Shown here: one piece after another, positions 1-64,000 of the stretch
Numbering within the stretch: the first letter of the stretch is position 1
How the letters are laid out: every line of letters begins with the position of its first letter
Assembly (NCBI GenBank): GCA_031370645.1
Contig: JANMQV010000171.1
Span: 23,810 to 87,809, forward strand
Origin: Candidatus Eiseniibacteriota bacterium
GTDB lineage: Bacteria > Eisenbacteria > RBG-16-71-46 > SZUA-252
Direction: 5' to 3'
DNA: 64,000 nt
Made by a program: the position numbers and the translations under genes
Notes under the pieces: model-generated
Told to the model about the DNA's origin: nothing
The model's database searches: none
Seen by the model: only the letters and a program-made list of their open reading frames with translations

Positions 1-1
1 T

Positions 2-109
2 CAGGCGGGCGATTTCGCCAAGTCGAAGAAGAGCGGCAAGGTTGAAGCGAAGGCCGAGAGCGGCGCGAAGGGCGAAGCCGGCGCCGGAGTAGGAGTCGGA
101 ACGAAGTAA
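2..109 (+). CDS. 3' end of an unidentified CDS running in from the window edge (QAGDFAKSKKSGKVEAKAESGAKGEAGAGVGVGTK*)
   Basis: Open frame from nt 2 to TAA at 107-109, GC-rich third positions, followed by a hairpin. Confidence 0.55.
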   Translation, partial: QAGDFAKSKKSGKVEAKAESGAKGEAGAGVGVGTK

Positions 110-129
110 CGCCCCACTCGAACGGGGCG
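110..129. terminator. Hairpin between convergent genes, possible bidirectional terminator
   Basis: CGCCCC-N8-GGGGCG flanked by the two stop codons. Confidence 0.45.
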
Positions 130-130
130 G

Positions 131-1252
131 TTAGGCGGGCGAGGCGGAAGGGTTTCCGAGTCTCTTGAGCGTTTGGAGATGGGACCTGACCGCCGCGCGC
201 ATCGTCGCGTGATGGTGATGCGGCACCCCGTGCTCGGCGGCGGTCTCCCGGACGATCTTGCTGATCGCGGGATAGTGGACGCTGCAGACCTTCGGGAAGA
301 GGTGGTGCTCCACCTGGAAGTTGAGCCCCCCGACGTACCACGAAAGCCACCGGTTCGACATCGCGAAGTCCGACGTCGTCTCCATCTGATGAATCATCCA
401 TGCCGTTTCCATCGAGCCGTCGGGCGCGGGAATCGGATGCTCCGTCTCCTCCACGACGTGCGCCAATTGGAAGACGATGCCGAGGATGAATCCCGCGGTT
501 AGGTGCATCACGACGAAGCCGATCAAGAATTGCCACCACGGGACGTCCAGGACGAGAAGCGGGATCACGATGGCGTAGGTGTAGTAGAAGAGCTTCGAAC
601 CAACGAGCAGCGCGACCTCCGAGACGTGGTGCTTCTTTTCCCGGAAGGGGCCCAATTCCCGCATCAGGAAGTATTTGTAGTCCTTCATGAAGACCCAGTT
701 GAGCGTCGAGAGGCTGTAGGCGGCGGCCGCGTAGAGATGTTGGAATCGGTGGATCGGCCGGAGTTCCGCCTGCGGCGAGAGCCGGAGAAGCGGCGACACT
801 TCGAGATCCTCGTCCAAGCCATGAACGTTTGGATACGTGTGATGGATCACGTTGTGCGTGATCTTCCACATGTACCCGCTTGCCCCCGCGAGTTCGAAAC
901 TGAAACCGAGGACCCGGTTGAGCCAAGGACGAGAGGAGTAAGCCCCGTGCAACGCGTCGTGCGAGATGCCGAATCCAATCCCCGCCGTGCCCACCCCCAT
1001 CACGACCGCGAGACCCAGCATTTGGAGCGGCGTGAACTGGTTGCTCAAAATCATCCCGTACGCGCCGAACGTGACCCCGAGCATGACGATCGTCTTGATC
1101 ACCATCGAGGCGTTGGCTTTGGGAGAAAGGTGGCGGGAATCGAAGTACTCGGCGACTCGACGCTTGACGGCATCGCCGAAGCCGGCCGGGTCGGCGGGGG
1201 CAAATACCACCCGAGAGGTGGCGGGGTGCGTCCCGGCGGTGGCGTTCTGAAT
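131..1252 (-). CDS. Membrane acyl-CoA/fatty-acid desaturase
   Basis: Three His boxes HDALH, HNVIHH and QVEHH plus TM segments. Start uncertain: ATT at 1252 behind GGAG, or GTG at 1282. The ORF-track extension to 1825 overlaps ABC-F and looks spurious. Confidence 0.92.
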   Translation of the reverse strand: MQNATAGTHPATSRVVFAPADPAGFGDAVKRRVAEYFDSRHLSPKANASMVIKTIVMLGVTFGAYGMILSNQFTPLQMLGLAVVMGVGTAGIGFGISHDALHGAYSSRPWLNRVLGFSFELAGASGYMWKITHNVIHHTYPNVHGLDEDLEVSPLLRLSPQAELRPIHRFQHLYAAAAYSLSTLNWVFMKDYKYFLMRELGPFREKKHHVSEVALLVGSKLFYYTYAIVIPLLVLDVPWWQFLIGFVVMHLTAGFILGIVFQLAHVVEETEHPIPAPDGSMETAWMIHQMETTSDFAMSNRWLSWYVGGLNFQVEHHLFPKVCSVHYPAISKIVRETAAEHGVPHHHHATMRAAVRSHLQTLKRLGNPSASPA

Positions 1253-1628
1253 CGTTTTTTCTCCCAGCGTCGCCCGCGCCACATTCCTGGCGCCATTGGC
1301 GGAGTGTTCCTGAACCGAGCTCGCGGACTCTCCGCGCGGATCGTGACCGCGGGGCCGTCCGGGCAATGCTCCTCCGGAGTCTAGCCCTTCGGATCGTTGA
1401 ACACCAGCCCCAAGCCCGGAGGTCCCGCGGAGACTCCGCATCGACTTATTCCTCGCGCAGCCGACACCCCAGCCGGGCTCCGTCACAAGGCGCCTCGGTC
1501 TTGCCGGATTCCGCTCCAAGTCGTGACGCCGTGGGGTCATGAAGACGCGGAGGCAGTGCGTTTGGCTCGCGATTCGGCGCGACGCGACGCCCCGCGTTCC
1601 GCCGCTTCGGTGATACAATCCCCGGCCC

Positions 1629-3275
1629 ATGATCTCGCTCAGCAATATCAGCAAGCAGTACGGTCGCCAGGTCCTCTTCGTCGAGACCTCGTTCCAGCTC
1701 AACGCCGGGGAGAAGGCAGGGCTCGTCGGGCCGAATGGCGCGGGAAAGACGACCGTCTTTCGGATGATCGTCGGCGAAGAGACGCCCGATGAGGGCGAGG
1801 TCTCCGTCCCCAAGCGAACGACCATCGGCTACTTCCGCCAAGACGTCGGCGAGATGTCGGGTCGCTCGGTGCTCGACGAGGCGATCGCGGGTAGCGGCAA
1901 GCTCGGCGACCTTCACCACGAATTGAAGGATCTCGAACTCGCCCTCGCGGACCCGGCGCGCGCCGACGAGATGGAGAAGATTCTCAAGCGCTTTGGCGAG
2001 GTGCAGGAGGCGTATCAGGACGGCGGCGGATACGACCTGGAGGCACGCGCCCGCGAAGTGCTTCACGGGCTCGGCTTCGAGGACCGCCAGATCGACGGCG
2101 ACGTCGGCGCCATGTCGGGCGGCTGGAAGATGCGCGTCGGCATGGCCCGCGTTCTCCTCGGCCGACCCGACGTCCTCCTCATGGACGAACCGACGAACCA
2201 TCTCGACATCGAGTCGATCCTCTGGCTCGAGGATTTCATCCGCGACTATCCCGGCGCCGTTCTCATGACCTGTCACGACAAGGATTTCATGAATCGCGTG
2301 GTGAGCCGGATCGTGGAGATCGACGGCGGTGAATTCAGCACCTTCACCGGCAATTACGATTATTACGTGCGCGAGCGGGCGATCGCCGAGGCGAACCGGG
2401 AGGCCGCCTACGCGCGCCAGCAGGCCATGCTGGCGAAAGAGCGGCGCTTCATCGAGCGCTTCGCCGCCCACGCGGCCAAGGCCGCGCAGGTGCAGAGCCG
2501 CGTGAAGAAGCTGGAAAAGATCGATGTCGTCGAATTGCCGGTGCGGCGGAAGGTCGTGGAGTTCGATTTCCGCCAGCCCCCCCGCTCCGGCGAGGATGTC
2601 GCGATGCTCTCCGGCGTCTCGAAGGCGTACGGGCCGCGCGTCCTCTACGACGGCTTCGACTTCGTGATTCGCCGCACGGAACGCTGGTGCGTGATGGGGC
2701 GAAACGGCGCCGGTAAAACGACGCTTCTCAAGCTAGTCGCGGGCGTGCTCGATCCCGACCATGGCTCGGTGCGGCTCGGCGCTGGTCTCAAGGTCGGCTA
2801 CTTCGCGCAGCAGTCGCTCGAGCAACTCGATCCGTCCCTCTCGGTGTTCGAGCAGATCCAGAAGAGCTGCCCCATGGAAGGCCAGGGAGTCCTTCGGAAT
2901 CTCCTCGGGGCGTTTCACTTCTCGGGGACCGATCACGAGAAGCCGGTGCGCGTCCTCTCGGGCGGCGAGAAGTCGCGACTCGTCCTTGCGCAGATGCTCT
3001 TCGATCCGCCGAACTTCCTCATCCTCGACGAGCCGACGAATCACCTCGATCTCGAGACGAAGGAGATGCTGGTGGAGGCGCTTCGGAATTTCGAAGGGAC
3101 GATGCTCTTCGTAAGTCACGACCGGACGTTTCTCAAGGGGCTGAGCAATCGCGTCCTGGAGCTTCGTCCCGGAGACGGCAACGGCAACCCCGGACTCCCG
3201 CCGTTCGCATACGGTGGATCGTACGTGGAGTTCGTGGAGCGGACCGGGAGCGAGGCCGCGGGCGTGCACCGGTAA
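1629..3275 (+). CDS. ABC-F family ATP-binding protein (ribosome-associated, no TM domain)
   Basis: Two ABC cassettes: GPNGAGKT / MSGGW / LMDEPTNHLD and GRNGAGKT / LSGGE / ILDEPTNHLD, with a GNYDYY linker. Confidence 0.95.
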   Translation: MISLSNISKQYGRQVLFVETSFQLNAGEKAGLVGPNGAGKTTVFRMIVGEETPDEGEVSVPKRTTIGYFRQDVGEMSGRSVLDEAIAGSGKLGDLHHELKDLELALADPARADEMEKILKRFGEVQEAYQDGGGYDLEARAREVLHGLGFEDRQIDGDVGAMSGGWKMRVGMARVLLGRPDVLLMDEPTNHLDIESILWLEDFIRDYPGAVLMTCHDKDFMNRVVSRIVEIDGGEFSTFTGNYDYYVRERAIAEANREAAYARQQAMLAKERRFIERFAAHAAKAAQVQSRVKKLEKIDVVELPVRRKVVEFDFRQPPRSGEDVAMLSGVSKAYGPRVLYDGFDFVIRRTERWCVMGRNGAGKTTLLKLVAGVLDPDHGSVRLGAGLKVGYFAQQSLEQLDPSLSVFEQIQKSCPMEGQGVLRNLLGAFHFSGTDHEKPVRVLSGGEKSRLVLAQMLFDPPNFLILDEPTNHLDLETKEMLVEALRNFEGTMLFVSHDRTFLKGLSNRVLELRPGDGNGNPGLPPFAYGGSYVEFVERTGSEAAGVHR

Positions 3276-3326
3276 GGGGCGCGGCTCCGCGGAGTCGGGG
3301 AGGCGCCGAGCCTTAGCGGCCCGCTG

Positions 3327-3440
3327 CTAGGGCCGAGGGAATTTCTCGGCGATGTTGGTCAGGAGAAGGTAGGTCGCTACGATCACAACGACGAGCGTGA
3401 GTACCAATCCGATGCCTGAACCGGGAGTTCTCTCTCGCAT
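3327..3440 (-). CDS. Small single-TM protein, 37 aa (MRERTPGSGIGLVLTLVVVIVATYLLLTNIAEKFPRP)
   Basis: Hand translation, ATG at 3440 to TAG at 3327. One hydrophobic stretch of about 18 aa. Lies just downstream of a sigma54-like promoter. Below the ORF-track size cutoff. Confidence 0.55.
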   Translation of the reverse strand: MRERTPGSGIGLVLTLVVVIVATYLLLTNIAEKFPRP

Positions 3441-3455
3441 GGCGGGTTTGCATTG

Positions 3456-3471
3456 TGCAATGCCCGTGCCG
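3456..3471 (-). promoter_or_regulatory. Candidate sigma54 (-24/-12) promoter
   Basis: Minus strand reads CGGCACGGGCATTGCA, i.e. GG-N10-GC, close to the TGGCACG-N4-TTGCW consensus. Confidence 0.6.
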
Positions 3472-3670
3472 CGGGGGTGCAACCGGCTGCGGCAGGCTCA
3501 ACCCATTGCGGCGCAAGGCGGGCTCGATCTCCAGAGCGCGGCCGCGCCCCGAATACTCTCGCTCAGCGGGGCGAATGGCCCGTGACATCGGGTGAGATGG
3601 CCCAATCCGACCACGCCGGCTCGCACGCCCTCCGCTTCAGCCCGACGCCCCTCCTGCCGATGAATCCCTG

Positions 3671-4075
3671 ATGCGCACCCTACTCCTGGCTCCCCTTGTG
3701 GCGACCCTGATCCTCGCCTCCGGTTGCGCCGGCACCGGCCCTTCGGTCGGTACGGGTGACTTCATCGGCAAGAGCTCCGAGTCGACCGGATTCGCCTCCT
3801 TCTACGGGCCGGAATTTCAGGGGAAGCGGACCGCGAGCGGCAAGCGCTACGACCCCGACGAACTTTCCGCCGCGCACCGCACGCTTCCCTTCGGGACGCG
3901 CGTGCGGGTTACGAATCTCAAGAACGATCGAAGCGTGGTCGTGACGATCAACGATCGCGGTCCGTTTCGGCGGGGCCGCATCGTCGACGTTTCGAGACGC
4001 GCCGCGCGCGAGCTCGGATTTCTCCGAGCCGGCGTGGCGCGCGTGCGGCTCGAGGTGCTCGCCGAAAAGGGGTGA
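3671..4075 (+). CDS. rlpA: RlpA-family lytic transglycosylase lipoprotein (DPBB domain only)
   Basis: Lipobox ASGC; motifs [31 protein letters not shown]. Confidence 0.93.
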
Positions 4076-4133
4076 GCCCCCGGGGCCTGGCCCCGAGGGC
4101 TCGGATCGATGCTGCGGGCGAAGTGACCGCCGC

Positions 4134-4751
4134 TCAGCACCCTTCACCTTTTTCCGTGATGGCGGTCGTCTGCTTCGGCAACACCTGGAGGAAAATCCAG
4201 ACCCGCTTCCAACGGCTCCCTCCGTTCGTCGCGGTGACCGAGAGTCCGAGCCGTTCGGTCGTGCTCCGGAGCGGCACCCGGTACGAAGCGCGCCAGACAT
4301 TCGCCGTCGCATCGAAGACGAACGGTCTCGACTGCCCACGCCCGTCGGACAGCATGACTTCGGTGACGTCCGACGAGCCTTCCGCCGTGACCTGGACGAT
4401 GCTTCCCGGGACCACCAAGGAGTCTGGAGCGCTCACGACGACTTCCGGAGGAAGCGCGATATCCTGCTCGGCAGCCGGCGCCTGGCCGGTCGCCTCGAGT
4501 TGAGCGGCGCCTCCGTCAGACTCCATGACCCCACTCGTGATGGTCGACGGGGTGGAGCCAGTTCCGCCGGCGGTGGTCGCGGCCGACAGGGCCACGGTGG
4601 CCTTCCCCTGGTCGTCACTGTTGGTCGCAGAGATCTTCTTCTCCTCGTTCCCGCACCCCAGCGCAACCAGCAACATGAGAAACGAACCGGCCACCGCCAC
4701 GTCCCAGCGACTGATGCCCCACGCGCTCGACTTCTTTTCCTGGCGAATCAT
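4134..4751 (-). CDS. Hypothetical lipoprotein with Thr/Ala/Gly-rich linker and beta-rich C-terminal domain
   Basis: Hydrophobic N-terminus ending in ALGC, then a low-complexity linker. Confidence 0.65.
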   Translation of the reverse strand: MIRQEKKSSAWGISRWDVAVAGSFLMLLVALGCGNEEKKISATNSDDQGKATVALSAATTAGGTGSTPSTITSGVMESDGGAAQLEATGQAPAAEQDIALPPEVVVSAPDSLVVPGSIVQVTAEGSSDVTEVMLSDGRGQSRPFVFDATANVWRASYRVPLRSTTERLGLSVTATNGGSRWKRVWIFLQVLPKQTTAITEKGEGC

Positions 4752-4893
4752 GACCCTGCTCCCAGCCGGCGTTTGTGGTGTTCAACCAGAGGGTGGCCGC
4801 CGGCGTGTGGCCCCTGGTCGTCCGGATCAGGATGGGTCCCGAGTTCCGGTTACCGAACTCGCCGCACTGGCGTGGCCGGTGACCAGGTACCTA

Positions 4894-4909
4894 ATCAAAC
4901 GTCGTGCCT
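4894..4909 (-). promoter_or_regulatory. Candidate sigma54 promoter for the 4134..4751 lipoprotein
   Basis: Minus strand reads AGGCACGACGTTTGAT (GG-N10-GA, a -12 variant). Confidence 0.5.
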
Positions 4910-4915
4910 AATTGT

Positions 4916-4940
4916 TAAGTTGTTATTTTACAATAGTTTA
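4916..4940. promoter_or_regulatory. AT-rich imperfect palindrome, IHF-like site
   Basis: TAAGTTGTT-N7-AATAGTTTA resembles YAA-N4-TTGATW on both strands and lies about -33 to -57 from the predicted sigma54 start. Confidence 0.4.
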
Positions 4941-4972
4941 AATACTTTGTGTCGCTGGTAAGCTGGAGTTTT

Positions 4973-4990
4973 CGTGTCACTCTTGACACG
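4973..4990. promoter_or_regulatory. Perfect palindrome, candidate upstream activator sequence
   Basis: CGTGTCA-CTCT-TGACACG, with an extra half-site TTGACACG at 5065-5072. Confidence 0.5.
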
Positions 4991-5018
4991 CATGGACTGG
5001 AGGAGCAGGCTAGGCATC

Positions 5019-5996
5019 ATGTTGAACCGGATGATTCACAACGGTTTCCGGTGGTGTGGTGCTTTTGACACGCGGTGTTCCGGTGGGGTCACCTCCCCGC
5101 CCCGCCAGCGTCTCTCTTGCGTTGGGCTCACGGGGCTCTGCCTCCTACTCGCTGGCTGCGCCTCGAGCATCACGTCATCACAGGCACCCCGGGCATCGGC
5201 GCGACCCGGGATCGCGCTGCGGGCTCAGGTCATTTGGCATCGACTTCAATTTGTGTACGTCGCCCTCGAGGAGTGGAGCGAGGCCGCCCCCGGCGACACG
5301 CTCCGATTTGAGTCGGGTAACAACGAGATCGCGGTGGCCGAAATCGTGCAGCTCACCGATGGGCAAGTGGCGGTCGCACGCTTCGTCTCAGGGACGCTCT
5401 CGCGAGAACGAAGACTGGAGCGGCTCCGTGTCACGCTTCTGAGGCGAGCCCTTCCCGTTCCATCGGCACTTCGCGTCGGCGTTCCGTCGAGCCGGCGCGT
5501 CATTCTGAATTACGGCTGCGGACCATGGACACTGCGCCCTCCCTTGGGCCTGGCCTATCGGATCGAATCGACCGGCCGTCTGAGGTATCGAATGACACGG
5601 GACTTGTCTCGCGATAGCACGACGTCGCTCCCCATGCCCGGCTCTTGGGCGGCCCGCGCGACCTCGTGGCCGGATACGATTGTCGTCAACGCATTCGAGG
5701 ATGCGGCCGAGCAGGAGATCGCCCTCGAACGAGGTGATCTCGATGTCGCGCTCTTCGCGCCCGGCGAACTCTCGACTCGAATGCTGAAGGCCCCGCGCTG
5801 GCAGGACCGGCTCCTGGCCGATGGCGGCGCGCTCGCGGAATCTGCCGCCGATTCGAGCATGGCGATGGGGATGGCGATCCGCGGGGTTCCCTTTGTGGTG
5901 CTGACACCGCCCGAACTCGTGCCCTATATCCGCACCCTTCGGCCGGAGAATTTCCTTCGCATGCTCGACTGCGGAGTGCGAAGGCGTGGAGAGTGA
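5019..5996 (+). CDS. Hypothetical lipoprotein, partly resembling a family-5 solute-binding protein; possible sensor accessory
   Basis: LLLAGC lipobox; ALERGDLDVA segment recalls SBP family 5; stop overlaps the kinase start (GTGA). Start uncertain (5019 or 5031). Confidence 0.6.
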   Translation: MLNRMIHNGFRWCGAFDTRCSGGVTSPPRQRLSCVGLTGLCLLLAGCASSITSSQAPRASARPGIALRAQVIWHRLQFVYVALEEWSEAAPGDTLRFESGNNEIAVAEIVQLTDGQVAVARFVSGTLSRERRLERLRVTLLRRALPVPSALRVGVPSSRRVILNYGCGPWTLRPPLGLAYRIESTGRLRYRMTRDLSRDSTTSLPMPGSWAARATSWPDTIVVNAFEDAAEQEIALERGDLDVALFAPGELSTRMLKAPRWQDRLLADGGALAESAADSSMAMGMAIRGVPFVVLTPPELVPYIRTLRPENFLRMLDCGVRRRGE

Positions 5997-7612
5997 ACTC
6001 CCTCCGCGCGCGGCTCATCGTCGCGTTCTCGGTCGTCGCGCTCGTGCCGCTCGCCATCGCGACGTTTCTCCTCGGCGGGCGCATCGAGACGATGGTGCGC
6101 GACCAGGCACGCGAGCGACTGAGCGTCACGCTCGGCACGCTTCAGCGGCAGATGGCGGCCGAGGAACAACGCCTTTCCGAGCGACTCGCGATTCTCGGGA
6201 GAGACGCGCAACTGAAGCGGCTCTACCTTCTCCGCCCCGGCAGCGATCGCGAACTAACGGAATACGTCGGCGAGCGGAAACTTCTCCTCGAACTCGACTA
6301 CCTCTATGTCTCCGATGCTGGCGGCACGGCCGTTTCGGGTGAGCAACCGACGGCCGGGCTCGCGTCGGGGGCCGAGGCCGCGATCCTCTATCAGGGAGAG
6401 AGAGTCGGCGCGGTTCACGGCGGAACCCTTTTCAATCAGGCCGCGCTGGAGCGCATGGGCGCGAACGCCGGAGTCGAATTGCTCCTTCGTGACGCCACGG
6501 GGGCCGTGATCGCGAACACGCTCGGGCCGCGGCTCGAACCGCGCCGGACGGACGTGGGACCGAACGCGCGTCTCGTGGTCGGCGGCCGATCGTTCTGGAC
6601 CCGCCAGGTCGCGCTCGAATTCGGCGTCCAGGGCTCCGCGACGCTCACGGGGCTCGTCTCCACCCAGCCGGCCGATCGGGCGATCGCGGCGCTCCGTACG
6701 GCCACGCTGGTCCTCGCGGCGATCTGCGTCGCCATCGCGATCCTGCTCGGGCTTTTCTGGTCCTCGCAGGTCTCGAGGCCGGTCGAGCAGCTCGCGGCGT
6801 TCGCCGGGCGGGTGGCGGAGGGTTCGTGGGATGAACCGCTCCACCTTCGGAGTGTCCGCGAATTGGAAACGCTCGTGGAGGCGCTCGACCGGATGCGCCG
6901 CGACCTCGGGACCTATCGCGAGAAGTTGGTCGTGAGCGAGCGGCACGCGGCGTGGAGCGAGATGGCGAGAAGCGTCGCGCACGAGGTGAAGAATCCGCTC
7001 ACCCCGATCGCGATCGCCATCGCGGATCTCAAGCGAAGCTACGAGCAGAAGCGCCCCGACTTCCCCACCATCCTCGACGAGGCGGCCCGCACCATCGCCG
7101 ACGAGGTGGAGACCTTGAAGCGTCTCCTCCAGGAGTTCTCCGAGTTCGCCCGCTTCCCGGCACCCCAACTCTCGCCGTGCGCACTCGGAGAAATCCTCTC
7201 CGATCTCCGAGCGCTCTATGCCCGCGAGGTGGAGGAGGGCCGGCTCCGCTTCCAAATCGCCGCGGAGCCGCTCGATGTGTCGGCCGACCGTGGCCAATTG
7301 CGACAGGCGCTCCTCAATTTGATCCTGAACGCCCGCGACGCCGCGGGAGCGACCGGGACCGTCACGGTTTCCGCATCGCGCACCGAGCGCGACGCGCTTC
7401 TCACGGTGCGAGACACCGGTCCGGACCTTTCCCTGGAAGAACGGAAGCGCCTCTTCACCCCTGGGTTCACGACGAAAGTGGCCGGGAGCGGCATCGGGCT
7501 GACGATCGTCGAGCGAATCGTCAGCGAACATGGCGGTTCGATCGCGGTCGAGTCGTCCCCCGGCGCGGGGACCTCGTTCCACGTGCGCCTCCCGCTCTTG
7601 AGAGGGATCTGA
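5993..7612 (+). CDS. Sensor histidine kinase, NtrY-like (2 TM, HAMP, HisKA, HATPase)
   Basis: H-box VAHEVKNPLTPI, N-box NLILNARDA, FTTK, GSGIGL. Confidence 0.93.
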   Translation: MNSLRARLIVAFSVVALVPLAIATFLLGGRIETMVRDQARERLSVTLGTLQRQMAAEEQRLSERLAILGRDAQLKRLYLLRPGSDRELTEYVGERKLLLELDYLYVSDAGGTAVSGEQPTAGLASGAEAAILYQGERVGAVHGGTLFNQAALERMGANAGVELLLRDATGAVIANTLGPRLEPRRTDVGPNARLVVGGRSFWTRQVALEFGVQGSATLTGLVSTQPADRAIAALRTATLVLAAICVAIAILLGLFWSSQVSRPVEQLAAFAGRVAEGSWDEPLHLRSVRELETLVEALDRMRRDLGTYREKLVVSERHAAWSEMARSVAHEVKNPLTPIAIAIADLKRSYEQKRPDFPTILDEAARTIADEVETLKRLLQEFSEFARFPAPQLSPCALGEILSDLRALYAREVEEGRLRFQIAAEPLDVSADRGQLRQALLNLILNARDAAGATGTVTVSASRTERDALLTVRDTGPDLSLEERKRLFTPGFTTKVAGSGIGLTIVERIVSEHGGSIAVESSPGAGTSFHVRLPLLRGI

Positions 7613-7614
7613 CC

Positions 7615-8973
7615 GTGCCGACACTCCTTCTCGTCGATGACGAAGCCAATATTCGCTCGAGCCTCCAGGGCGCCTTGGGCCGCGAGAATTATGAGACCGA
7701 TGTCGCTGCGAATCTGGCCGAAGCCCGTACCCGGCTTCGTGAGTCGTACGACGTCGTTCTCCTCGACGTCCGGCTGCCCGATGGAAGCGGCCTCGATCTC
7801 CTCCCCGAGATCCTCGCGGGCCACCCCGAGACGATCGTCATCATGATGTCGGGGCACGCCACGATCGAGGCCGCGGTGCGGGCGACACGTCTCGGGGCAT
7901 TCGACTTCTTGGAGAAGCCGCTGTCGTTGGAGCGGCTCCTCATCCTGCTCCGGAACGCGACCACCTCGCTGGCGCTTCGAAGCGAGCTTTCGCGCCTCCG
8001 TCGCGACACCGCGTACCCCATCGTCGGCGCCTCCCCGGCCGTGCGGCAACTCCTCCACGAGATCGAGGTCGCCGGTGAACGGCAGGCGCGCGTCTTGATC
8101 GAAGGGGAAAACGGCACCGGCAAGGAACTCGTGGCGCGGGCGCTTCACGCGGCGAGCCCGCGCCGGGACCGCCCCTTCGTCCCGGTGAACTGCGCCGCGA
8201 TCCCCGACGAGTTGATCGAATCGGAGCTCTTCGGTCACGAGCGCGGCGCCTTCACGGGCGCGACGCAAGCGAGGCGGGGGCGTTTCGAGGAGGCTCACGG
8301 CGGCACGCTCTTCCTGGACGAAGTCGGCGACTTGAGCCCCCGCGCCCAAACGAAGCTGCTTCGCGTCCTTCAGGAGCAGGAGTTGACGCGCGTCGGCGGC
8401 AACCGCGCGATCAAGGTCGACGTGAGGGTCCTCGCGGCGACGAACCGCGGCTTGGCGGCGCTCGTGAAGGAAGGACGGTTCCGCGAAGATCTCTACTATC
8501 GCCTTGCGGTTGTGCCGATCGCGGTGCCGCCGCTACGTGACCGAGCGGAGGACGTGCCGCTCCTCGTGGAGCACTTCTCGTCCCAGATCGCGAAGGAGCG
8601 GGGGACCAGGCCGCGCGCCTTCTCCCCGGCGGCCCTCGACCTCCTCGGTCGGTATGCCTTTCCAGGAAATATCCGGGAACTCCGGAATCTCGTGGAGCGG
8701 CTCCTCATCATGTCCCAAGGGTCCCGCGTCGGGGCCGAGGAAGTGGCGGCCGTCCTCCCTCGGGACGAGCAGGAAGCCGCGAGCGGATCGGCCGAGCCGG
8801 CGCGGCTGGCCGAGGCGGTTCGCGAGTTCGAGCGGGCGCGCATCGAGGAGGCGCTTCGGGCCGAGGGCGGGAGCATGACAAAAGCGGCGGCACGACTCGG
8901 GCTGGAACGGAGCCATCTCTACAAGAAGATGAAAACACTCGGCTGGGTCGTAGAAAAAAAGAAGACTCCGTGA
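7615..8973 (+). CDS. Sigma54-dependent response regulator (NtrC/NtrX family)
   Basis: Receiver (LVDDE, LLDV, FLEKP); AAA+ motifs GENGTGKE, GAFTGA, FLDEV, FREDLYYRL, FPGNIREL; C-terminal HTH. GTG start at 7615. Confidence 0.95.
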   Translation: MPTLLLVDDEANIRSSLQGALGRENYETDVAANLAEARTRLRESYDVVLLDVRLPDGSGLDLLPEILAGHPETIVIMMSGHATIEAAVRATRLGAFDFLEKPLSLERLLILLRNATTSLALRSELSRLRRDTAYPIVGASPAVRQLLHEIEVAGERQARVLIEGENGTGKELVARALHAASPRRDRPFVPVNCAAIPDELIESELFGHERGAFTGATQARRGRFEEAHGGTLFLDEVGDLSPRAQTKLLRVLQEQELTRVGGNRAIKVDVRVLAATNRGLAALVKEGRFREDLYYRLAVVPIAVPPLRDRAEDVPLLVEHFSSQIAKERGTRPRAFSPAALDLLGRYAFPGNIRELRNLVERLLIMSQGSRVGAEEVAAVLPRDEQEAASGSAEPARLAEAVREFERARIEEALRAEGGSMTKAAARLGLERSHLYKKMKTLGWVVEKKKTP

Positions 8974-8986
8974 CCTAAGTCACGGA
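8967..8986. promoter_or_regulatory. Perfect palindrome over the regulator stop codon (hairpin or CRP-like site)
   Basis: TCCGTGAC-CTAA-GTCACGGA, which contains GTGA-N6-TCAC. Confidence 0.35.
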
Positions 8987-9133
8987 ATCTCGCCCCTTGC
9001 CGGTGGCAGAATCCGAATCGGGTTTCCGGCGGTGCTCGGCGTTCGATCTGCCTCACGGCCCTCACATCTAGAAGCGCGCCCGCGGATGAGGGTCTGACCT
9101 GCACCCCACGGCTCGCCGACGCGCCGCCGGTCC

Positions 9134-9862
9134 CTAACGTTCTTCTACGATCGCCGCGATCTCCCGCAATACGGCTCCGTTCTTCAAGCCAATCCTGCCC
9201 CGCGAAAGCGTGATCGCACCGAGCCGCTCGAGTTCCTTCAGGAGCCGGCTGACCACCTCTCGCGCCGTTCCGAGATCCGACGCTAATTCCGCATGGGTAA
9301 TCTCGACGCTAGGGCGCTTCCCGCCCTCGGGCGGTGAAACCACAAGAATGTCGTGGAGTCGCCTCGCCAGCCGCTGATCCATGCGACGGAACGCGACTTC
9401 CTCGACGAGCGACATCATCTCGCTCAGCCGCGTCGCGAACGTGGTGAAGACGAAGGTGCGAAGCCCTTCGTGCCGCGCCATCAAACTCCGGAAGGTCGCG
9501 GCGGGAATGACGATCGCCTCCACGTCCTCCTCGACGCGCGCCATGGCAGGCACCGGCCGGTCGGAGAGAATGCAGGAGACATTGAGAGGACACGCTTCTC
9601 CGGCACCGACATGGTAGAGCGTGATCTCATGCCCGCGCTCACCGAGCTTGAAGACCCGCATGCGCCCGGAGACGAGTACCGCGAAGTGGGCGCAGGAGTC
9701 CCCCTCCCGCAAGAAATAGGCGCCCGCTTCTAAATGAACGAGGCTCGCCGACTCGGTGATCTCGCGGCGGAGTTCCGGTGTGGCGAGCGTAAAGAATGTC
9801 GTTTTGGCGAGGGACTCGCGCTTGGAGTCGGCGGCGCGATCGCCGGCAATGGAACGGGACAT
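9134..9862 (-). CDS. Crp/Fnr family transcriptional regulator
   Basis: cNMP-binding-like domain and HTH ITHAELASDLGTAREVVSRLL; GGAGG before ATG 9862. Confidence 0.92.
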   Translation of the reverse strand: MSRSIAGDRAADSKRESLAKTTFFTLATPELRREITESASLVHLEAGAYFLREGDSCAHFAVLVSGRMRVFKLGERGHEITLYHVGAGEACPLNVSCILSDRPVPAMARVEEDVEAIVIPAATFRSLMARHEGLRTFVFTTFATRLSEMMSLVEEVAFRRMDQRLARRLHDILVVSPPEGGKRPSVEITHAELASDLGTAREVVSRLLKELERLGAITLSRGRIGLKNGAVLREIAAIVEER

Positions 9863-10024
9863 CTGCAGGTCCTCCACGGGAGGGTCAGCGGGGCGATGGG
9901 GAAGTCGCCCGTCCCTATTAGTTATACCTCAACTCCGGCGCCGAGGGCGAGGGCCACGACGCGGTCGGCGGGGACGGCACCCCAGAAGGCGCGCTCGCCG
10001 TTCCCGTGGAGTTCAGCTAACTCC

Positions 10025-10786
10025 TTACTTCTTCAGCGTCCCCCACCCCGCTCCGCGCCCGGCCCAGGTCTGCTTCGCCACCGGAAGGTGGCCGACGTCG
10101 CTGTAGATCACGAGCCGTGTGCCGCCGTCCGGCCGCACGCCCACGATGGTGAGCGAGGCATTGCCGATATCGAGCGAGGTCCAGTGCCGGGTGTCATTCC
10201 CCAAAGCGCGATTCACGAACCAACGGATCACGTTCCCATGGCAGACGAGCACGTCGTGCGTGTCCGCATCCGGCGAGGGGGTGAAGTACTTCGCCCAGGC
10301 TGCCTCCATGGCGGCTTGGCACGCCGCGAGATCCGCGGGGTCGTTAGCCTCGTTCACCCCGGGCCTCGAGGAGGGGGCGGTGCACTCCGCGAGAAGGGAG
10401 TCGCGCTCGGCGGTCCGCCCGATGATGGCGCCAATCTCGTCCACGGTTTCGATCGCGCGCCGAAGGTCGCTGCTAACGAAGCGTTCCAGTTTCACCGGGA
10501 GCGCGGCGAGCCGCTCCCCGAGCAGGCGCGCCTGTTCGCGTCCCAATGGGCTCAGGCCGTTCGCGGTCCTATCGTCGAGCGAATCGACCCGATCGTAGTG
10601 GCCGTGTCGAATCAAATAGACGAAGCGGATTCCCTCCGCCGTAGGGCCCGCCGAACTTCCGCCGTTCGATTCGGCGCCCTCCGTCGGAGACGATACGGAA
10701 AGACCCGCCGCGGTGAGCCCCGCGATGGCGGCCGCCCGTAGCGCTCCGCCCTTCCCCGAGCGTCGTCCCTTCCGCGGTTTCGTCAC
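10025..10786 (-). CDS. Histidine phosphatase, PGAM5-like, with signal peptide
   Basis: [38 protein letters not shown]; start overlaps the ccoS stop. Confidence 0.88.
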
Positions 10787-10986
10787 GTCACCTCCTCGCC
10801 TTCGCGGGCAGGCGTGCCGGGGTCGTTCGATTTCGACGTGTTGGTCGCCACGTCGTCGTGAAGGGCCCGGATGGCTGGAGTCTCGAGATCATCGAACTGC
10901 CCTCGTTTCGCCGCCCATAGGTAGGCCACTACCGCGGCCGTGACGACGATGAGGGCGAGCGGAAGGACAATGTAGAGAACGCTCAT
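10783..10986 (-). CDS. ccoS: cbb3 oxidase maturation protein CcoS/FixS
   Basis: N-terminal TM then [22 protein letters not shown] signature. Confidence 0.92.
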
Positions 10987-13448
10987 CGATTCGCCTCGAA
11001 GGTTCGGCTTTTCCAGGAAGTGAGGACAACCGTGATGGAACTCGCCGGCATGAGAATCGCGGCGAGAAGCGGGTTGATCTGCCCGGTCATGGCGAGTGCC
11101 GCGCCGACGAGATTGTACGCCACCGAAAGCGCGATGTTCCGCCGGATGACGGCGAGGGTTTTTCGCGATCCATCCACGAGCCTCACCAGGCTTTCGAGGC
11201 CGGGGCGTGTCAAATAGACATCGGCCGAAGCGAGGCTCGCCTCCGCGCCCCCACCGACGGCCACACCGACCGATGCACGGGCGATGGCGGCGGCGTCGTT
11301 GACGCCGTCCCCCACCATGACGACGCGAGAGCGGCCTTCCGCTTTCTCCACGACACGGAGTTTCTCCTCCGGTGAGGCGCCGCCACGACAGCGGTCGGCC
11401 GGAATGCCGAGCGCCGAACCGACCGACGCGACGAGCGCGGGATCGTCCCCGGAGAGGAGGTGCGGAATGTAGCCGCGTGTTCGAAGCGCGGAGAGCGAGG
11501 CGGCGGCACCCGGGCGAATGGCGTCGCCGAAGAGGGCGCGCCCTTCGACGCGGCCATCGACCGCGACCCAGACGGGAGTCCCCTCCGGCACCCCGGATCG
11601 ATCGAGCGATTCGATGCCGGGACGATCGCCCGAGGTCTCCGACAACCGCGCGGCGACGAAGCGCGGAGAGCCGACCACCACCGGCCGGCCGCCCACCTTC
11701 CCTTCCACGCCCCCTCCCGCCGTGTACGCGACATCGTCGGCGCGAGCGGGTACGACGTCGCTCCACGCTCGCTCGAAACCGGCGGCAAGCGGATGGGACG
11801 TGTGGCGCTCGAGCCCAAGGACGAGCGGCCTCAACGAATCAGCCCCCTCCCACGAAAGGAGCGACGTCCTTCCTTCCGTCACGGTTCCCGTCTTGTCGAG
11901 ATAGAGATCTCCCGGCCGCGCCAACGCCTCGAGCGCCGCGCCGCCGCGGATGAGGATGCCATCCCGCGCCGCCCTTCCGATCGCGACCGACACCGCGAGC
12001 GGGGTGGCCAGGGCCAGCGCGCAGGGGCAGGTCACGATGAGAAGCGCGATCGCCTGATCCATGGCGAACGACGGCGAGGAGCGCCACCAAAGCAGCAATG
12101 TCACGAGCGAGAGCGCGAGTACCGCCAGAACGAAGAGACCCGAGAGCCGGTCCGCAGTCGCCACGATCGGCGCACGGCGCTGCGCGCCGGCCTCGGCTTC
12201 GCGGAGGATCGCTCCGAGGCGGCTCTCCTCCCCCGCCCGCTCCACGCGGATCCGAACGAGCGATCCGCGATTGACCGACCCCGCGAAAACTTCGTCTCCC
12301 GCTCCGACCGGGACCGGTCGCGATTCGCCGGTGAGGAGGGAGAGATCGATGCTGGTGCGCCCCGCCACAACGACGCCGTCGGCGGCGAGCGTCTCCTCCG
12401 CTCGGACTTCCACGATCATTCCGGGGAGAAGCGCTTCCACGGGGATGTCTCGCATCTCCTCCCCATCCGTCACGCGCGCCGTCGCGGGAGAGAGGGAGTG
12501 GAGAAGTTCCGCCGAATCGCCCGCGGCGCGCTGCGCACGCTGCTGAAGAAACCGGCCGACGAGAAGGAGAAATATAAGAAGCGTCACGCCGTCGAAGTAG
12601 ATCGGCCCCTCGTCCCTCAGGGTATTCACAAGTCCGCGGCCGTAGCCCGCCGCGAGCGCGATGGCGATCGGGAGATCCATGTGGAGGGAACGCGTGCGAA
12701 GGGCGGCCCACGCCCCACGAAAGAAGACGCGCCCCGGCCACAGCAGGGCCGGAGTCACCAGGAGGAGGCTGAACCAGCGGAAGGTGCGCTCGTAGGCGGG
12801 CTCCATGCCGGTCAGAAAACCGCTGTAGAGCGCGAGCGCCGCGAGCATCGCGTTCACCGCGATGGCCCCCGCCACGCCGATCCGCCCAAGCGCGGCCCGA
12901 TCCTCCTCGCGCCGCGCGCGATCGCGACGGAGTCCTCGATAGGGGCGAGGGCGATAGCCGAGCGTGTCGAGCGTTCGGGCGATGGCCGAGAGCGTCACGC
13001 CGGCTCCGTCCCAGACCACCTGCACGCGGGCACGGCCGGCGTCGAGTTCCGCGCGCGACATTCCCGGGAGAAGAAGCGGGACGCGCTCCACCAGCCAGAC
13101 GCACGAACCGCACTCCACCCCCTCGAGGTAGAAGGAGGTCTCGAGGAGTCCGTCGGCCTGGGTGGTCACGTAGAGTTCGTGGAACGACTCGTGGTCGAAT
13201 TCTTCGAAGCGCCGCTCGGTGGAAGCGACCCGGGCGTGTCGCCGCTCCGCCATGCCGTAGTAGGCGTCGAGCCCTCCCTCCCGAAGAATGCCGTGGACGG
13301 TGGCGCATCCGGCGCAGCAGAACGACGGCCCGGCGCCCTCCCGTTCCTCCACTCCCGAGCCGACGGGGAGGCCGCAGTGCGCGCACGCGACTCCCGAGCG
13401 GGACTCGCGCTCCGCGAGCTCCGGGGTCGCGGTACTAGCGAGCGCCAT
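10983..13448 (-). CDS. ccoI: Cu-translocating P1B ATPase CcoI/FixI
   Basis: CAHC...CCAGC, CGSC (HMA), TGES, CPC, DKTGT, GDGVND. Confidence 0.95.
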
Positions 13449-14190
13449 GCCCCGCGCCGTTCGCGTCGTGCGTGGCATGGGGACTCGTGCCCGATCCGGG
13501 CATGCCGGCGTGGTGCCGATGCGCGCCGAGCGGCTGCATGCGGCCCGCCAGGGTCAGAAGTCCGAGCACGATGAGGAGCGACGCCGATACAACCGGAAGC
13601 CGCGCTCGAAGCGCCCCGAGCGCACGGTCGGCGAGGAAGCCGAAACTCGCGAGGATGGGGAGTGTCCCTGCCCAGAAGACGATCATGACGACGAGCCCCG
13701 CGAGCGGAGCCCCTGTCCCCGCCGCCACGGTGACGAAGCCGTAAAGGAATCCACACGGAATCACGGTCGTCACGAGGCCGATCGCCACGGCGCGCGCAAC
13801 CGGATTCCAGGAGCGCATGCCTCGAACGAATGGCGCGAGGGCGCGATGGAGCGGCGATGGAGTCGCGGGGCTCGAGGCGAGCCTTCCGGTCGCTCGGAGA
13901 AGGTTCATCCCACCCCAGACGATCATGAGAAAGCCCGCGACGATGGGGGCCGCGCGAAAGAAGCCGACGGCGGCGCCGGCATGCTCCACGCCGGCGCCGA
14001 TACCGCCTGCGATCGCGCCAAGCGTCGCGTACGAAACGAGGCGCCCGGCGTGATACGCCCCCTGAACGAGCCATCGGCGCTTCCCCGTCGCCTCCCCGGT
14101 CACGAAGCAGACGAAGCCGCCGCACATGCCGACGCAATGGGGGCTCCCGATCAGGGTGGCGGCAAGGACGGCGCCCGCGACTTCGATCAT
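13435..14190 (-). CDS. TauE/SafE (DsbD_2-like) membrane protein of cco clusters
   Basis: HCVGMCG and IPCGFLY motifs, multiple TM, His-rich tail. Confidence 0.85.
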   Translation of the reverse strand: MIEVAGAVLAATLIGSPHCVGMCGGFVCFVTGEATGKRRWLVQGAYHAGRLVSYATLGAIAGGIGAGVEHAGAAVGFFRAAPIVAGFLMIVWGGMNLLRATGRLASSPATPSPLHRALAPFVRGMRSWNPVARAVAIGLVTTVIPCGFLYGFVTVAAGTGAPLAGLVVMIVFWAGTLPILASFGFLADRALGALRARLPVVSASLLIVLGLLTLAGRMQPLGAHRHHAGMPGSGTSPHATHDANGAGHGAR

Positions 14191-14663
14191 GGCGTCCGAA
14201 TCAGTTCGCGCCGGAGATCGGCGGTGAAGGAGTTGCTCCGATCCTCGACGCGGAAGCGAAGTTCCCAGAGCCCGGCCCGTCGGAACGGAAGCGAGGCCGA
14301 GTACTCTCCGGGCGCTGTTTCACGAAGCCTCCCCGCAACGGGATTTCCGGCGTCGAGATTGTGGATCCCGACGACGGAGACGCGAGCGCCGGAGACGGGA
14401 GCGGCCTGGCGATCCGCGACCCGGGCATGAATGAGCGCGCCTTCCGCGGCCGGCGCGAGTTCCGCCTGGACGCTCCAGCCGAGCGAGTCGTCACGCGCCT
14501 CCTGGGCCATCGTGGAATCCCACGCGACCGCTTTTCGATAGTAGTCCGGCTCGACGACCGCCTGGCGAGGATCGTTCGCGGCGAAGAGGAGCACCATATT
14601 CGCCGCGACCGTGACGACGAGGGCGCCGATCACCGCGATCGGCCAGAGCGTGGCGGGTTTCAC
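14187..14663 (-). CDS. ccoH: CcoH/FixH family protein with YtkA-like domain
   Basis: N-terminal TM, VEPDYYRKAVAW, GEY...GLWEL; lies between ccoG and the TauE-like gene. Confidence 0.8.
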   Translation of the reverse strand: MKPATLWPIAVIGALVVTVAANMVLLFAANDPRQAVVEPDYYRKAVAWDSTMAQEARDDSLGWSVQAELAPAAEGALIHARVADRQAAPVSGARVSVVGIHNLDAGNPVAGRLRETAPGEYSASLPFRRAGLWELRFRVEDRSNSFTADLRRELIRTP

Positions 14664-16132
14664 GGCGTCGTCCCATCCTTGGACGATTCCGCCCCCTCGT
14701 GCGCGTCGTGCTCGTCCCCCTCCGGGCCGAGGAGTCGGTAGGGGAGTTCGGTCGAGAAGCGGGCGCCGTCGCTCAACGAGATCGTGGCGGCGTGCTCGCC
14801 TTTCACGAACGACGATCGCGGCAAGACGACGAAGATGCTCGTCGTCCGCGTCTCCCCCGCCGGAACCGAGAGCGGATTCATCGGCGCGATGACGGACGCT
14901 TCCGGCGCTCCCGCGACCGCGATCCGAAACGCGCGCTCCCGTCCCCCGCGGTTCGCCACCTTGATCCTTATCTGGTTCGCCACCGCGTCGTCGGCTTGGA
15001 GCGTGTACGGGTCGCCGAGGCCGCGGAGAATCGTCACCTCCGCGTCGGAACGGGTTCCGAGGAGCCAAAGGAAGGCGCCCACCGTGATCGCGAGCGCGAT
15101 CGGATAAAGAACCGCGCGCGGCCGGAGCCAGGAACTCTTCTTTCCTTCGAACTCGTCGCGCGAACCGTACCGAATCAATCCAAGCGGCTTTCCGACGCGG
15201 AGCATGACCGAATCACAGGCGTCGGCGCACTGGGTGCAGTGAATGCACTCCATCTGGAGCCCTTCGCGGATGTCAATGCCGGTCGGGCAGGTGAGGACGC
15301 AGAGGTTGCACGCCACACAATCCCCCGCGGTCGAAGGACGTTCGAGGATTCCTTTCTGGCGCGGCTCCCCGCGCTTCGCGTCGTAGCCGACGATGAGGGA
15401 GCGTCGGTCGAGGAGCACGGACTGGAGCCGCCCATACGGGCAGGCGACGAGGCACGTCTGCTCCCGGAACCATGCGAAGTCGGCGAAGATGAGGAGCGTC
15501 GTCGCAAGCATCACGAGGAACGAAGTCGGATGCTCGATCGGCGAGCGCTGCACCCACTGCGCCAGTCGCTCCACGCCGACGAAGTAGGCGAGAAACGTGT
15601 GCGCGAGGAACATGGAGAGGAGAAGATAGATCGCCTGCTTCGCGATCCGACGCGCGTGAATCCCCTTCTGCTTGTCGAGCTTCTTCGCCCCTCGCCACCC
15701 GCCTTCGAGCCAGTACTCGATCGGACGGTACAGGAATTCCAAATAGACCGTCTGCGGGCAGCCCCAACCGCACCAGACCCGCCCGAGGAGCGCCGTGGCG
15801 AGGAAGATGACCAGGATGAGCCCGATGAAGAGAAACATGAAGAGCACGGTCTCCGTCGGCAGGAAGGTGGTGCCGAAGAGCGTGAATTCGCGCCGCGGGA
15901 GGTCGAGGAGGATGAGCGGCTTCCCACTCAGTCGGAGATACGGGATGAGGAAGAAGACGAGCATCAATCCATAGGCGGTGATTCGCCGACGGAGATGGTA
16001 GCGCCCCTTGGAGAATCGCGGCCGGAGGCGCCGGCGGGAGCCGTCCTCGTTCAGCGTGGAGAGGACGCGCCCCGGGGGCGGAGCCATCGGCAGCCTCGGC
16101 GGGGCTGCCGCGCCGGGTTCAGCCGGCATCAC
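14660..16132 (-). CDS. ccoG: cbb3 accessory protein CcoG/FixG
   Basis: GRVWCGWGCPQT, CLVACPYGRLQ, CVACNLCVLTCP, CIHCTQCADAC, Ig-like C-terminus. Confidence 0.95.
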   Translation of the reverse strand: MMPAEPGAAAPPRLPMAPPPGRVLSTLNEDGSRRRLRPRFSKGRYHLRRRITAYGLMLVFFLIPYLRLSGKPLILLDLPRREFTLFGTTFLPTETVLFMFLFIGLILVIFLATALLGRVWCGWGCPQTVYLEFLYRPIEYWLEGGWRGAKKLDKQKGIHARRIAKQAIYLLLSMFLAHTFLAYFVGVERLAQWVQRSPIEHPTSFLVMLATTLLIFADFAWFREQTCLVACPYGRLQSVLLDRRSLIVGYDAKRGEPRQKGILERPSTAGDCVACNLCVLTCPTGIDIREGLQMECIHCTQCADACDSVMLRVGKPLGLIRYGSRDEFEGKKSSWLRPRAVLYPIALAITVGAFLWLLGTRSDAEVTILRGLGDPYTLQADDAVANQIRIKVANRGGRERAFRIAVAGAPEASVIAPMNPLSVPAGETRTTSIFVVLPRSSFVKGEHAATISLSDGARFSTELPYRLLGPEGDEHDAHEGAESSKDGTTP

Positions 16133-16136
16133 GATC

Positions 16137-16766
16137 TCACGGCGAGGCCTTGGCGGAATCCGCGGCCGCGGTTGTCGGATCCGAAACGGCGCGATCGCCC
16201 TGTGGCGCTTTCGCGTTCACCGGTTTCGTTCCGCGAAGCGTCGTCACGTAGGCGACGACGGCGGTGATTTCCTCCGGCTTGAACACCTGTCCCCACGCGG
16301 GCATTCCTTTGGTCACGACTCCCTCGCTCACGGTTGTGAGAATTTGCGTCGGCTGGCCGCCGTGGAGCCAGAAATCGTCGGTGAGATTCGGACCGATGTT
16401 GCCGCCGCCATCCTCACGGTGGCAAGGCGAACAGGTTGCCTTGAATCGCTCCTTCCCCTTCGCCAGCGCCACCGGGTCCGCCGCCACCGCGAGGATTGCC
16501 TCGGAGGTGACGGGGGCGAGCTTCGACGCCGCGGCGTCGCGGGCGCTCTTTGCGGCCGCCATTTCCGCCTCGTAGTTCGCGATCCGTCCCGCGCCGCTTC
16601 CGACGCCGGGAATCACATTGAGCGCATAAACGACCGAGAAGACGATCGTGACGTAGAAGATCGTGATCCACCAGCGCGGCATCGGATTGTCGTACTCGCG
16701 AATGCCGTCCACTTCATGGTCGAGAAGGCGGTCCTCATCCGGCCCGCCGGAGGGCGTTTCAGTCAT
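16137..16766 (-). CDS. ccoP: cbb3 oxidase subunit III, monoheme CcoP
   Basis: HEVDGIREYDNPMPRWW, a single CSPCH, GPNLTD, GMPAW. Confidence 0.93.
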   Translation of the reverse strand: MTETPSGGPDEDRLLDHEVDGIREYDNPMPRWWITIFYVTIVFSVVYALNVIPGVGSGAGRIANYEAEMAAAKSARDAAASKLAPVTSEAILAVAADPVALAKGKERFKATCSPCHREDGGGNIGPNLTDDFWLHGGQPTQILTTVSEGVVTKGMPAWGQVFKPEEITAVVAYVTTLRGTKPVNAKAPQGDRAVSDPTTAAADSAKASP

Positions 16767-16950
16767 GTCGGCTCTCCTTCGCCGGGCGATCGCCGTCTTC
16801 GAGCGGCAATCGGGCATGGCGGTCCATTTCGGCGCGGCGCGCGGTGAAGACGCGGATCACGATCGCCACGAAGACGACGAGAAACAAGATGAGCGCGATC
16901 TCGGCGTACCTCGAGAGCCCCGAGTGCGCGACGATGTCGGAGAGTCTCAC
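16759..16950 (-). CDS. ccoQ: cbb3 oxidase subunit IV
   Basis: Single TM, then ARLPLED; lies between ccoO and ccoP. Confidence 0.85.
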   Translation of the reverse strand: MRLSDIVAHSGLSRYAEIALILFLVVFVAIVIRVFTARRAEMDRHARLPLEDGDRPAKESRHD

Positions 16951-16951
16951 G

Positions 16952-19171
16952 TTACGGTGCCCCCTCCACCGGGGCGTCCCCGAGCGTCAGCGTCGGCCGC
17001 TTGATGTCGGTGCCGAGGCGCTGGAGGTAGGCGACGAGTGCCGTGATCTCCTTGTCCTCCAGCCCTCGCGGCCCGCCCTGCTCCATGATCGTAGCGGCCA
17101 CGGCGGTGGCCTGCTCACGCGCGAGTTCCGGGGCATGATTCACGGCATCGCCGTACGGAACACCGAGCATCGCCATCGCATCGACGCGCCCCTGGATCGA
17201 TGCGAAATCGAGTCGCTCCCGCGCTAGATGCGGATAGGGCGGCATGATCGACCGCGCGGTGATCGAGCGCGGGTCTTCCAGATGCCGCACGTGCCAGAGG
17301 TCGCTGTATTTCCCTCCCTCGCGCGCGAGATCGGGACCGATGCGCCGCGATCCCCAGAGGAAGGGGTGGTCGTAGACGAATTCGCCGGGCTTCGAATACT
17401 CCCCGAAGCGCTCCGTCTCGTGGCGGAGCGGGCGAACCATCTGGGAGTGGCAGTTGAAGCACCCCTCCCGGATGTAAAGGTCGCGTCCCGCCAGCTCGAG
17501 CGGCGTGTAGGGTTTCACCGAGGCGATCGTCGGGATGTTCGATCGGATCAGAAATGTCGGAAGGATCTCGAAGAGAGACGCGACGACGACCGTGAGGACG
17601 GTCAGCACCGTGAAGGTGACGGGGAGCCCCTCCCATTTCCGGTGCCAGCGAACGGAGGTGAAATAGGCCCAGAGGTCGCCCGGCTGCCCCGGCGCGGCGG
17701 ACGTCGCGACCGGGGCGGTCGTAACCGGGCCGCGCTGCACGAGCGGCGGAGCCTGGATGACCGGGTCCTCGTACGTCCTCGGGCGCGCCATCCAGGTGCG
17801 GAGGATGTTGTAGCCGAGGAGGAGCATTCCCACGATGTAGAGCGAACCGCCGAGGGCGCGGACCCAGTACATCGGCAGAAGCTTCACGGTGGTCTCGATG
17901 AAATCGGGGAACTGGAGACGGCCCGTGTCGTCGAAGGCGCGCCACATGAGCCCCTGCGTGAGCCCCGCGCTGTAGATGGCGGCCACGTAGAGGAGCATGC
18001 CGAAGGTCGCGAACCAGAAGTGCGCCTCCGCCAATTTCGTGCTGAAGAGTTTCGTCTGGAAGACGCGCGGCAGGAGCCAGTAGATCATCCCGAACGTGAG
18101 AAACCCGTTCCAGCCGAGCGTGCCCGTGTGGACGTGCGCGATGATCCAGTCGCTATAGTGCGCCAGCGCGTTCACGCTCTTCACCGAGAGCATCGGCCCT
18201 TCGAAGGTCGACATCCCGTACGCCGTCACCGCGACGACGAAGAACTTGAGGACCGGATCCTCCACGACCTTGTGCCAGGCGCCGCGCAGCGTCAAAAGAC
18301 CGTTCACCATGCCGCCCCACGAAGGCATCCAGAGCATCACCGAGAAGAGCATCCCGAGTGTGGAAGCCCACTCGGGAAGCGCCGTGTAGTGAAGGTGATG
18401 CGGTCCCGCCCAGATGTACATGAAGACAAGCGTCCAGAAATGGAGGATGGAGAGCCGGTAGGAGAAGACCGGGCGGTCCGCGGCTTTCGGCAGGAAGTAG
18501 TACATGAGGCCCAGGAACGGCGTCGTGAGGAAGAAGGCGACGGCGTTGTGGCCGTACCACCACTGCATCAGGGCGTCCTGCACGCCGGCGTAGATCGAGT
18601 AGCTCTTGAGCGGGCCAACCGGGATCGAGAGGTTGTTGAAGATGTGGAGCATCGCGACCGTCACGATGCTCGCGATGTAGAACCAAACCGCGACGTAGAG
18701 GTGGCGCTCCCGGCGGCGCGCGATCGTTCCGAAAAAATTCACGGCGAAGACGACCCAGACGATGGCGATCGCGATGTCGATCGGCCACTCGAGCTCCGCG
18801 TACTCTTTCGCCTGCGTGAAACCGAGCGGGAGGGTGACGGCCGCGCTAACGATGATCAGCTGCCAACCCCAGAAGTGGATGCTGCTCAGGAGATCGCTGA
18901 ACATCCGCGCTTTCAACAGTCGCTGCGTGGAGTAATACGCCCCGCAGAAGAAGGCGTTTCCCGCGAAGGCGAAGATGACGGCGTTCGTATGGAGCGGCCG
19001 GAGACGCCCAAAACTGAGCCACGGCTGGCCGAGATTGAAGACAGGATCCGCGAGCTGGAGGGCGATGAGCAGCCCCACCAACATCCCCACCAGCCCCCAC
19101 GCGAATGTGGCGATCAAAAACTTTCGCACGATCGCGTCGTCGTATCGGAACGACTCGAGCTGCTCGTTCAT
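16952..19171 (-). CDS. ccoN: cbb3 oxidase subunit I/II fusion (CcoNO)
   Basis: RLRPLHTN, WWYGHNAV, WAGPHHLHY, AHVH, then in-frame EGCFNCHSQ, GSRRIGPDL, SIMP. Confidence 0.96.
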   Translation of the reverse strand: MNEQLESFRYDDAIVRKFLIATFAWGLVGMLVGLLIALQLADPVFNLGQPWLSFGRLRPLHTNAVIFAFAGNAFFCGAYYSTQRLLKARMFSDLLSSIHFWGWQLIIVSAAVTLPLGFTQAKEYAELEWPIDIAIAIVWVVFAVNFFGTIARRRERHLYVAVWFYIASIVTVAMLHIFNNLSIPVGPLKSYSIYAGVQDALMQWWYGHNAVAFFLTTPFLGLMYYFLPKAADRPVFSYRLSILHFWTLVFMYIWAGPHHLHYTALPEWASTLGMLFSVMLWMPSWGGMVNGLLTLRGAWHKVVEDPVLKFFVVAVTAYGMSTFEGPMLSVKSVNALAHYSDWIIAHVHTGTLGWNGFLTFGMIYWLLPRVFQTKLFSTKLAEAHFWFATFGMLLYVAAIYSAGLTQGLMWRAFDDTGRLQFPDFIETTVKLLPMYWVRALGGSLYIVGMLLLGYNILRTWMARPRTYEDPVIQAPPLVQRGPVTTAPVATSAAPGQPGDLWAYFTSVRWHRKWEGLPVTFTVLTVLTVVVASLFEILPTFLIRSNIPTIASVKPYTPLELAGRDLYIREGCFNCHSQMVRPLRHETERFGEYSKPGEFVYDHPFLWGSRRIGPDLAREGGKYSDLWHVRHLEDPRSITARSIMPPYPHLARERLDFASIQGRVDAMAMLGVPYGDAVNHAPELAREQATAVAATIMEQGGPRGLEDKEITALVAYLQRLGTDIKRPTLTLGDAPVEGAP

Positions 19172-19344
19172 TCGTGGCTCCGGGTCGATGAGTGCCGTTC
19201 GGCCGGTCCTGACCGGCCGCGTGAGCGGGCGATGGGCTCGCTTACCCGAACGGGCAAACGACACCAAGCCTGCAACTTCTAGCACTCGCCTCGCGCGACG
19301 GCAAGCCCGGAACCGCTTCTGGTACTAGGGAATGTGCGGGACTG

Positions 19345-20652
19345 CTACTGGGCCGCCGGAAGCGGAAGGCGGAGGATGACGGGAGCGATCGCGCCCTCCG
19401 GCGTTTCCAGCTGCTCCGCTCCGTTAACCCGATCCCAGCCGCTGTTCCCAATGAAATAGAAGGATTCGCCCACGACGACGCCGTGGTTTGGCTCTCCGAG
19501 GGAGGGAGAGTCTTGCTCCAGCACGCTCCACCCGGTGATGCTGCGGCCGGCTGGGTCGAGCGTGAGCGAAAGGACGCGAATGGGACGTGTGCCATTCTGA
19601 ATGGCGATGAGACCTTCGCCGGCCGCGTAGAGGCCGTCGATGCCGGAAGCTCCGAGCGTGCGCGGCTTGGGCACGGTCGCGATCGTTCGAGTTCGAAGGT
19701 CGTAGGAAACGATCCCGCGCGGATAGTCGGCGAGCCAGAGAACGCGGCCCTTCTCCATCAGCACCGGCAGCTGCGGAGATCCGAACGTACCCGATGGAGC
19801 GAGCGTCTCGAGGGTCGTCGCTCCGCGGCGGAGACGATAGAGACCGCCTCCCCGCGAATCCGTGGCGTAAAGGGAGCCGTTGGGCGCGAGCGTGATGTCG
19901 CCCAGCACGTGGGGCGCCCCGTCGCGCGCGAGTTCCACACGAGCGAGTTCCTTCCCGGTGCGGAGGTCCCAGCAGACGAGCGCCGTGCGGCCGGAATCGG
20001 CCTCGGCATACCCCTCCATCGTGGGAATCGCCGCCATGCTCCCCCAGAGCACCCGGTGCGCGGCATCGAGCGCGAGCGCATGAACCCCCCAGATCCCACC
20101 CTGCGCGGCGGGGACGAAGTCGCGAACGACGCCCGAAGCATCTACCGTGACGACTTTCCGCCGATGAATGCTGCTGACATAGTAGGTACGGGCCGTCGCG
20201 TCGTAGGCAATGTCTTCGGCTAGGAGGCCGGCGTCGTCGAGGCCCGCCGCCATTGTCGCGGTCGCGCGCGGATCGGCGTTCGCAATAAGTCTCGCCGCTA
20301 CGGTGCTGAGGCGCGGGTCCGCTTGAAGGCTCGCGAAGGTTGTGTCGCGCGCGACCGACCGCGCGAGGCCCATCGCCGCGTACTCCTCGAGCCGGCGAAT
20401 CGCTTCCTCCGCGTTTCCCTGCCGTGCGGCGATCTGCGCGAGACTCCAGATCGCGGAGGGCAAGCCGGCGGCAGTGCTGTCCGCCGTGTCGAATCCCGCC
20501 TTCGCCGCCGCGAGATCTCCTCCCGCGAGGGCGGCGCGCGCCGCGCGGAGGCGGTCGTAGAAGGGATCCGCCCCCGCCGGCCGGGCCGATCCGGGCATCA
20601 GGAAGAGCAGCACGAACGCCGCAGGGAGCAACACCCGGATTCGATCCCTCAC
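19345..20652 (-). CDS. Secreted protein: helical N-terminal domain plus SMP-30/gluconolactonase-like beta-propeller
   Basis: Signal peptide; blade-like motifs AEDIAYD, LGDITLAPNGSLYATDS, GIDGL; GTG overlaps the MFS stop. Confidence 0.7.
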   Translation of the reverse strand: MRDRIRVLLPAAFVLLFLMPGSARPAGADPFYDRLRAARAALAGGDLAAAKAGFDTADSTAAGLPSAIWSLAQIAARQGNAEEAIRRLEEYAAMGLARSVARDTTFASLQADPRLSTVAARLIANADPRATATMAAGLDDAGLLAEDIAYDATARTYYVSSIHRRKVVTVDASGVVRDFVPAAQGGIWGVHALALDAAHRVLWGSMAAIPTMEGYAEADSGRTALVCWDLRTGKELARVELARDGAPHVLGDITLAPNGSLYATDSRGGGLYRLRRGATTLETLAPSGTFGSPQLPVLMEKGRVLWLADYPRGIVSYDLRTRTIATVPKPRTLGASGIDGLYAAGEGLIAIQNGTRPIRVLSLTLDPAGRSITGWSVLEQDSPSLGEPNHGVVVGESFYFIGNSGWDRVNGAEQLETPEGAIAPVILRLPLPAAQ

Positions 20653-22001
20653 GGCCCCACCCGCTCCGGAATCGCGGCGCCTGGATCCGGCGCTTCCGCG
20701 TGTCGAAGCGCCCCCATGAATGGGAGGATCAGAAGGCAGACCAGTCCGAACACACCGTCGAGAACCAGCGTCACGGGATACCCCCATCGCGCCGTGGCGT
20801 GTCCTTGCCATGTCGAGCTGTAGGAATAGACCACGTTTGTGAGCGCCATGTAGGCCGTGAACTGCGAGGCGGCCACCCGCGGCGTCGTCACGTCCATGAA
20901 GATGGCGGTGCCGACTCCGTACATCAAGCCCTGGAAGACGGAATAGGCGATCGTCAGGCCCCAGAAGAGGGCGACCAGTTCGTGACCCGCGAGGGGGCGA
21001 TTCGGAAGCGCGGGGTTGACCGGCATGATCCATCCGAATCGCTGAAGTTGTGTCGCCAGGATAAAGACCGGCACGGTCGTCCCGGCGATGAAGATGGCGA
21101 GCGTCCTTCGCCGGCCGTAGCGATCCGACAACCACCCTCCCAAGATGCAGAACAACGCCGCGAGCGCCGTGCTCACGAAGCCGAGCGTCCCGATCTGACG
21201 GTCGGTCAGCCCTAGTTCCACCGCCAGGTTGGATTGGAGGGAGAGCGAAAGGGTGTAGGCGCCCATGGGGAGTAGCGCCAGGAGGATCGCGAGGGAGGCG
21301 GCGCGTGTGCCCCGAAACGCCGCGACGGTTCCCTTCGCAAAGTCCTTCAATTCCGCCGCGATCGCCTGGAACCAGGCTCCCTGGGCGCGAACCCGCTCTG
21401 CCCTCGCCGGCTCGGTCATGCCGAGCGGGACGAGGATCGTCACGGCGATGATGGCCCCCGCTACCAGGAGGAACGAGGGGCGAAATCCGATCGCCGAGGT
21501 GAGGAGCAGCACGCCCGATCCTCCGAGCGCGATTCCGAGGAATTGCCCGGCGAACATGAGCCCGTTCGCGAGACCCCGTTCCCCGCCTTGGAGCACATCG
21601 ACGGCGAGCGCGTCGATCGCGACGTCCTGCGTCGCGGCGAACACGTTGTGGATGACGATGAGCGCCGTGAAGAGCGGGAGGTGCGTCTTGAAGTCGATTC
21701 CCATCGCGACGAGGAGCGTGACCGCCATCATCGTCTGCGTGGCGACGATCCAGAGTCTCCGCCTCCCCCAGCGATCGATCGAAAGGACATCGACGAACGG
21801 ACCGAACGCCCACTTGATCGCCCACGGCAGGTAGAGCGCGCCGACGAACGCACCGATGACCCCGGGATCGAGGCCCTGACGGCGCATCTGGGTCGCCACG
21901 GCGGTGCCGGAAAAGCCTGAGGGAATTCCTTCGGTGAGGTAGAGGAGGAAGAAGGCCGCCAACCGCCCTCGCCGCGAGGCGAGCAGGTTGGGAAATCGCA
22001 C
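20649..22001 (-). CDS. MFS transporter, AmpG-like
   Basis: LYLTEGIP, PWAIKWAFGPFVD, GRRRLW, ATQDVAIDA, ASQFTAYMAL. Confidence 0.88.
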   Translation of the reverse strand: MRFPNLLASRRGRLAAFFLLYLTEGIPSGFSGTAVATQMRRQGLDPGVIGAFVGALYLPWAIKWAFGPFVDVLSIDRWGRRRLWIVATQTMMAVTLLVAMGIDFKTHLPLFTALIVIHNVFAATQDVAIDALAVDVLQGGERGLANGLMFAGQFLGIALGGSGVLLLTSAIGFRPSFLLVAGAIIAVTILVPLGMTEPARAERVRAQGAWFQAIAAELKDFAKGTVAAFRGTRAASLAILLALLPMGAYTLSLSLQSNLAVELGLTDRQIGTLGFVSTALAALFCILGGWLSDRYGRRRTLAIFIAGTTVPVFILATQLQRFGWIMPVNPALPNRPLAGHELVALFWGLTIAYSVFQGLMYGVGTAIFMDVTTPRVAASQFTAYMALTNVVYSYSSTWQGHATARWGYPVTLVLDGVFGLVCLLILPFMGALRHAEAPDPGAAIPERVGP

Positions 22002-24982
22002 TACGAAGCCTTCCCCGGCTTGTAGATGAGCCCTTGTGTCTTCCGTCCGTTCATCTTCACCACCACGGGCTCCTCGAAGCGGAGGTGGCGAACGAAGTCC
22101 TGCTCGCTCACGGCTTTCTCGGCGGCGAGCCAATCCCACGCGATCAAGCCCTCGCCGACGTCGGCATTCACCGTGAAGTAGCCGATCTGAAACGAGGTGA
22201 GATTCTGGAAGAAGTGGCTTCCTTGCGACGGCATCACTCTGAAATCGCGGAATCCCGATTCCACGATCACGCGCGCCCCGGAGATTTGATCCCACGTCAC
22301 GGGAATTCCGAGCCAGGGATCGGTGGAGCCCCAGCGGCCGACGCCGATCAGGAGGTAGGGACGTTTCGCTTCCAGAAGTTCCGCGTTGTAGCGAGCGATC
22401 ACGGCGGCGGCGGCGCGGCTCCGGGAGCGGTCGAAGCGGTGGAAATCGACGACGACGACGTCGCGGATTGTGTCGACGGTACCATTCCCCATGACCGACT
22501 CGCTCCGGCAGAGAAGCGCCTCGGTCGGCGCCTCACCGAGATCGAGATTCTCGGTCTCGCGCTGAAGCACCAGCGGCCGCATTTGAAGGAAGCCGAATTC
22601 GTGAGGCTTCCGGGGATCGTTCGACAGACAGGTCGCGAATTCGATCTCCGCGGGGCGGTTCATCCCCTGGCTACCGACCTCGAGGAGCACCGCGAGGATT
22701 TCGGCCAGTGGGAATACCCCATGCTTGAGGATGGGCGCGAACGTGACCAGGCGCACACCCGAACGCGAGAGTCCGTCGTAGATCGCCTGGTTCTCCGCGG
22801 AATAGGTCGAGCCGAGCGCCGAGAGCGTTCCGTCCTTCTCCGCCACGTCGAGGCCGAATGCCGTTTCCCGCATCGCCTTTTCGGAGTCGGTATCGGTCTC
22901 CTCGCCGAGTTCCACCGCCCAGAATTCCCGCTGTGTGTTCGAGAGCGTCTCCTTCACCGACGAGAAGGTGACGATCGACTGCGGATGCCTCGGGCTGAAA
23001 CTGAGGCAACGCTCGCCGGTCACCACGCTTCGGCCCATGCCGAGCGCCACCGCGGCCACGCCGTCCTCCGAGGTCGCGGGCGGCGTCGGGTAGTAGTTGT
23101 ATGAGCGCGCGACGCCGGAGAAATCGGGATAGAAGCGGTTCTCGTGGTGATTTCCCACCACCTTCTGGATCGCGACCGCCATCTTCTCCTCCTCCAGCCG
23201 GTAGGGCGTGGCGTGGAGGTAGTCTTTCGCCTGGCGCAGAAAGGTCGAAGCGTAGACGCGACGGATGGCCATGAGGAGGTGGCGGAGGCGAACCCGAGCG
23301 TCGGGGTGATTGTTCGGCAGCATGTACGTCTCGTAGACGCCCGTGAAGGGCTGATACTGCGAATCCTCGAGGAGGCTCGAGCTTCGAACGGCCAGCGGCC
23401 AGCGGACCTGCTCCACGAACGCGCGGAGCTTCCTCACGACGTCGCGCGGGAGCGGCGTACTCAGAAACTCCTTCGTGATTTGCTCGTCGTCGCGGCTGTT
23501 CAGCGCCAGTTCGCGAAGACCGTTCTGCGCCAGGTAGCGGTCGAAACAGTCCGTCGCCAGGACCAGCGTCGGCGGAACGGAGATGTGAACCCCCGGCCAG
23601 AGCTTCCCGACGACGTGGTAATTGAGAAGATAGCGGACGAACGCGAGCCCGCGCGCTTTCCCTCCCAGCGAACCGCCGCCGATGCGGGCGAAATAGTTGC
23701 CGTTCGGATCGAAGACCTTCGGATCGAAATCGGCGACCAGCGTGTCGGTCTGCTCGCGGCGATATTCCGCGATCGAACGGATCAGGTCGAACCGAAGGCC
23801 ATCCACCGAGTCGAAGTCGGAGACCTTCCGCGGACGCATCTTACGCGCGAGCGCGAACTCCGTGCGCGCCGTGAACCAGTTCGAGAAGTGATTCCGCTCC
23901 CCGTGGTAGGCGATCGACTCCGAGGGGACGGTTCGGAGCTTCTCCTCGAGGCTCTTCAGATCCTTCGCGCGGTCGACCTCGGTCCCGTCGGCGAGGCGGA
24001 AGATGAATTCACCGAATGAGAAATGCTCGACCATGAAGGCGCGGAGGTCGGAGAGGAGGGTTTCGGAGTACTTCCGAACGAACGCCACCCCCGCCTTCGC
24101 CGCCCCCTCCGCGAATTCCGCTCGGCTCGACTGGAGGACGATCGGGAGATCGGGAATCCGCTCCCTGGCCATCCGCGCCAGTTCGAATCCCGCCTCGCGG
24201 CTCCGCACCTTGTCGCGCGGGAACTCCACGTCGGAGATGATTCCAAGCAGATAGGGCTCGTAGGCGCGGAAGAGGCGCCACGCCTCCTCGAAGTTCGTCG
24301 CGAGGAGAAGCTTGGGCCGCGCCCGGGTCCGAACCAGCTTGTGCGCGGGATTGATCCCCTCGCTCAGGAGGCTCTGCGACTGGCGGATGATCTCCGTGTA
24401 GATCTCCGGCAGAAACGCGGAGTAGTAGCGGACGTTGTCCTCGACGACGAGCACGACGCGCACGCCCATCGCGAGCGTGTCGTGCTCGACATTACGAAGA
24501 TCTTCGACGTATTTCACGATCGCCACGAGGACGCGGGCGTTTCCCTGCCAGAGGAAGAGGCCGTCGAGCTCCGAGAGATCGTGGTGGGCTTCGAAGTCCT
24601 TCCGCTCGTCGTTGTCGTAGGCCATCGCCACGACCGGGATATCGAGACCGGCCAACTTCACTTCGCGAGCCAGCTCCGTCGCGTCCATGTCCGCGGCGCG
24701 GATCGTCGTGATGATGAGATTGAAACGGCGCTCGGTCTTCGCCAGCGCCAGCGCTTCGGCACCGCTCGAAACGTGGACCAGCGCCGGCATGTGGGGGAGC
24801 GACAGCTCCAGGAACTCGCCCGCGATCAACTCGTTTAGCCGCCCGTCCTCCTGCAGCGTGAACGAGTCGTAAAGACTCGAGACCAAGAGGACGTCCTGGA
24901 CCCGGAACGGCATGAGGTCCTGGAACGACTGGAACGGATTGCTGACGTCGGCGAGGGAGGTGGGGTCGTGGGTCGTGCTCAC
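22001..24982 (-). CDS. Receiver-like domains fused to a PEP synthase/PPDK N-terminal (nucleotide-binding) domain
   Basis: VLLVSS and VLVVEDN receiver-like segments; GGKARGL, AVRSSSLLEDS, FTGVYET, PSQGSHFFQN; no pyruvate-binding barrel recognised. Confidence 0.85.
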   Translation of the reverse strand: MSTTHDPTSLADVSNPFQSFQDLMPFRVQDVLLVSSLYDSFTLQEDGRLNELIAGEFLELSLPHMPALVHVSSGAEALALAKTERRFNLIITTIRAADMDATELAREVKLAGLDIPVVAMAYDNDERKDFEAHHDLSELDGLFLWQGNARVLVAIVKYVEDLRNVEHDTLAMGVRVVLVVEDNVRYYSAFLPEIYTEIIRQSQSLLSEGINPAHKLVRTRARPKLLLATNFEEAWRLFRAYEPYLLGIISDVEFPRDKVRSREAGFELARMARERIPDLPIVLQSSRAEFAEGAAKAGVAFVRKYSETLLSDLRAFMVEHFSFGEFIFRLADGTEVDRAKDLKSLEEKLRTVPSESIAYHGERNHFSNWFTARTEFALARKMRPRKVSDFDSVDGLRFDLIRSIAEYRREQTDTLVADFDPKVFDPNGNYFARIGGGSLGGKARGLAFVRYLLNYHVVGKLWPGVHISVPPTLVLATDCFDRYLAQNGLRELALNSRDDEQITKEFLSTPLPRDVVRKLRAFVEQVRWPLAVRSSSLLEDSQYQPFTGVYETYMLPNNHPDARVRLRHLLMAIRRVYASTFLRQAKDYLHATPYRLEEEKMAVAIQKVVGNHHENRFYPDFSGVARSYNYYPTPPATSEDGVAAVALGMGRSVVTGERCLSFSPRHPQSIVTFSSVKETLSNTQREFWAVELGEETDTDSEKAMRETAFGLDVAEKDGTLSALGSTYSAENQAIYDGLSRSGVRLVTFAPILKHGVFPLAEILAVLLEVGSQGMNRPAEIEFATCLSNDPRKPHEFGFLQMRPLVLQRETENLDLGEAPTEALLCRSESVMGNGTVDTIRDVVVVDFHRFDRSRSRAAAAVIARYNAELLEAKRPYLLIGVGRWGSTDPWLGIPVTWDQISGARVIVESGFRDFRVMPSQGSHFFQNLTSFQIGYFTVNADVGEGLIAWDWLAAEKAVSEQDFVRHLRFEEPVVVKMNGRKTQGLIYKPGKAS

Positions 24983-25024
24983 GGTGGACCCATGGTGCCA
25001 CGGTAAGGGGCAAGGCGCCAACGA

Positions 25025-25054
25025 AGACGGCGGACCCCGGAGGGCCCGCCGTCT
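25025..25054 (-). terminator. GC-rich hairpin downstream of gdhA
   Basis: AGACGGCGGACCC-CGGA-GGGCCCGCCGTCT. Confidence 0.55.
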
Positions 25055-25076
25055 CGACTCGGGATGACGACTTCGC

Positions 25077-26669
<1,593 letters not shown>

Positions 26670-26710
26670 TTACGCATGGATCGTGCACAGCCGCCGGGAA
26701 TTCGCGTCTC

Positions 26711-28552
26711 TCAAGCATCGTGGCACTCCACGCACGCCGCCTTCTTGATCCCCGGCATCGGCAACTTGAGATCGTGGCAATCGACGCAGGTCTTCTCGGC
26801 GTCGTCGATGTGGAGGGCGTGGTCAAAGTCGCCGCGGAACGATTTCACGACCTTCTTCTTGACCTCACCGTGGCAGGCGATGCAGTTCGCGACGGGCGGC
26901 TTGTGGTGGCAGGAGACGCAGCCCTCCGATCCGAACCGGAGGACTTCTCCATCCGGTTTCTCCTCGTGCGTTCGATGGCAGACCTTGCACTCCACCTTCG
27001 CGTCGACGACGTGCCGCGAATGCGCAAACGGCTTCGCGAAGATTTCGCCCCTTTGATCCTGAATCCCGTCGTGGCAATCGAAACAGGTCGCCGCGTAGGG
27101 CGGCTCCCGCCACGGAGCGGGAAGCGGCGCGAGCCCCTTCTCGCGGCGCGCGGCGTTCATGTCGGCGTGGGATTGCCGAAGGAGCGCGTAGCTGTAGGAA
27201 ACGTTGTGGAGCCCGCGCCCGCGCGACACGAGGCTCTGATTGAATTGCGCATCCGTCAGGCGCGCCGAGGTCCCGCTCCCGATCACGCGCGCGGTCTCCA
27301 CCAACTGGCGCCCGACGGCGGCGGCGCGCTGCTCGGTCCCCGCCTTCCAGCCGAGGTAGATCTTCCGATACCCGGCGCCGTGGCACGCCATGCAGGAAAC
27401 TTCCGTCGCGCGATTGACCGCGGCGGCTTCATGCCCCGGAAGCGACGTGTGGCACCCCTCGCAGCGCACCCCGGCTTGGAACATCGGGCTCGGTATCGAC
27501 ACCACGCCGCGGCCGCCCGTTCCGGTGTAAAGCGCCAGCTGCGGCGAGTGCCCCGCCTCGTGACACGCCTTGCAGTCGGAGGCCGCCTGATGGATTCGCG
27601 TGGCCGCCGATTTCACCGCCGCTTCCGCCTTCTCGGCCGTCTTCCCCGCGATGGGTGCAACGTGCTGGAGCTGCAGGTGACAGTCCATGCAGTCGACCTT
27701 GTGCTCCGTCACGTGTTTCTGGTGGAGCAGCACGTCGTTTCCGTACTCCTCCAGCCGGTCCACCTGGTTATGGCACGTCTGGCAGCGTTCTCGCGGAACT
27801 TCACCCGTGCTCCCCTGCGGCTGGGCGTGGCACCAGCGGCACTCCATGCCGAAGCGAGAGACGTCGGCGTGCTGAAACGTCACCGTGCCGAGCTTGTACG
27901 ACTTCTCGGGCACCTGGTGGCAGAGGACGCAGCGCGTCGTCCCCTCTCCCTCCTTCGCCCCCTTGAAGTGGCAGAGAATGCAGGTCGAGGTCGTGACCGC
28001 GATGTGGCTCCCCTGCACCATCTGCCCGTGGCACGACGTGCACCGAAGCGTCTTTCCACGGCGCATCTCGGTGAGGTGCGCCGAGTGATCGAAGAGGACG
28101 TCGCCGAGGAGTTCCTTCCCGGCGAGGAGCCGCCGCTCGTGGCAGCGAAGGCACGCCGCGTCCGCGACCTCGGTCCACGGCTTCGTGCCGTAGGTGCCGG
28201 TGAAGTAGCGGGCCACCATCGAAATCGCCTCGTACTTCTTCCGAATCTCGGCGGTGACGCCGGGCGGAATATGGCATTCGACGCAGGCGATCTTGCCGTG
28301 CGACGAAATCTTCCACGACTTGTAGTAGGGCGCCATGATGTGGCAGGAGCCGCAGAAACTCGGCTTGCTCGTGACTTCCACGGCGGAGAACGTGAGGACG
28401 AGCCCGATGGCGAAGAGGAGCGCGCCGAGGAATCCCATGGCGCGAAGCGGCGCCGACGCGAGCCGGGCGAGCCCTCCCGCGAAGGGATTCCTCTTCCCTC
28501 TCCCCGAAGGCGGGGGGGACGCGGGCGGATCCGAGGGATCCTCCGTTGTCAC
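26711..28552 (-). CDS. 18-heme cytochrome c with NapC/NrfH-like N-terminal membrane anchor
   Basis: 18 CxxCH counted by hand; TM followed by TSKPSFCGSCHIM...W..SSH...CVECH. Confidence 0.9.
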   Translation of the reverse strand: MTTEDPSDPPASPPPSGRGKRNPFAGGLARLASAPLRAMGFLGALLFAIGLVLTFSAVEVTSKPSFCGSCHIMAPYYKSWKISSHGKIACVECHIPPGVTAEIRKKYEAISMVARYFTGTYGTKPWTEVADAACLRCHERRLLAGKELLGDVLFDHSAHLTEMRRGKTLRCTSCHGQMVQGSHIAVTTSTCILCHFKGAKEGEGTTRCVLCHQVPEKSYKLGTVTFQHADVSRFGMECRWCHAQPQGSTGEVPRERCQTCHNQVDRLEEYGNDVLLHQKHVTEHKVDCMDCHLQLQHVAPIAGKTAEKAEAAVKSAATRIHQAASDCKACHEAGHSPQLALYTGTGGRGVVSIPSPMFQAGVRCEGCHTSLPGHEAAAVNRATEVSCMACHGAGYRKIYLGWKAGTEQRAAAVGRQLVETARVIGSGTSARLTDAQFNQSLVSRGRGLHNVSYSYALLRQSHADMNAARREKGLAPLPAPWREPPYAATCFDCHDGIQDQRGEIFAKPFAHSRHVVDAKVECKVCHRTHEEKPDGEVLRFGSEGCVSCHHKPPVANCIACHGEVKKKVVKSFRGDFDHALHIDDAEKTCVDCHDLKLPMPGIKKAACVECHDA

Positions 28553-29844
28553 CGGCTCCGCCCCGCTGCCCGGCGACGCGCGCGCATGATGACGGCGGCG
28601 GTCAAGAGGAGATAGAACCAGAAGAGCCCGAGCCCGACCTTATTCCACCAGCGGCTGGAAATCTTCTCGCGCACCTCCTCGCTCACGCGCGCGGCGATGG
28701 ATCGCGCCTTTCGCGTGTGCGGTTCCACGAGCGTCGAGTCGAGCGAGTGGGTCACCGGAGCGGCCTCGAGGAGCGCCGTCCTCGCGTCTTGCAGCCGGGA
28801 GCGATAATCGTCCACGTAGAGCGGAATGGCGGCCGCTTGCGCGACCCACTTGTCCGCCTTCTCGATCTCCGACGCGGCGTCGTCCTTCATGCGGGCCAGC
28901 GTGAGCCCGACTCGATACTCCTTGTCTCCCTTGTCATGGCACCCGAGACAAGAAGCCGCGAACTCCGCGGGCGGCACCGCCTGCGTCTTGTGGCTGTTGT
29001 GGCAGGCCGCGCACTCCGGTTGCCCCGCCTGGTCCATGGCTTCTTTGTGGGGGCTCGCGAGGAAGTAGGTTCGCGTCTTGAGGTGGCACTGGCCGCAGAC
29101 CTTCTCCACGTCTCCAACACCTGGCGGTGTCGCTCCATGACTCCCATGGCAGCGAGTGCAATCGGGCGCCGACGGATCATCGCCCGAAAGATACGCTTTT
29201 CCGTGTACGCCCGCCTTGTAGTCGCTCACCGGATCTTGCTTCAGGCCGTGCCGTTTCCGAAACGCCGCGTCACCGTGGCATTTGCCACACGTGCCGGGGA
29301 TATTTCGGCCGAAGACTTGGCTCTTCGGGTCCTCCGGTTTGCGAATCTCGTGCACACCATGGCAATCGGTGCAGACCGCTACCGATTCGTCTCCCTTTGC
29401 CAGCTTCATGCCGTGATAGGAGAGTTGATAGAGCGCGTACTGGTCGGACGGCAGATTGTAGAAGCGCATGCGCGCCACGTCGGCATGACACGACGCGCAG
29501 AGCGCGGGGATCGACCGCCGAGCGGGCTTGCCGCGGAACCCGGCTCCATGCGCCCCTTCCACGGTGAGCGCGGCCGAGTTTCCACCGTGGCACGACGTGC
29601 ACGGCACTCCCTCGCTCTTGTGAATTCCCTTCTCGTACTTCACCCGAATGTCGGAGTGGCAGACGCCGCACATGGCGGAGCCCTTCGCGGGGGCGACTCC
29701 CGTGGGCGCCACGCGGGGCGGCCGAGTGGTTTCCTCCCGCACCGCACCCGGCGCCTGGGCTCGGGCGGGTTCCGCGGCGATGCTGACGCTACCCGCCGAA
29801 AGCACGAGCGCGAAGGCCCAGAACCAGCGACCCGCGCGGCTCAT
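28549..29844 (-). CDS. 9-heme cytochrome c with signal peptide and C-terminal TM anchor
   Basis: 9 CxxCH, helical segment, C-terminal hydrophobic helix; follows cytochrome b in the cytochrome c1 position. Confidence 0.9.
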   Translation of the reverse strand: MSRAGRWFWAFALVLSAGSVSIAAEPARAQAPGAVREETTRPPRVAPTGVAPAKGSAMCGVCHSDIRVKYEKGIHKSEGVPCTSCHGGNSAALTVEGAHGAGFRGKPARRSIPALCASCHADVARMRFYNLPSDQYALYQLSYHGMKLAKGDESVAVCTDCHGVHEIRKPEDPKSQVFGRNIPGTCGKCHGDAAFRKRHGLKQDPVSDYKAGVHGKAYLSGDDPSAPDCTRCHGSHGATPPGVGDVEKVCGQCHLKTRTYFLASPHKEAMDQAGQPECAACHNSHKTQAVPPAEFAASCLGCHDKGDKEYRVGLTLARMKDDAASEIEKADKWVAQAAAIPLYVDDYRSRLQDARTALLEAAPVTHSLDSTLVEPHTRKARSIAARVSEEVREKISSRWWNKVGLGLFWFYLLLTAAVIMRARRRAAGRSR

Positions 29845-30965
29845 CGACCCACCTCCAGGTACCATCCGATCCAAGTGAGCGCGCCCCAGCCGACGAGTAA
29901 CACGATGCCGAGCACCCTGAAAAGCATTCGGCGCGCCCCCGATCCCGACTCGCGATCGAGAAACGGCAGGATCAGCACGACTGCCAGAATGGCCTCGGGA
30001 ATCACGCCCCGAAGAATCTTGGGTAGAAACGAGAGAGCTTCCATCAGCGCGAGCGGAGCGAGGAGATACCAGGGCGGTCTCGCGTCGGGCGGCGTCAGGA
30101 TCGGATTCGCAACAGCGTCGAATGGCTGCGGGAAGAGCACCGCCAGCGTCATGAGCCCGCCGACCATGAAGATGACCAGGAGGAAGAGGTCGTACATGGC
30201 GACGCGCAACGATCGCTTCGCGGCGGGCGCCGCTTCGACGCGCGACATGCCCACGCGCCGCACGCTCGAGAAGTGAATGTAGAAAAGGAGGAGCAGGAGA
30301 ATCGGAAAGATGGCGATGTGAAGCACGTAGTAACGCGTGAGAACCGTCGAGTCGAGTCCGTTCCCTCCCACCAGGAACGAAGTGATCGGTCCGAGGATCG
30401 GGAGGGCGTCGGTCACTTCCCGCGCGCGGACGGTCGTCCAGTAGCCGGAGGCGTCGTACGGCAGGAGCCGTCCGGTCAAATCGGCAATCGCCGCGGCGAC
30501 GAACGTGAGGACCGCCGCCATCCAGACGACCTCACGACCGCGAGCGTAGAGGCCCTGGAAGAAGAAGCGGATCACCCGCATTCCGAGGAGGATCAAGAAG
30601 AGCGCGGCCGACCAGTAGTGGACCTGGTGAATCAGGACGCCGAAGGCAACGTCGCGGGCGATCAACGTGACCGAGGGGTACGCCTGCTCCGCGGTCGGCT
30701 GGTAGTAGAACGCCAGCATCGTTCCCGTCGCCACGAGAAAGAGGAAGAGAAGGAACGAGAGGATCCCGAGCACGCGCGGCCAACGCGCATAGGAGGGGAG
30801 CGGTTGCGACATGGCTTCGCGCAACGCCTCGCGGAGCGGCTTCCGCGAGTCGAGCTCCGCGGGAAGGAGCCCGAAGACGCTCAGGAACGAAACGATCTCC
30901 GTCAGGTTGACCCGCGATTCGAGCCAGCCTAAGAGCGATCGCTTTCCCTCTCGATTCGATTCCAC
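29841..30965 (-). CDS. Divergent cytochrome b of a Rieske/cytb complex (b6 plus subunit IV, unsplit)
   Basis: TGTMLAFYYQPT, AYPSV, VHYW, GRLLPYD..GYW, TRYYVLH...IH, RPPWY; RBS GGAGG before GTG 30965. Confidence 0.9.
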   Translation of the reverse strand: MESNREGKRSLLGWLESRVNLTEIVSFLSVFGLLPAELDSRKPLREALREAMSQPLPSYARWPRVLGILSFLLFLFLVATGTMLAFYYQPTAEQAYPSVTLIARDVAFGVLIHQVHYWSAALFLILLGMRVIRFFFQGLYARGREVVWMAAVLTFVAAAIADLTGRLLPYDASGYWTTVRAREVTDALPILGPITSFLVGGNGLDSTVLTRYYVLHIAIFPILLLLLFYIHFSSVRRVGMSRVEAAPAAKRSLRVAMYDLFLLVIFMVGGLMTLAVLFPQPFDAVANPILTPPDARPPWYLLAPLALMEALSFLPKILRGVIPEAILAVVLILPFLDRESGSGARRMLFRVLGIVLLVGWGALTWIGWYLEVGR

Positions 30966-30978
30966 GTGGCCCCTCCGC

Positions 30979-31425
30979 TCAGGTGTGAACGACGATTTCG
31001 TCCGCCCGCACTTCCGCGGGGTATTGCGGGAGCGGCTTTTTCGGCGGGCCGCCCAGGACATTCCCCTTTCGGTCGAACGATCCGTCGTGGCAGGGGCACT
31101 GGAAGGTGCTCGTTTCGCGGTCCCACCGGAGAACGCAGCGCATGTGCGTGCAGATCGCGGAGACCGCGAGAACCTGGCCCTCGGAGACCCTCAGCACGAA
31201 GAAGGGGTCGTTCCCGTGGTGGACGAATCGGGCGTCGCCGACCGGGAGTGAGGAGAGCGCGCCGGCGCGGATCGCCTTATCACCCGGCCGGTGTTCCGAG
31301 GAGGGCGCTTTGAGGAACGAGGTGGCGACGCCAGCGGCCGCCGGCGCCCAGAGCGCCAAAAACCCCCTCGAGAGCCAGATCAGCACCCCGCGGCGTTCAA
31401 GATCGGTGCCTTCGCTGTCTTTCAC
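30979..31425 (-). CDS. Rieske [2Fe-2S] protein, Tat-exported
   Basis: ERRGVL twin-arginine plus TM; CTHMRC and CPCHDG; GGPP...L. Confidence 0.93.
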   Translation of the reverse strand: MKDSEGTDLERRGVLIWLSRGFLALWAPAAAGVATSFLKAPSSEHRPGDKAIRAGALSSLPVGDARFVHHGNDPFFVLRVSEGQVLAVSAICTHMRCVLRWDRETSTFQCPCHDGSFDRKGNVLGGPPKKPLPQYPAEVRADEIVVHT

Positions 31426-33644
31426 GCGTCTCCTTCCCGGCGCGGGCTCTCGGCGGCCCGGCGCGCTTCGGCTTCCTCCGCTTGCCGGCGGCGGATGGCC
31501 TCCAACTCGAGCGGATGTTCGTCGGCCATTTCTTCCTCCGTGATCGTTCCCTTGAGCCAGGCGAGATTCATCGGATAGACGTCCGGATTGAAGATCACGA
31601 AGTAGAGGTGCCAGACGACGATCGCCAGCGTGGCGAGGATCGCCTCGTAGTAGTGGATGGAGCGGGCGGCGTCCCAGCCGAGTTTGCTGAGGAGCGTGAT
31701 CGCCGGATCCTGGAACCAGAGCACGACGCCCGTGACCGCCATGGCCACCGTCCCCCAGACGAGTGCCCAGTACTCCGCCTTCTCGATGTAGGAGAAGCGT
31801 CCGAACCGGGGCCGCTCCTTACGCATCCCCGCATAGTAGCGCAGCGCCGCCACCACGTCTCCCAGATCGCCCGGGCGGGGAAGCATGTCGCGGAGGAATT
31901 CGCGGCCGCGGGCCGTGAACAAGAGGTAGTGGATGTGAACCACCGACGCTACGAGCATCGTCACGCCCGCCACACGGTGGATGACGCTTCGCGCCTCGAA
32001 GAGATGCCCCCAAGCCTTCCTGAGCAGCGTGATCCACCACGCCTCTGGGAAGCGAAGCATGAAGCCGGTCATCACCAGGACGACGAAACTGACGAGGAGC
32101 GTGGCGTGCTGGATCCGCTCGCTCTTCGTCATCCGGACGTAGAGCGCGCGGCTATCCGGTTCGTGCGCCGGCTCGAGCCCGCGCCGAACGCGGAGTTTGT
32201 GCCGCGCCTTTCGCCAGAAGTCGATCGCGTTGTGGAGGAACATGCCGCCCACGACCCCGACGATGAGGAGGGTGTAGATCGTGGCGATCCAGTAGAGGAG
32301 CGGCTCCTCGGCGTTCTCCGACTCGAGATGGACTTTGCCCCGGGCGAAGGCCGCCGTCGCGCCGGAGTGGCATTCGCCGCATGTTTTCGCGAGGTTGGCC
32401 GGGTGAACGAGGCTCTTCGGATCGCTCGACGGGAGGATGTCGTGGGATCCGTGGCACGACGCGCAATTGGCGGCGGAGACCTGGCCGCCCCGAATGGCGA
32501 GGCCGTGGAACGAATCGTTGAACGTCTTGAAGCGATCGCTCCGAATGCCGTACTTGGTGGCGAGGCGGACGGAGGAATGGCAGGGGGAGCAAACCTCGGT
32601 GGAGACATTCCCCGGCGCTACCGGGGAGTCGGGGGCGTCGGCCTTCTTGATCGTGTGCTCGCCGTGGCAGTCGGTGCAGACCGGCGCGTCGGGATTCCCC
32701 TTCTTGATGGCCTTTCCGTGAACGCTGCCATCGAACGCGTGCGCCACCTTTTCGTGGCAGCGACCGCAGGTGGCGGGGATGTGGAATTTTTCGGTCTTCG
32801 CGTCGGCGACGTATCCCTTCGCCATCTCGTGCGCGCCGTGACAATCGATGCAGGTGGCCGATTTGGCGTTTCCTTTCCGAAGCTCGGCGCTGTGGATGCT
32901 CGTCTCGTACGACTTGATGAATCCCGCTCTCGGGCCGACGCGCTCCCGAACGACGGCGTCGTCCAAGTGGCAATCGACGCAGAGCCTCTCCTGCTCCAGT
33001 TTGTGGTGCGCGTTCTCCCCGCCGTTTCGCGCGGCCGTGATCGCTTGCTTGTGGCAGCCGATGCAGGTCGGCGCCTCCTTCTGCCCCTCCGCGGCGGCGC
33101 GCCCGTGCGCTGAGTGTTCGTAGCGCGCCACTTCGTCCTTGTGGCACGGCACGCAGCCGGCGTTGACCGCGCGCGCGCCTGTGGCGGTGGTGAGGGCGCC
33201 TTTCGTGGGGACGTCGTGCGTGCCGTGGCAGGACTTGCAGGTCAGTTTGCCGGTCGCGCCGCGCACCTTGGCGTTCGTGGCGGGAGCGTGGAAGACGTGA
33301 GACGAGTCCGCGTTCTCGTGGCAGCCGCCGCAGAAGACCGGCGTGAGACGCGCCCGGTGCGGCGTCTTTTCCGGATCGAACCCCACGTGGCACTCCACGC
33401 AGGCGAGCTTCGCGTGGGCGGAGGCGAGGAGTACGGCGGGCGCGACGTCGAGCGAGACCTTCTCGCCTCGAATCGTGCGCGGCTCGAGCGTGCCGCCGGA
33501 GTGGCAGTCGAGGCACGCTTCGTCGGCTTCGTGTGGAGCGCGAGCCTCTGCGCTGGGGGGGAGGAAGGATAGGGCGATCCACGCCGCCAGGGTGATCCCC
33601 CCGGCGCTCATCGCCCTCGACAACAACCCCCATCGACTCCTCAT
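31422..33644 (-). CDS. CbcL-like protein: 13-heme cytochrome c fused to a di-heme cytochrome b (FdnI/HydC type)
   Basis: Signal peptide and 13 CxxCH; C-terminal TMs with RIQH, IHRVAG, VHIHY, RFSYIEKAEYW, SIHYYEA, VWHLY. Start 33644 or 33611. Confidence 0.9.
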   Translation of the reverse strand: MRSRWGLLSRAMSAGGITLAAWIALSFLPPSAEARAPHEADEACLDCHSGGTLEPRTIRGEKVSLDVAPAVLLASAHAKLACVECHVGFDPEKTPHRARLTPVFCGGCHENADSSHVFHAPATNAKVRGATGKLTCKSCHGTHDVPTKGALTTATGARAVNAGCVPCHKDEVARYEHSAHGRAAAEGQKEAPTCIGCHKQAITAARNGGENAHHKLEQERLCVDCHLDDAVVRERVGPRAGFIKSYETSIHSAELRKGNAKSATCIDCHGAHEMAKGYVADAKTEKFHIPATCGRCHEKVAHAFDGSVHGKAIKKGNPDAPVCTDCHGEHTIKKADAPDSPVAPGNVSTEVCSPCHSSVRLATKYGIRSDRFKTFNDSFHGLAIRGGQVSAANCASCHGSHDILPSSDPKSLVHPANLAKTCGECHSGATAAFARGKVHLESENAEEPLLYWIATIYTLLIVGVVGGMFLHNAIDFWRKARHKLRVRRGLEPAHEPDSRALYVRMTKSERIQHATLLVSFVVLVMTGFMLRFPEAWWITLLRKAWGHLFEARSVIHRVAGVTMLVASVVHIHYLLFTARGREFLRDMLPRPGDLGDVVAALRYYAGMRKERPRFGRFSYIEKAEYWALVWGTVAMAVTGVVLWFQDPAITLLSKLGWDAARSIHYYEAILATLAIVVWHLYFVIFNPDVYPMNLAWLKGTITEEEMADEHPLELEAIRRRQAEEAEARRAAESPRREGDA

Positions 33645-33860
33645 TCGTCCCCATCCTGAGTGGAAAGGTCCAGGTGCCACCAGACCCTTTTTGCCTCCTG
33701 CCAATAGATTGCGGCAGGACGGACGCGAGAGGCTACGGGACCCCCGCCCCGGCGTCAGGTGGACTTGGGTAGTACTGGAGCCTCCCGCGGGCCCCTCGGG
33801 CCGGGGTTCGCGGCAATCGGGTCGCTGACGCCCGGGCGGGAGGGCGCTACACTGCCTCGC

Positions 33861-34757
33861 ATGTATGAGGCCTCGGCCGATTTCGACGCGCAGTGGGACT
33901 ACGACCGCCCCGATTCCACCGAGGCGCGCTTTCGCGCTCTCCTTCCGGAGGCCCGGCGGGCGGGCGATCCCGATTACCTGGCGCAACTTCTCACGCAGAT
34001 CGCGCGCGCCGAGGGGCTCCAGATGAAATTCGACGACGCGACGCGAACGCTGGACGAGGCGGAGGCGCTCGTAACCGACCAAGGGCCCGTCGGCCGGGTG
34101 CGCGTTCTTCTCGAGCGCGGGCGCGTCCTCAATTCTTCGAAGCGCGCTGAAGAATCGAAGCCGCTCTTCCGCGCGGCATGGGACCTGGCGTGTTCGATCC
34201 GCTCCGACGGATTCGCCGTCGACGCGGCACACATGCTGGGGATCGTGGAGTCGGGCGACTCCTCCGTCCTGTGGAATCGGACCGCGATCGACTACGCCGA
34301 GAAGTCGGCCGACCCCAAGGCACGCCGCTGGCTCGGTTCCCTCTACAACAATCTCGGCTGGACGTATCACGAGAAGGGTGAATTCGGAACCGCGCTCGAC
34401 CTCTTCCAGAAGGCGCTCGCCGAGCGGGAGTCCGAAGGCAAGAAGGGACGGATCCACCATGCCCGCTGGTGCGTGGCGCGGGCGCTCCGCTCGCTGGGGC
34501 GATTCCAGGAGGCGTTGGCGTCGCAGGAGGCGATGCTAGCCGAGGGTGTGGCCGACCACGCTCCCGACGGGTATGTCGAGGAGGAGATCGGTGAGTGCCT
34601 GCTTGCCCTGAGCCGCGAGACGGAAGCGGCCCCCCACTTCGCCGCGGCCTACCGGCTCCTCGAGAGCGACCCCTGGCTTCGACGCGACGAAGCCGATCGG
34701 CTGAAACGACTGCGCCGGCTGGGCGGGTTGCCCGAGCCGGCGCCGAAACAGCCGTAG
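33861..34757 (+). CDS. Tetratricopeptide-repeat protein
   Basis: SLYNNLGWTYHEKGEFGTALDLFQKAL and other helical repeats; TACACT 7 nt before ATG. Confidence 0.8.
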   Translation: MYEASADFDAQWDYDRPDSTEARFRALLPEARRAGDPDYLAQLLTQIARAEGLQMKFDDATRTLDEAEALVTDQGPVGRVRVLLERGRVLNSSKRAEESKPLFRAAWDLACSIRSDGFAVDAAHMLGIVESGDSSVLWNRTAIDYAEKSADPKARRWLGSLYNNLGWTYHEKGEFGTALDLFQKALAERESEGKKGRIHHARWCVARALRSLGRFQEALASQEAMLAEGVADHAPDGYVEEEIGECLLALSRETEAAPHFAAAYRLLESDPWLRRDEADRLKRLRRLGGLPEPAPKQP

Positions 34758-34779
34758 CCGCGTTACCAGCCCGCCGCGA

Positions 34780-35343
34780 TCACATCTTCGGCCAGAGCCA
34801 CCCGAAGACGCCGCCCGTGAAGAGTCCGTAGAGGAGCGCGTCGAATACCGCCCTCCAGGTCGTTCCCCAGTTCCGCTTGTACCAGATCGAATCGGGAATG
34901 CAGCCGAAGCCGTAGGCCACGAACGCGACGCATCCCGCGAAACGATAGACCTGCAAGTACGTGGCGCCAGCCTGAAGGGCATGGCCGGTGACGTACGCGG
35001 CAACGATCGACACTGCCACGCAGAAGAAGAACCACTGGACGAGTTCCTTCCCCATCGACGGCGCTTTCCCCTTCATGAGCGTCATGAACACGATGGGGCC
35101 CTTCGTCATCTTCGCCACGAAGGCAGGGTCCTTCATGCACTCCATGCCCTCCCCGCGAGGAACCATGTAGTCCCCCGGCGGGATGTCGAGCCTTTGGAGC
35201 GCCTCCAACAATTCGTCTTCCTTCGCGACCTTCTTGAAGTCGTTCTTGTGGATCGGCAGCATCATGTGGAGGATGGCGCTCAGAATGAAGACAACGACGG
35301 CGGAGAGCAGAATCGGGAGCAGGAGTGACGGGATCGAAACCAT
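34780..35343 (-). CDS. Hypothetical membrane protein (about 4 TM)
   Basis: RBS GAGGAAGG; hydrophobic helices; HMMLPIHKND motif. Confidence 0.75.
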   Translation of the reverse strand: MVSIPSLLLPILLSAVVVFILSAILHMMLPIHKNDFKKVAKEDELLEALQRLDIPPGDYMVPRGEGMECMKDPAFVAKMTKGPIVFMTLMKGKAPSMGKELVQWFFFCVAVSIVAAYVTGHALQAGATYLQVYRFAGCVAFVAYGFGCIPDSIWYKRNWGTTWRAVFDALLYGLFTGGVFGWLWPKM

Positions 35344-35529
35344 GTTCCCTTCCTCTCGTGGGGGTCGGTGACGCGCGCTCCGGAGTGGTGGCGACGATCC
35401 GGGACATGGCAGGGGCCGCGTCGCTCCGGAGGATAGCATGCGGGCAGCCGTCCATGTCCGTACCCCGTAGCGCCCCGGCGCGTCGACCCGGTCGCGCAGA
35501 CCCCCTCTCTCCGCTACACTGCCCTCCCC

Positions 35530-37281
35530 ATGGACCGCGACCTCGAGGCCCCAGAAAGAATCGCCCTTGCCACGACGGGCGCCGAACTCATCGCCGAGGG
35601 ATTCGAACGCTATCTGACGCGCTTCCGCGCCTTGACGGGCGAAGCCCGCGGCAATTTCGAACGAAGCGACTGGCCGTCCATTCAGCGCGGCGCCAAGAAT
35701 CGGCTCGATCTCTACGGTGGGTTCGTCGTTCGGTCGGTCAGCGCCATCCACGAACTCCTCGGCCGGCACGCGGGAGAGCGGGAGACGTGGGCGGCCATCC
35801 GGGCGGTCTTCGAACGGCGGATCGCGCTCCACCCCGAGCGAGAACTGGCGGAGACTTTCTTCAATTCAAACGTACGGCGGGTCTTCCACACCGTCGGAGT
35901 CGATCCCCTCGTCGAATTCGTGCGGGCGGAGACCTTCCCCGCGCGCTACGCACCCCCCTGGAGTTTCACAGAGGTCTATCACCGCGAGGGGACGCTCGAC
36001 GAGGTCTTGCAGCGTGTTCTTCGCGACAGCGGCTTCACGATCCCCTGGGACGATCTCCAAGGAGACGCGGCGCGCGTGGCGGCGGCGCTCGCGGCCCAGA
36101 TCCAGCCGGGCGACGTCGAGGCGATCGAGATGGTGTGCGCCCCTTTCTTCCGTGGAAAGGGCGCCTATCTGGCGGGACAAATTCAGACGCGCGGCGGGAG
36201 GATTCCCCTCCTGCTGGCGCTTCGCAACCCCGCCGGGTCGATCCTCCTCGACGCCGCCCTTTTCACCGAGGACGAGATGAGCGTCGTTTTCAGTTTCGCG
36301 CACACCTACTTCTTCGTGGAGCTTGAACGCGTGAAGGAGATGGTCGATTTCCTCGCCTCGATGCTCCCCCGGAAGCCGATCGCCGATCTCTGGAGCGCCC
36401 TCGGATTCCACCGCCACGCGAAGACGGAACTCTACCGCTCCCTCCTCCACCACCTCGCCACCAGCAACGAGCAGTTCGACGTGGCGGTCGGGCAGCGGGG
36501 GCTCGTCATGGTGGTCTTCGCGCTGCCGGGCTTCGACGTCGTGTTCAAGGTGATCCGCGACCGCTTCCCGCCGCCGAAGACCGTGACGCACGAGGTGGTC
36601 CGCGAGAAATACCGGCTCGTCTTCCGGCACGACCGAGCCGGCCGGCTCGTCGACGCGCAGGAGTTCGAACATCTCGAGTTCCCGCGCGCGCGATTCACTC
36701 CCGCCCTGCTCCAAGAACTGGCCACGTCGGCGTCCGAATCGGTGGAGGTGCGCGAATCGACCGTCGTGCTCCGGCACCTCTATACGGAACGTCGGCTCAT
36801 CCCGCTCGACGTCTTCCTGCAAGACGCGCCCGCCATGGACGCGCGTGCCGCGGTGCTCGAGTACGGCCAGGTGATGCGCGACCTGGCCGCGACGAATATC
36901 TTCCCGGGCGACATGCTCCTCAAGAATTTCGGCGTCTCCCGTCACGGACGCGTCATCTTCTACGACTACGACGAGCTCTGTCTCCTCACCGACTGCCGCT
37001 TCCGGGACCTACCTTCGGCTACCACCGCGGAGGAGGAAGTGGCGCTGGAACCGTGGTACTTTGTGGGGGAAGACGACATTTTTCCCGAAGAGTTCCGGGC
37101 ATTCCTGGGGCTGCGAGGTGAGTTGTTGGAATCGTTCCTCGCGTCGCACGGTGAGCTCCTGGAGCCCGCCTTCTGGCGGCGCATGCAGGATCTCCACAGC
37201 CAGGGCGTGGTGCCCGACATCTATCCCTACCCGGCGTCGCGGCGGCTCCGCCCCGAGGATGCCCGGTGGGAGGCAACCTGA
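35530..37281 (+). CDS. aceK: Isocitrate dehydrogenase kinase/phosphatase
   Basis: [77 protein letters not shown]. Confidence 0.96.
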
Positions 37282-37315
37282 GCCCGCGCCCCGCGCGGCA
37301 GGAGGAGACCGAACG

Positions 37316-38599
37316 ATGAGTGTCGCCCAAGGCGAAGCCATCACCCTACGCAACGGCAAGATGGTCGTCCCGAATCACCCCGTCATTCCCTTCATCGAGG
37401 GCGACGGCACGGGTCCCGACATCTGGCGCGCTTCGGTCCGCGTGCTCGACGCCGCCGTCCAGAAAGCCTACAAGGGCGAGCGGAAGATCGAGTGGCACGA
37501 GGTGCTGGCCGGACAGAAGGCGTTCGATTCGACCGGCAACTGGCTTCCGGACGCCACGCTCGACGCGTTCCGCGCCTATCTGGTCGGCATCAAGGGACCG
37601 CTTACCACGCCGATCGGCGGCGGCATTCGGTCGCTGAACGTGGCGCTTCGCCAGATCCTCGATCTCTACGTCTGCCTCCGACCGGTCCGCTGGTTCCAGG
37701 GGGTCCCGTCGCCCGTCCGGGCGCCGGAGAAGGTGAACATGGTGATCTTCCGGGAGAACACGGAGGACATCTACGCCGGGATCGAGTTCGCGGAGGGTTC
37801 CGAGGAGGTTCGGAAGGTCCTCGAGTTCATGAAGTCGACCTTTCCCTCGAGCTACAAGAAGATCCGCTTCCCCGAGAGCACGGCCATCGGTTTCAAGCCG
37901 GTCTCGCGCGAGGGGACCGAGCGGCTCATTCGCGCCGCCATCGCGTACGCCGTCGACCAGAAGCGGAAGAGCGTCACGATCGTCCACAAGGGAAACATCA
38001 TGAAGTTCACCGAGGGGGCGTTCCGCAACTGGAGCTACGAGCTGGCCGAGCGGGAATTCGCGGCCAAGGTCTACACCTGGGAGCAGTGGGAGCGGACGCG
38101 GGCCGCGAAGGGCGAAGAGGCGGCGAACCAGGAGCAGAAGGCGGCTCTCGCGTCGGGTAAGGTCCTGATCAAGGACGCGATCGCCGACATCACGCTGCAG
38201 CAAGTGCTGACGCGCCCCGACGAGTTCGACGTCCTCGCGACGCTCAATCTGAACGGCGATTACCTTTCGGACGCGCTGGCCGCTCAGGTCGGCGGGATCG
38301 GCATCGCGCCGGGCGGGAACATCAACTACATGACGGGCCACGCCGTCTTCGAGGCGACGCACGGCACGGCGCCGAAATACGCCAATCTCGACAAGGTGAA
38401 TCCGGGATCGCTGATTCTCTCCGGCGAGATGATGCTCCGCTACCTCGGTTGGAACGAGGCCGCCGACCTGATCATTCGCGGCATGGACGGCGCGATCGGG
38501 AGCAAGCGAGTCACCTACGACTTCGCCCGCCTCATGCCGGGCGCGAGCGAGGTGAAGTGCAGCGAGTTCGGAGACAACATCATCGCCCACATGGCGTAG
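37316..38599 (+). CDS. icd: NADP-dependent isocitrate dehydrogenase (dimeric, E. coli type)
   Basis: [61 protein letters not shown]. Confidence 0.97.
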
Positions 38600-38602
38600 G
38601 CC

Positions 38603-39190
38603 TCACGACTTGCCGGGGAGGATCGTCTCGAGTTTGGCGGTGAGTTCTTTCGCGAGCGGTTCGGTCTTCGACCCGAAACGGGCCACGACATGCCCGTCGG
38701 GCGCGACAAGGAATTTGTTGAAGTTCCACGAGATGTCGCCCTTGAACCCCGAATCGCGTGTGAGGAAACCGTAGAGGGGGTGGATTCCCTTCCCTTTCAC
38801 GCTGATCTTGGAGAAGAGCGGAAACGTCGTCTTGTACTTCGTGCTGCAGAATGTCTTGATCTCCGCGTCGCTCCCCGGTTCCTGCCCCATGAAGTTGTTC
38901 GCCGGAAACCCCAGCACCACGAATCCGCGGTCGCGATACTTCTCGTAGAGCGACTCGAGCCCCTCGTATTGGGGCGTGAATCCGCACTTCGAGGCGGTGT
39001 TCACGATCAAGAGCGCCTTCCCTTTGTAGGCGGAGAGCGATTGCTCGACACCGTCGATCGTCACGGCCTTGAAGTCGTGAACCGTGCGGCCCTCGGGCGT
39101 TGGGGCCCCGTGTGGAGCGGCGTCGGCGGAGACTACCATCCCGAGCGAGGCGGCTGCGGCGGTCAAGAGCGAGAGGCGAAGGAAGTTCAT
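38603..39190 (-). CDS. Glutathione peroxidase family (Cys-type) with signal peptide
   Basis: NTASKCGFTPQY, GFPANNF..QEPG, FC, WNFNKFLV. Confidence 0.93.
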   Translation of the reverse strand: MNFLRLSLLTAAAASLGMVVSADAAPHGAPTPEGRTVHDFKAVTIDGVEQSLSAYKGKALLIVNTASKCGFTPQYEGLESLYEKYRDRGFVVLGFPANNFMGQEPGSDAEIKTFCSTKYKTTFPLFSKISVKGKGIHPLYGFLTRDSGFKGDISWNFNKFLVAPDGHVVARFGSKTEPLAKELTAKLETILPGKS

Positions 39191-39286
39191 GAAGGTCTCC
39201 CGGAGTTTGGATCGGTGCGATGAAGGCTGATCACCTTTGGATGGCGTCTGATCCCGGGCGATTCGCCTCATCGGAAGAAATCGCCG

Positions 39287-40498
39287 CTACCGCGTGGCGC
39301 CCGCCCGGACGACTTCTCCAAGCGCCGTGACGGCGGCGCGGAGCTGCTCGTCGCGGAGATAGGGTGCCGGGCCGAGGCGGAGAATCTCGCCCCGGTGGTC
39401 CGTGAGGACGCCCCGGTCGCGTAGCGCCGCGCCGATGGCGCCGGCGCTCGGCGCACGAAGCGCGAGAAATCCGCCGAGATCCGTCACCGGGGTCGCGCGA
39501 TCTCGTGTAATGGCGGCGGGATCGAGGTCGAGGGCGTCGAAGGCGCTCGCCACGAGCCCCACCTGGTGCTGGCTGATGTCCCGAAGTCGCTCCGCCGTGA
39601 GACCCTCCTCCTCGAAGAATCGAAAGACACGCGCCGCCCGGTAGTGGCTCGTCGGATCGTACGTCGCCCCGGCCCATCGCGCCGGCCCCTCGCCGTACGG
39701 CACTTCTCCGTCCGCGCGTTGCGTCAATCGCGCGAACTCGCTGTACCAGCCGGTGAGAATCGGCCGCAGATCGTCCCGTGCCGGCGGCACACGAAGGAAC
39801 GCGACCCCTTCCCCGAGTTGGCAATACTTGTAGCCTCCACCCACCACGAAAGCGCTTTCGAGTCCGTCCCGCGCCATGTCGGCGGGGACGACATTCAGCT
39901 GGTGGTAGGCATCGACGAGAAGTTCCGCTCCGTGCCGACGACACGCCACCGCCAGCGCGCCGAGATTCGGCACGATGCGCGACGTCGCGAAAAGGACCGA
40001 CGAGACGAGCACCGCGGCGGTCCGCCCGTCGACCGCGGCCGCCAAGCGCTCCGTCAGCGTCGCGACGGGTGTCGCCGCGACTCGCACGACTTCGAGGCGT
40101 CCCTCCTCGGAGAGCCGGTCGAGGTGCCGGCGGATCGTGTGAAACTCTTCGTCGGTCGTGACGAGCCGCGGACGGCGGTCGAGCGGGAGCGCCGATAGGA
40201 ACCGCGTCACCAGCTCGTGCGTGTTCTGGCCCAGCGCAATCTCGCCCGCCGGCGCGTGAAGAAGACGCGCGTAGCCGCGGCGAACGTCGTCCGCCTTCTC
40301 CATCGCCCGACCCCACTTCTCGTCGGCCAACTCGGCCGCGTCGTTCCAGGCGTCGGTCTGCCCTTCGAACCCGCAATCGGGCCACGCCTGGTGCGAGTGC
40401 CCTGTCAGGAGGATGCGATCGGCGACCCGAAAGCGCGAATAGTGGAGCGCGAGCGGATTCGTCGAAGCGGCGAGGTCGGCGACTTGGAGCGGCGCCAT
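39287..40498 (-). CDS. kynU: Kynureninase (PLP, class V fold)
   Basis: DAYHQ, GGGYKY (PLP Lys), LRPILTGWY, LRLGPAPY; TGATG overlap with kynA. Confidence 0.82.
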   Translation of the reverse strand: MAPLQVADLAASTNPLALHYSRFRVADRILLTGHSHQAWPDCGFEGQTDAWNDAAELADEKWGRAMEKADDVRRGYARLLHAPAGEIALGQNTHELVTRFLSALPLDRRPRLVTTDEEFHTIRRHLDRLSEEGRLEVVRVAATPVATLTERLAAAVDGRTAAVLVSSVLFATSRIVPNLGALAVACRRHGAELLVDAYHQLNVVPADMARDGLESAFVVGGGYKYCQLGEGVAFLRVPPARDDLRPILTGWYSEFARLTQRADGEVPYGEGPARWAGATYDPTSHYRAARVFRFFEEEGLTAERLRDISQHQVGLVASAFDALDLDPAAITRDRATPVTDLGGFLALRAPSAGAIGAALRDRGVLTDHRGEILRLGPAPYLRDEQLRAAVTALGEVVRAGATR

Positions 40499-41280
40499 CA
40501 GAGTTCCGTGCGAATGGCCCAGAGATCGGGGAATAGCGAGTGATTGAGCGTCGTCATGAGGTACGCGGCGCCGTCCGATCCGCCCGTTCCCTTCTTCGTG
40601 CCGATCGTCCGTTGCACCATCTTCACGTGGCGATAGCGCCATTCTTGAAGACCTTCGTCGAGATCGACCATCCGCTCGCAGAGGACGCTCGTCATCGGGT
40701 CGGTGCGGTAGATCTTGATGAGAACCGGGTGGAGTGCCGGAACCGATTCAATCGGACGGGTCACGTCCCGCGAGAGCGCCTCGGCCGGGACCGCATGGCC
40801 GTGGCTCACGAGGAGGCGAAGGAACGAATCCCAGAGCGTCGGCTCCGCCATTCGACGCTCCAGGCGGGCGCGGTGCTCGCTTCCGGCCGGATAGCGGTCG
40901 AGCGCGGCGGGACGCTTCATGCCGAGAACGAATTCCAACTCCCGGAATTGAAACGATTGGAAGCCGCTTCCCGACTCCAGGCGCTCGCGGAACGAGAGGA
41001 ACTCGAGCGGCGTCATGGTCTCGAGGATGTCGATCTGCGCCACGGCGACTTTGAGGATCGTGAGGATCCGCTTCATCGTGTGGAGCGCGCGCGGAATATC
41101 TCCCTCCACCAGCAGCCGCTTCAGAAAATCGATCTCGTGGAGGAACTGCTTGAACCAGAGTTCGTAGACCTGGTGGATAACGATGAAGAGCGTCTCGTCA
41201 TGCTCCGGTCCGTCGGAGACCGGCTGCTGCAGCGACAGGAGCTCGTCGATCTTGAGATAGCTGGAATACGTCAGCGCCAT
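40498..41280 (-). CDS. kynA: Tryptophan 2,3-dioxygenase
   Basis: YSSYL, HDETLFIVIHQVYELWFK, SGFQSFQFR, WRYRH, GTGGS. Confidence 0.96.
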   Translation of the reverse strand: MALTYSSYLKIDELLSLQQPVSDGPEHDETLFIVIHQVYELWFKQFLHEIDFLKRLLVEGDIPRALHTMKRILTILKVAVAQIDILETMTPLEFLSFRERLESGSGFQSFQFRELEFVLGMKRPAALDRYPAGSEHRARLERRMAEPTLWDSFLRLLVSHGHAVPAEALSRDVTRPIESVPALHPVLIKIYRTDPMTSVLCERMVDLDEGLQEWRYRHVKMVQRTIGTKKGTGGSDGAAYLMTTLNHSLFPDLWAIRTEL

Positions 41281-41290
41281 CGTGGGCTCC

Positions 41291-43588
41291 TCACGTGAAC
41301 CGCGGTTTGTAGTTATTGAGCAACGAGTACGGATCGGGCCACGGCAGGCGATGCCCGAGTTCGTACGCGGCATGCCGGGTCCAATAGGGATCCCAGAGAT
41401 GCGCGCGCGCCAGGAGGCAGAGGTCGGCCCTCCCCGCCGCCAAGATCGTGTTCACGTCGGCGTAGGACGAAATGGCGCCGACCGCCATCGTGGCAATGCC
41501 GACTTCGTGGCGAATTCGGTCGGCGAACGGCGTCTGGAAGAGCCGGCCGTACTGCGGGCGCTGATCCGCGACCGTCTGCCCCGCCGAGACGTCCACCACA
41601 TCACAATCGTGCGCTTTCAGCAGCCGAGCGACCTCCACCGCGTCCTCCGGCTGATTCCCCGCGGGGTGCCAATCGACGGCCGAGATGCGGACCGACATCG
41701 GCCGCTCCGCCGGCCAGATGGCCCGCACGGCGTCGAAGACCTCGAGCGGAAATCGCATGCGTTGTTCGAGCGAACCGCCGTATTCGTCGGTCCGCAGGTT
41801 GGTGAGCGGTGAAATGAAGCTTGCGAGCAAGTAGCCGTGCGCCATGTGGAGTTCGAGGAGATCGAATCCCGCCTCGATCGCGTACCGGGCGGCGAGCACG
41901 AATTGCTCCTTCACGCGATTCATGTCGGCGCGCGTCATCTCCTGAGGCACTTGGCTGTGCGGATAGAACGGCAGCGGCGACGGCGCCATGATCAGCCACG
42001 CTCCGGCGACGAGCGGCGCGCCGTCCCCTCGCCACGGAACCTCCGTGGCCGCCTTCCTGCCGGCATGCCCGAGCTGCATGGCGATCTTGGCGCGGGACTC
42101 GCCGTGAACGAAGTTAACGATCCGCTTCCACGCGGCGGCGTGTGCCGGCGTATGGAGGCAGGTGCAACCGGGCGAGATGCGCGCTTCGGGGCTCACATCG
42201 GTCATCTCGGCGAAGACGAGCCCGGCACCGCCCAGTGCGCGCGAGCCGAGGTGGACCAGGTGCCAATCGTTCGGCATCCCGTCCTCCGCGGAGTACTGGC
42301 ACATCGGGGAGACGACGACGCGGTTCTCGAGGCGGAGATCGCGAAGACGAAACGGCGTGAAGAGGGGTGGTGGAGCGGCAGCCGTAGGCGACGGAGCGGG
42401 CGCTTCGGCCAACGGCGCCGACCTCACAGGCTCGGGCGCGCCTCCCGACTGCCGGGCGGCCTTCGCCGCGTACCAGGCATCCACCCGCGCGACCAGGATC
42501 GGATCGCGCAACTTCAGATTCTCGTGCGTCACGCGAAGGCTGCGCGTCAGGAGCGTGAAGGCGAATTCCAGCGGCTCCACGTCCATGTAACGTTCCGTCT
42601 CCTCGAACCACTCGAGGCTCGCCTGTGCCGCTCGCTGAAGACTCTCGACACCGGGGCGGCGGGCCGCCTCGTATGCCGCGAGCGCGTCGGGGATGGAAGC
42701 GTGGTCGCGAAGCGACTGGGCCAGGGCGATCGAGTCTTCCATGGCGAGTTTCGTCCCGGATCCGACGGAGAAATGAGCGGTGTGCGCGGCGTCTCCGACC
42801 AGCACCAGGTTTCCATGGGACCAACGCTCGTTTCGGATCGTGGGAAAACTCCGCCAGATCGACCGATTCGAGAGAAGTGGAACCCCCGCCAATTCCTCGG
42901 CGAAGAGCTGCTGGCAGAACTCGATCGAGTCCTTCTCGTTCGCCGATGCCAGTCCGGCCGCCCGCCAGGTCTCTTCGCGCGCCTCCACGATGAACGTCGA
43001 CATCCCCGGTTCGTACTGGTAGGCGTGGACGCGCCAGAGTCCATGGGAGTCGGACTTGAAGTAGAAGGTGAAAGCCGGAAAGGGCTTCGTCGTGCCGAGC
43101 CAGACAAACCTGTTCGGCCGAATGTCGATGAAGGGTCGAAAGTGCTTCTCGTAGCGCTCACGGATCGGCGAGTTCACGCCATCCGCGGCAAGGATGATGT
43201 CGGCGTCCTTCAGCGTCTCCGGGTCGGAGATTTCGCGGTTGAAGCAGAGCTGAACACCCACTTCGCGGCAGCGATCGGCGAGGATGGCCAGGAGCGTCTT
43301 CCGCGAGAGTCCGGAGAATCCGTGCCCCGTCGAGGTGATCGTTTCGCCCCGGTAATGGATCTCGATGTCGTCCCAACGATGGCAGCGCGCCGCCATGGCG
43401 GCGATCACTTCGGGATCGGCATGCTCCAGCGCTGCTTCGGTCGCGTCGGAGAAGACGACGCCGAATCCGAACGTGTCGTGGAGATGGTTCCGCTCATAGA
43501 CGGTCACCTCGTGACGGGGATCTTGCTTTTTTAGGAGGAGCGCAAAGAAGAGCCCGGCCGGCCCCCCGCCGATCGAGACGGCCTTCAC
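41291..43588 (-). CDS. abmA: 2-aminobenzoyl-CoA monooxygenase/reductase (salicylyl-CoA 5-hydroxylase family)
   Basis: [33 protein letters not shown], plus OYE domain SPMCQY, HAGRK, HMAHGYL. Confidence 0.93.
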
Positions 43589-44763
43589 GAAGCCGCGTCC
43601 TCGCTCAAGAGCGCGCCCGCGATGACGAGATGCTGGATCTCGGTCGTTCCTTCGTAGATTCGAAGCGCGCGGACGGAACGGTAGAGCCGATCGACTGGGT
43701 GAGACGCCAGGACTCCCGTGCCGCCCAGAATCTGAACGGCGTCGTCCACGATTCGCTGCGCCGCCTCGGTCGCGTACGATTTCGCCATGGCCGCTTCGAG
43801 GGTCACGCGTTCGGCTCCCTGATCGGCGGCCCACGCCGCGCGGTAGACGAGGAGTCTTGCCGCCGTCAGCTCGGTCGCCATGCGCGCCAGTTTCTCCTGC
43901 ACCAGTTGGAACTCGGCGAGCGGCTTTCCGAACTGTCGCCGCTCCTTCGCGTGAAGGATCGCCTCTTCCAGCGCGCGCGCTGCCATCCCGCAGGCCGCGG
44001 CACCAACGGTGGCGCGGAGGCGGTCGAGCGTCTTCAACCCGAGTCCGAAGCCGCGTCCTTCCTCTCCGAGGCGATTCGCCGCCGGAACGCGGCAGTCGTC
44101 GAACGCGATCTCGCCGAGAGGGTGCGGCGAGGAGAGGACCTGCGCCTTCACGAACCGAAGCCCCGGCGTGCCGGCGGGAACGACGAGGCAGGAGATTCCC
44201 TTCCCTTTGGCGGCGGTATCGGTGGAGGCGAAGACGGTGTAGAAGTCGGCGATGCCGGCGTTCGAGATGAAGGTCTTCCCACCGCTCAGCACGTACGCAT
44301 CGCCGTCGCGGCGCGCGGTCGTCGCGATCGCGGCCACGTCGGATCCGGCGCCCGGCTCCGTCATCGCGAAGGCGGCCATCGCGCGGCCCGCGAGCGCGGG
44401 CTCGGCGAATTCAGCCTTGAGTCGCGCGTCGCCCGCCAGAAGAATCGGAAGCGTTCCGAGTCCTTGAAGCGCGAAGACCGCGTCGGCCAGCGGCGACGAC
44501 GCGCCCAGCGATTCACGAGCCAGACAGCAGCCCCGCCAGTCTTGCCGGCGGATCGCCTCGAACCATCCCGCCTCCCCCAGCCGCCCGAGGATCGCCCGGG
44601 CGTCGCCACGCGCCGCCTCGTCGTTCGCGGGTTCCGCCCGAGTCGCGAGATTCGACGACGCGAACGCGCCGAAGGTTCCCGCGAGCGCCAGGTGCTGGAG
44701 TTCCAGGAACGCGCGGATCGGCCGAACGTCCGGGGTCGGGGACGTGCCCTTGAATCCGCTCAT
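43585..44763 (-). CDS. Acyl-CoA dehydrogenase (AbmD-like)
   Basis: [31 protein letters not shown]. Confidence 0.93.
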
Positions 44764-45563
44764 CCGGTGAACCTCGCGTCCCGCTTGTCGCGGAAGGCCT
44801 CGTAGGCTTCGCGGAAGTTCGGATGCAGCATCAACTCCGCCTGCGCGTCCGCTTCGTAGCGGAGCGCTTGGTCGAGCGTCATCGTGAATTCCAGATCGAG
44901 CGCCGCCTTCGTCACCGCGAGCGCCGAGGCGGGCCCGCGCGCGAGACGCGCGGCGAGCGCGGTCGCCTCGGCGAGGAGTTGCTCGCCCGGCACGACGCGC
45001 TGATAGAGCCCGATCTCCAGCGCGCGCTTCGCGTCGATGAAATCGCCGGTCATCAAGAGTTCCGTCGCCCGCCCGAGCCCCACGATACGCGGCAGGAGCC
45101 ACGACGCGCCCATGTCGGCGCCCGAGAGCCCGACCCGCACGAAGAGGTAGGCGATCTTCGCCGTCTCCGACGCGATCCGAAGATCGCAGGCGGTGGCGAT
45201 CACCGCGCCGGCGCCGGCGACGGTGCCGTTCAACGCGGCGATGACCGGCCGGCGACAGCGGCGGATGTTGGCGATCACGTCGCACGTCATGCGGGTGAAT
45301 TCTCGAAGCCCCTCGGCGTCGCGGGCGAAGAGCGCGCCGATGATGTCCTCCACGTCGCCGCCGGAGCAAAACCCCTTCCCCGAGCCGGTCAGGACCACGG
45401 CGCGCACGCCCGGCGCCGTATCGAGTTCGCGGAACGTGTCGCGGAGTTCGCCATAGACCTCGAACGTGAGGGCGTTCAGGCGATCGGGCCGGTTGAGCGT
45501 GATCGTGGCGACGCCGGTCGCCAGGTCGTGCGCATAGAGGAATGACTTCGGACGGATCGCCAT
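44760..45563 (-). CDS. Enoyl-CoA hydratase family (AbmC-like)
   Basis: LNRPDRLNAL, FCSGGDV, AGAG, GLSGADMG. Confidence 0.93.
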   Translation of the reverse strand: MAIRPKSFLYAHDLATGVATITLNRPDRLNALTFEVYGELRDTFRELDTAPGVRAVVLTGSGKGFCSGGDVEDIIGALFARDAEGLREFTRMTCDVIANIRRCRRPVIAALNGTVAGAGAVIATACDLRIASETAKIAYLFVRVGLSGADMGASWLLPRIVGLGRATELLMTGDFIDAKRALEIGLYQRVVPGEQLLAEATALAARLARGPASALAVTKAALDLEFTMTLDQALRYEADAQAELMLHPNFREAYEAFRDKRDARFTG

Positions 45564-45974
45564 CTAACGAGTTCCCCCGATGACCGCCGTCGCTTCCATC
45601 TCGACCACGGCCCCCCGGTCGACGAGCCCCTTCACTTCCAGGAGCGCCACGGCCGGGAAATGTTTCCCCATCCGCTCGCGCCAGATGGCGCCGATCGCTT
45701 TCCGGCTCTCACGGTAGGCGGCGAGATCGACGACATAGATCGTGAGTCTCGCCAGGTCGGCGGGACTGCCCCCCGCGGCCGCGACAATGGCAAGGACGCG
45801 GTCGAGCGCGCGCGCGAACTGTCCGGTGAAATCGGGAGGCGTTCCCGGCGCGTCTTCCTCCCAACCAGCTTGCCCGGCGATGAAGAGGACGCGCCCGTCG
45901 CCTGGCGCGAGGAGCCCGTTGTTCCAGCCGTTCGGCACGCCGAGGGCCGGCGGATTGACGATGTCGAAGTTCAT
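45564..45974 (-). CDS. RidA/YjgF family protein (AbmF-like)
   Basis: LFIAGQ, HFPA, VEMEATA. Confidence 0.88.
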   Translation of the reverse strand: MNFDIVNPPALGVPNGWNNGLLAPGDGRVLFIAGQAGWEEDAPGTPPDFTGQFARALDRVLAIVAAAGGSPADLARLTIYVVDLAAYRESRKAIGAIWRERMGKHFPAVALLEVKGLVDRGAVVEMEATAVIGGTR

Positions 45975-46756
45975 CGCGTCGTGGATCCTCCATCGAGAAC
46001 GATCGTTCGGCCCGTCGTGCCGGCCGCCTCGTCGAGGCAGAGACGGCGCACCTCGGCGGCAATTTCCTCCGGCGTCACGAGCCGCGCCTGCCCGCTCGTG
46101 GCGAGCATGGCCGCTACGGCTCCGGCGGCGTCAAGGCCGGTGTGCTTCGAAACGTCTTGCACGGTCCGTTCGGTGAGGGGGGTGTCGGCGTATCCAGGAC
46201 AGACGGCATTCACCGTCACGCCCCGATCCGCCAGTTCCATCGCGATCGAACGGGTGAAACCGATCACGGCATGCTTGGCGGCCGAGTAGTGGGCGATGTA
46301 TCTCCCACCCTCGAGCCCGGCGGTGGAGGCGATATTCACGATCCGCCCGCGCCCGCGCGCCACCATCTCCGGCACGAACTCGCGCGTGCAGAGAAAGGTA
46401 CCCGTGGCGTTCACGGCGAGCATGCGATTCCACTCGGCGAGCGACATCTTCGAGAGCGGCGCGGAGGCCGCGTCGCCGGCGTTGTTGATCAAGATCTCCA
46501 CCCCGCCCAGATGGCGGCGCGCCTCTTCGCCCAGCCGGCGCACGCTCGCTTCGTCGGTGACGTCGCCGACAACCGACCAAGCGCGCGCGTCAAACGCGCG
46601 GAGCGATACCGCCACCGCCTCGATTTCCTCAGCACTACGGGCGGAGACGACGATGGAAGCACCGGCCTCGGCGAGCGCTCGGGCGATGGCGGCGCCGATG
46701 CCGCGGCCTCCCCCCGTCACGACCGCGCCGCGTCCCGCGAGAGGTGTCGACTTCAC
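45971..46756 (-). CDS. SDR oxidoreductase (AbmB-like)
   Basis: TGGGRGIG, NNAG, YSAAK, NAVCPG. Confidence 0.92.
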   Translation of the reverse strand: MKSTPLAGRGAVVTGGGRGIGAAIARALAEAGASIVVSARSAEEIEAVAVSLRAFDARAWSVVGDVTDEASVRRLGEEARRHLGGVEILINNAGDAASAPLSKMSLAEWNRMLAVNATGTFLCTREFVPEMVARGRGRIVNIASTAGLEGGRYIAHYSAAKHAVIGFTRSIAMELADRGVTVNAVCPGYADTPLTERTVQDVSKHTGLDAAGAVAAMLATSGQARLVTPEEIAAEVRRLCLDEAAGTTGRTIVLDGGSTTR

Positions 46757-47520
46757 GCGCGCTCCGATCCGGCGAGCGCTTCCGCGACCGCCTCGGCGAG
46801 AATGTCGCCGAGCGTCGCGATCGTCGCGGCTCCCTCGGCGGCCGTCGCGTCGGCGGGCCAACCGAAGTAGGCGCGCGGGCCGCCCGCCTCTTCAAAGGTC
46901 CTCATCCCGCCGCGGATCGCGGTCGAGAGCGATGCGGGGTTCGGCTCGAGCGCGCGCCGGATCTCCTCGCGAACCAGATCGGGACGCGCGGCCATCACCA
47001 TGGAACCCTCGTAACGTCCGGCATGACAGGCGCCGGTCTGAAACTCTTCGCTGAGGCGGCTTGCCCACGACTTTCGCGTGAGATCGGGGGCGACGAGCGG
47101 CACGTATTCCGCCTCCATCGCCGCCGTCTGAGCGGCTGCGATGGAGCCGAGATGCGCGGGGTCGAGGTGTGCGTTCGCGATCGCGAGCACCGCGGCACCG
47201 CGCGTGGTGAGGGCGCGCGCGAGATCGAGCAGCATGGCCGTGACGGTCCCGGGCGAGATCGAGAGCGTCCCCGGAAATCCTTCCGCGAAAGGCGCGGCGG
47301 TATAGGAGAGCGAAGGCAAGAGAAGCGCCGTGAGCCCGCGTGCCGCGAGGCGATCGGCCCCCGCGCGTGCCATCGCCTCGGCGATGATCACGTCGGTGGC
47401 GAGAGGAAGATGAGGGCCGTGCGCTTCGATCGCGCCGACGGGGAGGATGGCGACGCAGCGCGCGAGGTCGAGGCCCTTGGCCTCTTCCCACGTCATCGTC
47501 CCCCACTCCCACAGCGGCAT
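46753..47520 (-). CDS. Creatininase-family amidohydrolase
   Basis: MTWEE, LPVGAIEAHGPHLPLATD, FPGTLSI, NAH, HAGRYE. Confidence 0.9.
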   Translation of the reverse strand: MPLWEWGTMTWEEAKGLDLARCVAILPVGAIEAHGPHLPLATDVIIAEAMARAGADRLAARGLTALLLPSLSYTAAPFAEGFPGTLSISPGTVTAMLLDLARALTTRGAAVLAIANAHLDPAHLGSIAAAQTAAMEAEYVPLVAPDLTRKSWASRLSEEFQTGACHAGRYEGSMVMAARPDLVREEIRRALEPNPASLSTAIRGGMRTFEEAGGPRAYFGWPADATAAEGAATIATLGDILAEAVAEALAGSERA

Positions 47521-47620
47521 CGAAGGAAACTCCCCTGTCATGGGCCCGGCAGTCCGGTCAGTCCGGGGTTGCCAGCCGCCCGGCCGGCGTCCATATTGGG
47601 CGGCGAACGGGAAACGTACC

Positions 47621-49141
47621 ATGACCATCGAGCCGCCGGAACGCCGGAACATCGCCGACCTTTTCCTCGACGCCCGCCTCCGGGAAGGGCGCGGGGATCG
47701 CCCCGCCATCCTCACCGACTCCCGCGCCTGGACCTACGCCGAGATTCACGAACTCGCGAACCGCTACGGGCACCTTCTCGAGGGTTTCGGCGCCGGCCCC
47801 GACGACCGCATCGTCATTGCCCTTCCCGACGGCCCGGACTACGTCGCCGCCCTCTTCGGAACGCTCAAGATCGGCGCGATCGTCGTGATGGTGAATCCGG
47901 GGCTTCCCGCGTCCGATCTCGCGATTCTGCTCGACTACACGCGCGCGCGCTTCGTCGTCACCGACGCGACCGCCGCCGCGGCCTTCCGGGAGGCGACGCG
48001 CAGTTCCCGCGCGATCCGGGGCTTGATCGAGGTCGGCACGGCCGACTTCACGCGGCGGCTCGGGGAGGCCCCCCCCCTGCTCGAGACGTTCCCGTCGCAC
48101 CCCGACGATCCAGCGATCTGGCTCTTCTCGGGCGGGACGACCGGGCGCCCCAAGGCGGTCATCCAATCGCATCGATCCTTCGCCTTCACGACCGAGCGAT
48201 ACGGACTCGGAGTCCTCGGCTACACGGAGCGCGAGATCACGATCTCGGTCCCGAAGCTCTATTTCGGATACGCCACCGGCTCGAATCTCTTCTTCACCTT
48301 CGCCGCCGGCGGTACCTCGGTCCTCTTCCCCGAGGCGGTCACCGCGGAAATCCTCTTCGAGAAGGTTCGCCGTCACCGCGCAACCGTCTTGGTAAACGTT
48401 CCCACGATGATCCAGAAACTCGTGTCGCACGAGCGGGCGTCGTCCGGCGATTTCGCCTCGCTCCGCCTCGCGACCTCCGCCGGCGAGGCGCTCCCGGTGG
48501 AGCTCTACGAGCGTTGGAAGGCGACGTTCGGCGCCGAGCTACTGGACGGCCTTGGGACGGCCGAGATGTGGCACATCTTCATCTCGAATCGCCCGGGTCT
48601 CGTGAAGCCGGGCACGCTCGGGACGGTCGTTCCCGGCTTTGAGATCAAGGCGTGCGACGAGGAGGAGCGCGAGTTACCGGCCGGCGAAACGGGGTGGCTC
48701 TGGGTGCGAGGTGGCGCGCGAGCGATCGCTTACTGGCAGCATCAGGAGAAGACCGAACAGGCATTCCGCGGCGAGTGGTACGTCTCGGGCGATCTCGTGG
48801 CGATCGACGCGGAGGGATTCGTCACCTACCACGGGCGGGGCGACGAACTGTTGAAGGTGGGTGGAAAGTGGCTCGCGCCGCAGGAGGTGGAGGGGTGCCT
48901 GCTCCTGCATCCGGCGGTCGCGGAGGCCGCCGTCGTCGGCGTGGCCGACGCGAACGGGCTCGTGAAGCCGGTGGCCCCCGTGGTGGCGCGCGAGCGAAGC
49001 GCCACGCTCGCCGAGGAATTGAAGACGTTCGTCCGCGAGCGGCTCGCGCCCTACAAGCATCCGAGGGAAATTTTCTTCGTCGATTCGCTCCCCCGCACCC
49101 ACCTGGGAAAAGTGGATCGCGGGAAACTGCGCCGCTCCTAG
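47621..49141 (+). CDS. Benzoate/2-aminobenzoate-CoA ligase family
   Basis: FSGGTTGRPK, PKLYFGY, SAGEALP, DGLGTAE, SGD, GR.D..LK, PRTHLGK. Confidence 0.9.
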   Translation: MTIEPPERRNIADLFLDARLREGRGDRPAILTDSRAWTYAEIHELANRYGHLLEGFGAGPDDRIVIALPDGPDYVAALFGTLKIGAIVVMVNPGLPASDLAILLDYTRARFVVTDATAAAAFREATRSSRAIRGLIEVGTADFTRRLGEAPPLLETFPSHPDDPAIWLFSGGTTGRPKAVIQSHRSFAFTTERYGLGVLGYTEREITISVPKLYFGYATGSNLFFTFAAGGTSVLFPEAVTAEILFEKVRRHRATVLVNVPTMIQKLVSHERASSGDFASLRLATSAGEALPVELYERWKATFGAELLDGLGTAEMWHIFISNRPGLVKPGTLGTVVPGFEIKACDEEERELPAGETGWLWVRGGARAIAYWQHQEKTEQAFRGEWYVSGDLVAIDAEGFVTYHGRGDELLKVGGKWLAPQEVEGCLLLHPAVAEAAVVGVADANGLVKPVAPVVARERSATLAEELKTFVRERLAPYKHPREIFFVDSLPRTHLGKVDRGKLRRS

Positions 49142-49153
49142 AAGTAGCCCGCC

Positions 49154-49178
49154 GCCGCGGAGGGGAAACCCCCGCGGC
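49154..49178. terminator. GAAA-tetraloop hairpin between convergent genes
   Basis: GCCGCGG-A-GGG-GAAA-CCC-CCGCGGC. Confidence 0.5.
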
Positions 49179-49207
49179 CCGTCGTCTGTTGGGCCCGTGC
49201 GCGACTA

Positions 49208-49876
49208 CTAGTAGAGTCCGGGAGCGAGGCGCGGGGTGCGCTTCATGTACTCGCGATAGTCCTCGCCGAATTCCTGCGACATGAACGCCTCTTCCACGTC
49301 CATCCGGCGCTTGAACATCCAGAAGACGACCGGCATCAGCAGAAGCGCGATCGAACTGCGGAAGATGCCCGCGAAGCCGAGATCCATGAGCAGAATTCCG
49401 ACGTACGAGGGATGGCGGACGAAACCATAGAGCCCGCTCGTCTCGAGCGCGTGCCCTTCCTGGCGCGCCACGACGGAGGCGAATCGCTTCCCGAGGATCA
49501 TCATCGGCCAGATGCGGAGCGCGGCCCCGCACGCGAGAAAGACGAGCCCGACCCAGCGGAGGTAGTCGCCGCCGTAGAGCACCCAGATTCCGCGCGCGTC
49601 CATGTAGGGCATCACCCACGCGGTGAAGAGCGAGTGGAACATGAGGAGCGGAAAGAACGGCTTCCAGTCCGCCTGGTGCTTCTCACCGCGGCTTCGCCCC
49701 GAGGTGGAGAAGGTCATCACGGGGAGCATGAGGAAGTGGATGACCACCACGCCCACGCGCACCGGGTGGGCGAAGAATCCGGCCCAGCTCCCCCACGCCA
49801 TCACCATGAGGAGGAGGAAGAGAACGACGTTCATCGGAATGCCGATCAGTTGCTTCATGGAAATGGAGTTCGACAT
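49208..49876 (-). CDS. Isoprenylcysteine carboxyl methyltransferase (ICMT/STE14) family membrane protein
   Basis: H.L.TSGLYGFVRHPSY.G, EE..M...FGEDY..Y...TPR. Confidence 0.88.
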   Translation of the reverse strand: MSNSISMKQLIGIPMNVVLFLLLMVMAWGSWAGFFAHPVRVGVVVIHFLMLPVMTFSTSGRSRGEKHQADWKPFFPLLMFHSLFTAWVMPYMDARGIWVLYGGDYLRWVGLVFLACGAALRIWPMMILGKRFASVVARQEGHALETSGLYGFVRHPSYVGILLMDLGFAGIFRSSIALLLMPVVFWMFKRRMDVEEAFMSQEFGEDYREYMKRTPRLAPGLY

Positions 49877-50099
49877 GCTCCCCCCCTGATTCATGGCTTC
49901 GATTCCACGACCTATCCAGGGAATATCGGCAGAGGATTCGGGATCGGGAGGGGGAAGAGGAAGAATCACGTCGCTTATAAATTAATGCGGCACAGCATGA
50001 TATCGATATTGCTTCATCAATCGAAAGACCCGCGTGCGCGGGGCGTCGAGCCTGTTTCCCCGGTTTTATTGACCCCCAGCTTCGTCGTAGACTCCCCGC

Positions 50100-50564
50100 A
50101 TGAGAGTGACCGACCGATCAGGCGGGCGCGGGAAGCGGCGGGGCTGGGGCCTGGCGGCCACAAGCGTTGGCGTGTGCCTCGTGGCGATGTTGGTGGCGGG
50201 ATGCGCGTCCCAGCGTGTCCCACCGTACGAACAGGGAGCCGACCGCTATCGCTTCACGATTCAGCTCACGCAGCGCCTCGGAGAAACGGGGACCTGCTCA
50301 GCGGCCGTGGCGGTGACCGACCTCGCCGCGAAGCGGAAACTCGCGAACCCTCTCTACACGGCGCCCTGGGGCGCCACGGCAGAGAGCTCTGCGGTCGACT
50401 CGACCTACGGCGCGCGTCTCGAGGCTACCGTTTCGGTGTCGGGAGACGGCTCGAAGGGAGAATGTCGCGCGGTACTCCACCGCGGAGACGCCATCATCGC
50501 CTCCCGCGCCGCGACGATTCCCGTCGTGGTGGTGCGGAAGTCCTCGCGAATCAAGTTTCAATAG
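50100..50564 (+). CDS. Hypothetical lipoprotein
   Basis: Basic N-terminus, hydrophobic core, VAGC lipobox, two further Cys. Confidence 0.6.
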   Translation: MRVTDRSGGRGKRRGWGLAATSVGVCLVAMLVAGCASQRVPPYEQGADRYRFTIQLTQRLGETGTCSAAVAVTDLAAKRKLANPLYTAPWGATAESSAVDSTYGARLEATVSVSGDGSKGECRAVLHRGDAIIASRAATIPVVVVRKSSRIKFQ

Positions 50565-50613
50565 CCCTCGACATCCGGCTCCGGCGCGCCGCGCGGAGCC
50601 GTTCGCTCCGCCG

Positions 50614-51456
50614 CTACTCCGCGGGAAGTTCCCGCGCCGCTTCCGGCGTTCCCACCGCCGGCCAGATCCCCGCCGATGCCGGATAGTTCGATCCCATTCC
50701 CGGCGCGTCCTCCGGTGGTCGGCGATAGATGACCCCAAGCGCGAATCGCTCCTGGCGAACGATTTCCATGGCGCGCGAGAGGTCCGTGGGTTCGTATTCC
50801 GGCGGAAGGATGTCGCAGCGCTGATAAATCGTTTCCCCATACGTCGGGCCTTGATACGTCACGCAGCCGGCAAGCACGTGGAGGAACGAGAAGCCGCGAT
50901 AGGCGATCGCGGCGCGGAACATCTCGCGAAGGTGCGGCAGATTTCCCGCGTGCGTTCGCGCGACGAAGCCGCAGCCGCTGCTCAGGACCAGGAGCACCGG
51001 ATTGAGCGGACGCTCCTCGACGCCGGCCAGTCCCCGATCCCGCTTGAACTCCTCGGTGGAGGTGGGCGACGCCTGTCCCTTGGTGAGTCCGTAGATCCCA
51101 TTGTCGAGAACGGCGTAGGTGAGGTCGACGTTTCGCCGCACGGCGTGGGGGATGTGACCGAGCCCGATCGAGAAGCCGTCCCCGTCCCCGCCCACGACGA
51201 CGGTCGTGATGTCGGGGCGCGCGAATTTGAGACCGCTCGCGATCGGGAGCGCGCGGCCGTGGACCGAATTGAACGCGTAGGAGCGCGTGTAGCCGGGGAG
51301 CCGGCTCGAGCAGCCGATTCCCGAGATGATCGCCAGTCGCTCCGGCGCGATGTCGAGATCGGCGAGCGCCGTCGTGAGCCCCTTCAGGACTCCGAAGTCG
51401 CCGCAGCCGTTGCACCACACCGGCTCGAGCGCGGAACGATAATCTTTCGCCTTCAT
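50614..51456 (-). CDS. korB: 2-oxoacid (2-oxoglutarate-type):ferredoxin oxidoreductase beta subunit
   Basis: WCNGCG, SGIGCS, HGRA, GDGD...DNGIYGLTKGQ. Confidence 0.92.
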   Translation of the reverse strand: MKAKDYRSALEPVWCNGCGDFGVLKGLTTALADLDIAPERLAIISGIGCSSRLPGYTRSYAFNSVHGRALPIASGLKFARPDITTVVVGGDGDGFSIGLGHIPHAVRRNVDLTYAVLDNGIYGLTKGQASPTSTEEFKRDRGLAGVEERPLNPVLLVLSSGCGFVARTHAGNLPHLREMFRAAIAYRGFSFLHVLAGCVTYQGPTYGETIYQRCDILPPEYEPTDLSRAMEIVRQERFALGVIYRRPPEDAPGMGSNYPASAGIWPAVGTPEAARELPAE

Positions 51457-53225
51457 GCGGTCGCCTCCGTGAGATAGCGGTCGAGTTCGGCCGCGGTCAT
51501 CGGCGTCCCTCCGCTCCGCGTGATTCGCTTCGCCTCGCGGAGGTCGGTGAGACTCGAAAGGTAGCGGTGGAATTGCCCCTGATAGTTCATCTCGACGATG
51601 GCCAGCGACTGAAGGCCGCGGCGCCACGATTCGAAGCCCTCGAGCGGGAAGGGATGGATGATCTCGGGGAGGAACACGCGATAGTCCGGATGCGCCGCGA
51701 CCCACTCGCGAAGGAGTCCGTACTCGCTCCCCCACGATACGATGCCGCGCGGCGCTTCCTCCGCGCCGAGCGTCCGATACCAGTCGCGCGTGTCGCGCGC
51801 GATCGCCGTCAGTTTTCGGAACCGCTTCTCGTTCATGCGGTGATGCATGGTCGTGTCGGCGGTTGGATTTCCCTCCGCGGTATGCTCGATGCCGGCCGCG
51901 AGGTACGTGCCGCCCACGTCGCCCGGCACGCGGAAGGCGTTCACGCCCTCCTCGGAGCCGAGGTCGAACCGGGCGGGGCCGTTCGCTTCCGTCCATCGCT
52001 CCCGCACGGGAGCCGCCCGCCGCGTCGTCTCCGCGTCGCGGATCTGGCGGCGTTGCGCGATGTAGGCGTCGGAGAGGACGAGGACGGGAAGTTGATAGCG
52101 CTCGGCAAGGAGCATGGCGCGGTACATCACGTCGCGCCCGTGAACGACGTCGAAGACGCCGAGGACCGCGCGGGGGAAATCGCCATGTCCCCCGTAGATC
52201 GCATGGAAGAGGTCCGACTGTTCGGTGCGCGACGGCATGCCGGTCGCCGGGCCGGCCCGCTGGCAGTCGACGATGACGGCCGGAAGCTCCGCCATGCTGG
52301 AGAGCCCAATCATCTCCGTCATGAGCGAGAGCCCCGGCCCGCTCGTCGCCGTCATCGACGGCACGCCGCCGAACGAAGCGCCGAGCACCATCCCCATGGC
52401 GGCGATCTCATCTTCCGCCTGCACGACGCGCCCCCCGGCCGCGGGTAACTCCTCGATGAGCGTCTCCATGACCTCCGACGAAGGGGTGATGGGATAGCCC
52501 GCGAAGAATTTAAGTCCCGCGGCGATGGCGCCGCGCGCGATCGCCTCATTCCCCGATTCGGCGAAGAGGCCGTGCCCCTTCCCTTCCGGCGCCCGTCGCT
52601 CGGGAGGATTGGGGGCGGTCAAACCGGTCGCGAGCGCTTCCAGGTTTGCTTGAAGCCGGTCGCGGCGATGGCCGAAGCGGCGCCGAAGCGCGTCTTCCGC
52701 CAGCGTCTGCGGCCAGCCGAGCACGCGGCAGAGGAGCCCCAGGCCGAGCATGTTCTTCGGCGGCCCCTCCACCTCGAGCCCCTCCTCGAATCGCGCGAAC
52801 GGGAAGCGGTAGGGAGCCTCCTCGGTGTGCCCAAGCCACTCGGGCGGGTCGCCCGCCTCTTCCCGATCGATCACGACGACGCTCCCCGAATGGAGCCGGA
52901 GCGCGCCTTGGAATCGATTCAGGTCGCGGAGGCGGAGGCAAAGGAGAACGTCTACCTGGTCCCCTTCATAGAGCACTTCGCGCTCCGAGATCCGCACGAT
53001 CGCGGCCGACTCTCCCCCGCGGATCTGGGGGCCGTACGACTGGACCATGATCCCGTAGAGCCCCTGGCGCGCGGCCATTCCGAGTACCAGGTCGCCGAGG
53101 AGCGCCACGCCGTCGCCGCCGCTTCCGACGAGTGCGAGAACGAGAGATCGCGGCGAAGCGAGCCTCGGAACGGACGGGATGAGAGAGGCGCTTCGAGGAA
53201 CGGGCGCGGACGCCGACGGTTTCAT
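51453..53225 (-). CDS. korA: 2-oxoacid:ferredoxin oxidoreductase alpha subunit (gamma-alpha fusion)
   Basis: GSGGDG, QIRGGES, GYPITPSS, EDEIAA, TSGPG, QRAGPATG.P. Confidence 0.92.
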   Translation of the reverse strand: MKPSASAPVPRSASLIPSVPRLASPRSLVLALVGSGGDGVALLGDLVLGMAARQGLYGIMVQSYGPQIRGGESAAIVRISEREVLYEGDQVDVLLCLRLRDLNRFQGALRLHSGSVVVIDREEAGDPPEWLGHTEEAPYRFPFARFEEGLEVEGPPKNMLGLGLLCRVLGWPQTLAEDALRRRFGHRRDRLQANLEALATGLTAPNPPERRAPEGKGHGLFAESGNEAIARGAIAAGLKFFAGYPITPSSEVMETLIEELPAAGGRVVQAEDEIAAMGMVLGASFGGVPSMTATSGPGLSLMTEMIGLSSMAELPAVIVDCQRAGPATGMPSRTEQSDLFHAIYGGHGDFPRAVLGVFDVVHGRDVMYRAMLLAERYQLPVLVLSDAYIAQRRQIRDAETTRRAAPVRERWTEANGPARFDLGSEEGVNAFRVPGDVGGTYLAAGIEHTAEGNPTADTTMHHRMNEKRFRKLTAIARDTRDWYRTLGAEEAPRGIVSWGSEYGLLREWVAAHPDYRVFLPEIIHPFPLEGFESWRRGLQSLAIVEMNYQGQFHRYLSSLTDLREAKRITRSGGTPMTAAELDRYLTEATA

Positions 53226-53229
53226 CGTT

Positions 53230-54099
53230 TCAACCCTCCAGGGACGGTTCGACGGGTTCGGGACGCGGACGCTGGCCGATGCGGTGAAGGATCGTGCTGG
53301 GGCAGATGTCGACGCACACTTCCTCGCACGTCGGCCCGTACGCGAGACAGACGTCGTGATGAATGATAATCGTCCGGCCGTCCCACTCGATGGCCCCGGC
53401 CGGGCACTTGGAGACGCACTTCCGACAGAGCGTGCAGCCGACCATGCAGGTGGAACGCACCACCGCCTGCTTGTCCTTGGCGACACACGAGAGTTCGATC
53501 CGGCGGTTGCGCGGATAGAGTTGGAAGAGCTCCTTCGGGCAGACCGGCACGCAGACGCCGCAACCGGTGCACTTCTCGTAATCCACGGCCGCGATACCGC
53601 CGTCGCTCAGGTAGAGCGCGTCGAACGGGCAGGCGCGAACGCAATCGCCAAGCCCGAGGCAGCCGTTCTTGCACGCCTTCGGCCCACCGAAGACGAGCGA
53701 CGCGGCGGCGCAGGTGTCGAGCCCGACGTAGCGCGCCTCCTCCCGGGCGAAAGCGCTCGTCCCGTGGCAGCGCATGACGACGATCCGGTCGGCGACCGTT
53801 CCCACTTCCTTGCCGGTGAGCCGGGCGACCGCCGCCGCCACGGCGGCGCGACCGGGAATACAGAGATTGGGCGAGACGTCCTGACGCTCCACGACCGCCT
53901 CGGCGTAGGCGAGGCAGCCCGCGAAGCCGCAGGCGCCGCAGTTCGCCGAAGGCAACTTGTCACGCACCTCGTCCACGATCGGGTTGCTCGGAACGTGGAA
54001 GCGCCGCGCCACCATCGCGAGCGACACGCCGAAGACGACTCCGATCGAGGTGAATACCCCGAGTCCGTAGAGCGCGGTCTGGACGGCGGTGGCGTTCAT
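53230..54099 (-). CDS. rnfB: Rnf subunit B (polyferredoxin)
   Basis: N-terminal TM, LPSANCGACGFAGC, several CxxCxxCxxxCP-type motifs. Confidence 0.93.
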   Translation of the reverse strand: MNATAVQTALYGLGVFTSIGVVFGVSLAMVARRFHVPSNPIVDEVRDKLPSANCGACGFAGCLAYAEAVVERQDVSPNLCIPGRAAVAAAVARLTGKEVGTVADRIVVMRCHGTSAFAREEARYVGLDTCAAASLVFGGPKACKNGCLGLGDCVRACPFDALYLSDGGIAAVDYEKCTGCGVCVPVCPKELFQLYPRNRRIELSCVAKDKQAVVRSTCMVGCTLCRKCVSKCPAGAIEWDGRTIIIHHDVCLAYGPTCEEVCVDICPSTILHRIGQRPRPEPVEPSLEG

Positions 54100-54103
54100 G
54101 CGA

Positions 54104-55084
54104 TCACCGGAGGAACGACAGTCCCGAGAAACCCATGAACGCCAGGGCGAAGAGCCCGGCCAGCGTGAACGCGATCGGGAGGCCCTGGAACGCCGCGGGG
54201 ACGCGCGCGAGTTCCAGCCTCTCCCGGGCGCACGACATGAGGAAGAGGGCGAGCGCAAAACCGATGCCCGAGCCGAGCGCGAGCGCGAACGACTCGGCCG
54301 GCCCCGAATTCGCCGCGGCATTCAGAAGCGGCACGGCCAGAATGATGCAATTCGTCGTGATGAGCATCAGGTAGACGCCCCAGCGCTGGTGGAGCGCCCG
54401 GTGGGTCTTCTTCAAGATCGTGTCGAGCGCCTGCACCAGGAACGCCACCACGCCGATGAAGACGAGCACCTGAAGAAACCGGAGCTTGAGCGGCACCATG
54501 ACGAGCGAGAAGAGCGCCCAGGAGAGCATGGCGCTCAGGATCATCACGATGCTGAAGGTGATCCCCATCCCGATCGCGGTGTCGCGCTTCTTCGAGACGC
54601 CGAAGAAGATGCAGAGGCCGAGATAGCGGGTGAAGACGAAGTTGTTGATGAGCGCCGACGAGAGAACGACCGTCAAGAGGAGCGCCCAGGGCGCGGGGCG
54701 AACGTCGCGCGCCGCCACCGGGTTGCGCATCTCGATCCGGTACGCCGCGGAGGGATCGAGGCGTTCTCCAACCGTCAGAAGGACGCGGTTTCCCGGCACG
54801 GCCACAACGTCGCGGATCTCGATCGGAACATCGGGAGCACGCGCGTCCGTGAGTCGGAAATTCGCCGGGTCGGGCGCGATCGCTGGAGCGGCAAGTTCGA
54901 GGCGCACATGATCGGGAGCGAGGATTCGGGCGCCGCGGATGAAGCTCCCGGCCGTTGAAGTGGACGCGGCGGGCGCCGCCATCGCGACCGAGGCGAACGC
55001 GACGACGAGCAGCGCGAATCCGGCGACGACGGTGATCCACCTTCCTAGCCTCGCCGAACGCCGCGAGCGATCAAGCGTGGCCAT
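54104..55084 (-). CDS. rnfA: Rnf subunit A with an N-terminal extension of about 130 aa
   Basis: LINNFV..YLGLC, LITTNC, RERL...VP..FQG.PI, AFMGF; strong RBS GGAGGAGG at ATG 55084. Confidence 0.9.
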   Translation of the reverse strand: MATLDRSRRSARLGRWITVVAGFALLVVAFASVAMAAPAASTSTAGSFIRGARILAPDHVRLELAAPAIAPDPANFRLTDARAPDVPIEIRDVVAVPGNRVLLTVGERLDPSAAYRIEMRNPVAARDVRPAPWALLLTVVLSSALINNFVFTRYLGLCIFFGVSKKRDTAIGMGITFSIVMILSAMLSWALFSLVMVPLKLRFLQVLVFIGVVAFLVQALDTILKKTHRALHQRWGVYLMLITTNCIILAVPLLNAAANSGPAESFALALGSGIGFALALFLMSCARERLELARVPAAFQGLPIAFTLAGLFALAFMGFSGLSFLR

Positions 55085-55739
55085 GGCCGCCTCCTCCGCC
55101 TCTCGCCGGCGCCTTGCCGCCGCCGCGCCACCGCTCGACCGCGTTGAAGAACGCCATCAGGAGTCCGATCGAGAAGAAGCCGCCCGCCGGAAGCGCGAAG
55201 AAGAGGAGCGGCTTCTCGGGCACGATGGCGTAGCCGAAGATCGAGCCGCTTCCCAGCACCTCGCGAAAGATGCCGATCACGATCAGCGCGAAGAGGAATC
55301 CGAGACCCATGCCGAGGCCGTCCCAGAAAGTGGGAATGAGCGGCATGCGCGACGCGAAGACCTCGAGCCGCGAGATGATGATCGCGAAGGCGACGATCAG
55401 CTTCACGTAGAGCCCCACCTGCGCGTAGAGCGCCGGGAAGAAGCCGGCGAGGACCATGTCGATGGCGCTCACCCAGACGGCGATGATGATCGTGTAGATC
55501 GGAATTCGGACGCGCGGATGGATAGCCCGGCGCGTGAGGGCCACGGTTACGCTCGAGAGAACTTGCACGAGCAGCACGGCCACGCCGAGCATGAGCCCGT
55601 TGGCGACGGTCGTGGTCACCGCGACCGCCGGGCAAAGCGAGAGCGCGAGCCGGAACACCGGGTTTTCGCCGAAGATCCCATTCATCAGGAGCTCTCGGGC
55701 GCCGGGCGCCTTCACTCGAAGCGGAATCGGCTGGCTCAT
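55071..55739 (-). CDS. rnfE: Rnf subunit E
   Basis: ENPVF..LSLCPAVAVT, VRIP, DGLGMGLGF, REVLGSG, LPAGGF. Confidence 0.92.
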   Translation of the reverse strand: MSQPIPLRVKAPGARELLMNGIFGENPVFRLALSLCPAVAVTTTVANGLMLGVAVLLVQVLSSVTVALTRRAIHPRVRIPIYTIIIAVWVSAIDMVLAGFFPALYAQVGLYVKLIVAFAIIISRLEVFASRMPLIPTFWDGLGMGLGFLFALIVIGIFREVLGSGSIFGYAIVPEKPLLFFALPAGGFFSIGLLMAFFNAVERWRGGGKAPARGGGGGHGHA

Positions 55740-56659
55740 CGTGCTCCCTCCGGCTTGCTCGGCTCGAGGAGCCGCGGACCGATCAATTCCCAGCGGTGGC
55801 GGAAGTGAAGGATCGTGGCGCGCACGCCGTCGGTGAGCGCCCGGCTCGAGATGGTCGCCCCGGTCACGGCATAGATCGGTTTCTCCGCTTCGCGCTTCTC
55901 GATCGGGCCAAAACGCAATGCCCAGTCGCCCGCGTCCGAACCGGCGCGCGCGCGAAGCGCCCCGCGCCAATCCTCCGGCATCGGGTCGCGCGTCACGTCG
56001 AGCCGCGATACCGCGGAGAGATCGCGACCGACGTACTGCCCCTGAAACCAGCGCGTCGCGACCTCGGCGCCGAGTCCGGGGTCTTCCTCGTGCTCCACGA
56101 CGCGCACGCCCGCGATCTTCCACTCCGGACCGAGCGCCACGAAAAACCGGATGCGGTTCTTGTAGCCGCGCGACTCTCCTTCGGCGACGAATCCGGCCGC
56201 GGCGCCGGCGCGCGTCGCGATGAAGAGGCGCCCCAGCGACTGGAGCTCGCGTGTCGCCGCTTCTTCCGCGGCGCCACCGGCGAGCGCGCCGTCCCGGACG
56301 AGCGTTCCATCGAGTGAGAAGACGAGCTCGCGACCCGAGACGCCCGCCTCCGCGGGAACCTGATAGACGACGGCGTCGCGGGCCGGGCTCAGGAACTGCC
56401 TCACTTCGAGAACACGCGAGCCTTCGTCGAGACCGAGCAACTCCGCGACGGCGCGACGCTCCCCACGCACGCGTGCTTCTTCCGCGTAGCGTTCGGTCGC
56501 GACGTAGATGCCGCCCAGGATCGCGGCGCCGATGGCGCACGTCGCGGTCATCGAGGCGACGATCTTCCAGAGTTCCCCGGCGCCTCCTGAGGCGGGAACG
56601 GCCGCTCGCAGGTTGGTTCCTTCGGTGCCGGTCGCCACGGTCGGATCGAGTTCGGTCAT
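55736..56659 (-). CDS. rnfG: Rnf subunit G (FMN-binding)
   Basis: N-terminal TM, GY, HEEDPGLG, VTGATISS flavinylation motif. Confidence 0.9.
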   Translation of the reverse strand: MTELDPTVATGTEGTNLRAAVPASGGAGELWKIVASMTATCAIGAAILGGIYVATERYAEEARVRGERRAVAELLGLDEGSRVLEVRQFLSPARDAVVYQVPAEAGVSGRELVFSLDGTLVRDGALAGGAAEEAATRELQSLGRLFIATRAGAAAGFVAEGESRGYKNRIRFFVALGPEWKIAGVRVVEHEEDPGLGAEVATRWFQGQYVGRDLSAVSRLDVTRDPMPEDWRGALRARAGSDAGDWALRFGPIEKREAEKPIYAVTGATISSRALTDGVRATILHFRHRWELIGPRLLEPSKPEGAR

Positions 56660-57666
56660 GACGGCGATCCCGCGAAGAGCGGCCGGCGTGGGCGGAACCA
56701 GAGATTCAGCGCCGGGACCATCGTGTTCGCGATCAGGATCGCGTAGCAGATTCCTTCGGGGTATCCGCCGTAGAGGCGGATCACGCCCGTCAGGGCGCCG
56801 ATGAGAAGCCCAAAGACGATCTGCCCGTTTCGCGTGTTCGGCGACGTGACGTAGTCGGTCGCCATGAAGAGCGCCCCGAGCCAGAGCCCGCCCGAGAGGA
56901 GATGAAGGCCCAGGCGCCCCGACGCGGCCGTGGTGAGAACGACGCCCGCGACAACCGAGAGCGGAATCGTGGGAGAGATGATTCGCCGCGCGAGGAGAAA
57001 CGCCCCACCGGCGAGAAGGAGGAGAACCGAGACTTCCCCGATCGATCCGGGTCGAAGTCCAATCAAGAGATTTACGTACGGCGATGCCGGCCCGCCCATC
57101 ACGCCCATGGCCGCCTCGATGCCGCGCTCGCGAAGCGCCCCGAGCGGCGTCGCGGTCGTCATGGCGTCGATCCCCGAGAACCAGGGCGCGGCGGTGGACC
57201 ATCCGGAAGTCATCGCGAGCGGAAACGTCGCCATCAAGAACGCGCGCGCCACGAGCGCCGGATTGAAGAGGTTGTAGCCGAGCCCTCCGAAAATCAATTT
57301 CGCGAAGACGATGGCGAAGAGACCGCCGAGAAACGCGGCCCACGCCGGAAGGAGCGGCGGGAGCGTCATCGCAAGGAGAAGCCCCGTACAGAAAGCGCTT
57401 CCGTCGCTCACCGAGGTGCGCGACTTAGGCCCTCGCGTCGCCACCCACTCGGCCGCCACCGCACCGGCGATCGAAGCCACGAGAACCGCGAGCGCCGGCA
57501 TTCCGAAGACCACGACGCCCCAGACGGCCGCGGGCGCAAGGGCGGCGTTCACCGTCCACATGATCTTCCGCGTCGTCTCGGAGGAGTGCACGTGAGGGCC
57601 CGGTCCGATGGTGAAGGCCGGCTCGTTCCGCTCGACCGCCGTCGGGTTCGCGTTCGCGTCGGTCAT
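56656..57666 (-). CDS. rnfD: Rnf subunit D
   Basis: GPH, DGSA..TG, FGGLG.N.FNPA, TTATPL, GSIGEVS, FMATD..TSP, YPEG. Confidence 0.94.
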   Translation of the reverse strand: MTDANANPTAVERNEPAFTIGPGPHVHSSETTRKIMWTVNAALAPAAVWGVVVFGMPALAVLVASIAGAVAAEWVATRGPKSRTSVSDGSAFCTGLLLAMTLPPLLPAWAAFLGGLFAIVFAKLIFGGLGYNLFNPALVARAFLMATFPLAMTSGWSTAAPWFSGIDAMTTATPLGALRERGIEAAMGVMGGPASPYVNLLIGLRPGSIGEVSVLLLLAGGAFLLARRIISPTIPLSVVAGVVLTTAASGRLGLHLLSGGLWLGALFMATDYVTSPNTRNGQIVFGLLIGALTGVIRLYGGYPEGICYAILIANTMVPALNLWFRPRRPLFAGSPS

Positions 57667-59018
57667 GCCTTCACCTTCAGTTCGACCGGGCGGCGGAGCG
57701 CCGACTTCGCGACCTGCATGAATTGGAGCAGGGGTCGCTCGGAGGGACAGACGTACGTGCAGCAGCCGCATTCGTAGCAGTCGAGCGGCCCGTACGGATC
57801 GGTATCGAGAATCTTCCCCGCTTCCACGCGAATCGAGACCTGGTCCGGCTCGAGTCCGAGCGGGCAGGCGTCGAGGCAGCGGCCGCACTGGATGCAGGGG
57901 CCGAATCCTCCCTCCATCGGGCCGGGACCCGTCAGGAGAAGGAGTCCGTTCATCCCCTTCACGACGGGAAGATCGAGGCGAGGGAGCGCCCGCCCCATCA
58001 TCGGTCCTCCCGCGATGAGGCGCGAGGTGTCGGGCCGCATGCCGCCGCACGCGTCGACGATCGCCTGAAGCAGCGTCCCGATCGGCACGCGAAGGTTTTT
58101 CGGCTGAAGCACACCCGGGCCGCTCACGGTCACGATTCGGTCGAGGAGCGGGCGGCGATATCGGATCGCGTGATGGACCGCGTGCGCGGTCGCGACGTTT
58201 TGCACCAAGACACCCACCGCCGTCGGGAGCGAGCGCGGCGGAATCACGCGGCCGGTGAGCGCGGTGACCAGCTGTCGCTCGGCGCCCTGCGGATAGCGCA
58301 CCTCGCACGGCACGACCTCGAAAGTCTGCTCTCCAAGCGGGACCTCGCGGGCGGCGGCACGAAGCGCCTCGACGGCGGGCATTTTATCGGCCTCGATCCC
58401 GACCAGCACACGCTTCACGCCGATCAGGCGAGCCATCGCGAGCGCGCCCTCCACGATCGCGGTCGGTTCCTCGAGCATGAGGCGGTGGTCGGAGGTCAGG
58501 TAGGGTTCGCACTCGGCGCCGTTCAGGACGAAGGTGTCGACACGAACATTCGGAGGGAGCGTCAGTTTCCGGTAGGTCGGGAAGGCCGCGCCCCCAAGGC
58601 CGACGATGCCGGCCTCCCGGATCCGCTCGAGCCTCGCTTCGCGCGGGAGGTCGCGCCAGCCGGGATCCTCCGGAAACTCCTGCTCCTCTTCTCCGTCTCT
58701 CGCGATGATGATCGACTCGACTGAGACGAGTGTGGGGTGCGGCCGTTTGTCGAGCGGCTTCACTTTTCCGCTGATCGTGGCGTGAAGCGGCGATCCGGTC
58801 GCGCCTCCTTCGGCGATCCTCTGCCCGCGGACGACCCGGTCCCCTTTCTTCACGAGTGGAGACGCGGGTTCTCCCAGGTGCTGGACCAGCGGGAGCCAGA
58901 CCTCGGGCGGGAGTGGCGACATCGTCTCGACCGGCAAGAGCGCCGTGTCGCGCTTGTGCGTACCGGGATGGACGCCGCCTCGTCCGAAGGTCTTGAGCTC
59001 GATCCGCTCGGTCGTCAT
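57663..59018 (-). CDS. rnfC: Rnf subunit C
   Basis: GGVHP, GIVGLGGAAFPT, NGAECEPY, YPQG.E, GGPMMG, two 4Fe-4S motifs; alternative GTG start at 59024. Confidence 0.95.
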   Translation of the reverse strand: MTTERIELKTFGRGGVHPGTHKRDTALLPVETMSPLPPEVWLPLVQHLGEPASPLVKKGDRVVRGQRIAEGGATGSPLHATISGKVKPLDKRPHPTLVSVESIIIARDGEEEQEFPEDPGWRDLPREARLERIREAGIVGLGGAAFPTYRKLTLPPNVRVDTFVLNGAECEPYLTSDHRLMLEEPTAIVEGALAMARLIGVKRVLVGIEADKMPAVEALRAAAREVPLGEQTFEVVPCEVRYPQGAERQLVTALTGRVIPPRSLPTAVGVLVQNVATAHAVHHAIRYRRPLLDRIVTVSGPGVLQPKNLRVPIGTLLQAIVDACGGMRPDTSRLIAGGPMMGRALPRLDLPVVKGMNGLLLLTGPGPMEGGFGPCIQCGRCLDACPLGLEPDQVSIRVEAGKILDTDPYGPLDCYECGCCTYVCPSERPLLQFMQVAKSALRRPVELKVKA

Positions 59019-59020
59019 TG

Positions 59021-60052
59021 TCACCCGATGAAGTGCGCCTCCAGGGCGCCCGGGAATCCGCGGAAGCGGCCGGGACCGAGGAGGAACGCCACGGTGGAGG
59101 AGCGATCGGAATCGACGCCGGTTCGCGCGCGAACGGTCGCGCTGAGCGGCCCTTTCGCCGGGCGGCCGCCGCGCGCGTCGAGGAGATGCCCGACGAGTGC
59201 CGCGCCGAGCCGGTGAGTTTGTTCGGAATTCCCGCTCGTCGCGATCGCCTCGTCGCGAAGCGTGAAGCGGCGGTCGACGGCGCCCGTCACGGGGTGCGCG
59301 ACGCCGATGCTCCATCCCGCCGCGTGCTCGTCGGGAACTCCCATCGCGTAGACGTTTCCGCCCACGTCGATCAGCCCCGAGGAGATCCCCTCGGCGCGGA
59401 GCGCGTCGATGGCGCGGTCGAGCGCCCACCCCTTCCCGATCGAACCGAGGTCGAGCCCCGCGCCGCGGCGCGTGAGCCCAACGGTTCCCGCCGTTCGGTC
59501 GACCACGACGAGATGGTGTCCCGTTCGGTGAAGCGCGTCGGCGATTTCCCGGTCGCTCGGAAAGCGGCTCCGTGGGGCGTCGTAGAACCCGTAGAGGCGC
59601 ATGAGCGGGAGCACGGTCGGGTCATAGACGCCGGCCGTTCGCCTCGCGCCGTCGCACGCCCGCTCCACGACATCGAGGAGGGCAGCCTCCACGGAGACGG
59701 CACGAACTCCGGCGGCGGCGTTGACGCGCGAGAGCTGGCTATCGTCGCGATGGATGCTCATCTGGCGGTCGACGAGCGAAATGGCGGCGAAGGCCCGTTC
59801 GATGCCTCGGGCGGCTCGCGATTCGTCGCCATCAACCGCGACGACGCGGATCCAGGTGCCGAGGGCGGGGCGCGCGGTCTCGAGCCGCGTTGGCCGGGCG
59901 CTCTTCGCGGAAACCGCGCGGCTCATGAACGGGACCACGCCCGCCCCGGCCAGGAGCCCGAGTTGGACCAGGAATCGGCGCCTGGCGGCCCGCGGTACCG
60001 ACGCAGAGGATGCGGGTGAATCGACGATATGGTCCGGTGACGGCTCGGCCAT
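59021..60052 (-). CDS. apbE: FAD:protein FMN transferase ApbE, Tat-exported
   Basis: RRRFL twin-arginine; YDPTV, DLGSIGKG, GG, ATSG, HLLD. Confidence 0.93.
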   Translation of the reverse strand: MAEPSPDHIVDSPASSASVPRAARRRFLVQLGLLAGAGVVPFMSRAVSAKSARPTRLETARPALGTWIRVVAVDGDESRAARGIERAFAAISLVDRQMSIHRDDSQLSRVNAAAGVRAVSVEAALLDVVERACDGARRTAGVYDPTVLPLMRLYGFYDAPRSRFPSDREIADALHRTGHHLVVVDRTAGTVGLTRRGAGLDLGSIGKGWALDRAIDALRAEGISSGLIDVGGNVYAMGVPDEHAAGWSIGVAHPVTGAVDRRFTLRDEAIATSGNSEQTHRLGAALVGHLLDARGGRPAKGPLSATVRARTGVDSDRSSTVAFLLGPGRFRGFPGALEAHFIG

Positions 60053-60264
60053 GGCGCGCTCCGATTCGAGACGGTTGGAAGGAGGCCGGCGCCCCATCAG
60101 AGAGCGGTCCGCGGCCCAAGATCCCCTGCTGAATAAGGTACGGCCGCGCTCCTTCGGACTCGCATGGCGCAATGGGTCCATGCCCCTTGGTACCTAAGTA
60201 CCCGGATTCAGCGAAGCGGCGCTGTGGCAAAGTCTTGCAAGGAAAACAGCCAAGGAGGTTTCAG

Positions 60265-60471
60265 ATGCCGAACGTACCGATCTTCTTCGTCGACCAGGAT
60301 CTTTGCACCGAATGCGGCGATTGCATCAAGCTCCTACCGCAGGCCTTCCGCAAGGTGGAGGACGAGGAGGTCGCCGAGGTCTACAGCGAGTTGGACGAAG
60401 CGAATCGCCCCAAGCTGGAGAAGATCATGGCCGAATGCCCCGGCCACGCGATTCTCTGGAAGAAGAAGTAG
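60265..60471 (+). CDS. Single-cluster [4Fe-4S] ferredoxin
   Basis: CTECGDC...ECP; RBS AAGGAGG. Confidence 0.92.
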   Translation: MPNVPIFFVDQDLCTECGDCIKLLPQAFRKVEDEEVAEVYSELDEANRPKLEKIMAECPGHAILWKKK

Positions 60472-60476
60472 CGGCC

Positions 60477-61460
60477 GTGCAAGCTCCCGCGGCGGCGTCC
60501 GATCTTCAAAAACTCCTCCGGACCTCCGTCCTCGAAGTGCGAGGCGACGGGAAGGCGGGAGGGGGACTCGTGCTCGCCTTCCAGAGCCTCGCGAGCCTCA
60601 TGCTTTGCGACGACGACATGCACGTGCAGGAGTGGCCCTTCTTCTCCAGCGCGCGGCGCGGCGCGAATATCCGCTCGTTCCTCCGGATCAGCCGGCGTCC
60701 GATCCAGTACGCCTGTGAGGTGACTCGCCCGCGGCTGGCGGTCCTGATGGACGAGGGAGCGGCCCGCTCCGTCGATTTCGCGCAGGGCGTCCCGCCCGGG
60801 GGCACCTTCGTGCTGAATACGCGCCACACGCCCGAGGAGTGCGCCCGGCACTATTGCCTCACGGGGCGCGTGGTGACGGTGCCCGGCGACGATATCGGTA
60901 CGACGCACCTGAAGCACGCGATCGGCAACGTCTCCCTCTACGTCGCGACCGCCCGCGCCATCGGCGGATTCAGCGTGGAGCAGGTGACCGACTCCTTCCT
61001 CCAAACGCTGAAGAAGCGGCGCGTCCCCACCTCGGTGCTCGACCGGAATCGGTCCGCGCTTCTCGCGTCGGCCGAATCGATCCGCGAAGGGATCTACGAC
61101 GAGGCGGGGCCCAACGATCATCCCCTTCCGGAGTGGTCGGGCTACGGCGATCTCCCGGTGGGTGCCCAAACGCCGCTTCGGCTGTCGCAGTCGAATCGCA
61201 CGGCCGATTACGCGCCGAGCGGACTCCGTCTTCGCTTCGAGGATCCGACGACCGCGTGCACCGGCTGCGCGCACTGCGTCACGAATTGCCCCGAGGGGAT
61301 CATTCGCTTCGTCCCCGACGCCGAGCGCGGACTTCTCGTCACCGGCGTCGATGTCGGCATGTTCTGCAAGCTTTGCGGCGAATGCATCGCCGTCTGTCCG
61401 GAGAAACTGTTCAAGGAAGTTCCGTTCGAGGATCGCTGGGAGGAGGTGTTGGCGTCGTGA
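60477..61460 (+). CDS. 2-oxoacid:ferredoxin oxidoreductase gamma-delta fusion
   Basis: Gamma-like RRGA...FLRIS...LNT; C-terminal CTGCAHCVTNCP and CKLCGECIAVCP. Confidence 0.85.
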   Translation: MQAPAAASDLQKLLRTSVLEVRGDGKAGGGLVLAFQSLASLMLCDDDMHVQEWPFFSSARRGANIRSFLRISRRPIQYACEVTRPRLAVLMDEGAARSVDFAQGVPPGGTFVLNTRHTPEECARHYCLTGRVVTVPGDDIGTTHLKHAIGNVSLYVATARAIGGFSVEQVTDSFLQTLKKRRVPTSVLDRNRSALLASAESIREGIYDEAGPNDHPLPEWSGYGDLPVGAQTPLRLSQSNRTADYAPSGLRLRFEDPTTACTGCAHCVTNCPEGIIRFVPDAERGLLVTGVDVGMFCKLCGECIAVCPEKLFKEVPFEDRWEEVLAS

Positions 61461-62791
61461 AGGAATCAATGACCCCGGCCGCGCCGATGGCGCACCACAC
61501 CACGCCCTCCGGTGAACTGTATCCCGGCGCGGTGAATCTCGACCCGGTGCGCGCCGCGCACCGGATCCTCTACGAGAAGCGCGACACGATCACGGCCGAC
61601 GGCAACACCGCGGCCGCTCTCGCCACGCTTCAAATGTGGCGCTGCATTCTCTTCGCCGGATTTCCCATTACGCCCTCCACGAAGTACATCGAGACCGTGG
61701 CGGCGCAGATCGCACAGCAGGTCGGCGGGAAGAAGCGCGTGAAACTGATGGAAGCGGAGCATGCCGTCGCCGACTACCTGGTCGGCGCCGCGGCCGCCTG
61801 CCGCGACCTCATCTTCCCGACCGCGACGAGCAGCGTCGGTCTCGACCACATGACCGAGACGACGCGTTCTCTCGGCGCGAGCGGACTCGGCAATGTCCTC
61901 CTCATCGACGTCTATCGCGCCACCGCGAACTTCCCCCTCTGCATCGAGGGCGATCCCTCCGACACGCTGGCGCACCGCGACGACGGCTTCATCCAGATCG
62001 CTTGCCGCGGGAAACAGCAGATCTACGACACGATCGTTCAGTCGCCCTGCCTCGGGATGCATCACGAGGTGATGACGCCCGTGATGCCGGGCTACTACGG
62101 CATCAAGGACAGCCACCGAAACGCGCGCCTCCTGGTCGAACCCGATCGGGAGATTCACGCCTTTCAGGATCGCTGGATCAAGCCGTGTCCCTTCCCGGGT
62201 CTCGTGAACGGCGATACGGCGTTTGGAAATTGCGTCACGTCGCGGCACTTCCAGGGATTCAAGGTCTCGCAGAAGCGGCGGATGGAACGGGTGCTCGACG
62301 TGCTGCCGCTCATCAGCGCCGACTTCGAGCGCCAATTCGGACGGCCCGGCCTCGCCTTCTTCGACGCGGCCGGCTTCGATGGAGACGGCGCCGTCGATCT
62401 CGCGGTCGTGAGCCTAGGGCCGGACTTCGGCACCTTCGAGGCGGTGCGCGAGGACTACGCGAAGCGAACCGGCCTTCGCGTCGCGGGGATCGCGATGCGC
62501 CTTCTCACGCCCTTCCCGCGCGATGCGGTCCGCAAGCGCCTCGAGCGGGCCAAGGCGGTGCTGGTCGTGAACCAGGCGCATCACCACGGGCGAGGACACC
62601 TCACGCTCGACGTGGCCGACGCGCTGGCGGATCTTCCGTCGCCGCCGAAGATCGTGAGCGTATTCGCCGGCATGGGCGGCGCCGACGTCTCCGTGGAGAA
62701 CTGGGAGAAGATGCTCGACCATGGACGCGGCGCGCTCGAGGGGCGGGCGCTCCCACCCTGGGCGGTCTTCCATGAAGGGAGGACGCTATGA
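61457..62791 (+). CDS. porA: Divergent pyruvate-type 2-oxoacid:ferredoxin oxidoreductase alpha subunit
   Basis: GN.AAA, FPITPST, EAEHA, TATSS.GL, PFP, GMGG.D; substrate uncertain. Confidence 0.82.
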   Translation: MKESMTPAAPMAHHTTPSGELYPGAVNLDPVRAAHRILYEKRDTITADGNTAAALATLQMWRCILFAGFPITPSTKYIETVAAQIAQQVGGKKRVKLMEAEHAVADYLVGAAAACRDLIFPTATSSVGLDHMTETTRSLGASGLGNVLLIDVYRATANFPLCIEGDPSDTLAHRDDGFIQIACRGKQQIYDTIVQSPCLGMHHEVMTPVMPGYYGIKDSHRNARLLVEPDREIHAFQDRWIKPCPFPGLVNGDTAFGNCVTSRHFQGFKVSQKRRMERVLDVLPLISADFERQFGRPGLAFFDAAGFDGDGAVDLAVVSLGPDFGTFEAVREDYAKRTGLRVAGIAMRLLTPFPRDAVRKRLERAKAVLVVNQAHHHGRGHLTLDVADALADLPSPPKIVSVFAGMGGADVSVENWEKMLDHGRGALEGRALPPWAVFHEGRTL

Positions 62792-63801
62792 GCGGCTACA
62801 AGGAGATCGCGCTACGCGATTCGTGCTTCCGCCCCGGCTCCACACTCTGTCCGGGCTGCATGGAGTCGATCGCGCTTCAAAACGTCGGACGCGTCTCGGA
62901 CAACGGCTCGAAGACCATCTTCACCATCGGCACGTCGTGCGCCGAGGTGTCGAGCCTCGCCTTCCCGAACGTGGTGGCGTGGGGCCGCGGCGACGGCTCG
63001 CCCGACGATTTCGCCAAGTCGTTCTCCATCATCCATAACGTCTTCGAGTCCGCGCCGACGCTCGGCGAGGCCGCGCGCGATGTCTCCGACATGCTTCTCG
63101 ACCACGGCGCGATCGACCGGTCGATTCAGGTGATCTCGGCGAGCGGCGACGGCGGCGCGTTCGCCATCGGGCTCCGTTCCCTTCTTCACACGATCTATCG
63201 CCAGTCGCGCATCACGATGATCGTTCTCGTGAACGAGATCTTCGCGAATACCGGCTTCCAGTATTCCCCCGCCACGACGCCCTTCGCCGAGACGAGCACC
63301 ACCCCGGTCGGCGCCGCGCAGATGGGAAATCCGCGTCTCCCGCTCGACTACATTCACCTCTCCATCGCCGCCGGCGCGGGGTTGGTGGCGCAGGTGAGTC
63401 CGGCGCACGGTAAACTTTTCGTGAAGACGATCGAGAAAGCATTGGCGTGCCCGACGACGGCCGTGGTCTTCGTGCCGTCGCCCTGCATCAGCGGCTGGAA
63501 GTTCGACGACGGCGAGACCGTGCACCTCGCGGAACTCGGTGCGCAGTGCGGCGCCTACCCGGCGTTCATCTGGGAAAAGGGAAAGGGCGGATCGGTGAAG
63601 GACTGTCCGGTCGAAGCGGCCGAGCGCCCGGCGATCGAGGAGTTCCTGGGACTGCAGCGACGGTTCCATCACATGGTGCAGAAGGATTCCGAGAGCGGAA
63701 AGTTCGTGCCGCGCGCGGGTCGCGAAGCGGACGTGGAGCGGCTCCGTTCCTGGACGCAGTCGAACGTGGAACGGCTCTACGGTCTGGCGGCGCTGCGGTA
63801 G
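62788..63801 (+). CDS. porB: Divergent pyruvate-type 2-oxoacid:ferredoxin oxidoreductase beta subunit
   Basis: LCPGC, TSC, FESA, GDGG...NE..ANTG.Q.S..TP, SPC..GW. Confidence 0.85.
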   Translation: MSGYKEIALRDSCFRPGSTLCPGCMESIALQNVGRVSDNGSKTIFTIGTSCAEVSSLAFPNVVAWGRGDGSPDDFAKSFSIIHNVFESAPTLGEAARDVSDMLLDHGAIDRSIQVISASGDGGAFAIGLRSLLHTIYRQSRITMIVLVNEIFANTGFQYSPATTPFAETSTTPVGAAQMGNPRLPLDYIHLSIAAGAGLVAQVSPAHGKLFVKTIEKALACPTTAVVFVPSPCISGWKFDDGETVHLAELGAQCGAYPAFIWEKGKGGSVKDCPVEAAERPAIEEFLGLQRRFHHMVQKDSESGKFVPRAGREADVERLRSWTQSNVERLYGLAALR

Positions 63802-64000
63802 CGCTCGCTACCCCCGCCGCCAACTCCCCGCGCCTTCAGCGATCGATCTCCCCGATCGACCGGTAAACCGGGCGCCCCGAACTCCGCATCAAGTCCCCAT
63901 TTCGGAATCGTAGCAGACCTGGAAATTCCCGGCCCCGGGCGTTACAGTCGCCGCGTCGCCCCGCCGTTCCTACGCCGAAGCGCACGGTCGCACGCGAGAC

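Follow-up and report, generated by a model that had tools for sequence, protein, structure and literature searches.

A creatininase-family hydrolase as a candidate aryl-formamide deformylase in bacterial tryptophan and 2-aminobenzoyl-CoA gene clusters

Introduction

KynB, the cyclase-type kynurenine formamidase, is described as a binuclear-metal hydrolase (PMC4243253). In a second protein family, that of creatininase, the homologue BrbF from S. meliloti was assayed as the formamidase of a formylamino-pyrimidine nucleotide (PMC9478397); deformylation of an aromatic amine therefore lies within the proven range of this family. For the degradation of 2-aminobenzoate through CoA esters (the abm route), we follow the outline given in the review PMC4539516. 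Many bacteria that encode tryptophan 2,3-dioxygenase (TDO) as well as kynureninase lack a recognisable kynurenine formamidase, and this gap concerns several abundant, uncultured soil phyla, namely those that carry orthologues of the gene described below. The archaeal formamidase of riboflavin biosynthesis, ArfB, is presumably also a member of the creatininase superfamily, and a match to the Pfam family PF02633 is present in Methanocaldococcus jannaschii.

Here we analyze a locus that contains a creatininase-family gene next to genes for both tryptophan and 2-aminobenzoate degradation. It lies in a stretch of 64,000 nucleotides (the window; contig JANMQV010000171.1, positions 23,810 to 87,809, of GenBank assembly GCA_031370645.1) from a Candidatus Eiseniibacteriota bacterium. 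A preliminary description of this DNA had proposed that the creatininase-family enzyme fills the N-formylkynurenine step as a third class of formamidase or, alternatively, that it hydrolyses an intermediate of the abm route.

Results

The creatininase-family gene and its operon

The reading frame at 46753..47520 (minus strand), here called CREA, is a genuine gene; it is the first gene of its operon and encodes a creatininase-family metal hydrolase of 255 residues, a putative aryl-formamide deformylase. The frame starts with an ATG at 47520, preceded at 9 nt by GGGGAG, and ends in a TGA that overlaps, as GTGA, with the GTG start codon of the following gene. The match to PF02633 (Creatininase; E 1.8e-50, 172.1 bits against a cut-off of 31.3) spans model positions 2-238 of 238 and bears out the preliminary description of a creatininase-family gene heading the operon. 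It is the sole Pfam match, and neither PF04199 (cyclase) nor TIGR03035 (arylformamidase) is matched. Scores on more specific NCBIfam models fall under the respective cut-offs: 72.3 bits (cut-off 235) for creatininase proper (TIGR04448), 105.5 bits (cut-off 172) for the mycofactocin peptidase MftE (TIGR03964) and 29.4 bits (cut-off 245) for the 3-dehydro-scyllo-inosose hydrolase IolN (NF041098). No mycofactocin genes were found within the operon with Pfam, and NCBIfam returned no BrbF/ArfB formamidase model for CREA.

The metal motifs of CREA read E32-A-H34-G-P-H37-x5-D43, N116-A-H118 and H166-A-G168 with E171. All of those that had been listed earlier are present, and their residues are invariant in 32/32 aligned orthologues, with the correction that five rather than four residues separate the second His from the Asp; the replacement of the usual NGH region by NAH was also described correctly. 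Residues E32, H34, D43, H118, H166 and E171 align with the metal and catalytic residues of Pseudomonas creatininase (1J2T), which we take to be E34, H36, D45, H120, H178 and E183 in its residue numbering. By this alignment the metal site of CREA appears intact, with the binuclear metal ligands (E, H, D, H, E) and the catalytic His all kept. An AlphaFold (AF2) model built from 32 orthologues has a pLDDT of 94.6, and a Foldseek search with it gave 26 matches at E≤0.001. The 15 of these 26 that were listed are all of the creatininase family (TM 0.68-0.76) and comprise chains named creatininase or putative creatinine amidohydrolase (3A6J, 3LUB, 3NO4), so that CREA is predicted with good support from the model to adopt the creatininase fold. 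Foldseek offered no clue to the substrate and ESM Atlas gave the family name only. CREA is a small protein and is predicted to be soluble.

Divergent from CREA, across a gap of ~100 bp, lies a gene for an aryl-CoA ligase of the benzoate/2-aminobenzoate-CoA ligase family (47621..49141, plus strand; TIGR02262 435 bits, cut-off 375). Its reading frame is open from 47447 and the TIGR02262 match begins at residue 66 of this long frame; the start is probably the ATG at 47621. The genes downstream of CREA all lie on the minus strand. They encode a short-chain dehydrogenase/reductase (SDR; 45971..46756, GTG start; PF00106 E 8.8e-63), a RidA/YjgF-family protein that is a putative enamine/imine deaminase (45564..45974; PF01042 E 1.3e-16), a member of the enoyl-CoA hydratase/crotonase family (ECH; 44760..45563; PF00378 E 1.5e-55, and NF006107 364 bits, over the cut-off), an acyl-CoA dehydrogenase (ACAD; 43585..44766; PF00441 and PF02770) and a two-domain flavoprotein of the 2-aminobenzoyl-CoA monooxygenase/reductase type, AbmA (41291..43600; PF01494 and PF00724). 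AbmA scores 1125 bits (cut-off 1078) on NF006101, the NCBIfam model named 'salicylyl-CoA 5-hydroxylase/oxidoreductase'. The last two genes encode TDO (40498..41283; PF03301 E 1.5e-62, TIGR03036 281 bits) and a divergent kynureninase-like PLP enzyme (39287..40498; PF00266). The preliminary description had counted both TDO and a kynureninase in the operon. The first of these stands as given, whereas the second needs qualification: the protein scores only 29 bits on PF22580 (KYNU_C) and matches no NCBIfam kynureninase model, its best solved relative being the kynureninase 1QZ9 (E 1e-11).

CREA is the sole hydrolase of the operon, in which all the other steps from tryptophan to a ring-reduced CoA ester are present. 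As had been noted before, no cyclase or alpha/beta hydrolase is found by Pfam among the operon genes, and the absence extends to the source genome (95% complete, 247 contigs), which has no match to PF04199, TIGR03035 or PF07859 (Abhydrolase_3). The search for an alpha/beta-hydrolase formamidase covered PF07859 (alpha/beta-hydrolase fold-3) alone, which we take to be the family that holds the eukaryotic-type formamidase.

Conservation and architecture of CREA loci

CREA orthologues are 57-83% identical and very common in soil metagenomes and metagenome-assembled genomes. By their record labels they come from Eisenbacteria, Gemmatimonadota, Dormibacterota, Chloroflexota, Planctomycetota, Acidobacteriota and Myxococcota. 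No orthologue turned up in plasmid or E. coli collections; among plasmids the best match has 32% identity to CREA, and 'creatininase family' genes of rhizobial plasmids reach only 28-30% identity.

We surveyed 160 CREA loci, 80 from genomes and 80 from metagenomes, making each count over the loci with enough flanking sequence. The ligase gene is divergent from and adjoins CREA in 65/68 genome loci and 35/38 metagenome loci (100/106 together). Directly downstream of CREA an SDR gene is found in 67/69 genome loci and 13/42 metagenome loci; a RidA gene takes this position in 28/42 metagenome loci and in none of the 69 genome loci. AbmA lies within the locus in 33/38 genome and 12/12 metagenome cases (45/50 together), and TDO in 31/38 and 6/12 (37/50 together). 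A minimal cluster consists of ligase, CREA, RidA, ECH, AbmA, TDO and the kynureninase gene, CREA having been kept where SDR and ACAD were lost. Eleven loci have the TDO-kynureninase pair upstream or elsewhere, and here too CREA has the ligase on one side and SDR or RidA on the other. TDO was present elsewhere in the genome in all five of these exceptions that were tested, and AbmA exceeded the cut-off in four of five genomes from a partly different set. A planctomycete locus clusters CREA with no more than the ligase and a kynureninase-like gene, and at a single locus, L062, CREA is found by itself, remote from the genes of the pathway. Given the 57-83% identity, the occurrence in at least five phyla and the fixed position as first gene, all seen over 160 loci, CREA is likely to have a core rather than an accessory role.

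Fused forms were also found. CREA is joined to SDR in nine clusters (512-533 aa) and to RidA in two clusters, with the latter fusion also present as a single open reading frame in 3/51 loci; the search yielded no fusion to TDO or kynureninase. We give these proteins little weight because the gene fused to CREA is in every case the one that directly follows it downstream. An extra gene inserted between ACAD and AbmA in some loci (L029) was considered as a formamidase and rejected, as it encodes a second OYE-type flavoprotein.

Distribution of CREA and KynB

No KynB-like gene occurs in any of the 160 CREA loci. For comparisons among whole genomes, PF04199 alone was rejected as a marker of KynB: it matched 28/50 carrier genomes, but all five of the matches that were examined score at most 85 bits on TIGR03035 (cut-off 223). 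At least two matches have a hydrophobic, signal-peptide-like N-terminus, and in one, N and Y replace both His residues of the HxGTHxD motif. By comparison, a genuine KynB of 209 aa, encoded beside a canonical kynureninase in genome G085, scores 214 bits. Because PF04199 by itself is a poor marker, TIGR03035 was used instead.

In a sample of 201 genomes from the window's phylum, with KynB-like genes defined by TIGR03035 at E≤1e-30, 66 carry CREA and all 66 of these have TDO. A KynB-like gene is present in 3/66 carriers versus 8/18 TDO-positive non-carriers. Of the ten TDO-positive genomes with neither CREA nor a KynB match, four are either incomplete or interrupted at the cluster, four come from a single genus (g6) and two are others. 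The Gemmatimonadota sample holds 181 genomes, among them 55 CREA carriers, including one (G382) recognised via tblastn, and 18 AbmA-positive non-carriers. TDO is present in 52/54 of the carriers and also in G382, the two without it being fragmented genomes. KynB-like matches of at least 175 bits occur in 0/55 carriers versus 12/18 AbmA-positive non-carriers, and matches of any strength in 9/55 versus 15/18; the genes of the nine carriers score in the middle range (134-163 bits). KynB adjoins TDO in 16 published Gemmatimonadota non-carriers but in none of the eight TDO-positive genomes among the nine carriers with a KynB-like match. These counts include three unpublished genomes as single members.

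CREA and KynB are thus distributed in a complementary manner in two phyla, and the check for anti-correlation with kynB that the preliminary description had called for came out in its favour. We attach no probability to the counts, since related genomes are not independent; moreover, the two cluster types form separate lineages, so that descent confounds the complementarity. Four genomes that at first appeared to have AbmA without CREA were set aside: three because of contig ends or low completeness, and G382 because CREA is present at 54% identity. The search for another enzyme also included five Gemmatimonadota loci with a stand-alone TDO; no conserved hydrolase adjoins it, and therefore no alternative formamidase was found by that route.

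The AbmA of non-carriers belongs to a second type, which scores 1190-1350 bits on NF006101 versus 1047-1175 bits in carriers, and it is encoded in a sister type of abm cluster. In genome G377 the gene order is AbmA-SDR-ECH-ACAD-ligase-RidA, beyond which KynB and TDO lie on the other strand and point towards the cluster; CREA is absent. Genome G085 likewise has a CREA-free abm cluster, with TDO and the canonical KynB-KynU pair elsewhere in the genome, and the megaplasmid of Ralstonia solanacearum carries the same cluster type without CREA, TDO or kynureninase. What sets the two cluster types apart, compared gene by gene, is KynB on one side and CREA with the divergent kynureninase on the other; the divergent kynureninase, sought at ≥55% identity, was absent from 10/10 KynB-positive non-carriers tested. 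The existence of CREA-free abm clusters indicates that the lower abm route can run without CREA.

The partners that CREA follows most closely are those of the lower module. AbmA accompanies CREA in 63/66 carriers of the window's phylum and 52/55 carriers in Gemmatimonadota, and CREA is found in none of the 14 genomes of the former that have TDO but not AbmA. Conversely, seven genomes encode TDO and kynureninase as a pair of this type (59-71% identity) and have no match for CREA, AbmA or KynB; four of them belong to genus g6, one of these being 99% complete. The pair can therefore exist without CREA, and where it stands alone it either functions without a dedicated formamidase or relies on an unrecognised one.

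Discussion

CREA is the best candidate for the formyl-removal step that lacks a known enzyme in these bacteria. Specifically, we propose, with a probability of roughly one half, that it is an aryl-formamide deformylase that acts on N-formylkynurenine or perhaps on N-formylanthranilate; both the activity and its substrate we infer from the genomic evidence. CREA would work as a binuclear-metal hydrolase, splitting off as formate the N-formyl group that TDO leaves behind, and would stand in for the cyclase-type KynB. The complete route would lead from tryptophan to N-formylkynurenine, then, with deformylation on the way, to anthranilate and anthraniloyl-CoA, and on through ring reduction and steps resembling beta-oxidation. 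The strongest argument for such a non-orthologous replacement is the sister cluster, in which KynB is found.

The preliminary description had named N-formylkynurenine as the substrate. The complementarity with KynB and the sister cluster speak for this proposal, but CREA tracks the ligase and AbmA rather than TDO and kynureninase, and seven genomes have the TDO-kynureninase pair without it. Two orders of reaction can be envisaged. In the classical sequence, CREA would act on N-formylkynurenine itself. In the inverted order, the divergent kynureninase would first cleave N-formylkynurenine to alanine and N-formylanthranilate, and CREA would then deformylate N-formylanthranilate and so feed the CoA ligase. 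The distribution of CREA fits the inverted order better than the classical one. If the inverted order holds, CREA would be required only at the junction of the upper module with the abm route, its place next to the ligase would reflect that it makes the substrate of that enzyme, and TDO-kynureninase pairs would be able to stand alone. The planctomycete cluster, in which only the ligase and a kynureninase-like gene accompany CREA, also supports it. An N-formylanthranilate deformylase or a hydrolase of the abm route thus accounts for the data no less well than a simple N-formylkynurenine formamidase does. Of these three readings the inverted order explains the most, though it relies on a presumed acceptance of the formyl compound by the putative kynureninase. 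The stronger, combined claim, that CREA is a third and unrelated class of aryl-formamidase and that the pathway order is inverted as well, is doubtful.

The close association with the lower module could instead mean that CREA is a hydrolase of the abm route proper, which would act, alongside RidA and the crotonase, on 2-amino-5-oxocyclohex-1-enecarboxyl-CoA or a derivative. Examples would be hydrolysis of a primary amide after opening of the ring at the enamine, or cleavage of a ring C-C bond as by IolN, which by its NCBIfam name is a ring C-C hydrolase within the creatininase family. This explanation would account for the co-occurrence with AbmA, for the immediate neighbours of CREA (the ligase, and SDR or RidA), for the fusions to SDR and RidA and for the retention of CREA in the minimal cluster. 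We nevertheless consider it rather unlikely, though the most serious of the alternatives. The sister abm clusters of Ralstonia, G085 and G377 do without CREA, so that it is dispensable for every step of the route; hydration, deamination and ring opening would, judging from known crotonase and RidA chemistry, already be covered by those two proteins; and most CREA carriers would be left without any formamidase. The fusions, being with the next gene downstream, are weak evidence of a shared step, and the resemblance to IolN amounts to 29 bits on a model with a cut-off of 245.

It is improbable that CREA hydrolyses some other amide or lactam beside the pathway (for example a cyclised or acylated product of kynurenine or anthraniloyl-CoA), or has an unrelated role while the formyl group is lost spontaneously or to an unspecific esterase or amidase: the founding members of the creatininase family do open cyclic amides, seven genomes combine TDO and kynureninase with no recognisable formamidase and CREA is by itself in L062, but its conservation and fixed first-gene position over 160 loci argue for a core role, and we know of no such side product.

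If deformylation by CREA is borne out, a third enzyme class would close the annotation gap in bacteria that have TDO and kynureninase. A new function would be added to the creatininase family, in which 'creatinine amidohydrolase' is a routine misnomer, and the gene set for tryptophan degradation by way of the poorly known 2-aminobenzoyl-CoA route would be complete. In a literature search that left subscription journals mostly outside its scope, the matches listed did not link the creatininase family to the formylkynurenine step, and the terms 'creatininase' and 'kynurenine formamidase' co-occurred, within the same scope, only in a study of mouse kidney.

Among characterised proteins, the creatininase of Pseudomonas putida (1J2T, 3A6J) matches CREA in fold (TM 0.70-0.75, 24-25% identity), and the six metal and catalytic residues are common to both. 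CREA differs from it in having NAH(L/H)DP instead of the NGH motif region, and no creatine genes lie nearby. BrbF of S. meliloti (SMc02977), an enzyme of riboflavin biosynthesis, carries out the chemistry proposed for CREA, on an N-formyl group attached to an aromatic amine. BrbF and ArfB differ from CREA in substrate, pathway and genomic context, and the likeness considered here is one of family and chemistry. The abm clusters of Azoarcus evansii, which serve aerobic 2-aminobenzoate degradation, reportedly share with the CREA operon a ligase, an AbmA-type flavoprotein, beta-oxidation-like genes and a RidA-like gene. The proteobacterial abm cluster of Ralstonia differs from the operon in lacking CREA, TDO and kynureninase.

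The closest functional counterpart would be KynB (cyclase family PF04199, TIGR03035), for which the proposed step is the same, hydrolysis of an N-formyl arylamine after TDO, and which occupies the place of CREA in the sister type of tryptophan/abm cluster. The two proteins are unrelated in family and fold, and they differ in their surroundings: KynB usually adjoins TDO, whereas CREA adjoins the CoA ligase.

Divergent kynureninase of the operon

The kynureninase-like gene of the operon (39287-40498, minus strand) belongs to a divergent clade. Its product scored 29 bits on the KYNU_C model and matched the kynureninase structure 1QZ9 with an E value of 1e-11, and none of the NCBIfam kynureninase models matched it. 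The divergent kynureninase accompanies operon-type tryptophan 2,3-dioxygenase (TDO) in genomes without a gene like that of the cyclase-type formamidase KynB, and at a threshold of at least 55% identity it was absent from all ten of the KynB-positive genomes tested. The substrate preference of the operon enzyme may be shifted.

TDO and kynureninase of the operon type also occur as stand-alone pairs, at 4140-6121 of locus L093 (genome G059), at 7757-9741 of L094 (G202) and in L181, L187 and L189; these pairs occur without the creatininase-family gene (CREA), the flavoprotein gene abmA or kynB. In genus g6, the stand-alone pair has an MFS transporter on one side and an XRE-type regulator on the other.

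Neighboring and related genes

Three minus-strand features flank the operon in the window: an ICMT/PEMT-family membrane methyltransferase assigned by Pfam (49208-49969) and, going by their translations only, a two-subunit 2-oxoacid:ferredoxin oxidoreductase (50614-53486) and a glutathione peroxidase-like gene (38603-39271). No connection of these genes with the operon was seen. The source genome carries a second creatininase-family gene on contig C148 (L195, 1-882, minus strand), which has the usual NGHGGN motif and adjoins acyl-CoA carboxylase genes. One MAG (L042, genome G029) is titled Hyphomicrobiales and is placed taxonomically in the same class as the window genome; either its title or its binning is wrong.

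Variation among abm clusters

In some Gemmatimonadota clusters, an added OYE-type NADH:flavin oxidoreductase (14134-15579 in L029, with similar gaps in L023, L025, L043 and L069) separates the acyl-CoA dehydrogenase from AbmA. A second type of abm cluster was found at 7189-16389 of L191 (G377), in L088 (G085) and on the Ralstonia solanacearum megaplasmid (L086). The Ralstonia cluster includes a MarR regulator and a thioesterase, and its SDR is apparently frameshifted. In all three loci AbmA is the first gene and CREA is missing; in G377, KynB and TDO are attached to the cluster. The ligase of this second type shares only 32-34% identity with that of the window.
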